The notes under the pieces are model-generated. The model made no database searches and had not been told where the DNA came from. It saw nothing but the letters and a program-made list of their open reading frames with translations. A program made the position numbers and the translations under genes. Shown here piece by piece: positions 1 to 64,000 of a stretch of 64,000 bases of DNA (the first letter of the stretch is position 1; each line of letters begins with the position of its first letter). The stretch covers positions 6,884,001-6,948,000 of the forward strand of contig NC_087250.1 of the NCBI RefSeq assembly GCF_037042905.1, given 5' to 3'. Source of the DNA: Lytechinus pictus (taxonomy: Eukaryota).

Positions 1-372
1 ATTTATAATCGGATATCACGCTGAATGTAGTATGTCGGCCTATTATAATATCCCAAATTGCTGAAAAAACATTTTAGGTAAACTGTAATGAGATCACAAC
101 ACGTAGTAAAAAAAGTAGATCCACTTAAACTGAATTCTTTTTCCATCGCTCACATTTATACCGATACAGGATGTGCTGGCAGGAGACAGAATTATTCGGC
201 AAATATATTGAGCAAAGTGGTCGAGGTACTTAAACGGATTTTCCTCGCTCGTAGTCAAAATTCATCGTAGTCAAAATTCATCTGGACAGCTGTTTGGCTG
301 GATATTATATATAAAAAGGGAACAATAAAGTATATCATTACAAATGTATACGTCTATTACATCACAAAGTCT

Positions 373-374
<2 letters not shown>

Positions 375-409
<35 letters not shown>
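375..409. repeat. (CT)n microsatellite
   Basis: Directly visible ctct tract. Confidence 0.95.
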
Positions 410-411
<2 letters not shown>

Positions 412-629
412 AACTGGTCATGATTTTAATATTAGTACATCGCAAGAGCAACTCTACAATGTTTGTCACAATAATATTGTCGTTACCTATAATCATGAAA
501 ATATCATTATGATTATCCAAATAACTTTGAAGCTTATAACAATTTTCAAGGCACTTAGTTCACATCTGAATGATGTTTTATGGTTTACTATCATTCCAGT
601 TATGAATTTCTATTTTTTCTACAATTCAG

Positions 630-678
630 AACTCTTGATAGATCGCAATTCGACTTTGATACCGCGAAAGGTGTTCAG
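630..678 (+). CDS. 49-nt internal exon of LRR (NLR-like) gene, module copy 1 (TLDRSQFDFDTAKGVQ)
   Basis: Acceptor caattcag and donor gtaag. Phase 2 to phase 0, matching the phase-0 acceptor at 10055. A paralogous exon of the same length lies at 43355-43403. Confidence 0.7.
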
Positions 679-1228
679 GTAAGCATAGGTGTATTAAGTG
701 GTTGGATAATATTTGTGTAACTTGCTTGTTGCTATATAACTGTAACATTATCAGGGGCGGATCTAGCTTTCACAAATAGAAGGGGGGATATTTGTGATTA
801 TTAAAAAAAGCTTAATCATTTGGTTTTCCTCCTTAATGAAATAAAACAACGTTTGCTTCTCATATATTCATTACTTTCCCAGGGGGAATCGGTACTTAGA
901 AAAGAAAATCCGTGACATTGATATGCAAAGCATAAAATTGTCCCTTCTAAATGTCATACTTTATTTACTAAGTTGCCGATTCGAAATTTAAATGGCCTCA
1001 CCTATCTCAATTTTAAAACAGCCAGAAATTTGTGGTTACTTTGAAATGTTCACCAATATAATTATTCACTTTTTTAGCTGATTTGAAAATCGGACATTCA
1101 AAGCACCGTTTGAAATCACAAAGAGGATAAAAATCCCACTTAACAAATAATTATAGCGTGAAGCATGAGTAAATAAAAAATATGTTATGAATATTAAATA
1201 TTTAAGCATTTTTTTAACAGAAAGTAAT

Positions 1229-1745
1229 AACAAGTCGAATGCATTTGGCTGTCTGGCATGCATTTTGCGATATTGTAACAGTGCTGACTTTGAAAACAGC
1301 TGTTGAAAAATTATTCACAAAAGAAAGCTTTCGTATGATAATAAATTAATATTTCCATTGACCCAACATGATCTTTGACCAAAATCATGTGACCTAAGAC
1401 GTGTTCAAAACATACTTGATAACCCTTATATATATGTTTAATGTGTAGATCCATAGTTGTTCAAAGTTATGATGCCAATCATAAAATACCCCCAACACGG
1501 CCTAAGCTTATTGACCCTAAATTACCTTTGGTCTTAATCATGTGACCTGAAACATACACATGATTTTAATGGATGGATGGTTACTCTTATGTTCAAGTTT
1601 CATGAACTAGATCCATAAACTTTTAAAGTTATGACAATTCCACAAATATCGCCAATATTATCAAAGTACGTTTACCCTAAATGACATTTGACCTTGGTAA
1701 TGTGACCTTAAACTCGCACAGGAAGTTCAGGGATACTCAATTGCT
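1229..1745. mobile_element. Degenerate, truncated copy of the HINE/Helentron-like family seen at 45819-46812
   Basis: Begins aacaagtcgaatgc and carries decayed tgacctttgacc/catgtgacctgaaac units. Confidence 0.6.
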
Positions 1746-2734
1746 CTATTTCATTAAAGCAAGAGTGTATAGTCTCTCGCTTCTAGGCAGGCTATACCAA
1801 AACGGAAATTTATTTTGAACGCTTACTGGTTGCATTAGTATTGCATTTGTTGCACTAAAGCGCGTATACAAAAACCGGGACAGATTTGAAAAGTCCCCCC
1901 CAAAAAAAAAAAATAATAATAATAAAAAATAAAAAAATGTTTCCAATTATAATGTCTATATTTTGATGTTAATATGTGCTCTAGGGTCTTATCATTCGAA
2001 TGCCATTAACAAAATTTAGTTTTGTTCATGCTTGAGGGAACACGGAATGTTTTTGTCTGGGATTAAAAAGAAGGCTTGCGTCAAATGGCATATAATGATA
2101 ACAATGACCAGACATCTTCCTAATCAGCTGACTTTCTCTTAACCTTTTCATTATCTGTGCCATAATTTTAGAATTATGCTGTCATTTTAATTTACATATT
2201 TATTTATTTACTTTACTTATTATTTCTTTCACTTAAACCTCTTTTACCTTTTAATTTTCCTTCATGAGTAAGAAAATAAGACTTTTTGTTAATCCAAGCA
2301 AGGAGATTTGCGTTATTAATTGGAAAAATCGGCTGCACCAGTCATTTACGTTCATTTGGCAAGAATATATAACAGCTCAATTGAATCTGGTTGTATACCA
2401 AATGAATGGAAAGAAGCCAAAGTTACTGCCTTACACAAAGGTGGAGACACGCACGACCCTAACAATTTTAGGCCAATATCAGTCTTACCTATAGTCATGA
2501 AAGTGTTCGAAAGGGTAATCCATACACAGTTCCACGATTTCTGTACTGAAAATAACATACTAGTAAAGGAGCAGTCTGGCTTTCGGAAGCATCATTCGAC
2601 CCACACTGTGCTTACCTATGTTACGGATCGCCTGTACAAAGAGATGGATCGTGGTCGACTGACTGGTGTAGTTTTCCTGAATCTCAGGAAAGCATTTGAT
2701 TTCGTCGACCACGATCTATTACTCGATAAACTTT

Positions 2735-2877
2735 AATAATAATAATAATCCGCTTTTACATAGCGCTTAATCAATCGGAACGACGTGTCTGAGCGCTTTA
2801 CAGATATATTATTACCCCGATCGTCGGATTCAATCAGTCATTCCCGCACACAATGTGTGCACATCCTCCATTCCCTA
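2735..2877 (-). mobile_element. Short retroposon (SINE or LINE) 3' end inserted in the LINE
   Basis: (AAT)n tail followed by ...atagcgct...agcgctttaca; interrupts RT homology right after LLLDKL. Confidence 0.5.
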
Positions 2878-4487
2878 CCATAAACTTTCTGTTCATGGTA
2901 TTTAAGGAAAGGAACTTGAGTGGTTCAGTTCATACCTGAAAGGCAGAACTCAACGAACATGTGTAAAATGGGTATAATCTGAAATTATAGAAGTGAGTAG
3001 TGGGGTTCCCCAAGGGTCTATCTTGGGGCCACTCTTATTCTCAATCATGGTAAACGATATTACCAAGGTTGTAGATAAGTGTGAAATCGTGTTGTACGCA
3101 GATGATGCAGCTCTTATATATAGTGGTACACATACTCAAGAAATTGAATCTGTCATGAATGAAGATCTACACAAAGTGAATCGTTGGTTAATGCATAATC
3201 ATTTGGTACTCAATTTAACAAAAACCCAGTACATGCTTTTTGGAACCCAACAAAGACTCAAGAATTGTGATCTAAACATCGTCATTGAACAACATAGAAT
3301 TGAAAGAGTGTCTAATTTTAAATATCTCGGAGTACATTTTGATGAACAACTCACGTGGCGAAGTCATATAAACGATACCAGTAAAAAAGTTGCGTCTAGA
3401 CTTGCACTTTTTGCTAGATTACGGAAGTACATGAGAGTTTCAAGTGCTAAACTATTGGCAAATTCATTAGTTTTACCGCATCTCGAATACTGTTGCAACG
3501 CCTGGACCAACTGTAACCAAAACTTAAAGGACACTTTGATAAAACAGCACAAACGAATGGTTCGACTGGTCTTGCAGGTAGACTTTATTACACCTACTGC
3601 CATGGGCGGAAATCCCAGGGGGACGTGTCCCCCCCCCCCCTACTCAAAATAGTAGGGGGACACAATATCAAATGTCCCCCCTACTATTTCTGGTCTTTTA
3701 TGATGGTAAGAAATACATCATTCTAAATCGAAATAAAAACATGTAGTATTTTCGGACGAGATTACCTTACTTTGGCGATGATAACCTTTTTTTTTGCTTG
3801 TCAAATTTTCCCGCCCCTTGTTCCCATAGGCGGATCCAGGGGGCCGAGGGACCCGCCATCTCCCCCCTCTTGGCGGAGCGAAAAAAGAAAAAAGAGAAAG
3901 AAAGAAGGAAAAAGGAGGGAAAAGAGAAGAAAAAAGAAGAGAAGGACGACAATGCATAAAATAAGATGAGGGGAAGTCTTGGAAAATAAAAAGAATCTTT
4001 CGTGCCACTATATAAAATTTTCGCTTGCTCTTCGCGCTCGCATTGCCTCTAAGGTGATTTACATATCTTGTTCAAGATATGGAGTTCTAATATCAAGTTT
4101 GGAAGTCAACATACAAAACATATTTCACCTCGGAAATCGAACTTTCATTATTTTGTGCAATTTAAAAAATGGTTTTTAAAAAGTGCTCTGTAGAAATGTC
4201 AGATATATGGTCTGAATGTTAACATTTGCTGGTTGTGCTGCGCGCTCGCAAATTTTGGTTTATCAGGTACCAATTATTTTCGTGTATTCCATAAAGTTTT
4301 CAAAATATCCCTTTTTAGGTCTGATTGTCAAGACGTATCGGGTAGCGCGCTGCACGCTCGCATTTTGATTGGCGAGTTATATAAATGTTTCAATATTAAT
4401 TATACAACAAATTACTTAAAATCTCCTTTTTCACAGTTATTGTTTCGTCTACAGGATAGTTTTCCCATTTCGTCAATTAAAAAAAAA

Positions 4488-4825
4488 TGAATACAGTACC
4501 AGTCACAGGTCTTTGAATCACTATTGCCTGTTTCGGCCGGAGAGCAATGGATTTGGTCCACTGATTCTATTGTTCTCTGGCTGAGGCAGGTAGTGCTGAG
4601 TCTGGGAATTTGTGACTGGTAGTGTATTTTATCTTTAAACAATTTGGTATTAGTGATAATTCTGATTTTAAATGTTATTGAATTCACTCATTGCTGTACA
4701 GAACCGAAGTTACTCTTTTATCTATTATGTATATATTGTTTTTTTATGTTAACAGGATCAGGCTGAAAAACAGTCATTCTGAGCCTGTTATCCTGTATAA
4801 AGATATTTTAATAAATAATAAATAA
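4488..4825 (+). mobile_element. Probable LINE 3' end fragment
   Basis: Ends in an aataaataataaata tail preceded by the hairpin acaggatcaggct...agcctgttatcctgt. Confidence 0.4.
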
Positions 4826-4986
4826 TTTTTTATGACAGTTAATAAAATAATTTAGCTCGCGATTTGCGCTCGTATTGATGGTTAAAAAAAAATTAATTGA
4901 TGCATCCTATTTATAATCACAAAAAATGAAATGTTCAATTTTAATGCCATGATATCATCAGATTTCGCGCCCTCATTAGGCATTAA

Positions 4987-5568
4987 ATGAAACCAAAACC
5001 CAAGAAGAGAAGCAATCTTATTGGAAAGAGTAAAACGAGAGGAACAATTTTAAAAAAGTTTCATCAAAATCGGCTATGAAATAGGCAAGTTATGGACGAT
5101 CAAAAAGTCTTGTTGTACTTACTATGGGCATCCTCAAATTGACAAACGTGCTTCAAAATGGCTGATTTTGTGGACAACTCTCCATTTGTTTTGTACACAT
5201 ATTTTCAGATTTTCCCCCTTTATTTTACATATTTCACATTATCTCCGCCTGACCTTGACATATATGGTGTGGATTATATTTTCCCATGACATATGTTGTG
5301 CTCAGAAGGAGGAAAGATGCAATTTGAAAGATAAAGGGGGAAAATCTGAAAATATGTGTACAAAACAAATGGAGAGTTGTCCACAAAATCAGCCATTTTG
5401 AAGCACGTTTGCCAATTTGAGGATGCCCATAGAAAGTACAACAAGAGTTTTCAAACTCCCATAACTTGCTTATTTCAAAACCGATTTTAATGAAGCTTTT
5501 TTTGGAATTGTTCCTCTCATTTTACTCTTTCCAATAATATTACTTCTCTTCTTGGGTTTTGGTTTCCT
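4987..5568. mobile_element. TTAA-flanked MITE (Kolobok-like), copy 1
   Basis: Nearly fully palindromic, ends a(t/g)gaaaccaaaacccaagaagagaag / cttctcttcttgggttttggtttcct, TTAA on both sides. Purine termini fit Kolobok rather than piggyBac. Confidence 0.8.
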
Positions 5569-6108
5569 TTAATAAATATATCAATTTAATAATTAAATTG
5601 TCCCTTTTGTTTCATATCGCGCTTAGCAAGAGGAATAGGAAGATAGTCATCATTTTCATATGATGACATGTCGTAAAGATGTCCCGGTCCTAAAATACCT
5701 AGATTCTAGGTCTAAATATGAAACACGCTCGCGCATGTTTATTCAGATACTCAACTTGTTCTCTAATTTAAATAAATTCTCCAGTTTCAGGTCACAATAT
5801 CAAAAAATTTCTGCTCGCGCTTTGTGCTCGCATTATTAATATAGGAAGACCCATATTACTCATCCTTTTGATGATTTACAAAACATGAACAGAGTGGCCC
5901 ATTTTTAGGTCTAAATCTCGATTTTTTTTTCTGCTTGCGTTTCGTGCTCGCATCAATCGTTGACTTATACAGCTATCCTGTTCACGATTACAAAAACTGA
6001 TTAAAATGTTCCATTCTTTCTTTAGAAAGTTCAAAAAATTTTGCACTCGCATTTTTTTGATAGCTGAAATATGTAACGCCGTCATGGCTAAGTGCACGCA
6101 GTACTTAA

Positions 6109-6689
6109 AGGAAACCAAAACCCAAGAAGAGAAGTAATATTATTGGAAAGAGTAAAATGAGAGGGTCAATTCAAAAAAAGTTTCATAAAAATCGGTTATG
6201 AAATAAGCAAGTTATGGGAGTTTGAAAACTCTTGTTGTACTTTCTATGGGCATCCTCAAATTGGCAAACGTGCTTCAAAATGGCTGATTTTGTGGACAAC
6301 TCTCCATTTGTTTTGTACACAAATTTTCAGATTTTCCTCATTATCTTTCAATTGCATCTTTCCTCCTTCTGAGCACAACATATGTCATGGAAAAATATAA
6401 TCCACACCATATATGTCAAGGTCAGGCGGAGATAATGTGAAATATGTAAAATAAAGGGGGGAAATCTGAAAATATGTGTACAAAACAAATGGAGAGTTGT
6501 CCACAAAATCAGCCATTTTGAAGCACGTTTGCCAATTTGAGGATGCCCATAGTAAGTACAACAAGACTTTTTGATCGTCCATAACCTGCCTATTTCATAG
6601 CCAATTTTGATGAAACTTTTTTTAAAATTGTTCCTCTCATTTTACTCTTTCCAAAAAAGATTGCTTCTCTTCTTGGGTTTTGGTTTCCT
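6109..6689. mobile_element. TTAA-flanked MITE (Kolobok-like), copy 2, inverted relative to copy 1
   Basis: Near-identical reverse complement of 4987-5568; TTAA at 6105-6108 and 6690-6693. Confidence 0.85.
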
Positions 6690-9600
6690 TTAACAACTAC
6701 CTTTTCAAAAGGTACTAGTTCAAAACATATATAAAAAATTTCTGCTCGCGCTTTGCGCTTGCATTATTAATAGTCATCCTTTTCAGGATTTACAAAACAT
6801 GAATAAAGTGTCTCGTTCAGTGAATATTATAGGACTAAATCTCGAAATTTTCCGCTTGCGCTTCGCGCTCGCATTAATTGTTTACTTATACTTATATACC
6901 TATTCTGTTTGAGTTACAAAAAGTGCTTAAGATTTCCATTCTTTAGGAGAAACTGTAAAAAAAAATCAGTTCGCACTCGCATTATTTGATTGTTAAATGC
7001 TACTTTAACAGGTATCTTTTCCATGAGTTCAATTCTGCTCGCGCTTTGCGAACATGGTAATTATTAAGTTGGATACACATCTTTTTCAGGATAACAAACA
7101 TTGCCCAGAGTCAGTTTAATTTTTAGGAAAAAATACATTAAATTTCAAAAAAAAATTGCTCGCGCTTCGCTCTCGCATCATATAAATAAGGATTATGATA
7201 TTATATATTAATTTATAAGAATAAAGGTAAGAAGTGACTAATGAGGACTACCCCTTCAAATAAACAAACAAAAATCCTCATCGAGCTGCCGATCGGGGGA
7301 AATATGGCTGAAAAAAAATTGAGATCGGCGAAGGCTGGATCCGCCCCTGTGTTTCCCCTACTTTTTGGAAGAGATTTCCGCCCCTGCCTACTGCAGTAGT
7401 GTTTGGAAGATTAAATTGGGTACCACTTGAAGAACGATGGCGATTTCAAATGTGTTTCAACTATGTTTAATTCTATGCAGGGCGAAGCCCCAGGTTACCT
7501 CTTAGAATTGTTCCCGAGATTTAGTTCTGTCCATTCCCATCATACAAGAAATGCATTGAACCGTGGAATCTTGGTTCCACGGGCACGCACCAAAGCTGGT
7601 AAAAGAGCCTTCTCCCATCACGGTGCGTGCCTGCGGAGCCAACTTCCTAATGAAGTTAAAAAATCCACGTCGAAATCTTCCTTTACATCGTCATACTGGA
7701 GGTATAGATACCCCCATTTTAATATATAAGCAAGAATTATATTTTCAGACTATACTATTATTTCATTATAGTGTAAATGGTGATGTGCCTTCTTCTCCCG
7801 CTTTAGCTCTCTCCTGTGTTCTTTTTTAACCTCAACTCATCCATACTTTCTATCTTTCGTTCCCCTATTACTTTTTACTTGTAGCTTTGGGTTAAATTAT
7901 TGTTCTCAATTTCACACACAATTTTTTGTTATTAGATTTATACTTAAAATTTCCATCTGCTTATGTTCAGGATTTGTATTTTTCATTTGTATTGTATATA
8001 TGCTTGTATTTTTTTTATCATGTTATACAGGGCCCCAGGTACAACAGTATTTGACTACTGATGGGGTTACCCTGTATAAATAATACCAAATAAATAAATA
8101 AATAAAAAAAACTTGTAATTATTCAAATCGTTTTAAGACATGAAATCCATTTTTCAATCAAGAGGTTATCGATTCCTTGACCAAATTCAATTATATGCTC
8201 GACAGGACAAACGGGAAGGAATTAATTTATTTCAATGGCATTGGTGTATTAGGTCATTTTTTAAGGAGCTAGATATGGTAGATCGGAAAAAAACGTATTA
8301 AAAAGTTGTGAGCGAACAAAGCGAGCACGCAAATATTCCCACTTTTTCATTACAATATCAAATGTTGTGGTAGATTTTAAACATAATATTCAAAAATAAT
8401 ATCATATTTTACATTTTATCTTTCTTTTTATTTTTACCACTTTTGTCTTGGTCATGATTTTTTTTCATGAAGGGGGGGGGGGGGCGGGAGAGGGGTATCA
8501 TTCCCGAGCCTCCGCTCATCTGTATGGCACTGTTTAAAAGGCACAATAATCTTTGTCGAACACAATGAAAGGATCTGAAAAAAAATACACTAAGAGTGTT
8601 TTGCTTTTATGCAGGAATATCTTTTTAGCTCGCGCTTCGCTCTTGCATTATTCGATGCATTCTATTTAGTTATAAGTAACTAAACGCAGTCCTAATTAGG
8701 AACCTTTTCTTGTCAGTATATTTCAGCTCGCGCTTTGCGCTCGTCATAACCATTTAGTTAGATGCACATCTTTTTAATTATTGTAAAAACAACTCAACAT
8801 GTTTTATTTTCATTTTTTATTGAAATTTTCCAAGAATTTGAGCATGCAATTCACGCTCGCAACACCTCCCATGGATGCCCTTTTAGCATTAATTGACCCA
8901 CCTCCCCCCCCCCCAAAAAAAAAGAAGAGTTTTACAACATCAGCTTTTAATTTTTTTCCAAACCGCTCACTCGTTACACTTTCTCGCGAAAAATAAAGTC
9001 TAAATATATCTTACCATAATCAGAAATCACTTCAAAAAGGCTTTGCTCTACTTTCCTTTTCTTTGCTCCGCCGCCCTTCTTTTTTGCCTTCTTTTTGCCG
9101 CTTTTTTGGCCTTAACCACAAACGGTGAGGACCTATAGCTGACTTCAAAAAGGATATTCTAAGCACAGAATGAAACAACGAAGAGGATGAAGATCTCACT
9201 AAACAAATCATTCGAGCGTGAAGCGCAAGTATTAAAGAAAAACAATGTCATGAATATTGAATGTCTAAACATAATTTGTAAGAGTAAACAGGATATCATA
9301 TTTATTCATTAGTAATACAAAAAAGGTATATGAAATTAATTTGAATACTCATTGTATTGATTCAAGCAATTTTGCGCCGTGAATTTTTTTTTTCATTTTG
9401 GGGCACTTAGGATTCAAATTTAGATCTGGCTCCCAGATTCGGTATTTTTCTTATGTTTATTGACAAAAAGTATTTAGAAATTCTATATTAGAAGACAACT
9501 TATAGGCCTATAGATCAAATACTGAGATTTTAATTTAATCCAATGATTGAGAAACCCTTTTAAAAGACAAGACAAGATTACGCAGGGATTTTATGCATCC

Positions 9601-10054
9601 TTTTTTTTTTTGTATTAAAGTTTGATGTAAAATGGGTAAATTTGTCGATCAAACAATTTTTTAATCTTTAATACTTCACACCACAACCGTTTTGGTGCAA
9701 ATGCATTAAAAAGATATGGCAATAAAATGGAATAATGACATGTCATTTGGGGATGGGAAGTTTACCCAAACTAAACACTTCCATTTTTTAATCTATTTTA
9801 TAAAAAAATGTATATACAGTGTATTACTTGGTTTTTCTTTTTCAAATTAGCGTATATTTTCAAGCGTCTAAATAATAAATAAAATAAATCACGTTTAATT
9901 CTAGGATATCGTTTTTTTTTCTAAAATAACTATATAGTTTCTTTTAACGAAATGCATGAAAGGTGTGAAGAAAAGTCAGAACCCAGAATTAGTTCATGTA
10001 TCATTTATTTGCGCTGTAATTCTTATCCAGCTTTTCTATTCTATTTTCCTTCAG

Positions 10055-10356
10055 ATAACCAAATGCCATCTGTCTTCTGAGATGACTGCTAGAATGTGGT
10101 CTTGTCTGAGACCCCTCACCTCACTGAACCATCTCACCATTTCAGACTCATCGCTCAGTTTCTCTCTATCACCTCCTGACCTACCGTCCGTCACAAAGCT
10201 ACTAGCTAATAAACTGACGTCACAATGCTACCAAGGGTTGATCTCGTCATTACCTGGGTTGCGAGATATTGATGTCCAAAATGCAGCTACAGATGACTTT
10301 GTTGAATTTGTCGAGTCTTCAACACGTTTGACATCATTGCAACGACTTCAGATAAA
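10055..10356 (+). CDS. LRR-encoding exon of probable NLR-type receptor gene (ITKCHLSSEM...LTSLQRLQIK)
   Basis: Within ORF 9956..10360. Polypyrimidine + cag acceptor and gtgagt donor (phase 2). LRR-like motifs LTSLNHLTI, LPGLRDIDV, LTSLQRLQI. First ~72 aa clearly paralogous to the exon at 46943. Confidence 0.8.
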
Positions 10357-11189
10357 GTGAGTGTCTATGTTCTTAACTCATTATTTGCCGAGGATCTTCA
10401 TTTTTACCATGCCCAGATGCAATCCCCCTCCCGATTATGTGTTCAAAGCGCTCTTATATTAATTCGATACTGTCAAGCGCCCCGCCCTGAATTCCCTTAT
10501 AACGGTCGTTTATAATCGGATATCACACTGAATATAATATGTTGACCTATTATAACATCCCAAACTGATGAAAAAAAAAACGTTTAAGTCAACTGTAATG
10601 AGACCCCAATATGTAGTAGGTTACACGTAGTATAATATGTATAAAGTATTTCAAATTAAACCTAATTCCGTTTTTCATCGCTCGCATTTATAACGATACA
10701 GGATGTGCAGACTGGAGGCAAAATATATTCGGCAAACATGTTAAGCAAAGTGGTTGAGGTACTTTTAAGAATTTTCCTCGCTCATAGTTAAAATTCACCT
10801 GGACAGCTGGTTATTTGAAAATTATTAATTGAAATAGGAGCCATAAGGTATATTAATGCAAAGTTATACGTCTATTACATCACAAAGTCCTTCTTACCCG
10901 CTCAGCCCTTTCTCGTACATCAAGATACGGAATTATATTATAGTTCAAAATGTATTTTGAGTTTTTCAATATAGCCCAGATTTGTAGAGGTATTTATTCC
11001 GTCATTGTAATGAACGAGATGGTCGAATGTATAAATTTAATTTGTACCAGCGTAAGCTGTATCCGATGACAGCACATACGTATATGTGGAAAGTAAAAAC
11101 CTGAGACTATGTTGGTTGTTCGGAGAGTTACAAAGTCAAGTGCCAAAAAGAGTCATATTCCGTTTTTGCCGGTAGCCTGACAAATTTAT

Positions 11190-11600
11190 GATAATAATAA
11201 TAATACTTGTATCTAAGAAACGCTATTTACGATTGTACCATAGCGCTTTACAAGAATTTGCATTGAATACAATAATAAGACAACATAATCATAAACCATA
11301 CAAACAAAATAAAGCATGCATTAAAGAAATATGACTTCAGGTATTCTTAAACGTAGGGGTATTGGCAATTTCACGAATAATTTTTGTATGTTATTCCAAA
11401 TATTGATCGTTTGTAATAATGATCTTTCTTAAGGTATAGTGACCTCATAATGTGGATATTCTTTTTTTTTTACCTTCTCGCTTTACTCGGTTGTAACATA
11501 AAATACCATTGTTCATAATAGCAAGTTGGATAAAATTAGCAATTAGGTAATTACGATCCTTTGAGAATTTTAATGGAGAAAATCGGGGGATATTCCCTTA
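11190..11600 (-). mobile_element. Decayed L2/CR1-like LINE 3' end
   Basis: (AAT)n tail and tagcgctttacaag motif; inner boundary uncertain. Confidence 0.35.
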
Positions 11601-11899
11601 TCTCCTTATACATGTAGTAAAGCGGATAAGCTCCAAAAAACACAACAATTGTACAAATTTTGACTAAAGCATGAAACTTTCACAAATATTAGTATATATG
11701 CCGTAGAAATTATTTTAAAGATGGGAGGTGAATTTATAAATGCCATTTTCGGCCGTTGCCATGGCAATGAAATACTTTCTCCAAAATAACATACATTCCC
11801 ATGTAAGCGGTAAATAAACATGATATAAACTACCAAAATTATAATTTTTCAGGCTCCCAATTGAATAAACATAAAATTTAGAAATATTCAAGATCACCC

Positions 11900-13240
11900 A
11901 TGGCATGGCAACGGCTTGTTTTTCACCAGAAAAATAAAAAAAATTGATTAAAAAGTTGTAGAATATGATTTATCTTTAATTTCCCCTAATGTTACAGTGC
12001 AAAACAAATATATTTTCTTTGCCAAATGTGTAAATTACACCTGAAGCAATTGCCATTGCAACCAAATAACTTCTAATTTACAAAAATAGCATGGTTGACA
12101 AGACAATGGACAGGTGGAAAATACAATTGGAATTGACTTAAACTGTATGCTTAAGTTTTGACCCCCTCATTTGAACAAAAAAATACAGAAAGTGTTCTGC
12201 AGGAATATTTTATGAAGATAAAAATTATGTTGCCTTGGTAATGCTTGAATTAAATTTACAAAGCAACAATCATGCAAAGGTCCTGTTGCCATGGCAACAG
12301 CTTGTTTTCCTCTAGAAAGGTAAAAATATTTATAGAAATGTAGAATACATGTATGATCATCATTCCATTTTCCCTAATTTTAAGGTACTAATCGAGATAT
12401 GTATGTGACTAAATTTATAAATATAACATCTTAAGCCATTGCCATGACAACCAGATAACATCTATTTAAAAAAACAGCATGAATGACAAGGTTATGGACA
12501 GGTGAAAAATACAATGAAAATATCTTAATGTACATGCATAAGGTTAAACTTTCTCAATTAATATAGAGGAAATTTAATACAGTGAGTGTTCTGCATGAAC
12601 TAAATATAATGAGAGACATTGATTTTGCCTTGGTAATATTTGAATTCAACGATAAATATCAATGTTCCAAATCGCCTGTTGCCATAGCAACGGCTCATTT
12701 ACCCAAGAAAAGTACCAGTTTTGATAAAAAGAGACTGTATAATCTGATTTTTCTTTCATTTCTCCTATTATTAGGGTAAGAATGTATAGCTTTGCTGTTA
12801 ACATTCAAATAACATCTAAAGCCATTGTCATGGCAACCAAATACTATATAATTTGACAAAAAAATAATATGGTTGACACGTTAATGGACAGGTGGAAATG
12901 CAATTCATAATAGTTAACACAAGGTTTGACCCGTCATTTAATTTTGGAAAAAAATACAGTGTTTCCCATTAGTTTATTAGAATGATGAAATTTGAGGTTG
13001 CCTTGGTGATGCTTGAATTTAATGATAAATATCAATGTAGCATATTGCCCGTTGCCATGGCAATGAATCCTTTTTTCCCCAAGAAAGGTACAAAATATGA
13101 TCGAAAAACAGTTTAGAATCTGCATTTTGTCATAAATTTCCACTAATTTTAGGAGGCAAAGCATATATATGTTTGCTGTTGATATACACATAACTTAAGA
13201 CTTAAAGACATTGCCATGACAACCAAATAACAACTCATTT
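11900..13240. repeat. Diverged ~385-bp subterminal tandem repeat, about 3.5 units, ~3 X-box-like palindromes per unit
   Basis: Equivalent gttgccatggcaac-type motifs at ~11900, 12285, 12678 and 13051; ggacaggtg recurs with the same period. Confidence 0.7.
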
Positions 13241-13384
13241 CAGTGGCTTAATTCAAGATAATTTATTTTCTATTTTTTCCATTTATTTTCTAATTTGGTT
13301 TCTATGCAATGGTTTTAAGGGTGAAGTAGTACATTAGGACTAGTTACAAGGACAGCCAGTGGTCTGATGGGTCCAGAACCCTAA

Positions 13385-16300
13385 TAGTGGGGTGGCTAAG
13401 GGGTTTTACCGTTACAGAGCGGATAAAAGCACCATTTTTGGCACAGAGCTTCCTTATGGACTAACTTTTGATTTTAGAAGGGGAGCCACCCAAATCGGGT
13501 TCGTCTTCGACCGTTGCCATGGCAACGGATTAATTTCTCAAAAACCACATATATACCCCTGTAAATGGTAAATAAACATGGTATAAATCATTCAATTTAT
13601 CAATTTCAAGCTTCCAATTAATTACAAGTGAAATTTACAAATATTTGAGGTCATCAAAACAGTTCCAATTACCCCGTTGCCATGGCAACCACTCATTATT
13701 CACCTAGAAAAGACCAAATTTTTATAATAAAATTGTAGATTTTGACTTTTCTTTCATTTACTTTCATTTCCCTAACTTATGGTGCTTAACATATTATAGC
13801 AGTGCTCATTTCTATGTATATATATCATCTTAGGCCATTGCCATAGCAACCAAATATCACCTAATTTGCTTTAAAATAACATGATGAAAGAATATGATGA
13901 CGTAAAATGCAAACAAAAATTACCTCATCTACATGCGTAAGGTTTGAAACAGTCATTTAATTTTTGACACATTCTACGTACAGTAAGCATTCCACATGTG
14001 TTCATTAGAATGGCAAAACTTGATGTAACCTTGGTAATGCTAGAGTTCAATATTAAATATTTGTGTCAAATTCCCCGTTGCCATGGTAACAGCTATTTTT
14101 TTCTCCAGAAAGGTAAAAAATTCTTCAAAAACATGCAAAATCTGATCTTTCTCTCATTTCTGCTAATTTTAGAGTACTATAGTACTTAACAGAGGAGTGG
14201 TTGTTTCTTAATATTTAGATATCATCTCAAGCCATTGCCATGGCAACGAAATAACCCCTAATTTGCCTAAAAATATGACACAGTGAGAAAGATGATAGTT
14301 GGGGAAAAAATGGCCTCATCTACATACCTCATTTGACCCCCTCATATAATTTATAATGTAAATAGTACATGGTAGTGTTTTTCATTGATTTTACGAGAAT
14401 GATAATACTGCATGCATGTTGCCTTGGTAACATGCAGTGCTTGTTTCTAAATGTATATATATCATCTGTTAAAGTTAAGTAACAAATACCCTAATAATGT
14501 TTCAAATGTCCCATTGCCATGGCAATGGCTCATTTTTCCCTAGAAAAGTTCAATTTTTGAAGAAAAAAATAAGCATGTAGAATCTGATTTTTTTTTCATT
14601 TCCATTGAATTAAGGGTGGAAACATATATGCTTATTGTTGAATGTAGGAATTGCCATGACAAATAAAAAATAAATGAGCTTCCTCAATTGACTAACTTTT
14701 GATTTAGAAGGGGAGCCACCAAAACTGGAAATGGGGTAGACATGCATGGAGGGGGTGACCCATCCACAGTACGGAAATACATTTCATGCCCATCTGAATA
14801 ACTTCTCTATCCATTTCAGTTACTAAGGCATTTATTATACATAAATTACTGCACATCATTAGACATTAGGACTGCATTACTTATTTTAGGGGAGGGGCCC
14901 TGCCCATGCCCCCTAATCCTTTTTTTTCTATATGCCCATTGGTATTAAAATTTCACCATCAAAATCTATCAAAAATATATCAAAGCCTATCAAAAAGAAA
15001 GTTGAGATAGAATATAGAACTTTGATGAGTTTTCAAACCACATTTATTTGCTGAAGTATATATAAAGAAATGAGGAGTTTTAAGCTTGACCTCTAATCAT
15101 GATGACCTCATTTTGCTACATGATGGAAAGGATAGTGTAGCCTACATCCTCTTCACAGAATACGAGACATGATACTGACTGTGAGCCGCCACTCCCCATC
15201 TACATTGGCATCAATTTGCATGCACAGACTAGAAGCAAGAAGCTTATCCAACAGCTTTACAACATGGGTATCAGCATTTCATATGAGCGTGTTCTGCAAA
15301 TCGAAGACTGGATCGCAACAGCAGCTTCTGAACGCTTTGAAGAAGATGGTGTTGTTGTTCCTGCATCCCTCCGGAAAGGCATTTTTACAGTTGGGGCCTT
15401 AGACAATCTGGACCACAATCCTAGTTCAACCACTGCTGTAACTTCATTTCATGGGACAGGAATAAGCTTGTTCCAGTTGCCATCTGAAGATAAACCTGGG
15501 GAAAGAAGACCACCAATCAAGATACCACCTACTGGAAAAAAAAGATCTCATATTCCAGACAGTTACGCATCTGTTCCAGCAGTGGCTTTGAAGACAAGAC
15601 AAGCTCAGTGAGTGTACCAAAACGCGACATGTATTCCATTGATGCCACGTTAGGTGATGCATTTGAAGAAGAAAATGAATGGATAAAGCATGCAGAGTCT
15701 CTTTTAGAGAAGGATGAAATCGACCATGATGATACCATCACATGGGCTAGTTATCACTCATCAAAGCAGTCACAAAAAGAAAACCTGCCAGCCAGACATG
15801 CAGTTCTCCCTTTGTTTTGTGAGAAGTCTACAACACCAGCTATGATAAAGCATGGAATGGACGTCCAGAAACATGCTATTGAATATCTCAATCCAGGACA
15901 AATTCCTGTGACTACATTTGATCAGCCTCTCTTCGCCTTGGCAAAATGTGTGCAATGGAAATGGCCAGAGACCCATGGTGAAAATAAACATGTGGTTATG
16001 CTTGGTGGGCTGCACACAGAGATGGCTCTTTGGAGCACACTTGGTGATATCCTCGAATGCTCTGGGTGGACAACAGCTTTAGCCGATGCCCAAGTGGCAT
16101 CTCCTGGAGTAGCAGATTCTTGTCTGAAAGCTTCACATCTCATGAAGACAAGATCACATCAATGCACATCAAGTCACTCTCATTGCATTGAATAAGTTGC
16201 AAGAGGAGGCTTTTCAGTTCAGATCAGGCCAAAGTGATGACACTCCATTTGCAGTTTGGAAGGATCAAATGATGAAGCAAAGTCCTACATTCAAGTACTG

Positions 16301-19300
16301 GGAGCAAATAAGGAGATATGAAATTCTCATTCTCATCTTCATCCGGGCACACAGAGAAAGGAACTTCCAAATGTATGTCAGAGTTTTAGAAGAACTCACT
16401 CCACTCTTCTTTGCCTTTGACCATACCAATTACGCCAGATGGACACCAGTACACATACGTGACATGAAATCACTGCCAGATGGAATCAAGGAGGAGTTTG
16501 AGAATGCGGGTAACTGGGTTCTTTCCAAGACATCCAACAAGTTTTCTGCAATTCCATTCGACCAGGCTCATGAGCAGGAGAACAAAACTGTGAAAGGTTC
16601 GGGTGGGGCAGTAGGGATCTTCGAAAACCCTGCAGCCTTGAGGAGATGGATGTTTTCAGGACCAGAGCTAGCAAGGATGATCATGGAGTTTCAAGAAGAT
16701 TACGCACCAGAAGGAGACAATCAACCAAACGGACACAAGCACCATGATCAAAGTCCCTCAGCTAACAAGACATACTCCAAACGTCACCAACTTGACTAAC
16801 ACGGTCCAAAACATGGGAAATCAATTTCTGGATGAATTTGATGACCTCATTACTCTTGACACACGAATATGTGCAGATGACTCAGTTGTGAATACTGTGC
16901 AAAGGTGGGAAGACACTGGAAAGAAACAGTACGAAGAGTTTGTCACGAAAGTGCTTGTTGAGGGGACTCAATCCATCCATGACCCAATCAAGAGGAATTC
17001 ACTAGCACTCTTTAGAAAAGGTCGACAGAAGACAACCCAGAAGAAGGAGAAGAAAATCAAAGTTCTTCAGAACAATGTGTCCCTCTTTGGTCAACTGTAC
17101 ATTTCTATGCAGAGTCGCCAAGGTGACTTAGACGAATTCTTCGCTCATGAAGTGCAGCCATTCCCTCCTTCCCTTTCCGAATTCGGCAAACTCTACCTTC
17201 CTGGTACCAAGTCAGATTTGTTGCAATGTATTGAGCAGCCAGAGCAACAGGATCCACCTTCAAAATTCTGCTGCAAGATATTGGATGGAGCTGTTCTTGC
17301 ACATTCTCTTCCTGTGATGGGTGTCTGTACATTTGACAACTATGCAGAAGATGTCTTCCTGCCATATCTTGAGAAACAGCTAAGAAACACAGAGAGGTTA
17401 GATCTGGTATGGGACTCGTACATTGCAGGCAGTTTGAAAGAGAGTACCCGAGATAAGAGGGGGACTGATGTTCGGAGGAAAGTGTCTGGGCAAAGTAAAT
17501 TACCAAGTAACTGGATGGGGTTTCTACGAGATGAACGAAACAAGCAAGAGCTGTTTGACTTCCTCACAGCAAAGATCGAGGGGTTCAACTGGCCAGCAAA
17601 AGAGTGTCAATGTAACTTCAAAGGAAAATGTATCATCTTCAGGCTCATATAGAATGGATCAATGCAACCATGAAGAGGCAGACACCAGGATAATCGTCCA
17701 CATGGTTCACGCACTTCAACAAGGAGCAGAGAAACTAATGGTGAGAACAGTAGACACTGATGTCATGGTAATAATTATTGGTAAATTCCATGAGCTTCTG
17801 AAAATTCGACCTATAGCAGAAATATGGGTGGCTTTTGGAATGGGAAAGAAGTACAGGTATTACACTATAAATTCCATCTGCCAAAATCTTGGTCCATCAA
17901 AATGCCAAGGACTCCCTGTATTCCATGCTTATTCAGGATGTGACACAACATCGGCATTTCGTGGAAAGGGGAAGAAGTTAGCTTGGCAAGCTTGGCAGAA
18001 CTTTGAAGAGGTAACAGAGGCATTCACCTTCCTAGCCAAACATCCTTTCCAAATGCTGGATCCTCAGTCTGAGACTTTCCAAATGCTGGAGAGACTAACG
18101 GTAGTTATGTATGACAAGTCTAGTCGTCTGAGTCAAGTCAATGATGTGAGGAAACATCTCTTCTGTCACATGAATCGTACGATAGACAAACTGCCTCCTA
18201 CTCAGAATGCACTCCTTCAGCATATTCGGAGAGCTGTATATCAAGCAGGAGTCTGGACAACAAGTACTCAGTCTCAACAAGCGATACCATCTCCAGAAGA
18301 CTATGGGTGGACCATGAATGCAGGGTCTTGGACTCCAGTATGGATGACAATTCCAGAGGTCTCCAAAGCATGCAGGGAACTGATAAAGTGTTCATGCAGA
18401 GGAAACTGCTCTAACTGCACATTTACCCGTGCAAATTTGAATTGCTCTCCCCTCTGCAAATGAAGTTATTTTCAGGAATACCTGAATCAAAATGCCAAGA
18501 GTATTCGGTGAGTGTTTATTTAGTCATCTTAAATCAGTGTCTCAAACTTTAGGCATGTAGATTACAGTGTCGGTAATTTTGTTGCTTTTCCACCATTAAC
18601 TTTTTCACCTTGGTATTTTATTTTAGGGGTAAGGTGTTATTTGGTTGTCACAGCTATGGCTGAAGATGATCGAAATTTACACATGTAGCAACAAGCAACT
18701 CTATTGTTAAGCACCCTAAAATTAGTTGAAATGAAAGAAAATGCAGATTCTACATGTTTTTTAATCGAAATTTGTACTTTTTTGGAAAATTGATCCATTA
18801 CTATGGTAACGAGGCATTTAAAACATAAGTATTTATTATTTAACTATAACGTTGCCAATGCAACATCAAGTTTTATCATTCCAATGAACTCGATGCAGAA
18901 AACTTTCATGTACTGTTATTTGCATAAGATATTATATGAGTGGGTCAAACGAGGTATGTACATGTAGATGAGGCCATTTTTCCCCAACTATCATCTTTCT
19001 CACTGTGTCATATTTTTAGGCAAATTAGGGGTTATTTCGTTGCCATGGCAATGGCTTGAGATGATATCTAAATATTAAGAAACAACCACTCCTCTGTTAA
19101 GTACTATAGTACTCTAAAATTAGCAGAAATGAGAGAAAGATCAGATTTTGCATGTTTTTGAAGAATTTTTTACCTTTCTGGAGAAAAAAATTGCTGTTAC
19201 CATGGCAACGGGGAATTTGACACAAATATTTAATATTGAACTCTAGCATTACCAAGGTTACATCAAGTTTTGCCATTCTAATGAACACATGTGGAATGCT

Positions 19301-19912
19301 TACTGTACGTAGAATGTGTCAAACATTAAATGACTGTTTCAAACCTTACGCATGTAGATGAGGTAATTTTTGTTTGTATTTTACGTCATCATATTCTTTC
19401 ATCATGTTATTTTAAAGCAATTTAGGTGATATTTGGTTGCTATGGCAATGGCCTAAGATGATATATATACATAGAAATGAGCACTGCTATAATATGTTAA
19501 GCACCATAAGTTAGGGTAAGTTAGGGTAAATGAAAGAAAAGTCAAAATCTACAATTTTATTATAAAAATTTGGTCTTTTCTAGGTGAATAATGAGTGGTT
19601 GCCATGGCAACGGGGTAATTGGAACTGTTTTGATGACCTCAAATATTTGTAAATTTCACTTGTAATTAATTGGAAGCTTGAAATTGATAAATTGAATGAT
19701 TTATACCATGTTTATTTACCATTTACAGGGGTATATATGTGGTTTTTGAGAAATTAATCCGTTGCCATGGCAACGGTCGAAGACGAACCCGGTTTGGGTG
19801 GCTCCCCTTCTAAAATCAAAAGTTAGTCCATTAGGAAGCTCTGTGCCAAAAATGGTGCTTTTATCCGCTCTGTAACGGTAATCCAAAAAATTGACCCTTA
19901 GCCACCCTACTA
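13385..19912 (+). mobile_element. AcademX-type DNA transposon, internally deleted and frameshifted
   Basis: Termini tagtggggtggctaag / cttagccaccctacta and 3-bp TSD TAA (13382-84, 19913-15). Near-identical ~950 bp TIRs. Coding remnant has transposase-like, XPG/FEN1-like and Cys-rich regions, the architecture described for AcademX. Confidence 0.85.
15140..18463 (+). pseudogene. Academ transposase-XPG-Cys-finger polyprotein pseudogene (about 4 frameshifts, N-terminus missing)
   Basis: Consecutive ORFs 15216, 15608, 16188, 16744 and 17468 in different frames. Motifs GISISY, ALDNLD, TFDQPL, GGLH, NYARW, DQAHEQ; then ILDG, VWDSY, HEEADTR, DTDV, GCDTTSAF (FEN1/XPG-like); and C-terminal CSCRGNCSNC...CSPLCK. 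Confidence 0.85.
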
Positions 19913-19957
19913 TAAGACGGCTTCAAAAAAATGAAGTTTGAAATGGCTGTTGATATA

Positions 19958-20807
19958 CAGTGCGTCCCAGAAAAAACGAAACCGAGATTAAGCGATGATT
20001 CATCATAACTTAATCACAATGCAATAGACAAATGACCTACCAATGTAAAGCTTGGAGTCTCCTCTTTTATCTGATATTACTTAAATTATTCCTCTTTCGC
20101 GCATGAGTGAGCAAAAAAAAATGAAGAGGGGATACCAAAAAGTTTAAGTTCAATATCTGCTCTTTTATTTGATACTTTAATTAAAAAAAAATGGTCGAGT
20201 AAAACAGTTATGTTCCCTCATTTTGCGGGCTGTATCTGGGTGTCAAAAAGAAAACCACATTTCTAAAAAGTTCAATATCTGTTCTTTAAACTGATACCTC
20301 AATTGACAGAAATGGTCAAGAAATAGGTTCTGGTTATTTGAAATAAGGCTTGAATTTCAATAATTTCATAAAATGAAGAGGTTTTATAGGCTAGCGTTCA
20401 AACTCACTCGACACTCCGTTTTGTTGATGATCAGCCATGCATTAAATATTTTGTTAACCATGCGATAGCATGAAAACACGTTAATTTGGAACATAACTTT
20501 TTTACTCCTTGACCATTTTTTTGTGTGATTAAAGTATCAAATAAAAGAGCAGATGTTGAACTTTTGAAACATGTGGTTTTATTTTTGAAATCCAGATACA
20601 GCCTGTTAAAAAAATGTTTGGCATCCCCTCTTAATTTTTTTTTTGCTCACTCATGCGTGAAAGAGGAATAATTTAAGTAATATCAGATTATAGAGGATAT
20701 TCTAAGCCTTACAATGGTAGGTCATTTATCTATTGTCAGATTGTATTTGTGATTAATTTATGATAAATCACCGATAAATCTAGGTTTCGTTTTTGTGGGA
20801 CGCACTG
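19958..20807. mobile_element. Tc1/mariner-like MITE
   Basis: TIR cagtgcgtccca...aaaaacgaaacc / ggtttcgttttt...tgggacgcactg extending over 200 bp. TA on the left; right flank is tt. Confidence 0.7.
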
Positions 20808-22354
20808 TTTATAAATGGACATAGCTCATTTCATATCCGTCTCGGATATATGATTTTGGTGTTTAGACCATGGTTTCAATAGTCAAATAATACAATATGA
20901 CAAATTAAACGGACAGTCAGTTGTCCAGTTGTTCAAAAAATCCAAGATGGCTTCCAAAAATGGAGTAAAAAATAGCTGTTGCTACATTAAAAAACACGTA
21001 GTTTGATTAATATCCTGGAATATGTTTATGCCATGGTTAAATGGGTCAAACAATACATTAGGACAAATTACAAAGACAGTCAGTGGTCAAATATGTCCAA
21101 AAATCCAAGGTGGCCTCCAAATATGGAATATAAAATGGCCCCTGTTACTAACAAATGGACATATTTCGTGTAATATCTGCCAAGGGTATATCATTTTGAA
21201 TCTAAACCATGGTTTTAAAAGTCATTAAATACATCATGTACATTGGAACAAGTTACATGGACAGTCAGTAATCCAGTGTGTCTAAACATCCAAGATGGCT
21301 TCCAACAATTGCAGTCTAATCGGAGTCTGTTACTTAAAAATTGACATAATTTATTTAAAATCCACCAAGGAAAAACGATGTTGGTGTTCACACTTTGGTT
21401 TCAAATATAAAAAAATTAGTTGAGACTGGTTACAATGATATCCAGTTGTCCATTTTGCCTAAAAATCAAAAAGGGTTTTCAAAATGGCATGTACAATGAC
21501 TTCTATCACTATCACTTTCATTAGGACAAGTAACAATGATGGTTAGTTTTCAGTTTTGTCGAAAATCTAAGGTAGGTTTTAAAATTACATACTAATGGGT
21601 GCTGTTACCAACTCTTATCTGCTTGCATTTTGAATGTAGGCACCAAAATTATCTCTCACAGGTGGATATTATATCCACTTCAAAGTAATGGTCTTCATTT
21701 TCAGAACCCATTTATGGAAGCCATCTTAGATTTTCAGGAAAAATGGACAATTGTAACCAGTCCTAAAGTATAATTTGATCCTTGAAATCCTAGTGTAGAC
21801 ACCAAAATAACATCCCCAGGTTTATTTTTAATGTACTAGGTCCACTTTTAAGTAACATTATAAAAACCCATTTTTCAAGCCATCTTTGAATTTTTCGACA
21901 CAATTGACACCTGACTGTCCTTTCAAATTGACCAAATGTACAGTTTATATTACTTGACCCTTTGAATACTAGTGTAGACACCAATCATATCCCAATAGTA
22001 TATTATCAGTGAACTATATGTCCATATTGAAGTAACAACAGTCAATTTAGACCCCTTTTTGGAAGCCATCTTGGATGTTTTAACATACCAGTCCACTGAC
22101 TGTCCTTGTAACTTGTTCTTATGCATTAAACCATGGTTTTATGATTGTGGTTTATATGAGGCGCCGAATGTACCAATATTATATAGAACAATTATTTGTT
22201 ATATAATCATTATTTATTAAATAATAACTATTATTTATATATAATTTACATTTTATTTGTAAATAACTACTATTATATAAAATATCATTTCTAATTATTT
22301 ATATATAATTCCAAGTAATACTTCATTATTTGTAAATAATAATAGTTCGACATT

Positions 22355-22745
22355 CCATTATTTATAAATAATGATTATTTGTTTTTCATTATTTATAAAT
22401 AATGATTATTTGTTTTTCATTATTTATAAATAATGATTATTTGTTTTTCATTATTTACAAATAATGATTATTTGTTTTTCATTATTTATAAATAATGATT
22501 ATTTGTTTTTCATTATTTATAAATAATGATTATTTGTTTTTCATTATTTACAAATAATGATTATTTGTTTTTCATTATTTATAAATAATGATTATTTGTT
22601 TTTCATTATTTATAAATAATGATAATTGGTTTTTCATTATTTATAAATAATGATTATTTGTTTTTCATTATTTACAAATAATGATTATTTGTTTTTCATT
22701 ATTTATAAATAATGATTATTTGTTTTTCATTATTTATAAATAATT
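22355..22745. repeat. 31-bp AT-rich minisatellite (~12 copies), left arm
   Basis: Unit cattatttataaataatgattatttgttttt, containing the 18-bp palindrome cattatttataaataatg. Confidence 0.9.
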
Positions 22746-25684
22746 TGTTGAGTTTTCCATTATTTATAAATAATGATTATTTGTTAAATAATGAAAACGT
22801 CTACTTCATTATTTATAAATAATTTTTTCGAGTGCACCATTATTCTCATTATTTATAAATAATCATTATTTAATGTTCGAGTTTTCCATTATTTATAAAT
22901 AAAGATTATTTGTTAAATAATGAAATATCTACTTCATTATTTATAAATAATAATTTTGTTTCAATATCCCATTAATCATTATTTATAAACAATTTTTACA
23001 GTTTGCCATTATATACAAATAATCATTATTTATATACAAATAACCATTATTTATTAAATAATGCCATTATTTATTAAATAATGCCATTATTTATTAAATA
23101 ATGGAAAACTCGCTATAACATGCAAATGTGGGACCGCCCATGATATGAATATTCATGATGCGATTTCCTTTTTCGTAATTTTTCTTCACAAATTTTTGTC
23201 CATTTCCTCTTCATAATGACATTTCTTGAAGCAATTTTCTAGGGATATGGTCTGATTGTAATATTCTTCATTTTCTATATAACTTCGTCTTCGTAGAAAT
23301 ATCAAAAAGTGTAATTTTATACGATTTTTCCTACAGTTCACAATCCCCATAGGCGCGCGTGTACGGTAGGGACAACCGGTGAATCGACGGAGTGCTCTTC
23401 ATCGAAATACTACGTTGGTTGGTCCCCGGAAGTGGCGGGCGGAATTTAGCCCGAATCCTCGATGGAAGTCGATCAAGTGCATATGAGCTGAGAGAGTGAA
23501 ATATCAGTGTACTTGTACAGGCCCTTCTACTTTTTATAAATATTTCTTGTTGCTTTTTTTGTTAAGTTAATTTTTCCTGGTGTAGAGATAAGTTTCAGTT
23601 CTAATAATGCACTTCAAATACATTTTGGAGTGTCTGTTTGAGGCGTTTGGGGCGATTTCACCCTGGCCCCAAAATGCTCGCAACGACAATACGGGGGCAT
23701 GATGACCCCTAAATTTTTAAAAACTTATTTTTCTATTGAAAATTATCACAAAATTCACCAAAAGTGTGCACGAAAGCCTTCGTATTTCACTTTTAAAACT
23801 CCAAAAAGTGCCCAAATGACAAGCTTGGTCGCTTCGCTGTGTCGCTTTCAACTTGAGAAAGTTTACGCGTCTGCTTCCCCCCCCCTCCTCCGAAAGAAAT
23901 TATGTATACGGCCATGCTCTAAAGAGCCTGGCACATTGATTTATGTATACTTCATTTTCATTATTTTTATCTCATTATCATCATGGCCTTACGCAGAATT
24001 TTTTCCGGGGGGGGGGGGGTGGGGGGAGCAGGACGCGCGTAAACTTTCTTATAAAAATCTTGAAAAAGCGAAGCGACCAAGCTTGTCATTTGAGCTTGGT
24101 CGCGTCGCTGTCTCGCTTTCAAGATTTTTTTGAGAAACTTTACGCGCGTCCTAGCTGCTCCCCCCCCCCCCCCGGTAAAAATTCTGTGTAAGGCCATGAT
24201 GATAATGTGATAAAAATAATGAAAATGAAAAGTACATATAAATCAATGTGCCATATGCTCTTTTGAGCATGGCCGTTCACAGAATTTCTTTCGGGGGGTG
24301 GGGGCAGACGCGCGTAAACGTTCTCAAGTTGAAAGCGAGACAGCGAAGCGACCAAGCTTGTCATTTGGGCTTGGTCCCGTGGCTGTCTCGCTTTCAAGAT
24401 TTTTTTGAGAAAGTTTACGCGCGTCATGCTCCGGCCCCCCTGGAAAAAATTCTGCGTAAGGCCATGTTGATAATGAGATAAAAATAATGAAAATGAAAGT
24501 ATACATAAATCCATGTGCCGGGCTCTTTAGAGCATGGCCGTATACAGAATTTCTTTCGGAGGAGGGGGGGGGGGATATATCGAAGCAGACGCGTAAACGT
24601 TCTCAAGTTGAATGCGACACAGCGAAGCGACCAAGCTTGTCATTTGGGCACTTTTTGGAGTTTTAAAAGTGAAATACGAAGGCTTTCGTGCACACTTTTG
24701 GTGAATTTTAAAAATTTAGGGGTCATCATGCCCCGCGTATTGTCGTTGCGAGCATTTTGGGGCCAGGGTGAAATCGCCCCAAACGCCTCAAACAGACACT
24801 CCAAAATGTATTTGAAGTGCATTATTAGAATTGAAACTTATCTCTACACCAGGAAAAATTAACTTAACAAAAAAAGCAACAAGAAATATTTATAAAAAGT
24901 AGAAGGGCCTGTACAAGTACACTGATATTTCACTCTCTCAGCTCATATGCACTTGATCGACTTCCATCGAGGATTCGGGCTAAATTCCGCCCGCCACTTC
25001 CGGGGACCAACCAACGTAGTATTTCGATGAAGAGCACTCCGTCGATTCACCGGTTGTCCCTACCGTACACGCGCGCCTATGGGGATTGTGAACTGTAGGA
25101 AAAATCGTATAAAATTACACTTTTTGATATTTCTACGAAGACGAAGTTATATAGAAAATGAAGAATATTACAATCAGACCATATCCCTAGAAAATTGCTT
25201 CAAGAAATGTCATTATGAAGAGGAAATGGACAAAAATTTGTGAAGAAAAATTACGAAAAAGGAAATCGCATCATGAATATTCATATCATGGGCGGTCCCA
25301 CATTTGCATGTTATAGCGAGTTTTCCATTATTTAATAAATAATGGCATTATTTAATAAATAATGGCATTATTTAATAAATAATGGTTATTTGTATATAAA
25401 TAATGATTATTTGTATATAATGGCAAACTGTAAAAATTGTTTATAAATAATGATTAATGGGATATTGAAACAAAATTATTATTTATAAATAATGAAGTAG
25501 ATATTTCATTATTTAACAAATAATCTTTATTTATAAATAATGGAAAACTCGAACATTAAATAATGATTATTTATAAATAATGAGAATAATGGTGCACTCG
25601 AAAAAATTATTTATAAATAATGAAGTAGACGTTTTCATTATTTAACAAATAATCATTATTTATAAATAATGGAAAACTCAACAA

Positions 25685-26074
25685 ATTATTTATAAATAAT
25701 GAAAAACAAATAATCATTATTTATAAATAATGAAAAACAAATAATCATTATTTGTAAATAATGAAAAACAAATAATCATTATTTATAAATAATGAAAAAC
25801 CAATTATCATTATTTATAAATAATGAAAAACAAATAATCATTATTTATAAATAATGAAAAACAAATAATCATTATTTGTAAATAATGAAAAACAAATAAT
25901 CATTATTTATAAATAATGAAAAACAAATAATCATTATTTATAAATAATGAAAAACAAATAATCATTATTTGTAAATAATGAAAAACAAATAATCATTATT
26001 TATAAATAATGAAAAACAAATAATCATTATTTATAAATAATGAAAAACAAATAATCATTATTTATAAATAATGG
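25685..26074. repeat. 31-bp minisatellite, right arm (reverse complement)
   Basis: Mirror image of 22355-22745, including the variant units. Confidence 0.9.
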
Positions 26075-28084
26075 AATGTCGAACTATTATTATTTACAAA
26101 TAATGAAGTATTACTTGGAATTATATATAAATAATTAGAAATGATATTTTATATAATAGTAGTTATTTACAAATAAAATGTAAATTATATATAAATAATA
26201 GTTATTATTTAATAAATAATGATTATATAACAAATAATTGTTCTATATAATATTGGTACATTCGGCGCCTCATAGGTTTAGGCATCAAAATCATATTTCC
26301 CAGACAGATATTGAACAAAATATGTCCTAATCTATTATTTGACCCTTGAAACCATGGTTTAAATATCAGAATCACATCTCACAGGCGGATATAGAATGAG
26401 CTATGTAAATTTTTAAGTAACAACAGTCAATTTTAGACCCAATTTTTGTAAGCCATCTTGCGTTTTTTTAACATACCAGACCACTGATTGTCCTTGTTAC
26501 TTTTCCTAATACATTACTTCACCCTTTAAACTATGGTTTAGACACTGAAGTAATATTCCCCTGACAGATATTGATCAAGCAACATTAGAGATTGTTTTAC
26601 ACCTTTTTTTGGAAGCAATCTTGAAATTTTGGACATACTAGACCACTGACTGTCCGTGTATATGGTGTAGCATGTCCTAATGTATTATTGGTCTTTGAAA
26701 TCATAGTTTAGAACCAAAATCATATCTCACAGAAGATTATAAAATGAGCTATTCCACTTTTAAGTATCAGCACCCATTTTTAGAGTCATTTTTGAATACC
26801 ATATTGGATTTTCGGACATACTTGTCGTTGTAACTTGTCCTAATGTCCTAATATTATTAGACTCTTGAAACCAATGATTTTGACACTAAAATCACATCCC
26901 CCAGGCTAATATGAAATGAGCTACGTCCGCTTTAGGTATCAGCAACCATCTTTGATTCAATTTTTTGAAGCCATCTTGGTTTTTTGGACATTCCAGACCA
27001 CTGGCTATCCCTGTAACTTGGCCTAATGTACTACTCCTTAAAACCAATGAATAGAAACCAAATTAAAGCCACTTTATCAAGTAATGGATGAATTGTGGAT
27101 TTTTAACCTACGGCAGCCATCTTTGATTTTCCTGTTACCCTGGAGTGCTTAAATTCTTTTTAACCTTTCAACCAGTAAGGGTATTTTCGATCGTATATTG
27201 ACAGGCCTACATATCATGTACAATAACCAGTGAATAAATTACACTTCATGTTGAATAGATTCATATGTTACTTTAAAAATTATCAGGGTATTTCAACATT
27301 TTCTTCGTCAAAATCAGTAGTGTAGTTTTGAGGGGGGTGTCTGGAAAACGAAGACCGAAGACCGAAGACCGGGGACTCATATCACACTCGTGTGAAAGCG
27401 TTTGTAGTTCACGCCCGAAGTGTGTACAAAGCAGTGCAAAGTGTGTACAAAACACGTGCGCGGGTTAGAATGGACTTTGGACCTTACCCGACACATGTTC
27501 TCCCATTGACAATGCACGGGTCCCCGGTCTTCGATCTTCGTTTTCCAAACCCGCTGTTGGGTGTCTGGAAAACGAAGACCGAAGACCGGGGATCGCATTC
27601 GTTTAGCTAAGATACCACTTATAAATGTCATTATGAAGGCCTCTATTATTCAGCTCAAATTCAAGAATATTCTGATCTAGAATACATTAATGTCATTAAT
27701 TAGCTGATAATGAAGTCATGTTAATTGCTAATTGTGTCAATAATTAGTATAGTTAGACCAGTTGAAGCGGGATAGGTCTCCCAGTTTTCACCACTATTCC
27801 ACTGAGACAAGTAACAAACTCCAGTAATCAATCAGACCAGTTTCAAATTTCCAGTTAAAGGTTAACTCTAGACCAGTAATTTCAGACCAGTTTAATTCTT
27901 AACTGGTCCAGTAAAGTGAACTCGACCAGTTAGACCAGTATGCCGTTTTTCCATTTTCCAGAATTACATTCTGTGAACTGGTTTTTCCTTAATTCTTAAT
28001 TGGCTGACATTAATTTGCAATTTTACTACCATTGACATAACACATGTCCCCGGTCTTCGGTCTTCGTTTTCCAAACCTGTTGTT

Positions 28085-31000
28085 GGGTGTCTGGAAAACG
28101 AAGACAGAAGACCGGGGATCGCGTCAATTCGTCTAGCTAAGATAGGCCTATAATATTCAGCACCAGTTCAAGAATATTCTGATCTTGGATACGTCATCAG
28201 CTATGATTGGCTGCGGATAAGTTATTGTTATTTGTGTGAATATCGTTATCAGCTAGGGCATGATATTAAGGATAGCGTACATATTTCACCCATGGAATTC
28301 AGCCATTGCAATTCTGAAAACTGTCATAAAACTGAAAACTTGCATACAATACACCTCATTCTGCGCAATCACGTAAAGCAGACTCAACTCAACTGGCGTT
28401 TGCAACTATTTTATACTACCATTGACATTACGCATGTCCCCGGTCTTCGGTCTTCGTTTTCCAAACCTGTTGTTGGGTGTCTGGAAAACGAAGACAGAAG
28501 ACCGGGGATTGCGTATTCGTCTAGCTAAGATAGGCCTATAATATTCAGCACCAGTTCAAGAATATTCTGATCTTGGATACGTCATCAGCTATGATTGGCT
28601 GCGGATAAGTTATTGTTATTTGTGTGAATATCGTTATCAGCTAGGGCATGATATTAAGGATAGCGTACATATTTCACCCATGGAATTCAGCCATTGCAAT
28701 TCTGAAAACTGTCATAAAACTGAAAACTTGCATACAATACACCTCATTCTGCGCAATCACGTAAAGCAGACTCAACTCAACTGGCGTTTGCAACTATTTT
28801 ATACTACCATTGACATTACGCATGTCCCCGGTCTTCGGTCTTCGTTTTCCAAACCTGTTGTTGGGTGTCTGGAAAACGAAGACAGAAGACCGGGGATTGC
28901 GTATTCGTCTAGCTAAGATAGGCCTATAATATTCAGCACCAGTTCAAGAATATTCTGATCTTGGATACGTCATCAGCTATGATTGGCTGTGGATAAGTTA
29001 TGGTTATTTGTGTGAATATCGTTATCAGCTAGGGCATGATATTAAGGATAACGTACATATTTCACCCACGGAATTCAGCCATTGCAATTCTGAAAACTGT
29101 CATAAAACTGAAAACTTGCATACAATACACCCCATACTGCGCAATCACGTACAAGCAGACTCAACTCAACTCGCGTTTGCAATTATTTTACTACCATTGA
29201 CATTATGCATGTCCCCGGTCTTCGGTCTTCGTTTTCCAAACCTGTTGTTGGGTGTCTGGAAAACGAAGACAGAAGACCGGGGATTGCGTATTCGTCTAGC
29301 TAAGATAGGCCTATATAATATTCAGCTCCAGTTTAAGAATATTCTGATCTTGGATACGTCATCAGCTATGATTGGCTGCGGATAAGTTATGGTTATTTGT
29401 GTGAATATCGTTATCAGCTAGGGCATGATATTACTAAGGATAACGTACATATTTCACCCACGGAATTCAGCCATTGCAATTCTGAAAACTGTCATAAAAC
29501 TGAAAACTTGCATACAATACACCTCATACTGCGCAATCACGTAAAGCAGACTCAACTCAACTGGCGTTTGCAACTATTTTATACTACCATTGACATTACG
29601 CATGTCCCCGGTCTTCGGTCTTCGTTTTCCAAACCTGTTGTTGGGTGTCTGGAAAACGAAGACAGAAGACCGGGGATTGCGTATTCGTCTAGCTAAGATA
29701 GGCCTATAATATTCAGCACCAGTTCAAGAATATTCTGATCTTGGATACGTCATCAGCTATGATTGGCTGTGGATAAGTTATGGTTATTTGTGTGAATATC
29801 GTTATCAGCTAGGGCATGATATTAAGGATAACGTACATATTTCACCCACGGAATTCAGCCATTGCAATTCTGAAAACTGTCATAAAACTGAAAACTTGCA
29901 TACAATACACCTCATACTGCGCAATCACGTACAAGCAGACTCAACTCAACTCGCGTTTGCAATTATTTTACTACCATTGACATTATGCATGTCCCCGGTC
30001 TTCGGTCTTCGTTTTCCAAACCTGTTGTTGGGTGTCTGGAAAACGAAGACAGAAGACCGGGGATTGCGTATTCGTCTAGCTAAGATAGGCCTATAATATT
30101 CAGCTCCAGTTTAAGAATATTCTGATCTTGGATACGTCATCAGCTATGATTGGCTGTGGATAAGTTATGGTTATTTGTGTGAATATCGTTATCAGCTAGG
30201 GCATGATATTAAGGATAACGTACATATTTCACCCAAGGAATTCAGCCATTGCAATTCTGAAAACTGTCATAAAACTGAAAACTTGCATACAATACACCCC
30301 ATACTGCGCAATCACGTACAAGCAGACTCAACTCAACTGGCGTTTGCAATTATTTTACTACCATTGACATTATGCATGTCCCCGGTCTTCGGTCTTCGTT
30401 TTCCAAACCTGTTGTTGGGTGTCTGGAAAACGAAGACAGAAGACCGGGGATTGCGTATTCGTCTAGCTAAGATAGGCCTATAATATTCAGCTCCAGTTTA
30501 AGAATATTCTGATCTTGGATACGTCATCAGCTATGATTGGCTGCGGATAAGTTATGGTTATTTGTGTGATTATCGTTATCAGCTAGGGCATGATATTAAG
30601 GATAACGTACATATTTCACCCACGGAATTCAGCCATTGCAATTCTGAAAACTGTCATAAAACTGAAAACCTGCATACAATACACCTCATACTGCGCAATC
30701 ACGTACAAGCAGACTCAACTCAACTGGCGTTTGCAATTATTTTACTACCATTGACATTATGCATGTCCCCGGTCTTCGGTCTTCGTTTTCCAAACCTGTT
30801 GTTGGGTGTCTGGAAAACGAAGACAGAAGACCGGGGATTGCGTATTCGTCTAGCTAAGATAGGCCTATAATATTCAGCTCCAGTTTAAGAATATTCTGAT
30901 CTTGGATACGTCATCAGCTATGATTGGCTGCGGATAAGTTATGGTTATTTGTGTGAATATCGTTATCAGCTAGGGCATGATTAATAAGGATAGACAATTA

Positions 31001-34000
31001 TAATGTACATATTTCACCCACGGATTTCAGCCATTGCAATTCTGAAAACTGTCATAAAACTGAAAACTTGCATACAATACACCCCATACTGTGCAATCAC
31101 GTACAAGCAGACTCAACTCAACTGGCGTTTGCAACTATTTTACTACCATTGACATTACGCATGTCCCCGGTCTTCGGTCTTCGTTTTCCAAACCTGTTGT
31201 TGGTGTCTGGAAAACGAAGACAGAAGACCGGGGATTGCGTATTCGTCTAGCTAAGATAGGCCTATAATATTCAGCACCAGTACAAGGATATTCCGATCTT
31301 GGATACGTCATCAGCTATGATTGGCTGCGGATAAGTTATGGTTATTTGTGTGAATATCGTTATCAGCTAGGGCATGATTAATAAGGATAGACAATTATAA
31401 TGTACATATTTCACCCACGGAATTCAGCCATTGCAATTCTGAAAACTGTCATAAAACTGAAAACTTGCATACAATACACCCCATACTGCGCAATCACGTA
31501 CAAGCAGACTCAACTCAACTCGCGTTTGCAATTATTTTACTACCATTGACATTATGCATGTCCCCGGTCTTCGGTCTTCGTTTTCCAAACCTGTTGTTGG
31601 GTGTCTGGAAAACGAAGACAGAAGACCGGGGATTGCGTATTCGTCTAGCTAAGATAGGCCTATATAATATTCAGCTCCAGTTTAAGAATATTCTGATCTT
31701 GGATACGTCATCAGCTATGATTGGCTGCGGATAAGTTATGGTTATTTGTGTGAATATCGTTATCAGCTAGGGCATGATATTACTAAGGATAACGTACATA
31801 TTTCACCCACGGAATTCAGCCATTGCAATTCTGAAAACTGTCATAAAACTGAAAACTTGCATACAATACACCTCATACTGCGCAATCACGTAAAGCAGAC
31901 TCAACTCAACTGGCGTTTGCAACTATTTTATACTACCATTGACATTACGCATGTCCCCGGTCTTCGGTCTTCGTTTTCCAAACCTGTTGTTGGGTGTCTG
32001 GAAAACGAAGACAGAAGACCGGGGATTGCGTATTCGTCTAGCTAAGATAGGCCTATAATATTCAGCACCAGTTCAAGAATATTCTGATCTTGGATACGTC
32101 ATCAGCTATGATTGGCTGTGGATAAGTTATGGTTATTTGTGTGAATATCGTTATCAGCTAGGGCATGATATTAAGGATAACGTACATATTTCACCCACGG
32201 AATTCAGCCATTGCAATTCTGAAAACTGTCATAAAACTGAAAACTTGCATACAATACACCCCATACTGTGCAATCACGTACAAGCAGACTCAACTCAACT
32301 CGCGTTTGCAATTATTTTACTACCATTGACATTATGCATGTCCCCGGTCTTCGGTCTTCGTTTTCCAAACCTGTTGTTGGGTGTCTGGAAAACGAAGACA
32401 GAAGACCGGGGATTGCGTATTCGTCTAGCTAAGATAGGCCTATAATATTCAGCTCCAGTTTAAGAATATTCTGATCTTGGATACGTCATCAGCTATGATT
32501 GGCTGTGGATAAGTTATGGTTATTTGTGTGAATATCGTTATCAGCTAGGGCATGATATTAAGGATAACGTACATATTTCACCCAAGGAATTCAGCCATTG
32601 CAATTCTGAAAACTGTCATAAAACTGAAAACTTGCATACAATACACCCCATACTGCGCAATCACGTACAAGCAGACTCAACTCAACTGGCGTTTGCAATT
32701 ATTTTACTACCATTGACATTATGCATGTCCCCGGTCTTCGGTCTTCGTTTTCCAAACCTGTTGTTGGGTGTCTGGAAAACGAAGACAGAAGACCGGGGAT
32801 TGCGTATTCGTCTAGCTAAGATAGGCCTATAATATTCAGCTCCAGTTTAAGAATATTCTGATCTTGGATACGTCATCAGCTATGATTGGCTGCGGATAAG
32901 TTATGGTTATTTGTGTGATTATCGTTATCAGCTAGGGCATGATATTAAGGATAACGTACATATTTCACCCACGGAATTCAGCCATTGCAATTCTGAAAAC
33001 TGTCATAAAACTGAAAACCTGCATACAATACACCTCATACTGCGCAATCACGTACAAGCAGACTCAACTCAACTGGCGTTTGCAATTATTTTACTACCAT
33101 TGACATTATGCATGTCCCCGGTCTTCGGTCTTCGTTTTCCAAACCTGTTGTTGGGTGTCTGGAAAACGAAGACAGAAGACCGGGGATTGCGTATTCGTCT
33201 AGCTAAGATAGGCCTATAATATTCAGCTCCAGTTTAAGAATATTCTGATCTTGGATACGTCATCAGCTATGATTGGCTGCGGATAAGTTATGGTTATTTG
33301 TGTGAATATCGTTATCAGCTAGGGCATGATTAATAAGGATAGACAATTATAATGTACATATTTCACCCACGGATTTCAGCCATTGCAATTCTGAAAACTG
33401 TCATAAAACTGAAAACTTGCATACAATACACCCCATACTGTGCAATCACGTACAAGCAGACTCAACTCAACTGGCGTTTGCAACTATTTTACTACCATTG
33501 ACATTACGCATGTCCCCGGTCTTCGGTCTTCGTTTTCCAAACCTGTTGTTGGGTGTCTGGAAAACGAAGACAGAAGACCGGGGATTGCGTATTCGTCTAG
33601 CTAAGATAGGCCTATAATATTCAGCACCAGTACAAGGATATTCCGATCTTGGATACGTCATCAGCTATGATTGGCTGCGGATAAGTTATGGTTATTTGTG
33701 TGAATATCGTTATTAGCTAGGGCATGATTAATAAGGATAGACAATTATAATGTACATATTTCACCCACGGAATTCAGCCATTGCAATTCTGAAAACTGTC
33801 ATTAAATCTGAAAACTTGCATACAATACACCCCATACTGTGCAATCACGTACAAGCAGACTCAACTCAACTGGCGTTTGCAACTATTTTACTACCATTGA
33901 CATTACGCATGTCCCCGGTCTTCGTTTTCCAAACCTGTTGTTGGGTGTCTGGAAAACGAAGACAGAAGACCGGGGATTGCGTATTCGTCTAGCTAAGATA

Positions 34001-34103
34001 GGCCTATAATATTCAGCACCAGTTCAAGAATATTCTGATCTTGGATACGTCATCAGCTATGATTGGCTGCCGAAAAGTTATGGTTATTTGTGTGAATATC
34101 GTT
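28085..34103 (+). repeat. ~388-bp tandem satellite, 15 full units plus a partial, with a 2349-bp 6-unit higher-order duplication
   Basis: Recurrent pseudo-ORF starts at 28232, 28620, 29008, 29397, 29788, 30175, 30562... Pairs 29397/31746, 29788/32137, 30175/32524 and 30562/32911 are all offset by 2349. Confidence 0.95.
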
Positions 34104-34259
34104 CACATCCAAGATGACGAGATACGATATCTCGCCAAGTCGACTTATAAAAGGTCATATATGTCGACATGGCGAGATAACGTATCTCGCCATGTCGACA
34201 TTATGTCGACATGGCATAATTAAGTTTCTCGCCAAGTCGATGGCAATTAAAACATGTAA

Positions 34260-34840
34260 AATGGATGGTCCTCGCTGAAAATATTTATACCTTAATACAT
34301 AGAGAAGAATTCACTGAGCAATGTGCCGAAAATTTCATCAATCGTATAACAAGTAAACAGTTATTGAAGTTTAAAGTTTAGCAATATATTGTTAAAACAG
34401 TCGTCGTGAATATTCATTAGGTGGGCTGATGATGTCACATCTCCACTCTCCGTTTCCCTATGTTATTTTATATAATCATAATTTTTACATTATTTCATAT
34501 TTGTGCTAATAATATGTCTCCCTTATAATGAAATAAGTTGCAGCAAATAAATATTTAATGCACTAAATCAGTTGCCAATCCAATTTTTCTACATTTTTGT
34601 TCTTGGATGAAAACATTTGAATAAACCTAATTTCATATAATAAAATACAAAAGAACAAGTGGAGATGTGACATCATCAGCCAACCTAATGAATATTTATG
34701 ACGACTGTATTCACAAAATATTGCTAAATTTTAAAATTCAATAACTTTGTTATCCGATTTTGATGAAATTTTCGGTATTTTGCTCAGTGAATTTTACTCT
34801 ATTCATTAAGCTATACATGCTTTCAGCCCGGACCATCCCT
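34260..34840. mobile_element. Kolobok-like MITE
   Basis: ggatggtcctcgctgaaa / tttcagcccggaccatccct followed by TTAA; internal inverted gctgatgatgtcacatctccac / gtggagatgtgacatcatcagc. Confidence 0.6.
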
Positions 34841-35510
34841 TTAAAGGCTCCGTATAAAATAAACCTAATTGTAATAGAAAGCAATGTCATCGACCTAAGA
34901 CAGGTGGCAAGCGTGCCTTTGTAGAATGCTGTTGCCGGTATGCGATGTTTTCTATACGGTCGGCGCACATGAAACACAAGTGCGTCGCTTGTATACTACT
35001 TTGCGGTTAAACCCGAGACGTTCCCACGCGTACATTTCGAGAGCAACAATTCAGTACGCGTTTGGAAGAAAATTACCCTGTTTGCACGTGCATCGGCTTT
35101 TGGTTCAGAACCAAAAGCCGATGAAGAATTGGCTTTTGGTCTATCTTGCACCGCAGAATCGGCTTACGTACCTCTTTGGGAATCGACGGGCGGACGACAT
35201 TTGGATCTCTTAGTCTCGCCTTCACCTCTTGCGGGCGAGACAAACAATGAGAAAGAGAAGGAAGAAAGGAGAAAGGAAAAGGGCCAATAATTGGAATGAT
35301 CAAACAAATCTAATCATCCTGAAATTGGGCCTACTAATAAACAAGTGAGAAAGGGGTTAGAAATAAAGAGATGGCAAAGTGGAACGGAAATTTTAGGCGG
35401 GAAAGGGAAGGAAGAGAGGCCAAAATAAACGGGATGCGAAAATGCTAACATGAAATCGGAATAGAAAACAGAAAAAACAAGAGGGGAAAAGAAAGAAATT
35501 AAGAACACAA

Positions 35511-36820
35511 CAGCTAGTGGCGTAGCTACGGGGGGGGGGCTGGGATTTGGTGTGCCCCCATCAGGTGCCCCGCCTGGAAAAAAATTGGTAGAGCAGAAAA
35601 AAAGGGAGAAAGAAGAAAAGAAAAAGAAGAAGAAAGACAGAAGAAAAAAGAAGAAGAAAGACAGAAGAAAAAAGAAGAAGAAAATAAGAGGAGGGAGACG
35701 AATGAATGAAATAATGTGAGGGGAAGACTTGCCAAAAAAGAAACAATTCTTTCATGTTACTATAAAAAATCTTTGCTTGCGCTTCGCGCCAGAATTGACT
35801 GTTCGATGAGATTCATATCTTGCTCAATAGGCTGATATGGAGCAAGTTTTGAAGTCATTATACAAAACATAATTAGCTCGGACATCGAGCTTTCAATATT
35901 TTTTTCATTTACAAATTTAAGTGCTCTGTAAAATGTCCGTTTTATTGTCCACATATCAGCATTTTTTTTTAAAGCTCACGCTGCGTGGTCACATTGTTTG
36001 ATTTGCCAAGTTCCTATTGTCTACATGTATTCCATAATGTTCCATTAAAGAAATATATTCAGAATGCCCAGATTCTAGGTCTAAATCTAAAACATGCGCG
36101 ATAGCATGCATGTTCTTTATTTAAAATCTACTTGAATTATCCAGTTTCACATCAGAATATAAATAATTGTCTGCTCGCGCTTTACGATAGCATAATTAAT
36201 GATACCCAATTAACTATATCCTATTTATGATTTACAAAATATGAATAGTGTCCCGCTTTTAGGTCTAAAATCTCAATTTTTTTCCTCTCGCGCTTCGCGC
36301 TCGCATCCATTGTTTCGTTACATACCTATCCCATTTATTGATACAAAAAGTGCTTAGAATTACCATTCTTTTAGGTCGGAATGTCAAAAAAATTGCATTA
36401 TTGAAATATTTACCATCTTCGTGGGTACCTATATAAGTGCACTTAACAGGTCCCTTTTCGATAATGCTAGAACAGTTAATAAAAATTTCTGCTCGCGCTT
36501 GGCGTTCGCAGTAACCATCTAGTTACTTACGAATCTTGATCGGGATCACACATAACATTGCCCAGAATATTACATGAAAGTAACAAATAAAAAAAATCGC
36601 TCGCGCTTCGCGCTCGCACTTTTTATAATGCTTATGAGATTATTTCATGTTTATGCTGTTTTATAAGAATATAACGAAGAAGTGACTGATCGGGAAAAAT
36701 ATAGGTGAAGATAATTTCGGGCCCTTGTGACAAGTACACACCGGATAAAAATGGTGCCCCCCTGACTCAAAGCAAGGACCCCCAGTGCCCCCCAGGAAAA
36801 AAATCCTAGCTACGCCACTG
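35511..36820. mobile_element. Non-autonomous hAT-like element
   Basis: TIR core gtggcgtagcta / tagctacgccactg and 8-bp TSD gaacacaa (35503-10, 36821-28). Interior gctcgcgcttcgcgctcgc units are homologous to 3825-7349. Confidence 0.8.
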
Positions 36821-37029
36821 GAACACAACCGGGATACCGAGGTTGAAAATAAAGAACGGTAAGAAAGACTCGGCTGGTGTGTGGGTATGACGTGTATATA
36901 ATAGCCTATTTTGATTTCACGCAACTAGCCGCAATCATAAGGGGACACAAATTAGTGAACTTCAAGATATCGCCCAACCACTGCCGATGATCCTATCCAG
37001 GGGACAGACCGCTCTTCACACCATGATAT

Positions 37030-38505
37030 GAAGCGGCGTAACAGGGGTCGGTGGCCAGGGGCGGGGGGGGGGCGGGCAAGAGCCAAATATTTCCTGGTCA
37101 CATTATATGGTATAAACAGGCGTAATGAGCCGACACTATTTTGAGAAGGCCAGATATTGTGCATCGGACAGAATTTATCTTTAAAAAAATGCGAGCGAGC
37201 AAAATTTTTGACCTTTTTAATACAAAAATACAATTTTGTGATAGATTTTGACATGATGTCCAGAGAATGATATTTCACTCTTCTCTCTTTGGATTCCTTT
37301 TTTGTCGTCTGTACGCGCACTGTGAACAGGATTCTTTGCGGCTGTAACGTGAAGAGTAAAAAAAAAAAAAAAAACAGGGGTGGAGTATACCACATGTGCT
37401 AAAGAAAGCTGTTTTATATCAGTCCCGAGCGAAGCGAGCGAGAAAAAAATCACCTTTTCATGAGAATCTAACTTTGAGCTATTTTTTGACATTATATTCA
37501 GTAAATAAAATCATATCCTACACTTTTCCTCTGCTTTTTTTGCGTTTTTGTTTGTACAACTTTTTGGGCCCATGGCCCAACACTTCCATACGCAGTGATG
37601 TGCGGTTGGGGTCCGGGGCGGAGCCCCCTGAAAACTTCTTGATATCAAAGCCATTTAAACCTCGCAGATTGCCGCTATTTTAATCAAATCGCATTCTACA
37701 TAGACTATAGCTTTTACACAACACATTTATTCAACCCAGTTGCGTAACGAACCAAATATTTATAGGGCAAAGCATACCAACGTGGGAAAAAAATTGTAAA
37801 AAGTCGCTAGCGTGCAAAGTGAGCTGGAAAAAAATTGCCTATTGAAATTAAATTCTAATTATGTGATATATTTTCCATTATATTCAGCAAATAACACATT
37901 TCATTGTCCATTCATTTCATTATACTTTGTCTCCTATAATTTCTTTTTTTCCCTCTTGGGTGTGGAACACCCCCCCCCCCCCTAGCAAAATCTAGCAAGC
38001 TTATAACACAATGTTGTATGCAGACCATCTTTCTTCCCGCTCTTTTCAATCATCGGCAGCCCGGTCGTGTTATTATTTTTTTCTTGTCCTTTTTCCCTTG
38101 TATTTTTTTCCAATTTAGCTTTTGATTAATTACGTTCTACCTTCGTTTCCCGCTCTTCATACCATTTTGTTATCTTTTAAATTATTTCCCACCGTGCTAT
38201 TGCATTACATAGGCCTATTTCGGAATGATGTGTTCTTTCTCAAATGTTCTTCTTTCGTATATTTTCCCGCTTTCCTTTCTTTTCCATTCAAAAAAAAAGT
38301 TTTTTTCTTCGTTTTCTTTTTAATTTTCCCTTTCCTTTTCCTCCTTTCCTTTTCCCATTTCCTTCCCCATTTCCCTTTCTTTCTTTCTCCCTCCCTTTTT
38401 TCTTTTTCCCGTTTTTCTTAATTACGCCACTGATGATAATGACCGGGAATTTTCTGGCTCTCGTCCCCCCCCCCTCCCCTGGCCACCGAGCGCTGCTACG
38501 TCCCT
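37030..38505. mobile_element. Degenerate TIR element, hAT-like
   Basis: tcggtggccagggg...agagcca...ggtca inverted against tgacc...tggctct...cccctggccaccga; TSD not resolved. Confidence 0.5.
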
Positions 38506-38704
38506 GATTCTATGTAAGCATCTATTAATTGCATGCATTTTTTCAGTTTGAAAATTTGTTTTCTTTAAAAACGATATGACAATTTCATGAAATATTGTAT
38601 CCACGTATATCGGTTGTTTTAAGGTCTGTTTATCAGCCAGCATGAAGAAAACGAAGTACAATTGCACGGAAACGTGTCCATAGCACGCTATATGTGGTAA
38701 TTAG

Positions 38705-41171
38705 CTTGACGAATGAAATCCCCGGTCTTCTGTCTTCGTTTTCCAGACACCCAACAACAGGTTTGGAAAACGAAGACCGAAGACCGGGGACATGCGTAAT
38801 GTCAATGGTAGTAAAATAGTTGCAAACGCCAGTTGAGTTGAGTCTGCTTGTACGTGATTGCGCAGTATGAGGTGTATTGTATGCAAGTTTTCAGTTTTAT
38901 GACAGTTTTCAGAATTGCAATGGCTGAATTCCGTGGGTGAAATATGTACGTTATCCTTAATATCATGCCCTAGCTGATAACGATATTCACACAAATAACC
39001 GTAACTTATCCGCAGCCAATCATAGCTGATGACGTATCCAAGATCAGAATATTCTTAAACTGGAGTTGAATATTATAGGCCTATCTTAGCTAGACGAATA
39101 CACAATCCCCGGTCTTCTGTCTTCGTTTTCCAGACACCCAACAACAGGTTTGGAAAACGAAGACCGAAGACCGGGGACATGCATAATGTCAAAGGTAGTA
39201 TAGTTGCAAACGCCAGTTGAGTTGAGTCTGCCTGTACGTGATTGCGCAGTATGAGGTGTATTGTATGCAAGTTTTCAGTTTTATGACAGTTTTCGGAATT
39301 GCAATGGCTGAATTCCTTGGGTGAAATATTTACGTTATCCTTAATATCATGCCCTAGCTGATAACGATATTCACACAAATAACAATAACTTATCCGCAGC
39401 CAATCATAGCTGATGACGTATCCAAGATCAGAATATTCTTGAACTGGTGCTGAATATTATAGGCCTATCTTAGCTAGACGAATTGACGCGATCCCCGGTC
39501 TTCTGTCTTCGTTTTCCAGACACCCAACAACAGGTTTGGAAAACGAAGACCGAAGACCGGGGACATGCGTTATGTCAATGGTAGTAAAATTGCAAATTAA
39601 TGTCAGCCAATTAAGAAGGAAAAACCAGTTCACAGAATGTAATTCTGGAAAATGGAAAAACGGCATACTGGTCTAACTGGTCGAGTTCACTTTACTGGAC
39701 CAGTTAAGAATTAAACTGGTCTGAAATTACTGGTCTAGAGTTAACCTATCTGGAAATTTGAAACTGGTCTGATTGATTACTGGAGTTTGTTACTTGTCTC
39801 AGTGGAATAGTGGTGTAAACTGGGAGACCTATCCCGCTTCAACTGGTCTAACTATACTAATTATTGACACAAGCAATTAACATGACTTCATTATCAGCCA
39901 ATTAATGACACTAATGTATTCTAGATCAGAATATTCTTGAATTTGAGCTGAATAATAGAGGCCTTCATAATGACATTTATAAGTGGTATCTTAGCTAAAC
40001 GAATGCGATCCCCGGTCTTCGTTTTCCAGACACCCAACAACAGGTTTGGAAAACGAAGACCGAAGACCGGGGACATGCACAATGTCAATGGTAGTAAAAT
40101 AGTTGCAAACGCCAGTTGAGTTGAGTCTGCCTGTACGTGATTGCGCAGTATGAGGTGTATTGTATGCAAGTTTTCAGTTTTATGACAGTTTTCGGAATTG
40201 CAATGGCTGAATTCCTTGGGTGAAATATGTACGTTATCCCTAATATCATGCCCTAGCTGATAACGATATTCACACAAATAACAATAACTTATCCGCAGCC
40301 AATCATAGCTGATGACGTATCCAAGATCAGAATATTCTTGAACTGGTGCTGAATATTATAGGCCTATCTTAGCTAGACGAATTGACGCGATCCCCGGTCT
40401 TCTGTCTTCGTTTTCCAGACACCCAACAACAGGTTTGGAAAACGAAGACCGAAGACCGGGGACATGCGTTATGTCAATGGTAGTAAAATTGCAAATTAAT
40501 GTCAGCCAATTAAGAAGGAAAAACCAGTTCACAGAATGTAATTCTGGAAAATGGAAAAACGGCATACTGGTCTAACTGGTCGAGTTCACTTTACTGGACC
40601 AGTTAAGAATTAAACTGGTCTGAAATTACTGGTCTAGAGTTAACCTATCTGGAAATTTGAAACTGGTCTGATTGATTACTGGAGTTTGTTACCGTGTCTC
40701 AGTGGAATAGTGGTGTAAACTGGGAGACCTATCCCGCTTCAACTGGTCTAACTATACTAATTATTGACACAAGCAATTAACATGACTTCATTATCAGCCA
40801 ATTAATGACATTAATGTATTCTAGATCAGAATATTCTTGAATTTGAGCTGAATAATAGAGGCCTTCATAATGACATTTATAAGTGGTATCTTAGCTAAAC
40901 GAATGCGATCCCCGGTCTTCGGTCTTCGTTTTCCAGACACCCAACAGCGGGTTTGGAAAACGAAGATCGAAGACCGGGGACCCGTGCATTGTCAATGGGA
41001 GAACATTTGTCGGGGTAAGGTCCAAAGTCCATTCTAACCCGCGCACGTGTTTTGTACACACTTTGCACTGCATGCTTTGTACACACTTCGGGCGTGAACT
41101 ACAAACGCTTTCACACGAGTGTGATATGAGTCCCCGGTCTTCGGTCTTCGGTCTTCGTTTTCCAGACACCC
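38705..41171 (-). repeat. Right arm of the foldback element: modules A-B-C-B-C-C read from the terminus
   Basis: Reverse-complement copies of left-arm modules; B+C block repeated at an 899-bp offset (ORFs 39457 and 40356). Confidence 0.9.
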
Positions 41172-42801
41172 GTTTTGAGGGGGCCAGATACATGTATGAG
41201 AGCCAGATATCGAGAAAAAATCCTTTGAAACAGTTGTCAGCGAGTCCAGCGAGAGAGCACAACTTTCGAAATTTTTCAATGCAACAATAAAATTTGGTAA
41301 AAGAGTTTGGGTATAATATTCGTAAAATAATCATATTTCATCAATCTCTCTTTCACTTTCTCTTTATTGGTAATGATTTATTTAGGGGGGAGTAGGGTTG
41401 CACAATTTCCCGGGAATTTTCCATGGGAATAAACGGGAATTTTGTGGGAATTTCTTGAATTTTTGGAAATTTTCAGGAAATTTCAAGAAATGATGGTTAT
41501 TTACAAAAAAGTAACAATTTTCTGATAATTATATGCATGAATTGAAAGGCGTACCATAAAAAATGATGCTTTCCAACATTGTTTGTTATTAAATTTAATT
41601 CAAGCATTACCATGGCAACATAATTTTTATCTTCATAAGATATTCCTGCAGAACACTTTCTGTATTTTAGTTCAAATGAGGGGGTCGAAACTTAAGCATA
41701 CGGATTAAGTCAATTCCAATTGTATTTTCCACCTGTTCATTGTCTTGTCAACCATGCTATTTTTGTAAATTAGAAGTTATTTGGTTGCCATGGTAATGTC
41801 TGTAGATGTTATTTACACTTTTAGCAACCACAATACATTTGTTTACGAACTTGAAAATTAGGGGAAATCAAAGCTAAATCATATTCTTTTTTTATATTTT
41901 TTATTTTTCTGGGGTAAAACAAGCCGTTGTCATGGCAACGGACCAATTGGAACTATCTTGGTGATCTTGAATATTTCTTAATTTCATATAAATTCAATTG
42001 GGAACCTGAAAATTATCATTTTCGTCGTCTATATCACGTTTATTTACCATTTACATCGGAATGTATTTTATTTTGGAGAAATTAATCCGTTACCATGGCA
42101 ACGGCCGAAAATGGCATTTATAAATTTACCTCCCATCTTTAAAATAAATATTGCAGCATACTAACACTTGTGAAAGTTTCAGGCTTTAGTCATAATTTGC
42201 ACAATTGTTCGGCTTATCCGCTCTACTATTACACCAAACTTAATATAAACACCCTTCAAGGGCTCAATAAATGATTAGCCTGTTTTACGTTATTTTAAGT
42301 TCAACAGTAGTTAATTCGATGATGCTTTCAGAATGGTTTTCTATCATCATTAGTCCAATGTATGTACATTCTCTTTAATTCTCTTATTCTAAATTCATAT
42401 CGCAATGACGTGATGACACATTATTGCAGATGACTATTCCCAACACTATTTAATTATGGTATTTGATATTAAACTAAAAACGAACCATATTCTTCCAGAT
42501 TTTTATTTTTTATTTATCTATTATTATTATTATTTTTTTTTTTTTTGGGGGGGGGCAATTCGAATGAAGTCTAACGTTGCTTTGTTTATTGCCTCCATGG
42601 CAACGGCGATTTTTCTTTCTTCAAGATATATCTGTTCTCTTATGGTTTATAGTTAATGGTTATAATAATGATACGAGTTACATATTGCTTGTAATGTGAT
42701 TCGAATTATATTTCTGATCATTATGATCACGATGATAACTCTATCAGTGATGTAATATATTTTGATCGCCAAATACATCTTTTCTGAAGCATCACACTGT
42801 A

Positions 42802-43024
42802 CACAGTAAAAACGGTGTTTAAGATATTACACAACGCTGTTTACTACATGTACATGAACCTTACAGTATTTGTTTAACCGTTAAAACATCATGTTTAATT
42901 TATTGACAATTAGATATTGAAAATTAAACTTTGTTGCTTAAGATTTAAACAGTTGTTTAATCTGTTTAAACAATTACTGTAAGGTTTATATAGTAAACAG
43001 CGTTGTATATTTTTTTTTACTGTG
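42802..43024. mobile_element. Small TA-flanked MITE
   Basis: tacacagtaaaaa / tttttactgtgta with internal inverted acaacgctgtttacta / tagtaaacagcgttgt. Confidence 0.65.
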
Positions 43025-43354
43025 TATGTATCAGAAACTTCTATTTTTACTGCGCTGGAGCTAAAACAATATCATCGAATATATGGGAAAAAATGCCGAT
43101 AGACACCCGCCCAAACCAACACATTTTTTTCTTCTTCTTCTTCCCTTTTTTACTTAGTCATAATTTTAATTCTAGAACATTACAAGAGCATCTGGTTGCA
43201 GTGTTTGTCACAATAACATTGTTGTTACCTATAATTATGATTAAAATAACTTTAAAGCTTATAATAATTTTCGTGGCACCAAGTTCACATCTTAAAGGTG
43301 TTTCATGATTGATTATCATTTCCATTATGAATGCATCTTTTCTATACAACACAG

Positions 43355-43403
43355 ATCTCTTGATAAATGGCAATTCGACTTTGATACCAGCTCAGGTGCT
43401 AGG
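43355..43403 (+). CDS. 49-nt internal exon of LRR gene, module copy 2 (SLDKWQFDFDTSSGAR)
   Basis: Acceptor acag, donor gtaagc, open frame, phase 2 to 0. Joins 10356 (phase 2) to 46943 (phase 0) in frame. Confidence 0.75.
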
Positions 43404-44183
43404 GTAAGCATATATATACTACACATGTACGTCGCTGTGTGTTAATTTGGTAAAACAAGGGGGAGGGGATATCTTCCACATGTTCGTCGATCGGTCCCTA
43501 AAAGTTGATGTTTCTTTTATGGGTATTCATAGCTAAAGACTGATTTTTTAAGTACATCTTAACTTTATTAATGCGAGCGCGAGGAGTCAACTCATTTTTT
43601 CATGCATTTAGACCTGGTAATTGAATATTCTGAACAATTTTTTAATCATGATCAAGGTGTATCTAACTAAATAATATTTGAGTGCACTAAGCTGTGGCAG
43701 AAAAATTTCATTTATAATTATTTTGAATGATTACTAACTGTATTAATCTAGTTTCGTAACAATATATTGAAAAACGAGACACAATAGGTATTCAATGCAT
43801 TTTTACCCGGTAGAATTTAAATTTTTCATTTTTTGTGATCACCATATTTAGATCTAGCGCCCAGTTTAGGTAATGTTCTAATGTTTATTCAAAATTAGCC
43901 TTTAGAGTACCTTCTTTATATATTTCATAATTGGATATTGGAAAACAACTTATAAACATCATATCGTAAGATTTTCAGCCAACCCCATGCTTGAGAATGT
44001 GTTTAATATAAAGAAGACAAAAATACACTTTGACAAAGGGATGAATCCGTTTGCATTAAAGTGTGATGTAAAATGGGTAATTTTTTTTTCATTAAAACAA
44101 ATTATCATCTTAAAAACTTCACACCACTAGCATGTTGGGGGCACTTCGATTGATAAGATATCGTAATCAATTGGGACAGTGAC

Positions 44184-45300
44184 CAGGGGTGGATCCAGTA
44201 TTCGCCAAAATGGGGGGGGGGTCGAAAAAAATACCCATGTTTTCCCCGATTGGCCTCTCAAAAATGACTTGCATTTGTTTAATTGAAGGGGTAGTCCTAA
44301 CAGTCACTTCTTACATTTATTCTCACAAAAATAGATAAATAATAATCTCGTAAAAGCCCTAATTGAAAAGTACGAGGGCGAAGAACGATCTGATTTTTTT
44401 AAGGAACTATGATCCTGAAAATTGAACATTCTGAACAATGATTGTGATCGTGAACAAGATGTGTATTTAACTAAATAATCACTCCGAGCAGATTTCTTTT
44501 TATTGGAAAGGGACAAGTTATTGACTGCTTGCAGTTACCCATGAAAACGATACACATTTCAACAATAAAGAAATGCATTCTGATATTAAAAAAAATGACA
44601 TTCTAAAGCACTTTTATCTAATCATGAATAAAATATATGAATAAATAATGCGAGCGCGAACCGGTAGCCACATAAAGAGATTTTTAGACCTAGAAAAGGG
44701 ACACGCTATTCATGCTTTGTAAACCAGGAAAAGGATAACTATTTGGGTGTCTTCCTACATGAATAATGCGAACGGGAAGCGCGAGATTGTTTGTATATTC
44801 TGATATGAATCTGGATAATTTAAGCATGTTTTGAATAAAGAACAAACTACATATCTCAATAAACAAGTGTGCGCGCTTTTTTGAGGGGTGGGGGGGTTAA
44901 ATCTGGGCATTCTAAATACATTTCTTTTAATATGAAATTCAATAATGCACGAGCGCGAGCTGATAAAAAATGATATCACGATCTGAAAAAGGGCCAAATT
45001 AAGCACTATTTCAAGCATCGTAGGAGAATTGTGAAGTGGATATGGATCATACTTAACAAACGATACAAGAGCGAAATGCTAGCCGATATTTTTAATTATC
45101 CTCCTGGGAAATTGTAAGGACATTTTGCTATCGTATGAATATGACTATCTTCCTTATTACTCTTCCTAACCGAGAGATGAAACTTGTCGATATTCCATTC
45201 TGCAAAGAGAGACAATTTCATTATTAGTAATTCATGAAACTGTTATCTTTCTCATGTTTCTTATCTGTTGATATTAAGTCCTGAAGATCGGATATTTTAA
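44184..45300 (-). mobile_element. Decayed hAT-like element of the 3825-7349 / 35511-36820 family, opposite orientation
   Basis: Starts caggggtggatccag; gaaggggtagtcct...agtcacttctt is the reverse complement of ~7230-7258. Far end uncertain. Confidence 0.5.
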
Positions 45301-45818
45301 GCATTACTTTTTTAAATATTGTTTTTAAGGCCTATTTATGCACATATGGTAAGCAACATGTGCAGAGCTACTCGGCCGTTGATGGACCCTGAGTGCAAGA
45401 AACCCATGTGCAGTAGAATGCCTTTGTTGATGCGCACTCAGTTGCGGTAGCGTGGTTTGCGTATAGATGAACTAACAGAATGCGGTGCCACTGCAAGTCT
45501 ATGGGGGTCAGGCCGGTCATTACATGGCCGTAAATTAAACATAGATATAATACCCCTTTCGTCATTTTCGTATTTTTTTCTCTGTTTTTTTTTCAGCGTT
45601 TCTCTCAAATTAAAAAGCACACCTTTTTTTGGTTGCCAACAAATAGGGGGCGAGGCCGGAGAAATGCTATTTGGGGGGAGGGGGATTTAGCTAAACTAGA
45701 GATACGCTTCCATTTTAATTGTTTCTTTTATTTAAAAAAATTATCACTCGGTATTTGTTCAAAACTAATCCTCTGAATTAATACATTTTCTTTAAATGTC
45801 TAAATAATATCTAATATT

Positions 45819-46812
45819 AACAAGTGGAATGCCTCTGGCCGTCTCACCTGCATCACGCGATTCAATATAGCAGCAGTGCTGATTTTGAAAACTACTATAA
45901 CTCGCACAAGATGTTCAGTGATACTTGGTTACTCTTATTTCCACGTTTTATGAACTAGACCAATACACTTATAGAGATATGATGGCAATTCAACAAATAC
46001 CCCCAACGTGGCCAAAGTTCTTTGACCTTACATGACCTTTGACCTTGATCATGTGACCTGAAACTCGCACAGGATGTTCAGTGATACTTGATTACTATTA
46101 TGTCCAAGTTTTATGAACTAGACCAACACACTTTCAAATTTATGGCTGTAATTCAACAAATACCCCAATTTGGCCAAAGTTCATTGACCCTAAATGACCT
46201 TTGACCTTGATCATGTGACCTGAAACTTGCACAGGATGTTCAGTAATACTTGATTACTATTATGTCCAAGTTTCATGAATCAGATCCATAAACTTTCAAA
46301 GTTATGATGGTAATTCAACAGATACCCCCAATTCGGCCAAAGTTCATTGACCCTAAATGACCTTTGACCTTGGTCATGTGACGTGAAACTCATGCAGGAT
46401 GTTCAGTGATACTTGATTAACCTTATGTATAAGTTTCATGAACTAGGTCCATATATTTTCTAAGTTATGATGACATTTCAAAAACTTAACCTTAGGTTAA
46501 GATTTTGATGTTGATTCCCCCAACATGGTCTAAGTTCATTGACCCTAAATGACCTTTGACCTTGGTCATGTGACATGAAACACAGGCAGGATGTTCAGTA
46601 ATACTTGATTAACCTTATGGCCAAGTTTCATGAACTAGGTCCATATACTTTCTAAGTTATGCTGTCATTTCAAAAACTTAACCTCAGGTTAAGATTTGGT
46701 GTTGACGCCGCCGCCGCCGTCGCCGCCGCCACCGCCGCCGCCGTCGCCGTCGCCGCCGCCGTCGGAAAAGCGGCGCCTATAGTCTCACTCTGCTATGCAG
46801 GTGAGACAAAAA
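45819..46812 (-). mobile_element. Non-autonomous Helentron-associated (HINE / DINE-1-like) element
   Basis: Subterminal inverted repeat gtctcacctgcat / atgcaggtgagac, terminal hairpin gtctcac...gtgagac, (GCC)n tract at ~46707-46760, and internal ~163-bp tandem units. No TSD seen. Confidence 0.7.
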
Positions 46813-46942
46813 TCACCTTTGATTTATGTATTATCGCGTTTTTTCGGGGGGGGATATTTATGTTTTCACGACATGCATGAAAGATGTGAAGAATAATCTT
46901 GTCCCAAAATTATCCGTCTTTTCTATTTATATTTTCATTCAG

Positions 46943-47445
46943 ATAATCAAATGTTGTCTGTCTTCTGAGATGACTTCTAGAATGTGGCCATGTCTCAGAT
47001 CTGTCACCTCACTGAAGCATCTTACCATCTTAGACTCATCTCTCAGTTTCCCTCCATCACTTCCTGAGCTACCATCGGTCACAAAACTATCACCCGAGAG
47101 AGTGACGTCGCAAAGCTATAATGGTCTAATCTCATCGCTCCCTGGTCTGGAAGGTATTGATATCACGATGGATGACGCGGAGGGAGACATTGCTCGTTAC
47201 TCCGCTGTTCTTCGTCTGACAGCAGGGCAGAAACTCAAACACATATATCTATGTGGTCCGCCATCACCTTCATCAGAGAGGAGCCGTGTATCGAGAGAGA
47301 CAATGAGAGGACTGGGTCAGGTCATCAAAGAACATACACAGAACCTGGTGTCGCTCTATCTGAAATGGGTGACGTGGACAGACGAGAATGACTTAGTTTA
47401 CCTTATCGACTGCTGCAGACGTGTGAAGACGATGCAATACGTTTC
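46943..47445 (+). CDS. Large LRR-encoding exon of probable NLR-type receptor gene
   Basis: Within ORF 46826..47449. Acceptor ttcattcag, donor gtaagt (phase 2). Motifs VTSLKHLTI, LPGLEGIDI, QKLKHIYL, QNLVSLYL. Confidence 0.85.
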
Positions 47446-48370
47446 GTAAGTTTTTGCTTATCAAAAAAAACTATTTCATTGATACAATTTCAAATATCAT
47501 TCCAATGCAGTGGCTCAAATCCTACAGTTTTCATATTACATGCAAAATATTTTGCTGTAAATATTTGGATACATCCAGAGAAGAAACGGTTCCATTCTTT
47601 TTTAGCCATTAATAGTGTCAGGTACATGTACTCTTAGAATTGCCATGAATATGTCAGGTCCTCAAATACATTTTTTTGTACTTAAAAATTTGATAGCATT
47701 ACCCTGTCATTAAATGTTACTGTTAGAAAATAGCACCAGCATGCACATTTGAATTTTACTGCTAGTTCGATTGTAACTCTTGTATAAGCTCCAATAGCCT
47801 ACTCTCAATAGTATTTCATACCTAACTCGTACTCGATGTGAAATAATCGATTTGTCTATTGTATTAAAAATGTCCTTTTCAATATTTCTCAATATTTCGT
47901 ATGTACTAATTGTCTTTTATTACTTGAATAGATGTCACTTCAGTCATATATTTTGTTATAAAGATTACGTTCCCGGTCATCATAAATCCCAAAATGTATC
48001 CTGCATTTCAATTTGATTCAAATTTTAAATCATCCCCACCGCAATATATATCACAGATACATTATTGTAATAATGAATTGCAAAAATAACTGACATTTTG
48101 GGGAAGATAAGCCAAACTTATTTGATACTCTCACCTATCATCCTGCATTTTTCATACTCAAAGTCAAAGCAAAGATATTGTAAAAGTTTTTAATATTATG
48201 ATAGATAAATTTTCATTTCGGGAGAGTAAACAAAAATGTATTCAATCATAACGACAGCGTTACATACTACTAGCATTTAAACCCAAAACATACAGACACG
48301 CAAACACTTGGATACAAATTCCCCATCTTCTCATGATTTCTTACACGCCTCCGTTTTGTCATGATTACAG

Positions 48371-48470
48371 GTTCGTTTACTGTGGGACGACGAAGAATGG
48401 CAGGCTGCATTCTCACCTCGTTCACCTTCACTGTGGATCTTCCGACGGTTTCGATGTGTATGTTTACCAT
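48371..48470 (+). CDS. Penultimate coding exon (FVYCGTTKNGRLHSHL...VYVYH)
   Basis: Acceptor attacag, donor gtaaga, 100 nt, phase 2 to 0, open in the frame of ORF 48333..48551; GC-richer than its flanks. Confidence 0.65.
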
Positions 48471-51204
48471 GTAAGATATACTGCTCTGCTTCTACACTGT
48501 CTACTTTCAATGTCACATAAATGCATACCAACACTAGAATTTAGGGTTTAAAAAGACGTATGACGTATGAGTCTATTGAAAGATTATTGTTTGTCATTCA
48601 TATTGAAAGAAAACACAAGGATGCAATATAAAACATTATAGGCCTATGTATAATTGTATTTAGTTTAAAATTTAACAATACAATATAGAAAATGGATCCC
48701 AATACGTTTTATAGTAAATTTCTACATCTTTGAAATAAATCCACATTATTCACTTTTAACTTTAGTATACATAAATTTTCCCATAGATTTTGTGATATTG
48801 AATAATATGACAACGTAGAACTGCAGCACACACTTAGATCAATGCAGACGAACAACCAAAAAAAAAAAACAGCAAGTGCTAAAAAAGGGGAAAAGGGGAC
48901 GTGGTTGAATTTCTAGTGTGCAATTTATATTTATTTAAAGTGCACTAAAAGTAAATGCGTTTTTTGTTTTGTTTTGCTTAAATATAGCTCCTGTTGTCGG
49001 GCTTCGAAATTAGGGGGGAGGGAGCAGATACAAATTCAATCATGACGTCACCGTCTTGAGTCCGGTGACGTCACGGTCGATTTTGTTTTTCCTCTCTTCC
49101 AATTACACATTTCAATTTCTTCACTTGGATATATCAAACATATATATTTCAATTTCTTCACTTGGATATATCAAACATATATTTTCTAAAAGCTTGCATT
49201 GATGCACTCTACAGCTTTTGCCAAATTTTATTTCCCGCCTATTTGGTTTGGCGTAGCTTTACTATTTTATATGCATTCAAATTATATAAATCAAATTTTC
49301 CTAACATAGCAATTAAGGCCCAATGAGAGCCCCAAGTCAAGCAACCCCCCCCCCCCCAAAAAAAAAAAAATAATGAATAAATAAATAAAATAAAAAAATA
49401 AAACGAATTGGTTGGCTATTTGTTGAATAAAGTTTTATATCGCTCAGCTTTCCAGTCAAATCTTCCCCGTTCAGTGATTTCATTGAAAGACGTACTTCGT
49501 ACATGCAATAGACGCCTTGTTCAGATGTGGATTGCTCCTAGTCGGAGTAAAACTGTATTGTGCATTGATCAAAATTTAAAAAATATATATATATGTCATC
49601 ACTACCCAGACGTAGTTGGTCGGAGGAGTGTCCGTCTGGACAGTGTTACTGCAACCATCCTATCCAGTTTTTAAAGCAACACAGCCGGTTTTTAGTGTAT
49701 TATTATTATTCAATCTGCAGCAATGTACATCCCAACTCCAATCTAATGAAGAAAAAAAATGAAAATTTTGGTACCGAAAATGATATCCATGTGTTTTATC
49801 AGTGAATTATTGCTTATCATCTCTCCTTTATTTACCTCAATTATATTTAAAAAGTAAAAATATACACGATGCATAAAGTGCATATTTTTAAAAAAAAGTT
49901 CACACTTTGCGTAAAATCCGATGAAATAAAGTAATATCTGTACAGTAATATCTGTAATATTGTTAGAGGTATTCCAGATATTATGTATTGGTACAAGTCT
50001 CATTTAGCATGTTAAGGGAATGTCGACATAAATTTCGCCTGGGTGAGCACCATTGGTAAAGTTCGTAAAAGGGTCTTGCTCAAAAATTAATAGTAATATA
50101 GATGAAATTGGACGTAAATGATGAAGAGCACACGCACTTTAAGTGATTAATTTAATCATACATTTCCCCCTTCTACCATTCTCACAAGCTTATGCCCCTC
50201 CCCCTTTCTTATATATAAACCATCATAGACAGACAGGCCACGTCTAGATGACTTAACATGACTGTGTTCAAGATACTCCTTCCACCGACCAAGACACTAA
50301 CCATTGTCTATATTTAGTTTTTCAAACAACGCAAACCCGAGTGATCTTGCACTCACACGCGACCCGGGTGATTAGTATAAGCTTGTATAGACCATGACGA
50401 TGAATCGTATTCACATGACTGTAGTTGTGAAAGGCATGGAACTTTATTCTGCATGTTTTTCTTTGAAGTCATGATTTAGAACAGGTACTTGTGGGGAAAA
50501 TGAAATGAATGATAAAAATAATGTACATTACCCATCATCAAAGGACAGAATATGGTAATGACAAAGGCAGGATATATCAGAAATTGAAAATTGTTTTGTT
50601 TATATCCTTAAATCAAGCTGGCATAAAAATGAATGTTTACCTAGAATTATAATGTTTGATTTTTGTAGCAAAAGAGTTCAGCTACTTTTAATGACTCTGT
50701 TTGATTTACACGAACTAAGAAAGTCAACTAAACTATAAAAAAAAATGTTTCACGGTGGATGCGGGGTTTTTCTGCTTCCTTTACAAAACGCAAAAAAATT
50801 AGTGTTCCCTTGATAACCAATTTCTGCTAGCTTTCCAAAAGTTGGCAGTTCTCACTCAAGTGCAAAATTTGGTAAATGATAAGAAATGCCATCTCATTAA
50901 AGAGACAGTAACCCACTAATATGTAGAAATATAATTCCCATTTTACTGCTAGGGACAGTTTTCAAATTGCAAACCTTTTATTCATATGCACTGTAAGTTG
51001 TTCGATAGCTGTAAATAATATGTGAACATTAAAGTAGAAATAAAATGCAAATGGAGAATTACATATCAAGATTAAGGAGAAAATAAGAAGAACACGATGG
51101 TGTACATCATTTATCATGGAGACCGATAAAAGACATTTCATTGATAGTTTAAAAATCTCTCTCAAAAACGCTGAATTACGTCCGCGAAATGGGGGATTTT
51201 TGAT

Positions 51205-51502
51205 AACGTGCATGAGTGTACGAGAGACGTGGATGGCTATCCCACGTTAAGCTTTACTTGTAAATTTGGATTTTGTGTAGTTACCAGCTACATGAGCTAG
51301 AAACTTCCTCATCAATCTCTTCGTCTTCAAAATCGTCAGTTTCAAAATCCATATTTAGATAAACTGCTGGGATTCCCTTTATTTCCTGATCGAAGTATTC
51401 AGTGACAGTGTGGAGAAAAAGTACCCTCGCAACAGGTTTTGCATACAAGTGGAGCTTGACGTGGGATAGCCAACCACGTCTCTCGTACACTCATGCACGT
51501 CA
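51205..51502. repeat. ~50-bp inverted repeat, probably the core of an old MITE
   Basis: cgtgcatgagtgtacgagagacgtgg...tatcccacgt versus acgtgggatag...ccacgtctctcgtacactcatgcacg. Confidence 0.7.
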
Positions 51503-51875
51503 TCAAATTTAGTCAATTCAGAGACCGATGCGATGCATATTTCGGAGAGGCATTTTAATTGGCGATTTCCACATTATGTATTATTTTCGATATTTGTTGA
51601 ATGACCAAATGATAATCCCCACATCATTACTTTTCCACTGATATATAATAAGGCCATTTTCAAAGTCAATATATTTCTCCTTTAAATCGTAGCACGTACC
51701 CATCAAAAATGTTTCTTAAAGTGATAAACTAGTATCCATCAACGATGATTGGAGAAAATGTAAACAAGACGAAACAAATGTAGCCAATGAAAACACATTC
51801 GTTGAAAACTGTAGTCATGGAAATCGAGGCAATTCATAAAATCCGACTATATTTATATTTATTGTTTTATTTTAG

Positions 51876-51923
51876 GACGATGGTGGCAAAATTCATTATT
51901 ACATCCCCCGCACTGTCGATTGA
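51876..51923 (+). CDS. Probable terminal coding exon (DDGGKIHYYIPRTVD*)
   Basis: Strong acceptor ttgttttattttag, phase 0 as required by the previous exon, TGA at 51921-51923. Confidence 0.5.
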   Translation, partial: DDGGKIHYYIPRTVD

Positions 51924-52945
51924 GCAATTGCCAGAACAGCGAGTCCTCATCTTACAGGTCGTTATGTGTACAACTCATCAATATCACTACAGCGGATTGA
52001 AATTAACATGAAAACGCTATGGTGGAATCTACATTCTGTTTTTGTTTTCATCCCGGATCTAAATGATGGATGGTAGGAGCAGGGCTACTTTGCTTCAGCC
52101 TCTCGGATGCAATGTCATGATATTAAAACACGTGATTCCCATTGCATCTTGACAGAAAGCCACGCTTATTATTAGGGCAACGCCATTTTGGGTAAAAAAT
52201 GATCATGAATAAGATCAGATGTGACCCAAATCACTGGCTAGTCTGGGGTCGAACGTAATGTTGCCCCCAAAAGCCCCCATACGACTACTTTCATGGTCAA
52301 ATTGTGTTCGCCAACCAGAAGTGTGTATGTTTCGTTGTTGTTTTTTTTTACAATTATTCATGCGAACTAAGCCTTCTCATTTGTTGAACTTTCCTCTTAA
52401 ATTCTGACAGCAACATTTCAGACATTTCATTCGAAGTAACGTTTGTTCATTTTACAAACAAATTCAGCGGGTTGTCATATTCATTATTATAATCCAAAAC
52501 ACACAAAGTAAACGTATAGAAGTAGTAGTAATGACAGTGGTAGTAATAGTAGTACTTGTAGTAGCAATGGATGTCGTAATGATTGCAATATCAGCATTGG
52601 TTATTGTAATAGTGTTTCACAATAGTGGTCATAGCTGCCTGTAGGCTAAAAAGCATTTATTTCACTCTCTAATTTTCTTACAATAAAATGATTGGGATCA
52701 GGGACGAATCCAATGTTGCATTCACGTTTTCAATCTTGTGGAATAAGAATTCAGTCTTATTCGATTGAAATGTTCCATCCAACATTGGATTGGTCCCTGA
52801 CCACAAACTGTTAGATTGACTTTCAATCTACGAAAGTTAGAGAGTGCACAGGAATTTCGATCAGGGAACAATCCAAAGTTGAATTGAAGTTTCCAATCTG
52901 ATTTAGAATTCAATCTTATTCGATGGAAACGTTTGATCCAACATA

Positions 52946-52947
52946 GA

Positions 52948-52978
<31 letters not shown>

Positions 52979-54175
52979 TTTATTCGTCTTTCTTTCTGCA
53001 CATACATTTTATCTTACAAGTATGATTTCACATTCTACAAATGAAAAAAATCAATTAACCATAAATCATTGTTACAGTAGAAAAAAAAGAAACATTGCAA
53101 AATAACTAAACGTATTGAGAGAAAGACAAGGAGAACCCCTGAAAAAGGAAGGCTTGTAAGGCTAGGGTCTCCTTTGTTTCAAGTACATGACTGAATAGTA
53201 TTCAGTGTTGACATGTAATATCTTTAAAATACAAAAGAAAAAAAAATGCAACAATAAAACAAAAAAGACAAACTAAAACTAATCAATGACAAAAAACACA
53301 CACTAATAGAATACATTGCTTGAATGTACAGTTATGAAGTCTAATAAACTAACAACAATATGATATAATTAAGTGATATATGATGGAAGAGGAAATGAGT
53401 ATGGATAACATGGCATGAAAAAAAGAGGACGATCGTATGTATAAATAATAATAGTAAAGTAAAAAAACATAACATGACAAAGGTAAAAGAAACACAAGAA
53501 AAGAATACAAAAGGAAAAAAACATGGGCTGACCCTCTGCAGAAGAATCCAGTTAGACAAGATACAAGATAAATATATATTGATATAACATAACATTCTCC
53601 AGTCTTATATACAGTTTTTTAGGCTCCAAAATTAAAAATAACATAGTATATAAAAGCATATCTTAACCTAGAGCAACTCACAAATAACAATTAAGAAGAT
53701 AACCTTTAAGTACACGCTGAAAAGTATAAATGCTTACCGATTTTTTTATATTTGAATTGAGAGAGTTCCAGAACCTGGGTCCTGTATTTACAACTGTCCT
53801 AAAAGCAGAACTTGTATGTAACTTGGGTAAGTGGAATGCAGAAGCATTTCGTGTATAATAGTTATGTATGTCACTATTTTTCATGAACATTGTGACCAGA
53901 GCTGGTGGCATGATGCCTGCATTGTATGCATACATTAGAGTACCAAGTTGAAAATCATAGATATCTTGTAATTTTAGAATTCTATGCTCATAAAAAAGTG
54001 GGGTAGTATGCGAGCGATAGTTAACATTACAAACAATTCTTAAAACTCTTTTTTGAATCAAGTACACCCTTTCTAGATTGGTTTTAAGAGAATTACCCCA
54101 TGCAAGAACACCGTAATTGAGATACGGGAGAATTAGTGTTGAATACATCATACAAAGAATATCAGTAGAGAAAAA
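52946..54175 (-). mobile_element. 5'-truncated CR1/L2-group LINE 3' fragment
   Basis: ORF 53678..54151 (YSTLILPYLNYGVLAWG...QKRVLR...HNYYTR...GPRFWNSL) resembles a LINE ORF2 C-terminus; (AGATA)n tail at ~52946-52980. Confidence 0.85.
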
Positions 54176-57045
54176 GGAACATTGGATTGGTCAATGACCA
54201 CAATCTGTTAGATTGACTTTCAATCTACAGTATATGGTTGTTAGAGAGTGCACAAGGTACATAATAAATAGCAATCGATGGTACATGTATAGGCCTTAAT
54301 AAACATGATTAACAGAATACATAACTAACTACTATACATTTACGATAGTGATCGCGGAACAGGCATGTAAATATCCTGTTCCATACTGAATGAACCGATC
54401 ACGTCATCCACTCAATATTTATTTTATCGCAATTATTATGTTGCCTATTCTTGCTCATTCTGCTCATGCTTCTTGCCAAACAAGGAAAATAACTTCCTAA
54501 AACTATCATGGTGCAATTTGTAAATACGTTTTATCGTGGCGACTACCAATGTATAAAAGTGTAGAGATGAAATTACATGCATGTGTAGTGGCTAAAAATT
54601 AGAATAGATAAGCTGTCAGATATGCCAGGTTTTGTAAAGAAGTATTATATTTATGCACTATTTATCCGTATGTTTTACGCCAATAAAGTAATTTCAACAA
54701 TTAAACTCTCATAAATCGAGACTGGTCGATAGAGTTAATGAATCTTATCGTATATTTTTTGCTATTATTTACAATGACGTCAGATCGTAAGTTGTAACAT
54801 ATTGTGTGTAGGTCGTCATGATCATAAACATGGCTATTGCAACAAGTTAAACTGTCAAATACATGTATATTTAGACATAATTTCAAGTTTTTACATGATG
54901 TATCCAATTAGGACGTGAATGTTAAAAATTGAATGAATATTTGAATGTATCAATGTATTATAGTATGCTCGTATAGAAACTAAGATATATAATATAGAAT
55001 AATATATAAGAGTAAAATGTTGAATAAATATGATAATAGAATGTGCTTCGTAAAATAACGTAAATGTTTCCTAAAAATGATACCTCTTCTCTTCATAACA
55101 TACACTTAATGCTGAATTGTCTTTTGTGTAAAGAATTGATTTATGATAGCGATCATTTTCTCGCTCACGATTATGTCTACATCCTTCCAAATGAAATTTC
55201 AATTTCAGCTGTATGTAATGCTGATATTGTTGCCTTTAATAAAAGTAAACCAGATTTTTTTTTTCTAAATGTGTTTTTCAATTTCCACGGTGAGGAACTA
55301 TGTAAAGTTCATTATCTAAAATGAATTAAAAAGCAATACTTTAATTTGATCAGAATGGCTAAATATGGACCACACCCCATCAAATTACATTTTCTTAGCT
55401 ATTTCTTAAATAGTTTTTCGTGGGTTAATACGTGCTAAATGTAGGCGCCGTGGCCGAATGCCGAGTGGTCTTGCATCCAGTTTTGCGATCCGTTTCGATC
55501 AGTAAATTATAAATGCATTTTATATAAACCATTCAAGCTATAAAGTCTGAACGATCAAAGGTGCGAAAATTGACTTTCCATCCATCATTTCCGTACTCCA
55601 TCCATCACAATAGCATTCTAGGATTTTTTTTTCTCGTTCTTGCATTTATACTTATACCTTTAAATCTGTCTTTTATGTTATTCTTTGAGGGACCCACGCT
55701 CAACCAGCCCTGCTTTTTAGTGAATCCCTCCATTTCTTCAACATGTATTTAACTAGTAAAGATGAATAAAGGAAATTATATGCAAAATGATTTGTCATGA
55801 ATAGTCTACAGTTATTATTATGATTATCTATTTCATTGTAAATATCTTGATTAATATTAATATCATATTGTTTAGTGTATAATGCAAATATGTATTTATC
55901 TATGTCTTATTGTCATACTGTATATATTTGTATATTCCTTTTATTTCTTTGTAATGATTTCGTTTACTGTTAAATTGACTTGAGTTGATATAAAAATGAA
56001 CCAAAGTGAAAACTGAACTGAATATATCAAAATCGAAATTCCAGTCTATTTCGAGCCTTGTTGAAAAAAAAAATCCAAATCGTAATGGCGTCATCATCGG
56101 AAGCTATATTAATTTAATCATTGTCATAAAATGTGTGCTTATTGTTAAGTAATGTAATAAAACCTGGCTATAGGCCTACATGCTCATGTGTATACTTTTG
56201 TTAATTTAAATATGGAAATGAAGTCAAACAAATCAAGTCAGATAAAAAAAAACAATATTTGTTTTGTTACTTGGTAACAGAATTGTTGAGGTACGAATGA
56301 ATCGAGTAGAGACTAATAACATTAATAATACCAGATTTCCTCAGAACATCAATAAATGATTGTAATCATATTCCTTTATGTGATTGCGAACAATCATGAT
56401 GAATAAAACGACAATGTGTCTAAAAAAGGAGGCGTTGTCATCTAAACCTGAGAAGCTGTATTGTTCAAATGAAGAGTGTTGAACTTACTACGTTTAGTCA
56501 GATTCGTTCATTTTATTTAGATATTTAATTTTCATTTATTTATTTTATTATTCATTAATTTTATTTGTTTGTTGCGAATCCTTATCCGAAGAAGCTTGTT
56601 CAGTTCGATACAAAAATCATATATTTATTTGCATCTATTATGTTTAGGCCCAGGACATCTATTTTAACATTACCTGTCGTCTTATAATCAGTTGAATGGA
56701 AGTTGGAAGATTATGTTTCATTACGGCGTTTTTTCTTTAGTCTTCATTTAACTTCAGAAGAGGAAAATGTGAATATATAAAGGGGAGAAAAAAGAAGGTA
56801 AATGAGCGAGAGGAGGGAGATTAGAAAGATTAAGAGAAAGTGGATACTAGAAAAACTGAGTGAGCCCCCCCCCCCCCCCCCCCCCCGAAAAAAGGATAGA
56901 GGAGCTTGAGAGAGAAAGAGGGTAGATAAGGGTAGAGAGATACAGTAATAAAGACAGAGAGTTAGGGAAGATGGAGATAAGAGACAGAGAGATAGGGGAG
57001 GAAAGATATAAGAGACAAAAAGAGAGAGGGGAAGAAATAGATAAT

Positions 57046-57208
57046 AGCTTGGTCACATTTGCTCTACGGCGGCCGTACGGCGAGTCGAAAACAGCCGTTT
57101 TAATTTTTTTTTGTACCAGCTATATGTATAGGTGGTTTGAATAAAAATAAATAAAACGGCTGTTATCGACTTGCCGTATGGCCGCCGTAGATCAAATGTG
57201 ACCAAGGT
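57046..57208. mobile_element. Short palindromic MITE (possibly Harbinger-like)
   Basis: cttggtcacatttgctctacggcggcc / ggccgccgtagatcaaatgtgaccaag. Confidence 0.7.
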
Positions 57209-57583
57209 ATAAGAAACAAAAAATATAATGGATAGAGATCGAAAAGCAATCGGAAACAAAATAGAAAAGACAAAAACAGGACATAGCAAGCTAGAGAAAG
57301 ATGGAGATGACTAAAGAAGATGGGAGACAAAAATAAAGATAGGGAGGAATGGGTCCTATCTGTATACACAAATAAATAGAATGAGAGTGGGGAAAGCAAA
57401 AAGGAGATGACGGAATATAAGTTTGGAACAGTAATTGCCGCCATCTGGCGTCAATGAAAGAGAGGGCTATAGGGAGAGAGACAAGGATAAGTCATAAGAA
57501 ATAAATAAAAAAAAAGGGAGTGTGAGAGAGGTAAGGGGAGATGATACATATTTGAGCGCGATGAAGTTGACGGCAAGAGGTAA

Positions 57584-58110
57584 AACCCCCGTCACACTAG
57601 AGGCGGAATGACCCGGAATGCCGTCGGAATGACAATTCTTGGTACATTCCTGGATATTCGAAGCGCATTCTAAAAATTCTGACTGCATTCTGAGTGCATT
57701 CCAGACATTCGGGTCCATTCTTGTGACCGGCCCGAATGTTTTGCTCAAGTTCAAAACTTTCGAAGTGCATTCGATGTAGAGAAATATCGAACGACATTCG
57801 AACTTTCGAAGTGCATTCTGACTGCTCTCTGACTGCATTCTAAATATTCTTGCTGCATTCTAACAGCATTCTTAATATTCTTCCTGTGTTCCGACTGTAT
57901 TCGAGCTGCATTCGACAGTCAATACACCCGTAATGTGCAAGAATCATTCAAGGCGGGATCAAAGGACGTTTTAAGTATTGGAACGACATTTTTGTAAAAG
58001 TAGTGAAAATTTCAAATTCCCTCCCAAATGTGGCACGAATTTTGAAAGTTCTTCATTCCGGCTGGTTCTGCTCGATTCCTGCTGATTCCGAATAAGTGTG
58101 ACTGGGGTAT
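57584..58110. mobile_element. MITE with short TIRs (possibly Harbinger-like)
   Basis: acccccgtcacact / agtgtgactggggt; interior rich in gcattc. Confidence 0.5.
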
Positions 58111-58654
58111 TAGGAGAGATAGGGTGTGGAGATTAAAATGTAACATATATATGAGGCAGGGAGATCCATAGACTAGAGGAATTTAAGGTTGTCAAAGAAA
58201 TGGTTGACAATGAAGCGTTAGACCAACAAACGTCAAACCAATGGCAAGTTTTTCCGTTGTCTCATCGTTGGTGGTCAACATTCTTCGATGGACCAACAAA
58301 CGTTAAGATCGACTTTGCAAATAAAAGGCAAAGTTTTTCACGACGTTGGCAGACACCATTGCTACCCTGCATTGCAGCAACAATACTGTTCCACCCCCCC
58401 CCCCCTTATTTGAATGAGATGACATCACGGATTTACGCCACTGGGCCTGAATGGAGAGTCTTCGCTTTTACTACTGGGAAAATCTTTACAACGCATTGAT
58501 TCCTTTGAAAATGCAAATTAAATGACAAAGGAGAGCTGAGGGGCTTTTGTCGAAAGTCAGATGACTGAGACAGCAGATCATCCCAAGATTTCACCGGTTG
58601 TAAAATTGGAAATATGTCGTTGTCCAGAGTCAGGAGATTCCGATGCTGTCCCGG

Positions 58655-58971
58655 CACTAGCGTACGTACCTACGGGTGGAAGGGGGGGGTTAGTCTGCCC
58701 CCCCTGACGAGCCACAACCCATGCAAAGAACGTATCCCTGCCCCCTGACGAGCTTGAAGACCTTTATTGCCCCCCCCCCCCCTCCCCCCCCCCCCCCCCC
58801 CCCCCCCCTCTAGCTGACGAGCTTGAAGACCTTTTTTTGCTGGTCAATTTTTTTTTTCTGGTACGAAATCATTTATTTGTGATTGAAGACCTTTTTGTGC
58901 TTGTCGATTTTTTGGCGTACGGCCCTCCCCCCCCCCCCCTCCCCCTGTGGAAAATCCTAGGTACGCCACTG
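58655..58971. mobile_element. Short hAT-like MITE inserted into an older palindromic element (~58410-59140)
   Basis: 8-bp TSD tgtcccgg (58647-54, 58972-79). Flanking inverted pair aacgcattgattcctttgaaaatgcaa / ttgcattttcaaaggaatcggtgcgtt. Confidence 0.75.
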
Positions 58972-60587
58972 TGTCCCGGTCAATCAACTTTCGACAAAAG
59001 CCTCTCAGCTCTCCATCGTTTACTTGCATTTTCAAAGGAATCGGTGCGTTGTATAGAGTTTACACGATGTAAATGCGAAAAGTTCGGATTATCACCATTA
59101 ACGACGGCATCCCGAAAAATTTGTGGCGTCGTCACAGGCTGCGGACTGAATACATTCGGACATGAGATGAGAGTGCAATGTGATAAGAAAAATGCAGTTC
59201 TATATAGAAATAGGTCCTTGGGATATGAAATACTATTGTATTCTTAGATGAAAATTAATTTTCTAATTGATTTACTCACCGACACAGGTGCCGCGACCAG
59301 GCTTCAACTTTGTCCACAATGTGTTCACAAAAGACAAAACTCCACTGCAGTTCAGATCAGAGAAATATTCCACAATATCAAACGTAGCGAAGAGTTGTTG
59401 AGGGCGCTATACGGATCGCACACGAAGCTTGAATAAATTCGATCTGTAATGAAGTCGCAGTTGAACTTTACTAGTAGGCTAATGTGAAGTCCAAGGTTAT
59501 TGCACAAATCCCGAAAAAAACATAAAATAATTTCTACTTGAAAATAACAAGCGAATGACATTGAACGAATAAAATGATCCCAGAAATGGATAAATCCATG
59601 AAGTTTACATCACGAGTAACACCACGAGGATGCGCTACTATCTCACGTGCATTCAGCTAATCACGAAATTAGCTCCTCGAGATGACAAAAAGAAGTGAAG
59701 ACAAAAATATTTCCACAGAAAAAGTTCCGATCAAGCCAGGCATCGAAATAAAATAATTGGTTGAACTAAAATATGTTGACCATAAACACAAGCTGCCATT
59801 CGTCCGCAGTTTGATAACAAAACTTGATTGGTTGGTCCGAAAATCGATAAGGCGTGAAAGCTTTAGAATGCGCGTACATGTTTAAGTAATGCAAAACACG
59901 AAACGTCCGTACGCTTAAAAATATGTGTCAAAAACATGAAATTTACAAAGGTATATGAACGAGAAGATACATGTAATGTATGATACGTTCGCCTTGATTG
60001 TCCGTCTAAAAAAAGCGCCCGTGATTTGCGCTGGTCAAATTTTCGTTTCATATGCTTTCCATAACATCGTTACCGTGTGATACATAACACCAAGGAGCTC
60101 CTTGATAACACAAACCTAGAAAGTATAACATCCAACTCGACTCAGTCGGGATCACCTTCCATTTTCCCCATTAGAAATCATCAGCAATTACTAATTTGCC
60201 TTTTATTGATTTATGAAAACCATCGGAGATAATTGCTGGTAATTTCATTTCACCGCAGACCCGTTACGTTCATTCACAATTTATTGAGGAGAAAAAAACA
60301 TTAATTTCGAACATATTTTTTGTGGGGGCGCTCTAATAAAGAAAATTAAAGTTGGTATGGATTGTCACACAACAATCTCTATATTTAATTCAGAAAAAAA
60401 TGGTTCACAGAATTCACTTTATTTTAGAGCCAAGTTATATCAAGAAGAGCTGTAGTAGAAACTGAGCACTAGCAGATCCAGGGGGCACAGCCGGCCAGGG
60501 CCCGAACCCCCTTTGAGAGCACATTTAAAAATTGTAATGTTAATATGCCTTTCTAAGCTAATGTGTCCCGCCCCCTTTAAAAGCGAG

Positions 60588-62192
60588 CAGGGTTGTAATA
60601 AAAAACTTTTTTATCAAAAGAAACAAAACGTTTTTTATTGTTTTAAAACGGTTTAAATCGTTTTTAAACGTCTTTTTACAACGAATGATGCAATTTTTTC
60701 CGTAAATCAATTAAATTATACAGTTTGATTTAAGCTCTTGATGTGTTAAATACATTTTTGGAGTAAGTAAGAGAAAACTATAATTTTTGGTACTGAATTT
60801 CCCACAGAAAGTTCATATTTCCCCAAAAATAAATAAATAATGAAAATTGAATGCCAAAAAACCACACTCAAGTTGACATTTTATAACTTTATCCCTCATA
60901 CATGTACATATGTAGTCCAGGGGCATTTTGAGTCTTGCCAATCTAGGGGGGGGGGTCGAAAAGAGTTTGCACAATTGAACAATATGACATACTGTAATCT
61001 ATGGCGTTTCAAAGCATAATTTCATAAAATTAAAAAATGCTTTATTTCATTTGAATCAATTATGCCAATTTTAAATAAATCTATTAATAAAGCCCTTAAA
61101 ACTGTTTTTTTTTTCGATTGAGGAATTTAGAGCATACAATAAAAAAACAGTATAAAATCTTTTTTATTTCAGTCTTTTTTTTTAAATGGAAATTATTGGC
61201 AATGATTTTAATTAACAAAAAGTACAAAAAATGATACAAATTTTGGCAATAATTTACAATTGGCTTTGTACATGAATTACGTTTTTGAGCAATTTGGGGT
61301 CTGACATGCACTTGCTTGTTGTGTACCTTAACCGCATACCCATGCATGTATCCCAATATAGTCTGAATGGTATGGCGTGGCCCTGTCATGTTTATAGATT
61401 TATCATATAAATTTTTGAGAGGGCAATTAAGGTCCCCTGGGACTGTTGGGGTTTAGGTTTGCTAGCTGATTATCTAATACTGTTTAAAGTACTTTTCTTT
61501 ATCTTTACAAAGCGCAAAGTCACCTGCTTTTGTGTGTACCTCAAGAGTACGATGTCAGTTTTACAATCTATTAATCGTCGCCTGCCCGCACAAAGGCCTT
61601 TAGCGCACACTGCACGTCGCCTTCCTGCAGAAAGGCGAGTGCATTTAACAGTGCGCGTTAACGGTCTTTGTGCGGGAAGGCGGCGCGCATTCCGCGCTAA
61701 CGGCCCTCATGCAGGAAGGTGGCGGTTTGTAGAATATTAATATGCTTGTGCAACAATGTCATTTTATTCAAGTACTATTATGTATTTAAGCTTATTTTAG
61801 ATAGTGTTTCTTTCCCTGTCCATATTAAAGTGAGGACAACTCTTAGATATGTTTGTTGAAATGAGAATATTCTTAATATGGATTGATGTACACAATTGAA
61901 CAGGGAGAAAAGGAACATGACAAAGCAATGGAGAAAGGGAGAATAAAGGGGGGAAGAGAAAAAGAGTGGTGTTGAAAAAGAGTTTTCATTAGTTAGAAAA
62001 AAATAGTATACCACTTTAAAAATAAAAGTATGGAAAAAAAACATTTATCAATTAAACACATCCATGCAAATTTACAACACACAATCCCATGCGGTGTTTT
62101 GAAACAGGTTTTTTTTTTTTTTTTTTAATGGGTGTTTTAAAACACGTTTTAAAACATGTTTAAAAAACACCGTTTACAACGTGCCAACCCTG
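60588..62192. mobile_element. Non-autonomous hAT-like element nested in a short hAT-like MITE (~60467-62305)
   Basis: Termini cagggttg / caaccctg and exact 8-bp TSD aaagcgag (60580-87, 62193-200). Confidence 0.8.
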
Positions 62193-62692
62193 AAAGCGAG
62201 GAATTTTTTTTTCTTTCCCTCTTTCTCTTTTTTTTTTTGCTTGTCAAATTTTCCTCCGGAAAATGTGTCTCCCCCTTTTGAAAAAAAATCCTGGATCCGC
62301 CCCTGAAACTTGACAGTGTCAAAAATCAAGCATTTATCCCCAAGGACCGGAAATATGCCGAAGTAGCCTACCCCATTTCACCAAACATAGAGACAGTTTT
62401 AACAGACGACAATCATTGTATGTAGGATGAGGGCCATCGGGTCAAGGTACAGGGTTATGATACAACCTTGACCGTATTCGACAGTTACCACAGGAACTGC
62501 GCCCCTCAGCCAATTAAAACGTCAAGAAAAAGGGTCAGATCAGACAACTTGTCGGACAAAAATGTTTAGGAAACGCTCGCCTGAACTCGTAAGACATAAA
62601 CAAATGCATCCTACTGAAAAGCCCTATGTGATGGGTCAAACAAGATAATTAATGGCAATGATATATCAAAACATGTTGATTTTAAATGCATA

Positions 62693-62972
62693 CACTCTAA
62701 AATATTTTTTTTAAAATAAAAATAGGGGGCCTATTGGATCAATTTTTTACCACCACTGGGGTAATTATGTGTCCAACCAATTTCTGGCAGTATTTTACCC
62801 TATGCGGATAGCATATTGTCCAGTAATGTTGAAAGAATAAACAGCTATTACTTTAGAATGGGCAAAATTTTCATCACACTGGATGAATGAAAATGCTCAA
62901 AAAAAATGCCCAATGTTCGGTGGACACATAATTACCCTCATGGAGCACTTTTACTCAATATTTTTTAGAGTG
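62693..62972. mobile_element. Small TA-flanked MITE
   Basis: tacactctaaaa / ttttagagtgta; internal gggtaattatgtgtcca / tggacacataattaccc. Confidence 0.65.
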
Positions 62973-64000
62973 TATAGTTCAGAAGAATTATGCAAAAGAT
63001 ATTATCATGGAATACTTTAGGATGAATACAATAAGATTTGAACAGATTGATTAGAATCATACAAACCAAACTCTGAAATTCATCGAAATCAGACTTTGAA
63101 TTACAAAGTTATGACTTTCTAAAATATTTTAATTACTTTTGATGATTTTGTGTGCAGATCTTCATGCAGATGGAGAAGAGGCTTGTATGATATTATTTTA
63201 TGAATATTATGTAAAAATCTATCACGAAATTGGATTTTTGTAATAAGAATTTTGAAAACAAATTCTTGATCGCTTAGCTTGCGTGAAGCATTTTATCAAT
63301 TTTGCCCGATATGCCATATCTGACCCTCTCCAGATCGTTGGCTCACTACGCCACTGTCTTCATGATTGTGCATTGAGGAAGCCCATGTTGTCATATCCCC
63401 TTTATTCTTTCGTATTTTATAATTTGACATAATGTTTGACCAATTTCTTTCCTCAAAAAGTGTAAAAACAAAATCAACTACTGCTTCATTTAATGTGTTC
63501 AAGATCATCGAAGCTGAAACCTGTTTTGTAACATGGGAGACTTTTGGTGTGGGAATAAGCCATAATTAAAGTTTCATATGATGGAAAATGAGGGTATCAC
63601 ATCTAAATCAACCGCGTAGCAAGGATTTAATTTTGGAGGGGGCAGTGAACACTTACAGAGAAGCGCGCTCCCTATAGGGGAGAGGGTGCAGGGAGGGGGA
63701 AGTCGTCTTGCATCCTCTCCCTTTGCGAAGTGCGATATCTAATCAAATTCAAATCAAAAGAAGACGTCTCTTGCGTCTCTAGTATACCCTTATAAACTCG
63801 CCTTAAATCGACTTGCTATGATAAAAAAACAGTTATGAAAGAAGAAATTATGAACGTCCAAAAAGGGGGAAAAGATTGAGCAATATGAAGAAAAAAATCC
63901 TGTTCCCGCGCAAAGCGCGGAAGCTAAAACGTTTTATAAAAATTGAGAACAGAAGTGGTCTACATTGGTCAGATCAGATTTGATGGCAAAAGCGTTCCTT

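What the first reader, a model, noticed from the sequence alone, without database searches (positions are those of the whole stretch)
11615..19912. Academ TIRs carry periodic arrays of RFX X-box palindromes
Seen: perfect GTTGCCATGGCAAC at 12285, 13513, 13676, 19598 and 19761, plus many near matches (e.g. 11755, 12678, 13051, 14077, 41927). They occur about three per ~385-400 bp unit and are better conserved than the surrounding unit sequence. Known: this is the optimal RFX X-box (GTNRCC-N0-3-RGYAAC), and RFX factors drive ciliogenesis and spermatogenesis programmes. Inference: the element may recruit host RFX (germline timing or end pairing) and disperse X-box clusters, here into an immune-gene intron. 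The alternative is a transposase-binding palindrome that happens to match.
Basis: partly seen in the sequence, partly recalled or inferred. Interest (0 to 1): 0.72.

Follow-up and report, generated by a model that had tools for sequence, protein, structure and literature searches.

The report
RFX-type palindrome arrays in transposon arms
The long inverted ends of a DNA transposon family in this animal genome are built from repeated units that carry perfect copies of the binding site of the host's RFX transcription factors, kept far better than the DNA around them, but whether RFX or a transposase reads them is still open.

Summary
All 5 perfect GTTGCCATGGCAAC sites are where stated. There are 25 sites with up to 2 mismatches against 0.16 expected, and 1852 perfect sites genome-wide against 0 for the reversed control. 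They sit three per ~390-bp unit.

The stated span merges two elements:
- a young 6.5-kb element (13385-19912) with ~900-bp arms 98-99% alike and a 3-bp TAA duplication;
- the left end of an older relative (11615-13240).

Across three arm families, motif columns are 94% identical and the rest 61%. The site is the published optimal RFX X-box. The host RFX DNA-binding exon is 95-100% identical to vertebrate and sea-urchin RFX2/3.

The arrays are not a general trait of the transposon clade: 1 of 20 paralogous loci here and 0 of 80 loci from other organisms carry one. They behave as a portable module joined to three different terminal sequences. No X-box element found in this assembly encodes the N-terminal zinc plus winged-helix region of full-length transposases.

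Best reading, about 45%: a host-RFX-binding cassette selected in cis. Main rival, about 30%: sites for a missing transposase's winged helix. No binding or expression data exist.

The parts
13385..19912 (+). Young complete element (family F1), 6528 bp, termini TAGTGGGGTGG.../...CCACCCTACTA
   Evidence: Inverted arms 13406-14309 / 18977-19881 are 98-99% complementary. Termini and flanks are shown. At least 10 elements with arms 95-99% alike occur in the genome; this is a lower bound, since only 40 of 681-771 candidates were scored.
13382..13384 (.). Left copy of the 3-bp target-site duplication TAA (right copy at 19913-19915)
   Evidence: The F2 element L033 shows the same TAA/TAA, and the full-length relative L013 shows TAG/TAG.
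13385..13480 (+). Terminal module (TAGTGGGGTGGCTAAGG ... GGATAAAAGCACCA), present once per arm; right copy at about 19817-19912
   Evidence: Positions 1-93 are 76% identical to the terminus of L036, an element from another organism. There is no BLAST match to the F2 or F3 termini. A similar module is seen across relatives. It occurs once per arm.
13500..14700 (+). Left X-box array: sites at 13513, 13676, 13837, 14077, 14234, 14418, 14513 and weaker ones
   Evidence: Positions 118-896 of the arm are 74-78% identical to the arrays of families F2 and F3.
18630..19790 (-). Right X-box array: sites at 18851, 19039, 19196, 19436, 19598, 19761
15141..18463 (+). Broken transposase gene read in shifting frames. 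It lacks the N-terminal ~330-385 aa of full-length relatives.
   Evidence: ORFs. tblastn to the 1498-aa L013 protein starts at its residue 386. Other F1 copies start at residue 328-369 of P0121. Full-length relatives are 1400-1545 aa.
17438..18463 (+). C-terminal nuclease-like domain (EEAD ... DTD acidic motifs) followed by a Cys-rich CXC tail
   Evidence: Invariant or near-invariant E79, E80, D82, D106 and D108. Model pLDDT 76. Best fold matches are XRN1 Z 7.6, EXO1 5.3, XPG 4.7 and FEN 4.6. Foldseek gave nothing significant and Pfam gave no match.
11615..13240 (+). Left end of an older element of another arm family (F3), terminus TAGTAAAGCGG, with about 4 units of the X-box array; cut off at about 13240 by foreign DNA into which the young element inserted
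   Evidence: 84% identical to L004, 62% to F1.
41590..42228 (-). Right-end fragment of an F3-like element (terminus ...GCTCTACTA) with 4 X-box-like sites
   Evidence: Its flanking 3 bp (TTA) does not match that of 11615 (ATG), so the two ends need not be one insertion.
12285..12298 (.). Perfect palindrome GTTGCCATGGCAAC (others at 13513, 13676, 19598, 19761)

Best explanation
The palindromes form a portable subterminal cassette of ~390-bp units, three RFX-type X-boxes each. It sits inside the arms of non-autonomous and N-terminally truncated AcademX-like DNA transposons, inward of a ~100-bp terminal module that probably is what the transposase recognises.

I think the cassette is most likely kept because host RFX dimers bind it. 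One strong site every ~55-190 bp would hold the arms open in RFX-active cells (ciliated embryonic cells, flagellated sperm lineage). That would favour mobilisation by a transposase supplied in trans.

**Shown**
- The sites, their period and their excess conservation.
- Their identity with the published RFX optimum.
- A host RFX DNA-binding exon nearly identical to vertebrate RFX2/3.
- The cassette's association with three different termini.
- Its absence from most relatives.

**Inferred**
- That RFX binds the sites in vivo.
- That binding helps transposition.
- The cell type.
For: 1. The match to the RFX optimum is exact over 14 bp. It extends to 16 bp in class A and terminal sites.
2. 93 sites were catalogued. 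T2, T3, A12 and A13 are invariant or nearly so. G4 to A and C11 to T are the common internal variants, as the consensus R and Y allow. 83 of 93 keep at least one RGYAAC half-site.
3. The host has RFX DNA-binding exons. One is 95-100% identical over 64 aa to RFX2/3 entries, so the same specificity is expected.
4. Between-family identity is 94% in motif columns and 61% elsewhere. This includes family F2, which has no ORF of 120 aa or more, so the constraint is on a cis function.
5. The cassette is modular. F1 positions 1-93 match the terminus of L036 from another organism, whose arms have no X-box. F1 positions 118-896 match the F2 and F3 arrays, whose termini differ.
6. No X-box element found encodes the N-terminal region of full-length transposases. 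Among 15 matches, with all 25 candidates scored, none lies at a known F1, F2, F3 or L014 locus.
Against: - There are no binding, accessibility or expression data. No RNA run is on record for this stretch.
- Subterminal repeats of cut-and-paste transposons are usually transposase sites (recalled precedent).
- The intact sister element L013 has the same architecture with a different palindrome, as transposase-site co-evolution would predict.
- Full-length relatives have a winged helix that could bind palindromes.
- 24% of half-sites have A at position 1, against the consensus. This is the expected product of CpG decay.
- Within the young family, motif columns differ about as much as flanks: 6/420 against 102/4907. 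There is therefore no sign of host constraint after insertion.
- Eight to ten sites per arm is more than a promoter needs.
Confidence: 0.45

Rival explanations
1. The palindromes are binding sites for a dimeric DNA-binding region (two zinc modules plus a winged helix) of a transposase of this clade that acts in trans. The match to the X-box is either coincidence or follows from an RFX-like way of reading DNA.
For: - Full-length relatives (1400-1545 aa) have conserved C-C-H-C quartets and a confident winged helix at residues ~205-275.
- The top match of that helix among 48,161 chains is the RFX1 DBD-X-box co-crystal 1dp7_P (Z 6.5, rmsd 2.5, 67 of 76 residues). RFX5 ranks third.
- L013, an intact 1498-aa element, has a different palindrome once per ~178-bp unit in both arms.
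- In L049 the terminal module itself recurs at 150 bp.
- F1, F2 and F3 share the arrays plus the TAGTRG tip, which is what one mobilising protein would need.
Against: - The RFX match is tied within 1 Z unit with many unrelated winged helices. Foldseek puts other winged helices first, none significant.
- Profile-profile comparison with RFX DBDs gives probability 0.2%. Pfam gives nothing.
- No X-box element found in the assembly encodes this region.
- The arrays do not track transposase lineage or terminus.
- The closest cross-species relatives lack them.
Confidence: 0.3
2. There is no selected binder. The units are a satellite-like repeat captured in transposon arms, and the palindrome is kept by concerted evolution, by alignment bias, or by a DNA-structure effect such as cruciform formation.
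For: - The arms are tandem arrays.
- Other long-arm arrays without X-boxes exist in the same window (387-bp units).
- Within-family decay of the motif is not clearly slower than in flanks.
Against: - Three families that are 53-69% identical overall keep 14 bp at 94% in the same register.
- T2/T3 and A12/A13 never show the transitions that neutral decay would give, in 186 half-sites.
- A 14-bp palindrome is short for stable extrusion (inference).
Confidence: 0.12
3. The X-boxes serve as an RFX-driven enhancer or promoter for the element's own transposase gene.
For: The sites flank the gene on both sides. RFX sites act close to promoters in cilia genes.
Against: - The best-kept arrays are in F2, which has no ORF, and in F1, whose gene is truncated and broken in all copies examined.
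- The arrays sit in both arms in inverted orientation.
Confidence: 0.08

Closest known systems
RFX X-box of cilia and flagella gene promoters
   Same: Same 14-bp palindrome as the published consensus and the same extended 16-mer as RFX4 SELEX. Half-site variants follow R and Y of GTNRCC-N-RGYAAC.
   Different: Here there are 8-10 sites per arm in ~390-bp tandem units inside transposon arms, with 1852 perfect copies genome-wide. A promoter has one site close to it.
AcademX lineage of the Academ superfamily
   Same: 3-bp target duplications (AcademX makes 3 or 4 bp, PMC10045372 passage). One long protein ends in a nuclease-like domain whose fold matches include XPG, EXO1, FEN and XRN1.
   Different: No Academ reference profile was on hand. 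Pfam gives only DUF6589, above its cut-off in 1 of 6 paralogous proteins. That Academ proteins carry an XPG nuclease is recalled (Kapitonov and Jurka 2010; Kojima 2020, which is not held). No periodic arm arrays are described for Academ in the texts I could search.
Subterminal or IR/DR transposase-binding repeats (Ac, En/Spm, Sleeping Beauty-type long inverted repeats; recalled)
   Same: A short motif is repeated at regular distance inside long inverted arms, in both arms, and is needed in cis by non-autonomous copies.
   Different: The motif is a perfect palindrome, so it carries no orientation. It equals a host factor's optimal site, and it does not follow the terminus or the transposase lineage.
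Transposable elements that spread host transcription-factor sites (for example Nr5a2 motifs in a SINE subtype; bioRxiv 10.1101/2022.05.17.492379, abstract in the listing only)
   Same: A repeat family disperses many copies of a strong factor site.
   Different: Here the sites lie in the arms of a cut-and-paste element and seem constrained for the element's own propagation. No host use is shown.

Membership tests
AcademX (Academ superfamily) | 3- or 4-bp target-site duplication | tested here: met
   TAA/TAA at the window element and at L033, TAG/TAG at L013. The criterion comes from a PMC10045372 passage.
AcademX (Academ superfamily) | Nuclease of the XPG type fused to the transposase (recalled criterion) | tested here: inconclusive
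   Model pLDDT 76. VIA-align matches: XRN1 Z 7.6 (191 aa, rmsd 4.2), Rat1 6.6, EXO1 5.3, XPG 4.7, FEN 4.6, GEN1 4.1. All Z values are below 8. Foldseek found nothing at E<=0.001. Pfam found no XPG match and a PDB sequence search found nothing. The conserved EEAD and DTD acidic motifs fit.
AcademX (Academ superfamily) | Academ-type DDE / RNase H-like catalytic core | not testable with these tools
   Academ cores have no Pfam counterpart (PMC5751038 passage), and no Repbase profile is held. The only match is DUF6589: 28.1 bits against a cut-off of 27 in L021, below the cut-off elsewhere.
RFX X-box cis-element | Fits GTNRCC-N(0-3)-RGYAAC or the palindromic consensus | tested here: met
   Of 93 catalogued sites, 21 are perfect, 38 fit the strict consensus, and 83 have at least one RGYAAC half-site. 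The catalogue kept only sites within 3 mismatches of the optimum.
RFX X-box cis-element | Bound by an RFX protein | not testable with these tools
   Only indirect evidence: host RFX DBD exons are present, and one is 95-100% identical to RFX2/3.
Transposase-binding subterminal repeats | Motif repeated in both arms, inverted, kept in non-autonomous copies | tested here: met
Transposase-binding subterminal repeats | Motif follows the transposase lineage and terminus | tested here: not met
   The X-box arrays are shared by F1, F2 and F3, whose termini differ. F1's terminus and protein are closest to L036/P0121-type elements without X-boxes. L013 (53-54% identical) has another palindrome, while L014 (44-47%) has X-boxes.
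RFX-type winged-helix DNA-binding domain (in the transposase) | Fold and sequence kinship with RFX DBD | tested here: inconclusive
   Fold: 1dp7_P is the top match at Z 6.5 but tied with other winged helices, and Foldseek ranks others first. Sequence: hhalign probability 0.2%, and neither Pfam nor PDB gives a match.

The most novel reading that the evidence does not exclude
Elements of this transposon clade carry exchangeable arm cassettes. These are tandem ~150-390-bp units, each presenting a strong site for a dimeric host factor: RFX here. In relatives the motifs look, from memory, like nuclear-receptor AGGTCA repeats (L036) or paired octamers (L013, L031). Lineages would swap cassettes to tie their mobilisation to particular germline or embryonic cell states.

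A still bolder variant is that the clade's own N-terminal winged helix reads DNA as RFX does, so that transposase and host RFX compete for the same sites.
Probability: 0.25. Interest if true: 0.8.

Novelty: new variant of a known kind. Interest (0 to 1): 0.6.

Why it matters
If host RFX reads these arrays, a cut-and-paste transposon family has placed roughly two thousand optimal, and many more near-optimal, RFX sites around the genome. That could act as a sink or as a source of RFX-dependent regulation. It would also be an example of a mobile element using a host factor, not its own transposase, as the conserved reader of its arms.

The modular swap of arrays between elements with different termini is a concrete and testable case of how non-autonomous elements are assembled.

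If the transposase reads the arrays instead, the case still defines a conserved two-part end for a poorly known superfamily: a terminal module plus a periodic palindrome array.

Tried and rejected
- **Expression.** No RNA holder was listed for the element. Two coded runs were laid as contigs; both look like low-coverage DNA and show only copy variants, for example a form skipping 14888-15909. This says nothing on transcription.
- **Literature.** Kojima 2020 on AcademH is not held. No held paper contains both 'Academ' and 'XPG' as whole words. A search for RFX + X-box + 'transposable element' gave 2 irrelevant papers. The exact 14-mer occurs in 3 papers, none on transposons. DUF6589 occurs in one rust-fungus preprint (listing only).
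- **Earlier findings of this scan.** Nothing by place or by words.
- **Immune-gene intron.** Pfam on 21 ORFs of 110 aa or more and on 60 of 133 ORFs of 55-109 aa outside the elements gave only RVT_1 fragments at 2320-3649. The claim is neither supported nor excluded.
- **C-terminal domain.** Foldseek against the PDB and a PDB sequence search gave nothing significant.
- **N-terminal region against RFX.** No sequence signal.
- **One nested 30-kb element.** I considered whether 11615-13240 and 41590-42228 are the two ends of a single nested element. Their flanking triplets differ and the arms are only 69% alike, so this is left open.
- **387-bp satellite at 28020-34103.** It has no BLAST similarity to the X-box units.
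- **Weak cross-species hints.** Two loci from other organisms have pairs of degenerate X-box-like sites 144 bp apart: L068 in a 144-bp tandem duplication 2.9 kb past the gene, and L111 200-340 bp past the gene. These are too weak to count as arrays.
- **Genome fetches.** Copy-level statistics therefore rest on 12 arms.
Full report
**1. The observation**

The five perfect GTTGCCATGGCAAC sites are at the stated coordinates, and none occurred in 100 shuffles. Allowing two mismatches gives 25 sites against 0.16 expected. All lie in 11755-14526, 18851-19774 and 41606-42102.

Repeat families recur every 386-397 bp. Each unit holds three site classes:
- A: CCGTTGCCATGGCAACGG
- B: CCATTGCCATGGCAACCAAATA
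- C: a weaker GTTGCCTTGGTAAT

A terminal-most perfect site lies 128 bp from the element tip. The spacings (about 163, 150-161, 181-191 and 54-56 bp) recur in other copies.

The window's genome (812 Mb) has 1852 perfect sites and none of the reversed control. Of the 50 distinct places listed on the first contig, 31 lie within 2 kb of another.

**2. Anatomy of the region**

The stated span merges two elements.
- **13385-19912** is a complete young element, here called family F1. Its arms, 13406-14309 and 18977-19881, are 98-99% complementary. Its termini are TAGTGGGGTGG / CCACCCTACTA, flanked by TAA on both sides.
- **11615-13240** is the left end of an older element of another arm family (F3). 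It is 62% identical to F1 and 84% identical to a copy on another contig. It is cut off by foreign DNA into which F1 inserted.
- **41590-42228** is an F3-like right end. Its flank does not match that of 11615.

At least 10 F1 elements with arms 95-99% alike exist in the genome. A third arm family (F2, about 72% identical) is common. Both figures are lower bounds, because only 40 of 681-771 candidates were scored. A full 6.7-kb F2 element has no ORF of 120 aa or more.

**3. Conservation**

I aligned 12 arms from the three families. In the between-family comparison I used 10 of them and dropped two short or truncated arms. Motif columns average 94% identity and the other 823 columns 61%. None of 10,000 random window sets reached that value.

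A few other blocks in the first unit are also kept, for example ATAAACATGGTATA. Within the young family, motif columns differ about as often as flanks (6/420 against 102/4907). So there is no sign of constraint after insertion; the constraint acts during propagation.

**4. The sites as RFX sites**

The 14-mer is the classic palindromic Rfx site (passages of PMC3414849). With its flanks it equals the RFX4 SELEX motif (table passage of PMC5449588).

I catalogued 93 sites within 3 mismatches, which gives 186 half-sites:
- T2 and T3 are invariant.
- C5 and C6 are 93-94% kept.
- G4 is A in 17% of half-sites, which the consensus R allows.
- G1 is A in 24%, which the consensus does not allow.

The flanking C makes position 1 part of a CpG, so G1 to A and C14 to T are the expected decay products (the CpG reading is inference). 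Of the 93 sites, 38 fit the strict consensus and 83 keep at least one RGYAAC half-site.

The host has RFX DNA-binding exons at several loci. One 64-aa exon is 95% identical to vertebrate RFX2/3 and 100% identical to sea-urchin RFX3 entries. The host factor should therefore read this site (inference).

**5. The protein and the family**

The F1 gene (15141-18463) is broken by frame shifts. Relatives occur across animals and are unnamed or called CXC-domain proteins. Full-length forms are 1400-1545 aa.

*C-terminal 341 aa.* They fold with pLDDT 76. The best VIA-align matches are XRN1 (Z 7.6), Rat1, EXO1, XPG, FEN, T5 exonuclease and GEN1. This is a PIN-like 5' nuclease fold with middling scores. 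Foldseek and sequence searches found nothing significant.

*Fit to AcademX.* The nuclease-like fold and the 3-bp duplications fit AcademX (passage of PMC10045372). The catalytic core could not be tested, because Academ has no Pfam model (PMC5751038 passage). Only DUF6589 matches weakly.

*Missing N-terminus.* All F1 copies lack the N-terminal 330-385 aa. A search of the genome with that region alone, with all 25 candidates scored, finds it only in other families, never at a known X-box element.

*What that region is.* It was modelled from the intact L013 protein with 18 relatives (pLDDT 76). It has two conserved C-C-H-C quartets and a winged helix at about 205-275. The top match of the helix among 48,161 chains is the RFX1 DBD on its X-box (Z 6.5, rmsd 2.5, 67 residues), and RFX5 ranks third. 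However, many unrelated winged helices tie within one Z unit, and Foldseek prefers others. There is no sequence kinship with RFX DBDs.

**6. Distribution among relatives**

*Same genome.* Of 20 loci around paralogous genes (28-53% identical in the nuclease domain), only L014 (44-47%) has an X-box array.

*The nearest intact element, L013.* It encodes a 1498-aa protein, 53-54% identical. It has termini TAGTCAGGGGCCTTAG and a TAG duplication. Its arms are ~178-bp units, each carrying a different palindrome (ATGCTAATTTATG[C/T]AAATTAGCA) and no X-box.

*Other organisms.* Across 80 loci (693 kb), none has an array. Seven scattered sites within 2 mismatches were seen, against roughly 1.7 expected by scaling the window's shuffle rate. 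Twelve of the 30 loci with long flanks have inverted arms of 80 bp or more around the gene, and none of these holds an X-box.

*Motifs in the arms of relatives.*
- L036, the closest relative with arms, carries AGGTCAAGGTCA repeats ~160 bp apart.
- L049 repeats its terminal module at 150 bp.
- L031 repeats ATGCAAAT.

That these resemble nuclear-receptor and octamer sites is my recollection and was not tested against a motif library.

**7. Modularity**

A terminal module recurs across species and families. It consists of TAGT-N-GG...CTTAG, then ...GGAYAAAAGCACCAA or a GCATGAAA variant. It occurs once per arm.

- F1 positions 1-93 match the L036 terminus at 76%.
- F1 positions 118-896 match the F2 and F3 arrays at 74-78%.
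- F2 and F3 have other termini.

So the X-box array is a module joined to three kinds of end. It does not follow the transposase tree.

**8. Weighing the readings**

- *For a host-RFX cassette:* the exact 16-bp optimum, the conserved host factor, the modularity, retention in coding-free elements, and the lack of any cognate N-terminal region.
- *For a transposase site:* precedent, the different palindrome in the same architecture in L013, and a winged helix in full-length proteins.

I put the RFX cassette at about 45%, the trans-acting transposase at about 30%, no selected binder at about 12%, and promoter use at about 8%. No experiment bears on any of these.

**9. Novelty**

My searches of the held library found no description of X-box arrays in transposon arms. 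Supplements and Repbase reports were not seen.

I rate this a new variant of known kinds: subterminal repeat arrays, and repeats that spread factor sites.

Noticed in passing
window 28020-34103 and 38701-39596: A 387-bp tandem array of 15.6 copies (96% matches) has a 2.3-copy partner in inverted orientation 4.6 kb away. It looks like another element with array-built arms. The units have no BLAST similarity to the X-box units. ORFs between the arrays have no Pfam match.
   Followed up: partly
window 22182-26238: Mirror-image sets of short tandem arrays (31-bp x15 at 22322-22785 and 25644-26107; 20-bp x5 at 23004-23103 and 25326-25425) flank a 275-bp repeat. Probably the arms of yet another inverted-repeat element.
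   Followed up: no
L013 (own genome, contig 8), 1856-9359: An apparently intact relative. It has an uninterrupted 1498-aa ORF, 16-bp perfect termini and a TAG duplication. Its ~178-bp arm units each carry a 22-bp near-palindrome; the right arm holds 8 exact ATGCAAAT words.
   Followed up: partly
L036 3340-4300 and 9000-9650 (metagenome contig of another organism): Its terminus is nearly the same as that of the window element (TAGTGGGGTGGCTTAG...GGACAAAAGCACCAA). Its arms carry clusters of AGGTCAAGGTCA about 160 bp apart in place of X-boxes.
   Followed up: partly
window 2320-3649: Two ORF fragments match reverse transcriptase (RVT_1, E 1.7e-11 and 6.6e-17). This is a decayed retroelement upstream of the finding.
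   Followed up: no
L005 1498-1689 (own genome, contig 11): A host RFX DNA-binding exon is 100% identical over 64 aa to RFX3 entries of three sea-urchin genera and 95% identical to vertebrate RFX2/3.
   Followed up: partly
window 14888-15909: Contigs of two public runs join 14888 to 15909 with 5 other letters between. A deletion derivative of the element therefore exists elsewhere.
   Followed up: no
L068 3550-4100 (metagenome contig): A 144-bp tandem duplication 2.9 kb past a related gene carries one near-perfect X-box-like palindrome per unit, ATTGCCATGGCAAC and GTTGTCATGGCAAC.
   Followed up: partly

Follow-up and report, generated by a model that had tools for sequence, protein, structure and literature searches.

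The window, that is, the whole 64-kb stretch of DNA that was analysed, contains a 13.8-kb element without genes at positions 27335-41171. A left arm of 6.8 kb and a right arm of 2.5 kb, the second in inverted orientation, enclose a middle domain, and both arms are chains of modules of three types, A, B and C. The features are as follows.

27325..27334, unstranded: left target-site duplication, GTTTTGAGGG in direct reading, the same letters as at 41172-41181
27335..27558, plus strand: left-arm module A, 224 bp; head with three GAAGACC heptads; inverted ends of 32 nt with 88% complementarity
27559..28084, plus strand: left-arm module B, 526 bp; inverted ends of 30 nt (97%); interior rich in AGACCAGT words
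28047..28117, unstranded: example of a junction palindrome (tail, TGTTGTT, head), one of 23; DNA fold -31.3 kcal/mol
28085..34103, plus strand: left-arm C array, 15 full units (387-398 bp) and a 161-nt partial C, delimited by head spacings
34104..38700, unstranded: middle domain, 4.6 kb, non-coding; small palindromes (34164-34240, 34259-34842), simple repeats and pieces of the window's dispersed repeats
38701..41171, minus strand: right arm, seven modules counted from outside in, delimited by head spacings
40943-41171, minus strand: right-arm A, 229 bp
40425-40942, minus strand: right-arm outer B (B1), 518 bp
40036-40424, minus strand: right-arm C, third module from outside, 389 bp
39526-40035, minus strand: right-arm inner B (B2), 510 bp
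39140-39525, minus strand: right-arm C, fifth module from outside, 386 bp
38753-39139, minus strand: right-arm C, sixth module from outside, 387 bp
38701-38752, minus strand: right-arm partial C, innermost, about 52 nt
41172..41181, unstranded: right target-site duplication, GTTTTGAGGG in direct reading

For at least 45 nt the two ends of the element are exact reverse complements of each other, and each adjoins a copy of GTTTTGAGGG; at a fixed position, a 10-nt match would arise by chance with a probability of about 1e-6. The direct repeat is 12 nt in all, with GG next on both sides, and we place the boundary at 27335, and hence the length of the duplication at 10 bp, because the ends are symmetrical and every internal head has three Gs. 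Identical, discrete ends with a flanking duplication, together with long inverted arms made internally of tandem repeats, are what characterises the foldback class. A first-pass annotation of this DNA had proposed a foldback element that is discrete, has identical inverted termini and is flanked by one 10-bp target-site duplication (TSD), and GTTTTGAGGG on both sides bears this out. Positions 27335-41171 probably represent a single insertion of a foldback-type cut-and-paste DNA transposon, non-autonomous and with satellite-like arms as in Tetris, Rehavkus, FB and Galileo, and we infer its mobility from this one full copy with its one TSD.

The terminal 21-mer GGGTGTCTGGAAAACGAAGAC (the head motif), allowing up to three mismatches, has 25 matches in the window, and all 25 lie inside 27335-41171. 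All copies are exact save one, which has a single mismatch; 18 are on the plus strand (27335..33943) and seven on the minus strand (38732..41171), giving opposite orientations in the two arms. The observed count was reached in none of 100 shuffles (shuffle mean 0.01). Two of the copies are the termini of the element and the other 23 mark internal junctions, every one of which is a palindrome composed of a tail, a 7-bp spacer and a head. The tail CGTTTTCCAAACC precedes all internal heads (17 on the plus strand, six on the minus strand), and the spacer is TGTTGTT at 21 of the 23 junctions and CGCTGTT at the remaining two, both of them A|B junctions. Folded as DNA, the junction hairpins reach -31 to -35 kcal/mol. 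Thus, the terminus does recur as a tail-head hairpin at every junction, as had been noticed at first pass, though 23 times rather than "about 20"; the tail is not equal to the terminus, as only head positions 5-34 find a partner in it and the outermost GGGT of the head is left without a counterpart. In each unit the constant segment measures about 140 bp (about 65 nt of tail, the 7-bp spacer and about 55 nt of head), with a 2 x 33-bp palindrome at its core, a repeat of the terminal 33 bp of the element itself. Among the 18 full C units, one of 33 columns varies in the head, as against seven of 33 in the tail and 4-11 in every 50 of the interiors. The head is thus the most constant stretch of these units, a difference that is suggestive only (estimated P about 0.05).

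The order of modules is as first read, A-B-Cx15 plus a partial C on the left and inverted A-B-C-B-C-C plus a partial C on the right. With Tandem Repeats Finder (TRF), the left arm has 15.6 copies of a 387-bp unit at 96% and the right arm 2.3 copies of one of about 387 bp. Left and right A are 97.4% identical, and left B shows 97.2% identity with right B1 and 96.0% with right B2. The distinction of three unit types stands, but their cargo is not wholly different, as the first reading had it: B and C are homologous at their start (106-127 nt, about 72%) and at their end (64-74 nt, 91-97%), having about 110 and about 70 nt in common beyond the inverted ends, and A resembles both of them in its first 30 nt and last 59 nt (85%).

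The left arm contains a six-unit higher-order duplication, in which units L04-L08 match units L10-L14 at 99.5-100% identity. Three of these pairs of C units are completely identical (L04 and L10, L06 and L12, L07 and L13), and the other two differ slightly (L05/L11, 99.5%; L08/L14, 99.7%). In the right arm, B1 and B2 are 98.1% identical and C1 and C2 98.2%, the mark of a B-C block duplication. Identity between the arms, at about 97%, is lower than that between the block duplicates. A head-to-tail tandem array of at least 15 units with higher-order structure has the organisation of a satellite, and this array grew via block duplication. Transposition of modules had been suggested as the source of growth; what is found instead are the duplicated blocks L04-L08/L10-L14 and B-C. 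The arms grow, shrink and reshuffle their modules through unequal exchange or replication slippage between identical junctions, and not by insertion of single modules. The block duplications are younger than the divergence of the arms, which amounts to satellite-like evolution within a transposon whose TSD is intact.

In the middle domain, the longest stop-free frame is at most 148 aa, and none of its 18 stop-free frames matched Pfam at the curated cut-off; Rfam gave no match in the entire window. Two weak, sub-threshold Pfam matches (DUF3720 and MazG-like) fall on low-complexity or short frames of this domain. The neighbourhood of the element is rich in repeats, and another perfect foldback lies at 22155-26274. 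For an ORF of a neighbouring transposon, the ESM Atlas gave only clusters labelled "hypothetical protein", from Arthropoda, Cnidaria and Mollusca. The window holds no paralogous empty site, the flanks 27036-27334 and 41172-41568 being without a contiguous counterpart elsewhere in it. We also compared the stretch with contigs of four public runs (X1, X2, X4 and X11, from four studies with three coded organism labels), accepted from 85% identity; low-depth parts of the compared stretch were left out of the interpretation. Contigs like the left flank (90-93% identity) quit matching at 27335/27336 and continue into 112-145 nt of unlike sequence (X1 record 5; X11 records 10 and 11). This break concerns the left boundary only and is a hint of insertion into that repeat family, not an empty site.

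TSDs are characteristically 9-11 bp long in Mutator-like elements and 7-9 bp in P, hAT and Merlin elements, with 7 bp in Galileo. The 10 bp of this single insertion lie within the range of about 8-11 bp accepted for Mutator-like elements. G-rich ends with a 9-11-bp TSD fit Mutator-like or foldback elements, in keeping with the earlier remark on G termini with a TSD of 9-10 bp. Judged from this one TSD only, the element probably belongs to the Mutator lineage. A 10-bp TSD is no unique proof of Mutator affinity, and the same foldback transposon could have been mobilised by a non-Mutator transposase, whether P/Galileo-like, Merlin-like or of an unclassified superfamily. That there is a single TSD length to go by and that no transposase was seen speak for this alternative, but we consider it unlikely in view of the TSD lengths typical of the superfamilies and of the GGG-initial terminus, which resembles the terminal motif of Muta1 with its start GGGTCT (PMC5499845).

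If the element is a foldback transposon of this lineage, its transposase would be supplied in trans by a coding relative, probably a Mutator-like one given the 10-bp duplication and the GGG ends. The enzyme may bind the reiterated dyads cooperatively, by analogy with Muta1 and its subterminal repeats and with Galileo and its TIR repeats: experiments on Muta1 showed that more subterminal repeats lead to more transposase binding, cleavage and excision (PMC5499845), and the tandem repeats in the Galileo TIR hold secondary transposase sites, to which its THAP domain binds (PMC3688188). Cutting would then take place at outward-facing heads, the sole copies with the terminal GGGT. Because any left-arm head and any right-arm head form a potential pair of ends, arm length could change upon transposition. 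Such elements can also give rise to free satellite arrays, a course documented for Tetris and Rehavkus.

All four public runs contain A, B and C, and the modules are abundant in their contigs. No module interior attains the summed depth of the junction, and the ratios A:B:C vary between organisms. Junction bins reach a summed depth of 629,761 in X2 and 460,279 in X4; the corresponding values are about 97,500-111,600 and 79,200-85,600 for A, 3,938-29,790 and 2,642-20,834 for C, and 286-3,075 and 59-1,026 for the B interior. C exceeds A in runs X1 and X11, and in organism B, A is much more abundant than C, and C in turn than B. Summed contig depth is not copy number, and the threshold for contigs was 85% identity, which makes the argument from abundance qualitative. 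Run contigs break at junctions, and loose contig ends at 28117, 28019, 27614 and 28144 lead into other interiors on the same conserved head and tail. In X2, 15 contigs that account for nearly all depth at position 27554 differ from the A|B spacer variant by a single base. Because the depth of the junction is far above that of the modules and the ratios differ between organisms, the modules are not locked in one order; in the contigs of the four runs they are found in other proportions and contexts, and further module types have the same conserved ends. The high summed depth in X2 and X4 is compatible with long free arrays but does not show them.

These abundances bear on the model put forward in the first-pass annotation, in which the modules are independently mobile MITEs. 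The arms would have arisen by serial or tandem insertion, or by MITE tandemisation after double insertion or from circular excision products, and the composite, using inner and outer ends alike, would still be moving as a satellite-building carrier of cassettes. All modules do have inverted ends of 30-32 nt with 88-97% complementarity, A is MITE-sized at 224 bp, and tandem TE dimers have been published as satellite seeds, in the excerpted account of PMC5932611. The uncoupling of module abundances between organisms, with A greatly in excess of B and C in X2 and X4, and the extra interiors at loose contig ends also speak for this model; in organism B, A-type units could move or amplify alone. 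Yet of the description of each module as a complete MITE, only the inverted ends, the size of 224-526 bp and the non-coding nature hold up. No module has its own TSD, B lying between CGCTGTT and TGTTGTT; the spacer is 7 bp long and constant (21 of 23) instead of a variable 10-bp target copy; and the tail is without the terminal GGGT of the head. Moreover, the homology of B and C reaches well past the inverted ends, documented growth is by duplication of multi-unit blocks, and the 64-kb window holds no head or tail copy outside the element and no solo module. Taken with the evidence for it, we think this model quite improbable.

The tail-spacer-head dyad may itself be an exchange site, at which transposase, or host recombination guided by cruciforms, adds, removes or swaps modules, making the family a cassette system with one junction of about 140 bp and many interiors; we offer this as a long shot. 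If it were true, foldback carriers would assemble and move chains of modules and give rise to satellites peculiar to each species, of A type in organism B and of C type in organisms A and C, and head-tail pairs would be usable ends, so that single modules would be mobile.

Finally, it is very improbable that the locus is no transposon at all but a local satellite array that underwent a palindromic (fold-back) inversion or duplication around an unrelated middle, with a coincidental 10-bp repeat: higher-order repeats and unequal arm lengths are satellite-like behaviour and the surroundings are repeat-rich with a further perfect foldback, but both arms end on the same base of the same head motif, A and then B are outermost in both at about 97% identity, a perfect 10-nt direct repeat (12 nt with the ambiguous GG) adjoins both ends, and left-flank-like contigs diverge where an insertion predicts.

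As a foldback transposon, the element has published relatives in architecture, and the opinion that this architecture had not been described cannot be kept: the literature already has foldbacks that combine a TIR with a variable number of tandem repeats, have arms of more than 11 kb with as many as 50 repeats and seed satellites, internal repeats with a piece of the terminal domain or with additional transposase sites, and tandem-TIR MULEs (PMC4079207; PMC12581902; PMC3688188; PMC5499845; PMC3310237). One such relative is Tetris of Drosophila virilis, a non-autonomous foldback with a non-coding middle and TSDs of 8-10 bp, a range that includes the 10 bp found here (PMC4079207). Its TIR consists of an outer domain, a variable number of tandem repeats of about 220 bp and an inner domain, and the repeats also form free satellite arrays (PMC4079207). 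These TIR-220 repeats have 37 bp (about 80%) in common with the terminal domain, much as the repeats here also carry the terminus, and the outer domain is common to the abundant partner MITE DAIBAM (PMC4079207); here, module A is by far the most abundant part in organism B. Unlike in the excerpted account of Tetris, every unit boundary here repeats the entire terminal 33 bp at essentially 100% identity, as a palindrome with both orientations. One junction serves three unit types, no sequence relationship to Tetris was seen, and the host is different.

In Rehavkus, a Repbase group with examples from Tribolium, the arms consist of tandem repeats and can be longer than 11 kb, with up to 50 repeats, which evolve in concert and can expand into satellites (PMC12581902), and the combination of a TIR with subterminal tandem repeats or minisatellites is present here as well. 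Table 1 of PMC6446971 gives Rehavkus a TSD of 9 bp and a transposase with a PHD finger, whereas the copy here is non-coding and has a TSD of 10 bp, known from one insertion with its boundary set by end symmetry; the palindromic terminus dyad at repeat boundaries is unmentioned in the excerpts on Rehavkus (PMC12581902, PMC6446971). Muta1, an Aedes aegypti MULE termed a "type 2 foldback", shares the GGG-initial terminus and a TIR with reiterated repeats, and has TSDs of 8-9 bp (PMC5499845); its repeats are 12 bp long, direct and distinct from the terminal motif, in a TIR of 145 bp (PMC5499845), whereas units of 224-526 bp here carry the terminal motif as an inverted pair. Plant multi- or tandem-TIR MULEs, which are still mobile and mostly non-autonomous, have extra full TIRs inside both ends without an internal TSD, as is the case here, but with one extra TIR per end in direct tandem (PMC3310237), as against 17 and six extra heads, each with an inverted tail. 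Galileo, which is foldback-like and belongs to another superfamily, the P superfamily, also has long, internally repetitive TIRs, but its binding sites are short words and not copies of the whole terminus (PMC3688188).

A dyad at every unit boundary that holds a full copy of the terminus in each orientation was not found in the excerpted accounts of Tetris, Rehavkus, Galileo, Muta1 or multi-TIR MULEs. The terminal 14-mers had no match in a literature search, the junction pattern occurred at no locus in metagenome contigs, and the 21-mer at none in viral contigs. Ten metagenome-contig loci with a 19-mer of the head are due to chance, BLAST of A+B+C having matched only the 19-25-nt seed there, and we take as chance a lone 21-mer on a Halobacillus contig, the one locus in prokaryote genomes.

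The element at 27335-41171 is an unusually tidy case of a known kind of foldback, not a new kind, and it does not overturn current understanding. Foldback transposons are one documented route from mobile element to satellite DNA, as in Tetris and Rehavkus, and that route is very legible here, where the unit is bounded by an exact inverted pair of the element's end and three unit types use one junction. Given a genome assembly and the cognate transposase, the family would be well suited to asking if repeated full termini enhance binding or offer further places to cleave, and in what way the shuffling of modules contributes to satellite turnover; for the junction and for single modules, the public-run contigs suggest very unequal amplification in related organisms.

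The foldback element at 27335-41171 is a discrete, non-coding insert with a target-site duplication (TSD) and foldback symmetry, and both of its arms are built from three types of repeat unit, modules A, B and C. Each module starts with a head, which carries the element's terminal motif, and ends with a tail, the head's inverted partner; tail, 7-bp spacer and head together form a junction.

Features of the element, with module orders from head spacings.
27335-34103, + strand: left arm, A-B-Cx15 and then a partial C of 161 nt that ends near 34103
34104-38700: middle domain, 4.6 kb
38701-41171, - strand: right arm, inverted A-B-C-B-C-C and then a partial C of roughly 52 nt that ends near 38701
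27325-27334 and 41172-41181: TSD GTTTTGAGGG, adjoining both element ends, read directly
28047-28117: typical junction, TCCCCGGTCTTCGGTCTTCGTTTTCCAAACCTGTTGTTGGGTGTCTGGAAAACGAAGACAGAAGACCGGGG

A search of the 64-kb window (<=3 mismatches) gives 25 copies of the terminal 21-mer, GGGTGTCTGGAAAACGAAGAC, every one within the element: the + strand carries 18, at 27335 to 33943, and the - strand 7, at 38732 to 41171. All but one of these copies are exact (24/25), the chance expectation is a mean of 0.01 matches (100 dinucleotide shuffles), and a motif scan found neither head nor tail in the rest of the window. The element has a head at each of its true ends, and the single 10-bp TSD proposed in the first-pass annotation is present on both sides. 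The literal direct repeat is 12 nt, GG being next on either side, but the TSD is taken as 10 bp because the ends are symmetrical and all internal heads have three Gs, which sets the terminus at 27335.

Head-to-head spacings are 224, 526 and then fifteen values of 387-398 in the left arm, and 229, 518, 389, 510, 386 and 387 in the right arm, read from the outside in. Independently of these spacings, Tandem Repeats Finder reported a 387-bp unit, present in 15.6 copies that are 96% identical; for the right arm it gave 2.3 copies. Together with the 25 heads, these results confirm the earlier proposal that the terminus recurs at module junctions in arms of A, B and C, although the internal junctions number 23 rather than about 20. 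A tail and spacer precede the internal head at 23/23 of them; the spacer is TGTTGTT at 21 and CGCTGTT at the other two, both A/B junctions. The typical junction has a predicted DNA hairpin of about -31 kcal/mol, and the A/B junction one of -35. While the head is a full copy of the terminus, the tail is an incomplete one: it pairs with head positions 5-34 at 88-97% complementarity over 30-32 nt, and nothing in it corresponds to the head's outermost GGGT.

The modules differ only in their interiors. The first 106-127 nt of B and C are about 72% identical and the last 64-74 nt 91-97%, and A matches both over its first 30 and last 59 nt (85%). Of each unit, about 140 bp is therefore constant: a tail of about 65, the spacer of 7 and a head of about 55. 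Thus the three modules do carry different interiors, as first described, but between homologous ends, and they are not unrelated cargo.

How did the arms grow? Outer modules compared between the arms (A/A, B/B1, C1/C1) are 97.2-97.4% identical, while C units six positions apart in the left arm are nearly or entirely identical.

Identity of C unit pairs, numbered along the left arm.
L04/L10: 100%
L05/L11: 99.5%
L06/L12: 100%
L07/L13: 100%
L08/L14: 99.7%

By these identities, six units, about 2.35 kb, were duplicated as a block in the left arm (units 4-8 vs 10-14), and this happened more recently than the split between the arms. A B-C block was also duplicated in the right arm, as B1/B2 (98.1%) and C1/C2 (98.2%) indicate; this accounts for the order A-B-C-B-C-C. 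Since block duplications are seen in both arms, the sequences document arm growth and module reshuffling by unequal exchange or slippage at identical junctions, as in a satellite. Insertion of single modules, by contrast, is undocumented in the arms. The element is best read as a foldback transposon with satellite arms: its terminus is repeated as a palindromic dyad, and its arms behave like satellite arrays. The foldback part of the original reading holds, but a chain of complete, individually mobile MITEs, which keeps a low probability genome-wide, finds no support in the junction anatomy or in this mode of growth. Among 18 full C units, variable columns number 1/33 in the head, 7/33 in the tail and 4-11 per 50 in the interiors. 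The low variation of the head, the least variable part, is compatible with constraint or conversion, but is only suggestive (estimated P about 0.05).

Part of 26300-28084 is present in eleven public runs from five studies; metagenome, viral and prokaryote-genome collections that were scanned held no related sequence. Logan contigs of four coded runs (X1, X2, X11 and X4; four studies, three organism labels) were placed on 26300-28474, which spans the left flank and one A, B and C, and were accepted from 85% identity. All three modules were found in 4/4 runs, and X1 contigs are near-identical to the window (A, 2 differences/255 nt; B, 3/504 nt; C, 5/417 nt).

Summed contig depth by run; it is not copy number, and the figures are used qualitatively only.
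Junction bin 28052-28124: X2 629,761; X4 460,279; X1 32.7; X11 261.4
A interior: X2 97,521-111,589; X4 79,231-85,558; X1 about 10; X11 20-31
C interior: X2 3,938-29,790; X4 2,642-20,834; X1 about 31; X11 185-251
B interior: X2 286-3,075; X4 59-1,026; X1 about 7; X11 57-134

Taken qualitatively, the depths show that the junction is common to far more sequence than any single module and that module ratios are unequal between organisms; modules are therefore not fixed in A-B-C order. Loose contig ends at 28117, 28019, 27614 and 28144 attach other interiors to the same conserved head and tail. In X2, a single-base variant of the A/B spacer, at 27554, accounts for nearly all depth there (15 contigs), and thus the spacer is passed on with the junction and not made afresh at each joint. 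The dyad could alternatively be an exchange site for whole modules, a reading that we consider improbable. At 27335/27336, contigs that are 90-93% identical to the left flank cease matching and continue with 112-145 bases of other sequence (X1 record 5; X11 records 10 and 11), which fits insertion of the element into a repeated flank, for the left boundary only.

For a foldback transposon with satellite arms, a transposase provided in trans would bind the reiterated dyads cooperatively and might cleave at outward-facing heads. Any left-arm head could then pair with any right-arm head, so that arm length could change on transposition. Tails, which lack the terminal GGGT, would more likely be binding than cleavage sites. 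The functional analogy comes from Muta1 and Galileo: Muta1 subterminal repeats are described as required for in vitro cleavage and as increasing excision in yeast (PMC5499845), and sites within the tandem repeats of Galileo's long TIR as bound by the THAP domain (PMC3688188). Muta1 has a terminal motif starting GGGTCT and TSDs of 8-9 bp (PMC5499845). Our element is probably a Mutator member, judged only by its 10-bp TSD and G-rich end.

The general architecture is already in print. Tetris of D. virilis is a non-autonomous foldback with TSDs of 8-10 bp; its TIR has an outer domain that it shares with the MITE DAIBAM, then repeats of roughly 220 bp in variable number, then an inner domain, and the repeats also form satellite arrays (PMC4079207). 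Rehavkus of Tribolium is reported to grow into 80-kb satellites (PMC12581902), and plant MULEs with tandem TIRs carry additional whole TIR copies within both ends, the internal ones without TSDs (PMC3310237). Satellites arising from whole-TE tandemisation have been reviewed (PMC12628747), and double insertion has been proposed as a route (PMC5932611). Whereas Tetris repeats have 37 bp in common with the terminal domain (PMC4079207), the exact full terminus stands at unit boundaries here. A roughly 70-bp palindrome that joins an exact full-terminus copy to its inverse, stands at all unit boundaries and is shared by three or more unit types was not found by a terminal-word literature search or in the portions consulted of the descriptions of Tetris, Rehavkus, tandem-TIR MULEs and TE tandemisation.

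The middle domain has no stop-free frame >148 aa and no Pfam match at cut-off (0/18 frames), so this copy is non-autonomous. Small palindromes and simple repeats occur in it, along with bits of other dispersed repeats of the window; nested pieces at 35629-36690 resemble 3880-7242.

A second foldback-like element (22155-26274) is found 1 kb upstream, with arms of 1543 nt at 22155-23697 and 24732-26274 and a loop of 1034 nt. The arms hold AT-rich 31-bp tandem repeats and are 100% complementary, which suggests either that this element is very young or that the assembly produced the match. On both sides stands a 6-bp direct repeat, GGTTTA, which points to a superfamily other than that of the 27335-41171 element. 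The flanks of the second foldback, 20809-22128 and 26319-27035, are members of a single repeat family (65-84% identity, in both orientations) that is also abundant in public-run contigs; both foldbacks thus lie in repeat-rich, satellite-like surroundings.

A DNA transposon of about 6.5 kb (about 13385-19910) has TIRs that are about 0.9 kb long and 98-99% identical (13406-14309 vs 18977-19881), and a terminal-motif scan found its termini unlike those of the 27335-41171 element. Its overlapping stop-free frames (15141-18463, +; about 3.3 kb, about 1,100 codons), with a Cys-rich CXC-like tail, gave no Pfam match (0/5 frames) and no PDB sequence match below E = 0.07. Its neighbours in the ESM Atlas are clusters labelled 'hypothetical protein' from Arthropoda, Cnidaria and Mollusca, and the ORF may encode a putative transposase of a poorly described superfamily. 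To its left, a short array of roughly 375-385-bp units (11644-13240) is 83% identical, as reverse complement, to 41569-42209, 400 bp right of the 27335-41171 element, so one more family of tandem repeats accompanies long-TIR elements in the window.

Non-LTR retrotransposon reverse-transcriptase fragments lie at 2320-3652 (RVT_1, E 1.7e-11 and 6.6e-17), and an RT-like tail frame without Pfam match at 53678-54190. Stop-free frames 9938-10360 and 46823-47449, neither with a Pfam match, encode similar leucine-rich-repeat-like sequence (LTSLNHLTISDSSLSF and VTSLKHLTILDSSLSF) and may be exons of paralogous host genes on either side of the repeat cluster.

Follow-up and report, generated by a model that had tools for sequence, protein, structure and literature searches.

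A 13.8-kb non-coding Mutator-type foldback transposon of Lytechinus pictus with arms built from tandem units bounded by its own end motif

The closest known systems to the element described here are Tetris, FB and Tm1, within the foldback transposons of the Mutator superfamily. FB arm units are short (10–31 bp) and direct. Liebermann et al. 1983 and Hoffman-Liebermann et al. 1985 are said to have described the TU elements of the sea urchin Strongylocentrotus purpuratus as a heterogeneous, "modularly structured" foldback family in which the inverted repeats reportedly have several domains and the middle segments vary; their outer domains are said to consist of short, ~15-bp tandem repeats, and the comparison with the present family is by description only. 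Most foldback elements are assigned to the Mutator superfamily in the papers cited below, and MULE target duplications (TSDs) are given as 8–11 bp long (PMC6446971). Tetris of Drosophila virilis is described as a non-autonomous modular foldback element whose arms contain tandem repeats of ~220 bp; these repeats vary in number and have a 37-bp stretch in common with the terminal domain. The TSDs of Tetris are reported as 8–10 bp, a Mutator affiliation is proposed and the arm repeats are tied to satellite DNA (Dias et al. 2014, PMC4079207). FB/FB-NOF, Galileo and the nematode Tm1 elements are described as having long, composite TIRs of tandem repeats, and arms that vary in length from copy to copy and also from one end to the other of the same copy (PMC3169594). 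The same source gives 9-bp TSDs for FB and Tm1, reports MITE-like, cargo-bearing and transposase-bearing members of Tm1, and describes foldback arms as recombination hot spots.

Two further kinds of described element resemble parts of the present one. The tandem arrays of hobo, P and Bari1 are composed of tail-to-head units with TIR-spacer-TIR junctions, and are described as growing via unequal exchange and as persisting when their TIRs are damaged (McGurk and Barbash 2018, PMC5932611). In Ising's TE of Drosophila, very large DNA is reported to have moved between foldback ends (PMC6431247).

In a 64-kb stretch of the L. pictus genome (the window), positions 27335–41171 are a real, non-coding Mutator-type foldback transposon of 13.8 kb with a 10-bp TSD. 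As the earlier note had read it, the duplication, GTTTTGAGGG, lies flush on both sides of the element (27325–27334 on the left, 41172–41181 on the right). Long inverted arms of tandem repeats, as expected of a foldback element, measure 6.8 kb on the left and 2.5 kb on the right (38700–41171) and enclose a 4.6-kb middle segment. On the plus strand, the left arm runs from the left terminus (GGGTGTCTGGAAAAC, three copies of GAAGACC and GGGGA) and module A (27335–27558, 224 bp) through module B (27559–28084, 526 bp, with eight copies of ACTGGT/ACCAGT in its cargo) to 15 full C modules of 387–398 bp each (28085–33942), for which TRF gives a period of 387, 15.6 copies and 96% matches. A 16th C module (33943–34103), the cargo of which is cut at 118 bp, forms the inner end of this arm, and the same cut point (cargo 1–118) is found in seven other fetched copies. 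The right arm, on the minus strand, begins at its inner end with a 53-bp stub of inverted end motif and ~20 bp of C (38700–38752), followed by two inverted C modules (38753–39139 and 39140–39525), the second copy of an inverted B module (39526–40035), a further inverted C module (40036–40424), an inverted B module (40425–40942), and inverted module A with the right terminus (..CCAGACACCC; 40943–41171). The layout proposed earlier, A-B-C×15 on the left and inverted A-B-C-B-C-C on the right, stands with the cut C and the stub added. B and C are related units, having their first ~100 bp and last ~55 bp in common.

The middle segment (34104–38699) is family-specific and non-coding; it has no reading frame longer than 151 aa and contains a nested hairpin repeat of ~580 bp (~34259–34842). 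Seven frames of the element scanned against Pfam gave no match at E ≤ 0.01, and an Rfam scan of the window gave none either. Host gene fragments between the TIRs, as in a Pack-MULE, are not apparent in the window copy, the middle of which has no Pfam match and includes a unique part that appears in full only with the family. This unique part, 401 bp long, has 26 full-length matches in the genome, 20 of them in intervals in which both family ends were seen, and the middle segment is 90–99% identical in 10 of 13 other fetched loci.

With both strands counted, the window contains 48 copies of the 12-mer core of the end motif, GGAAAACGAAGA, all of them within 27343–41152; two copies are the outer termini and the remainder form 23 junctions, 17 in the left arm and six in the right. 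The end motif does recur as a tail-to-head hairpin at each module junction, as had been noticed before, at 23 rather than about 20 places. Junctions have the layout R'(..CGTTTTCCAAACC)-TGTTGTT-L(GGGTGTCTGGAAAAC..), as at 28047–28118 (inner right end, TGTTGTT, left end motif), with CGCTGTT as the spacer at the A/B junction. In the resulting palindrome of ~75 bp, two oppositely oriented copies of the 33-bp end motif flank the 7-bp spacer. As single-stranded DNA, a junction folds with −31.3 kcal/mol, compared to −11.3 ± 2.5 kcal/mol in 200 shuffles, none of which was as stable (z −7.9). The internal copies had been taken for copies of the terminus itself. This is correct for the left tips, which are identical to the true terminus across 21 nt, and incorrect for the inner right tip, which reads GGTTTGG where the terminus reads GGGTGTCTGG; it is missing 3 bp and has one change, and ~26 nt of the inner core match. 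The altered right tip and the spacer are nearly invariant (divergence 0.001–0.003 among 125 distinct C units, with 0.003 for the TGTTGTT spacer), and no junction with both tips intact was found.

The earlier note did not recognise this architecture from a described family; it has precedent in Tetris and Galileo, the arm repeats of which are described as bearing copies of the terminal sequence or binding sites (PMC4079207). Unlike what is described for Tetris, the end motif here stands at the borders of each unit in opposite orientations, which makes the junction palindromic, and there are three shuffled unit types and a candidate transposase (see below), none being reported as found in the Tetris account. 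The Tm1 arm units are given as 14 bp long and direct (PMC3169594), whereas those described here are 390–526 bp long with inverted end copies.

In the 812-Mb genome, the family comprises at least 35 dispersed elements of 1.4–75 kb, each with its own 9–10-bp TSD. It is young, as judged from the likeness of module A copies: 74 genome candidates match the A cargo, and the 40 that were scored, which form 17 +/− pairs and six singles, are 97–100% identical. All 12 complete copies examined have flush TSDs, every one different in sequence; eight are 10 bp and four are 9 bp long, within the ~8–11 bp of Mutator elements. An exact scan of the genome yielded 45 termini outside junction context, against none with a reversed control, and 32 of them make 16 pairs with flanks consistent with a 9–10-bp TSD. 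Arms contain 0–15 full C units (15 versus 3 in the window element), a range drawn from 15 fully read elements and both arms of the C5 giant, with the 20–34-kb copies on C6, C16, C22, C3 and C13 left out. Among the large copies are ones of 34 kb on C6, 26 kb on C16, 23 and 43 kb on C22 and 28 kb on C30. Module A is outermost at 28 of 28 arm ends examined in 16 elements, a count that excludes the second terminus of the C29 copy and the second arm of the C17 copy and in which the C5 giant is represented by its two arms. Exact junction motifs number 583 genome-wide, of which 181 lie in the 15 read elements; the first 100 listed are all within elements and, among these matches, there was no sign of arrays outside elements of the kind expected of a TE-derived satellite such as TIR-220 of Tetris. 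Every copy brings satellite-like C arrays to a new site, in line with the earlier idea of a modular element that moves satellite DNA.

When tabulated by locus, both the order and the number of modules vary among copies. At least five orders occur (A-B-Cn; A-B-C-B-C(-C); A-C5-B-C4-B-C-B; A-B-C2-B-C3-B; A-B-C3-B-C3-B), and the window element differs in C number in both arms from its closest relative (C3, 11.60 Mb), the middle of which is 98.9% identical. In the left arm of the window element, a six-unit C block is duplicated at 99.5–100% identity, such that units 10–14 repeat units 4–8; the pairs 4/10, 6/12, 7/13 and 8/14 are 100% identical, the pair 5/11 is 99.5% identical, and mean C-unit identity is 97.96% at lag 6 versus 95.8–96.9% at other lags. 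In addition, two mini-elements of 1.47 and 1.37 kb have their deletion breakpoints inside the shared end-motif core. Judged from these sequence comparisons, the arm units are reshuffled by recombination at the constant junctions.

We propose, with a probability of about 0.8, that the window element belongs, as a non-autonomous copy, to a young Mutator (MULE) foldback family, the arms of which consist of recombining units that are not independent MITEs. Cut-and-paste movement would involve the whole element and use the outermost end motif on either side, behind which module A lies; insertion would leave a 9–10-bp target duplication. Recombination would take place at the constant junctions, among which unequal exchange or slippage would alter unit number, duplicate blocks and reorder B and C, and deletion between the two arms would give rise to mini-elements. 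In sequence, breaks made by a transposase at the internal left tips would look the same as recombination at the junctions. By analogy with Galileo and Tetris, the repeated end motifs probably also act as extra putative transposase-binding sites.

Compatible with this proposal is an origin of the arrays that we consider plausible at somewhat less than even odds. A true MITE may have formed a tandem dimer, via double insertion into a single site or rolling-circle copying of an excised circle, which unequal exchange then expanded and which one damaged tip per junction allowed to persist. Double insertions or circle junctions leave tail-to-head junctions in which the spacer is short and constant, arrays of such a kind are described for hobo, P and Bari1, where those with incomplete TIRs are argued to persist (PMC5932611), and the present junctions all have an altered right tip. 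On the other hand, the spacer is 7 bp long, compared to the 9–10-bp TSDs of the family, a free ancestor MITE was not found in exact-match genome scans, and an internal duplication of terminal sequence in the TIR, as proposed for TIR-220 of Tetris (PMC4079207), fits equally well. Moreover, the hobo, P and Bari1 arrays are described at fixed sites, whereas the arrays here are the inverted arms of a transposing element.

Two giant copies, of 75 and 63 kb, bear out the MULE affiliation that had been suggested from the termini and TSD, and are copies of the kind for which the earlier note had advised a search: they share their termini and modules with the window element and carry a MULE transposase, which the window copy lacks. 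PF10551 MULE matches lie within both giants, and the genome holds 15 other MULE-domain matches. The candidate transposase, an 894-aa open frame in the C4 giant, scores 30.7 bits for PF10551, just above the cut-off of 27.6. Its D-D-E residues D301, D370 and E503, which are intact, and C391xxH394 are invariant among 15 aligned relatives, as are the SWIM residues C691/C693/C702/H704 (CxCx8CxH, 691–704). This residue pattern corresponds to the SWIM-type zinc finger that follows the catalytic domain in Mutator transposases, and the annotations of two named relatives call them SWIM-type proteins; Pfam gave no SWIM match at E ≤ 0.01, and a PDB sequence search gave no match at E ≤ 1. In the C5 copy of the gene, a single TGA and a shift of frame break the ORF near residues 727–738. 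In three raw-read RNA runs of the same species, sampled at ~6% each, depth over the transposase ORF was ~0, with only run X15 showing a few reads (up to 1.4 in five bins), and no RNA record was listed for the ORF. Heavy RNA depth at positions 1–1400 of a fetched locus (L029) comes from an unrelated high-copy repeat.

The flanks of the giants match 9/9, and the two 4.9-kb arms of the C4 giant are 99.4% identical. The interior contains, besides the transposase, a kinase ORF, a nested LINE with APE and RT, and other repeats. Host-gene capture is not shown for the kinase, because the ORF is whole and its nearest genomic relative is 36% identical. The 64-kb interior of the giants and the 4.6-kb middle of the short copies have only an unrelated, dispersed hairpin repeat in common; a derivation of the middle from the giant interior through deletion was rejected, as the two show no homology, which means that the short copies did not arise from the sequenced giants by simple deletion. 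The idea of an unrelated MULE nested inside the giants was rejected as well: the ORF lies between no pair of inverted repeats within 11 kb, and the genome has no further full copy.

These giants may instead be composites rather than the autonomous form, in which two foldback ends mobilised a segment with MULE, kinase and LINE, the true transposase source being elsewhere or extinct. The mixed interior and its dissimilarity to the short middle point in this direction, the left arm of the C4 giant ends on its inner side with a free inverted terminus, which fits a composite origin, and the Ising's TE account provides an example of giant foldback-flanked composites in Drosophila (PMC6431247). We nevertheless regard a composite nature as unlikely, given that the transposase is full-length nowhere else in 812 Mb (all 18 candidates scored; the only two full-length ones lie inside the giants), that no TIR pair belonging to the ORF lies within 11 kb of it, and that the superfamily of this transposase predicts the observed 9–10-bp TSD. 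Also unlike Ising's TE as described, the 63- and 75-kb copies hold the only transposase gene of the family and near-identical 4.9-kb arms. The enzyme that moves the family is most likely the candidate SWIM-finger MULE transposase, supplied in trans by the giants; the Galileo enzyme, by contrast, is described as P-type.

The earlier note had regarded each module as formally a complete MITE, such that the arms would be chains of independently mobile units and internal ends would also be usable. Each unit is indeed bounded by inverted copies (~26–33 bp) of the end motif, the internal left tips match the true terminus across 21 nt, and the left arm of the C4 giant has a true terminus at both sides. 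However, a single module does not have two matching TIRs, the right inner tip being altered, and the constant 7-bp spacer stands at junctions in place of variable TSDs of its own. Solo modules with their own TSDs, in the exact-match scans (which diverged solo modules would escape), were not found: all 583 exact inner right ends that the genome contains are followed by the next left end, none being free, and only two end-plus-B/C starts lie outside junction context. One of these lies inside a normal arm and is a junction whose spacer has mutated; the other is an isolated fragment without a partner end. No elements beginning with B or C were found, module A being outermost at all 28 arm ends, and there was no sign of transposition from internal ends. 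The constant spacer and the identical six-unit block also lead us to reject independent MITE insertions side by side. From these sequence patterns, the B/C units are not independent MITEs and do not jump alone; the MITE-chain idea is already largely refuted, and we consider it very improbable.

That collapsed or mis-joined repeats mimic a foldback has a negligible chance: assembly of long tandem and inverted repeats is difficult and per-arm C counts could be off, but the design recurs at 35 or more loci, spread over many contigs, and each locus has a matching TSD of its own and flanks that are unique.

Going beyond our main proposal, one may tentatively see here a previously undescribed Mutator-type foldback design, although we doubt that every part of it will hold. 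Its arms would be chains of disarmed MITE units with one altered tip; its cruciform-capable junctions would double as transposase sites and as points of break and exchange; a 390-bp satellite would be continually rebuilt and dispersed; and the autonomous form would be a 63–75-kb cut-and-paste element with a private kinase gene.

The family ties together three topics that are usually treated apart, namely the growth of foldback arms, the rise and survival of tandem arrays of whole TIR-bounded units, and the spread of satellite-like DNA. Because it is young and includes a candidate intact transposase as well as 1.4-kb mini-elements, it allows direct tests of two questions: whether transposition increases with repeated end motifs, and whether cutting occurs at internal ends. 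The TSD-flanked copies of 63–75 kb bear on the size limit of natural cut-and-paste elements and, if this form is indeed autonomous, it would be among the largest natural MULEs.

The foldback transposon at window positions 27335–41171 lies in AT-rich eukaryotic DNA (window GC 0.27–0.44). Its arms are modular, as the earlier note had proposed, with A, B and C units resolved in both of them. In the left arm, A (224 bp) and B (526 bp) precede 15 complete C units of 387–398 bp, and the array closes with a 16th C truncated to 118 bp of cargo (TRF on this arm: period 387 bp, 15.6 copies, 96% matches). The right arm reads as inverted A-B-C-B-C-C, followed by a 53-bp stub. The same 10-bp TSD, GTTTTGAGGG, is found on both sides of the inverted arms, bearing out a foldback flanked by a single duplication. 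The end motif's 12-mer core is present 48 times within the element, at its two outer termini and at 23 junctions in between, and is absent from the rest of the 64 kb. The junctions have the form ..CGTTTTCCAAACC-TGTTGTT-GGGTGTCTGGAAAAC.. throughout, with the spacer CGCTGTT at A/B. Folded as single-stranded DNA, the junction reaches −31.3 kcal/mol (z −7.9), and 0 of 200 shuffles were as good. The claim that the terminus is repeated inside at module junctions thus holds for these 23 junctions, but not for the tips, as the inner right-hand tip is GGTTTGG, whereas the terminus is GGGTGTCTGG. The longest stop-free frame in the 4.6-kb middle and the modules spans 151 aa, and none of seven element frames had a Pfam match at E ≤ 0.01; the middle and modules are non-coding.

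The family is young and mobile. In the 812-Mb assembly (368 contigs, the window belonging to contig C6), the 91-bp junction gave 717 first-look candidates, 40 of which were scored, at 99–100% identity. The A cargo gave 74, and the 40 scored (97–100% identity) comprised 17 plus/minus pairs and six singles. An exact genome scan found 45 termini outside a junction context (reversed control, 0), of which 32 form 16 pairs with flanks agreeing with a 9–10 bp TSD and spans of 1.4 to 75 kb. Combined, the A-cargo search and the terminus scan give at least 35 elements. We compared a further 13 loci, of which 11 hold complete elements and two partial ones. Together with the window copy, all 12 complete elements have flush TSDs (eight of 10 bp, four of 9 bp), all different. 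The 4.6-kb middle is present in 10 of the 13 loci at 90–99% identity, the exceptions being two mini-elements and one 4.9-kb copy. Searched with 401 bp of unique sequence from the middle, the genome shows 26 full-length matches: 20 between two family ends, five next to a single family end or arm, and one unplaced (C6:11.37 Mb, 88%). Three copies (L015, C3 11.60 Mb; L023, C2 45.66 Mb; L028, C17 12.58 Mb) have in common a ~1.5-kb insertion in one and the same left-arm C unit, indicating that whole elements were copied together with their scars. In the C3 copy, this insertion is ~83% like middle positions 2938–4325 in reverse orientation, so this stretch of the middle is another repeat.

The modules had also been taken for mobile MITEs, and the internal ends for possible sites of transposition; neither idea is supported. 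The exact inner right end, GGTCTTCGTTTTCCAAACC, has 583 copies genome-wide, and in an exact genome scan none of them was free, the next left end always lying at junction distance; a junction with two intact terminus tips had no matches. Outside a junction context, a true terminus leads into a B/C-type start at two places in the genome, with a filter covering about three quarters of possible flanks, and neither is a solo unit: one is a mutated-spacer junction within an ordinary arm, and the second is a lone end that has ~55 bp of B and nothing to pair with inside 1.5 kb. The outermost module was A at 28 of 28 arm ends read. The arms of the 63-kb C5 giant and 15 elements together supplied 153 C units, 125 of them distinct, whose right tip and spacer diverge by 0.001–0.003 versus 0.005–0.065 for the cargo, the left core being excluded because it is fixed by unit selection. 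The inter-unit spacer is therefore constant and not a TSD. Three different modules do exist, but they are not unrelated cargos: B and C have in common ~100 bp on the left and ~55 bp on the right, and the last ~45 bp are common to A, B and C, all three being variants of one unit.

Module order varies among copies, as tabulation by locus showed. Most short copies are A-B-Cn; the 75-kb C4 giant has the order A-C5-B-C4-B-C-B, and the arms of the C5 giant read A-B-C2-B-C3-B and A-B-C3-B-C3-B. The closest relative of the window copy, at C3 11.60 Mb (middle 98.9% identical), has the right arm A-B-C-B-C in common with it, with unequal C numbers in both arms. In the window left arm, C units 4–8 are 100, 99.5, 100, 100 and 100% identical to units 10–14, and mean C-unit identity is 97.96% at lag 6 versus 95.8–96.9% at other lags; this is a recent 2.35-kb block duplication. 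Two mini-elements (1.47-kb A-B|B'-A' and 1.37-kb A-B-C-A') show a deletion route, with the crossover in both falling within a ~26-nt core common to left and right end copies. Because this core is present in both orientations at each junction, any two junctions offer direct and inverted homology, within one arm and between arms. The duplication, the reordering, the differences in C number and the deletions are all explained by unequal exchange, slippage or repair at junctions. The initiating breaks may have arisen spontaneously or through transposase cutting at internal left tips.

The element is a variant on the known foldback design. Published accounts, as far as compared, describe foldbacks with tandem-repeat arms of variable length, non-coding middles and 8–10 bp TSDs, mostly assigned to Mutator (PMC4079207, PMC3169594). 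Closest in idea is Tetris, termed modular, whose arm repeat and terminal domain have 37 bp in common; its authors point to the arm repeats of Galileo as additional binding sites for transposase (PMC4079207). McGurk and Barbash describe whole TIR transposons arrayed in tandem, with TIR-spacer-TIR at their junctions, and argue that damaged-TIR arrays persist (PMC5932611). The present element combines long units (390–526 bp), each closed by the end motif in both orientations with one tip altered, and a place for these units in the inverted arms of a transposing element. This combination was not found in the published papers compared; sea-urchin TU elements enter the comparison as background only.

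A MULE transposase between these termini, which the earlier note had suggested seeking, was found in two TSD-flanked giants, and the reading as a MULE-type, satellite-carrying element is upheld. A genome scan with Pfam MULE (PF10551; 44 of 44 candidates scored) gave 17 matches, two of them inside the two largest TSD-paired copies: the C4 giant (C4:3049977-3124911, 75 kb, TGAATATTA on both sides; stretches L032–L037, L029–L031 and L033–L034 of G000:C4:3049900-3125000) and the C5 giant (C5:27290437-27353370, 63 kb, GTACTTGCC on both sides). The same superfamily predicts a 9–10 bp TSD (PMC6446971). The C4 giant, whose two arms match at 99.4% over 4.9 kb, contains an 894-aa open frame (MULE 30.7 bits versus a cut-off of 27.6). 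In a genome search with this protein (18 of 18 candidates scored), full-length matches occurred only in the two giants; the C5 copy, 99% identical, is interrupted near residues 727–738 by a TGA and a change of frame. The other candidates were 3'-end fragments, which lie immediately downstream of the gene in four tandem copies of 1.88 kb, one decayed copy (about 50%) and one distant relative (24–27%). There are 56 relatives at E ≤ 1e-5 (best 73%), those with names being SWIM-domain proteins of Apostichopus japonicus (sea cucumber, 40%) and Mytilus edulis (27%). D301, D370, E503 and C391xxH394 are invariant in a 15-sequence alignment, as are the SWIM residues C691, C693, C702 and H704. No inverted-repeat pair was found around the transposase ORF within 11 kb.

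Several other repeats lie in or near the window copy. An unrelated, second foldback-like element of ~4.1 kb (22160–26271), 1 kb upstream, has ends that both begin GAGGCGCCGAATGTACC, arms in which a 31-bp repeat (15 copies) and a 20-bp repeat (five copies) stand in mirror order, and a central 275-bp tandem (24067–24646); a clean TSD was not seen by eye. Nested in the middle is a ~580-bp long-hairpin repeat (34259–34842; arms ~73% complementary), whose kin in a giant's interior mark it as a separate dispersed family. The middle also holds a ~84-bp palindromic piece (35071–35154, core GGCTTTTGGTTCAGAACCAAAAGCC), a member of a very abundant small dispersed repeat; a 401-bp query holding it drew 1578 first-look genome candidates. 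A 163/192-bp tandem-repeat family (45817–46705 and 1228–1747) is 71–88% like L029:1-900, which precedes the transposase ORF of the C4 giant, and reads that match this family are abundant in three RNA runs (depth up to ~515, sampled 6%). A reverse-transcriptase fragment (2978–3652; RVT_1, E 7e-17) and four overlapping 217–341-aa frames without Pfam matches (15494–18463) are probably decayed retroelements.

With reservations, the C4 element is the best candidate for a putative autonomous source. Alternatively, the giants may be of composite origin, by analogy with the Drosophila foldback-flanked Ising element (PMC6431247). Consistent with such an origin, the 64-kb interior of the C4 giant also contains a nested LINE (APE+RT, 994 aa) and a 357-aa kinase ORF, no homology was found between this interior and the middle of the short copies, and the inner end of its left arm is a free inverted terminus. 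The kinase ORF (L035:5987-7057 = G000:C4:3065886-3066956; G000:C5:27338018-27339088) is intron-less (Pkinase E 2e-34) and does not differ between the giants (100% identity); elsewhere in the genome the nearest match is 36%, in 1393-aa frames on contigs C14 and C15. It may serve the element as an accessory gene or be cargo, and the 63–75-kb copies with this ORF are the most surprising by-product of the analysis.
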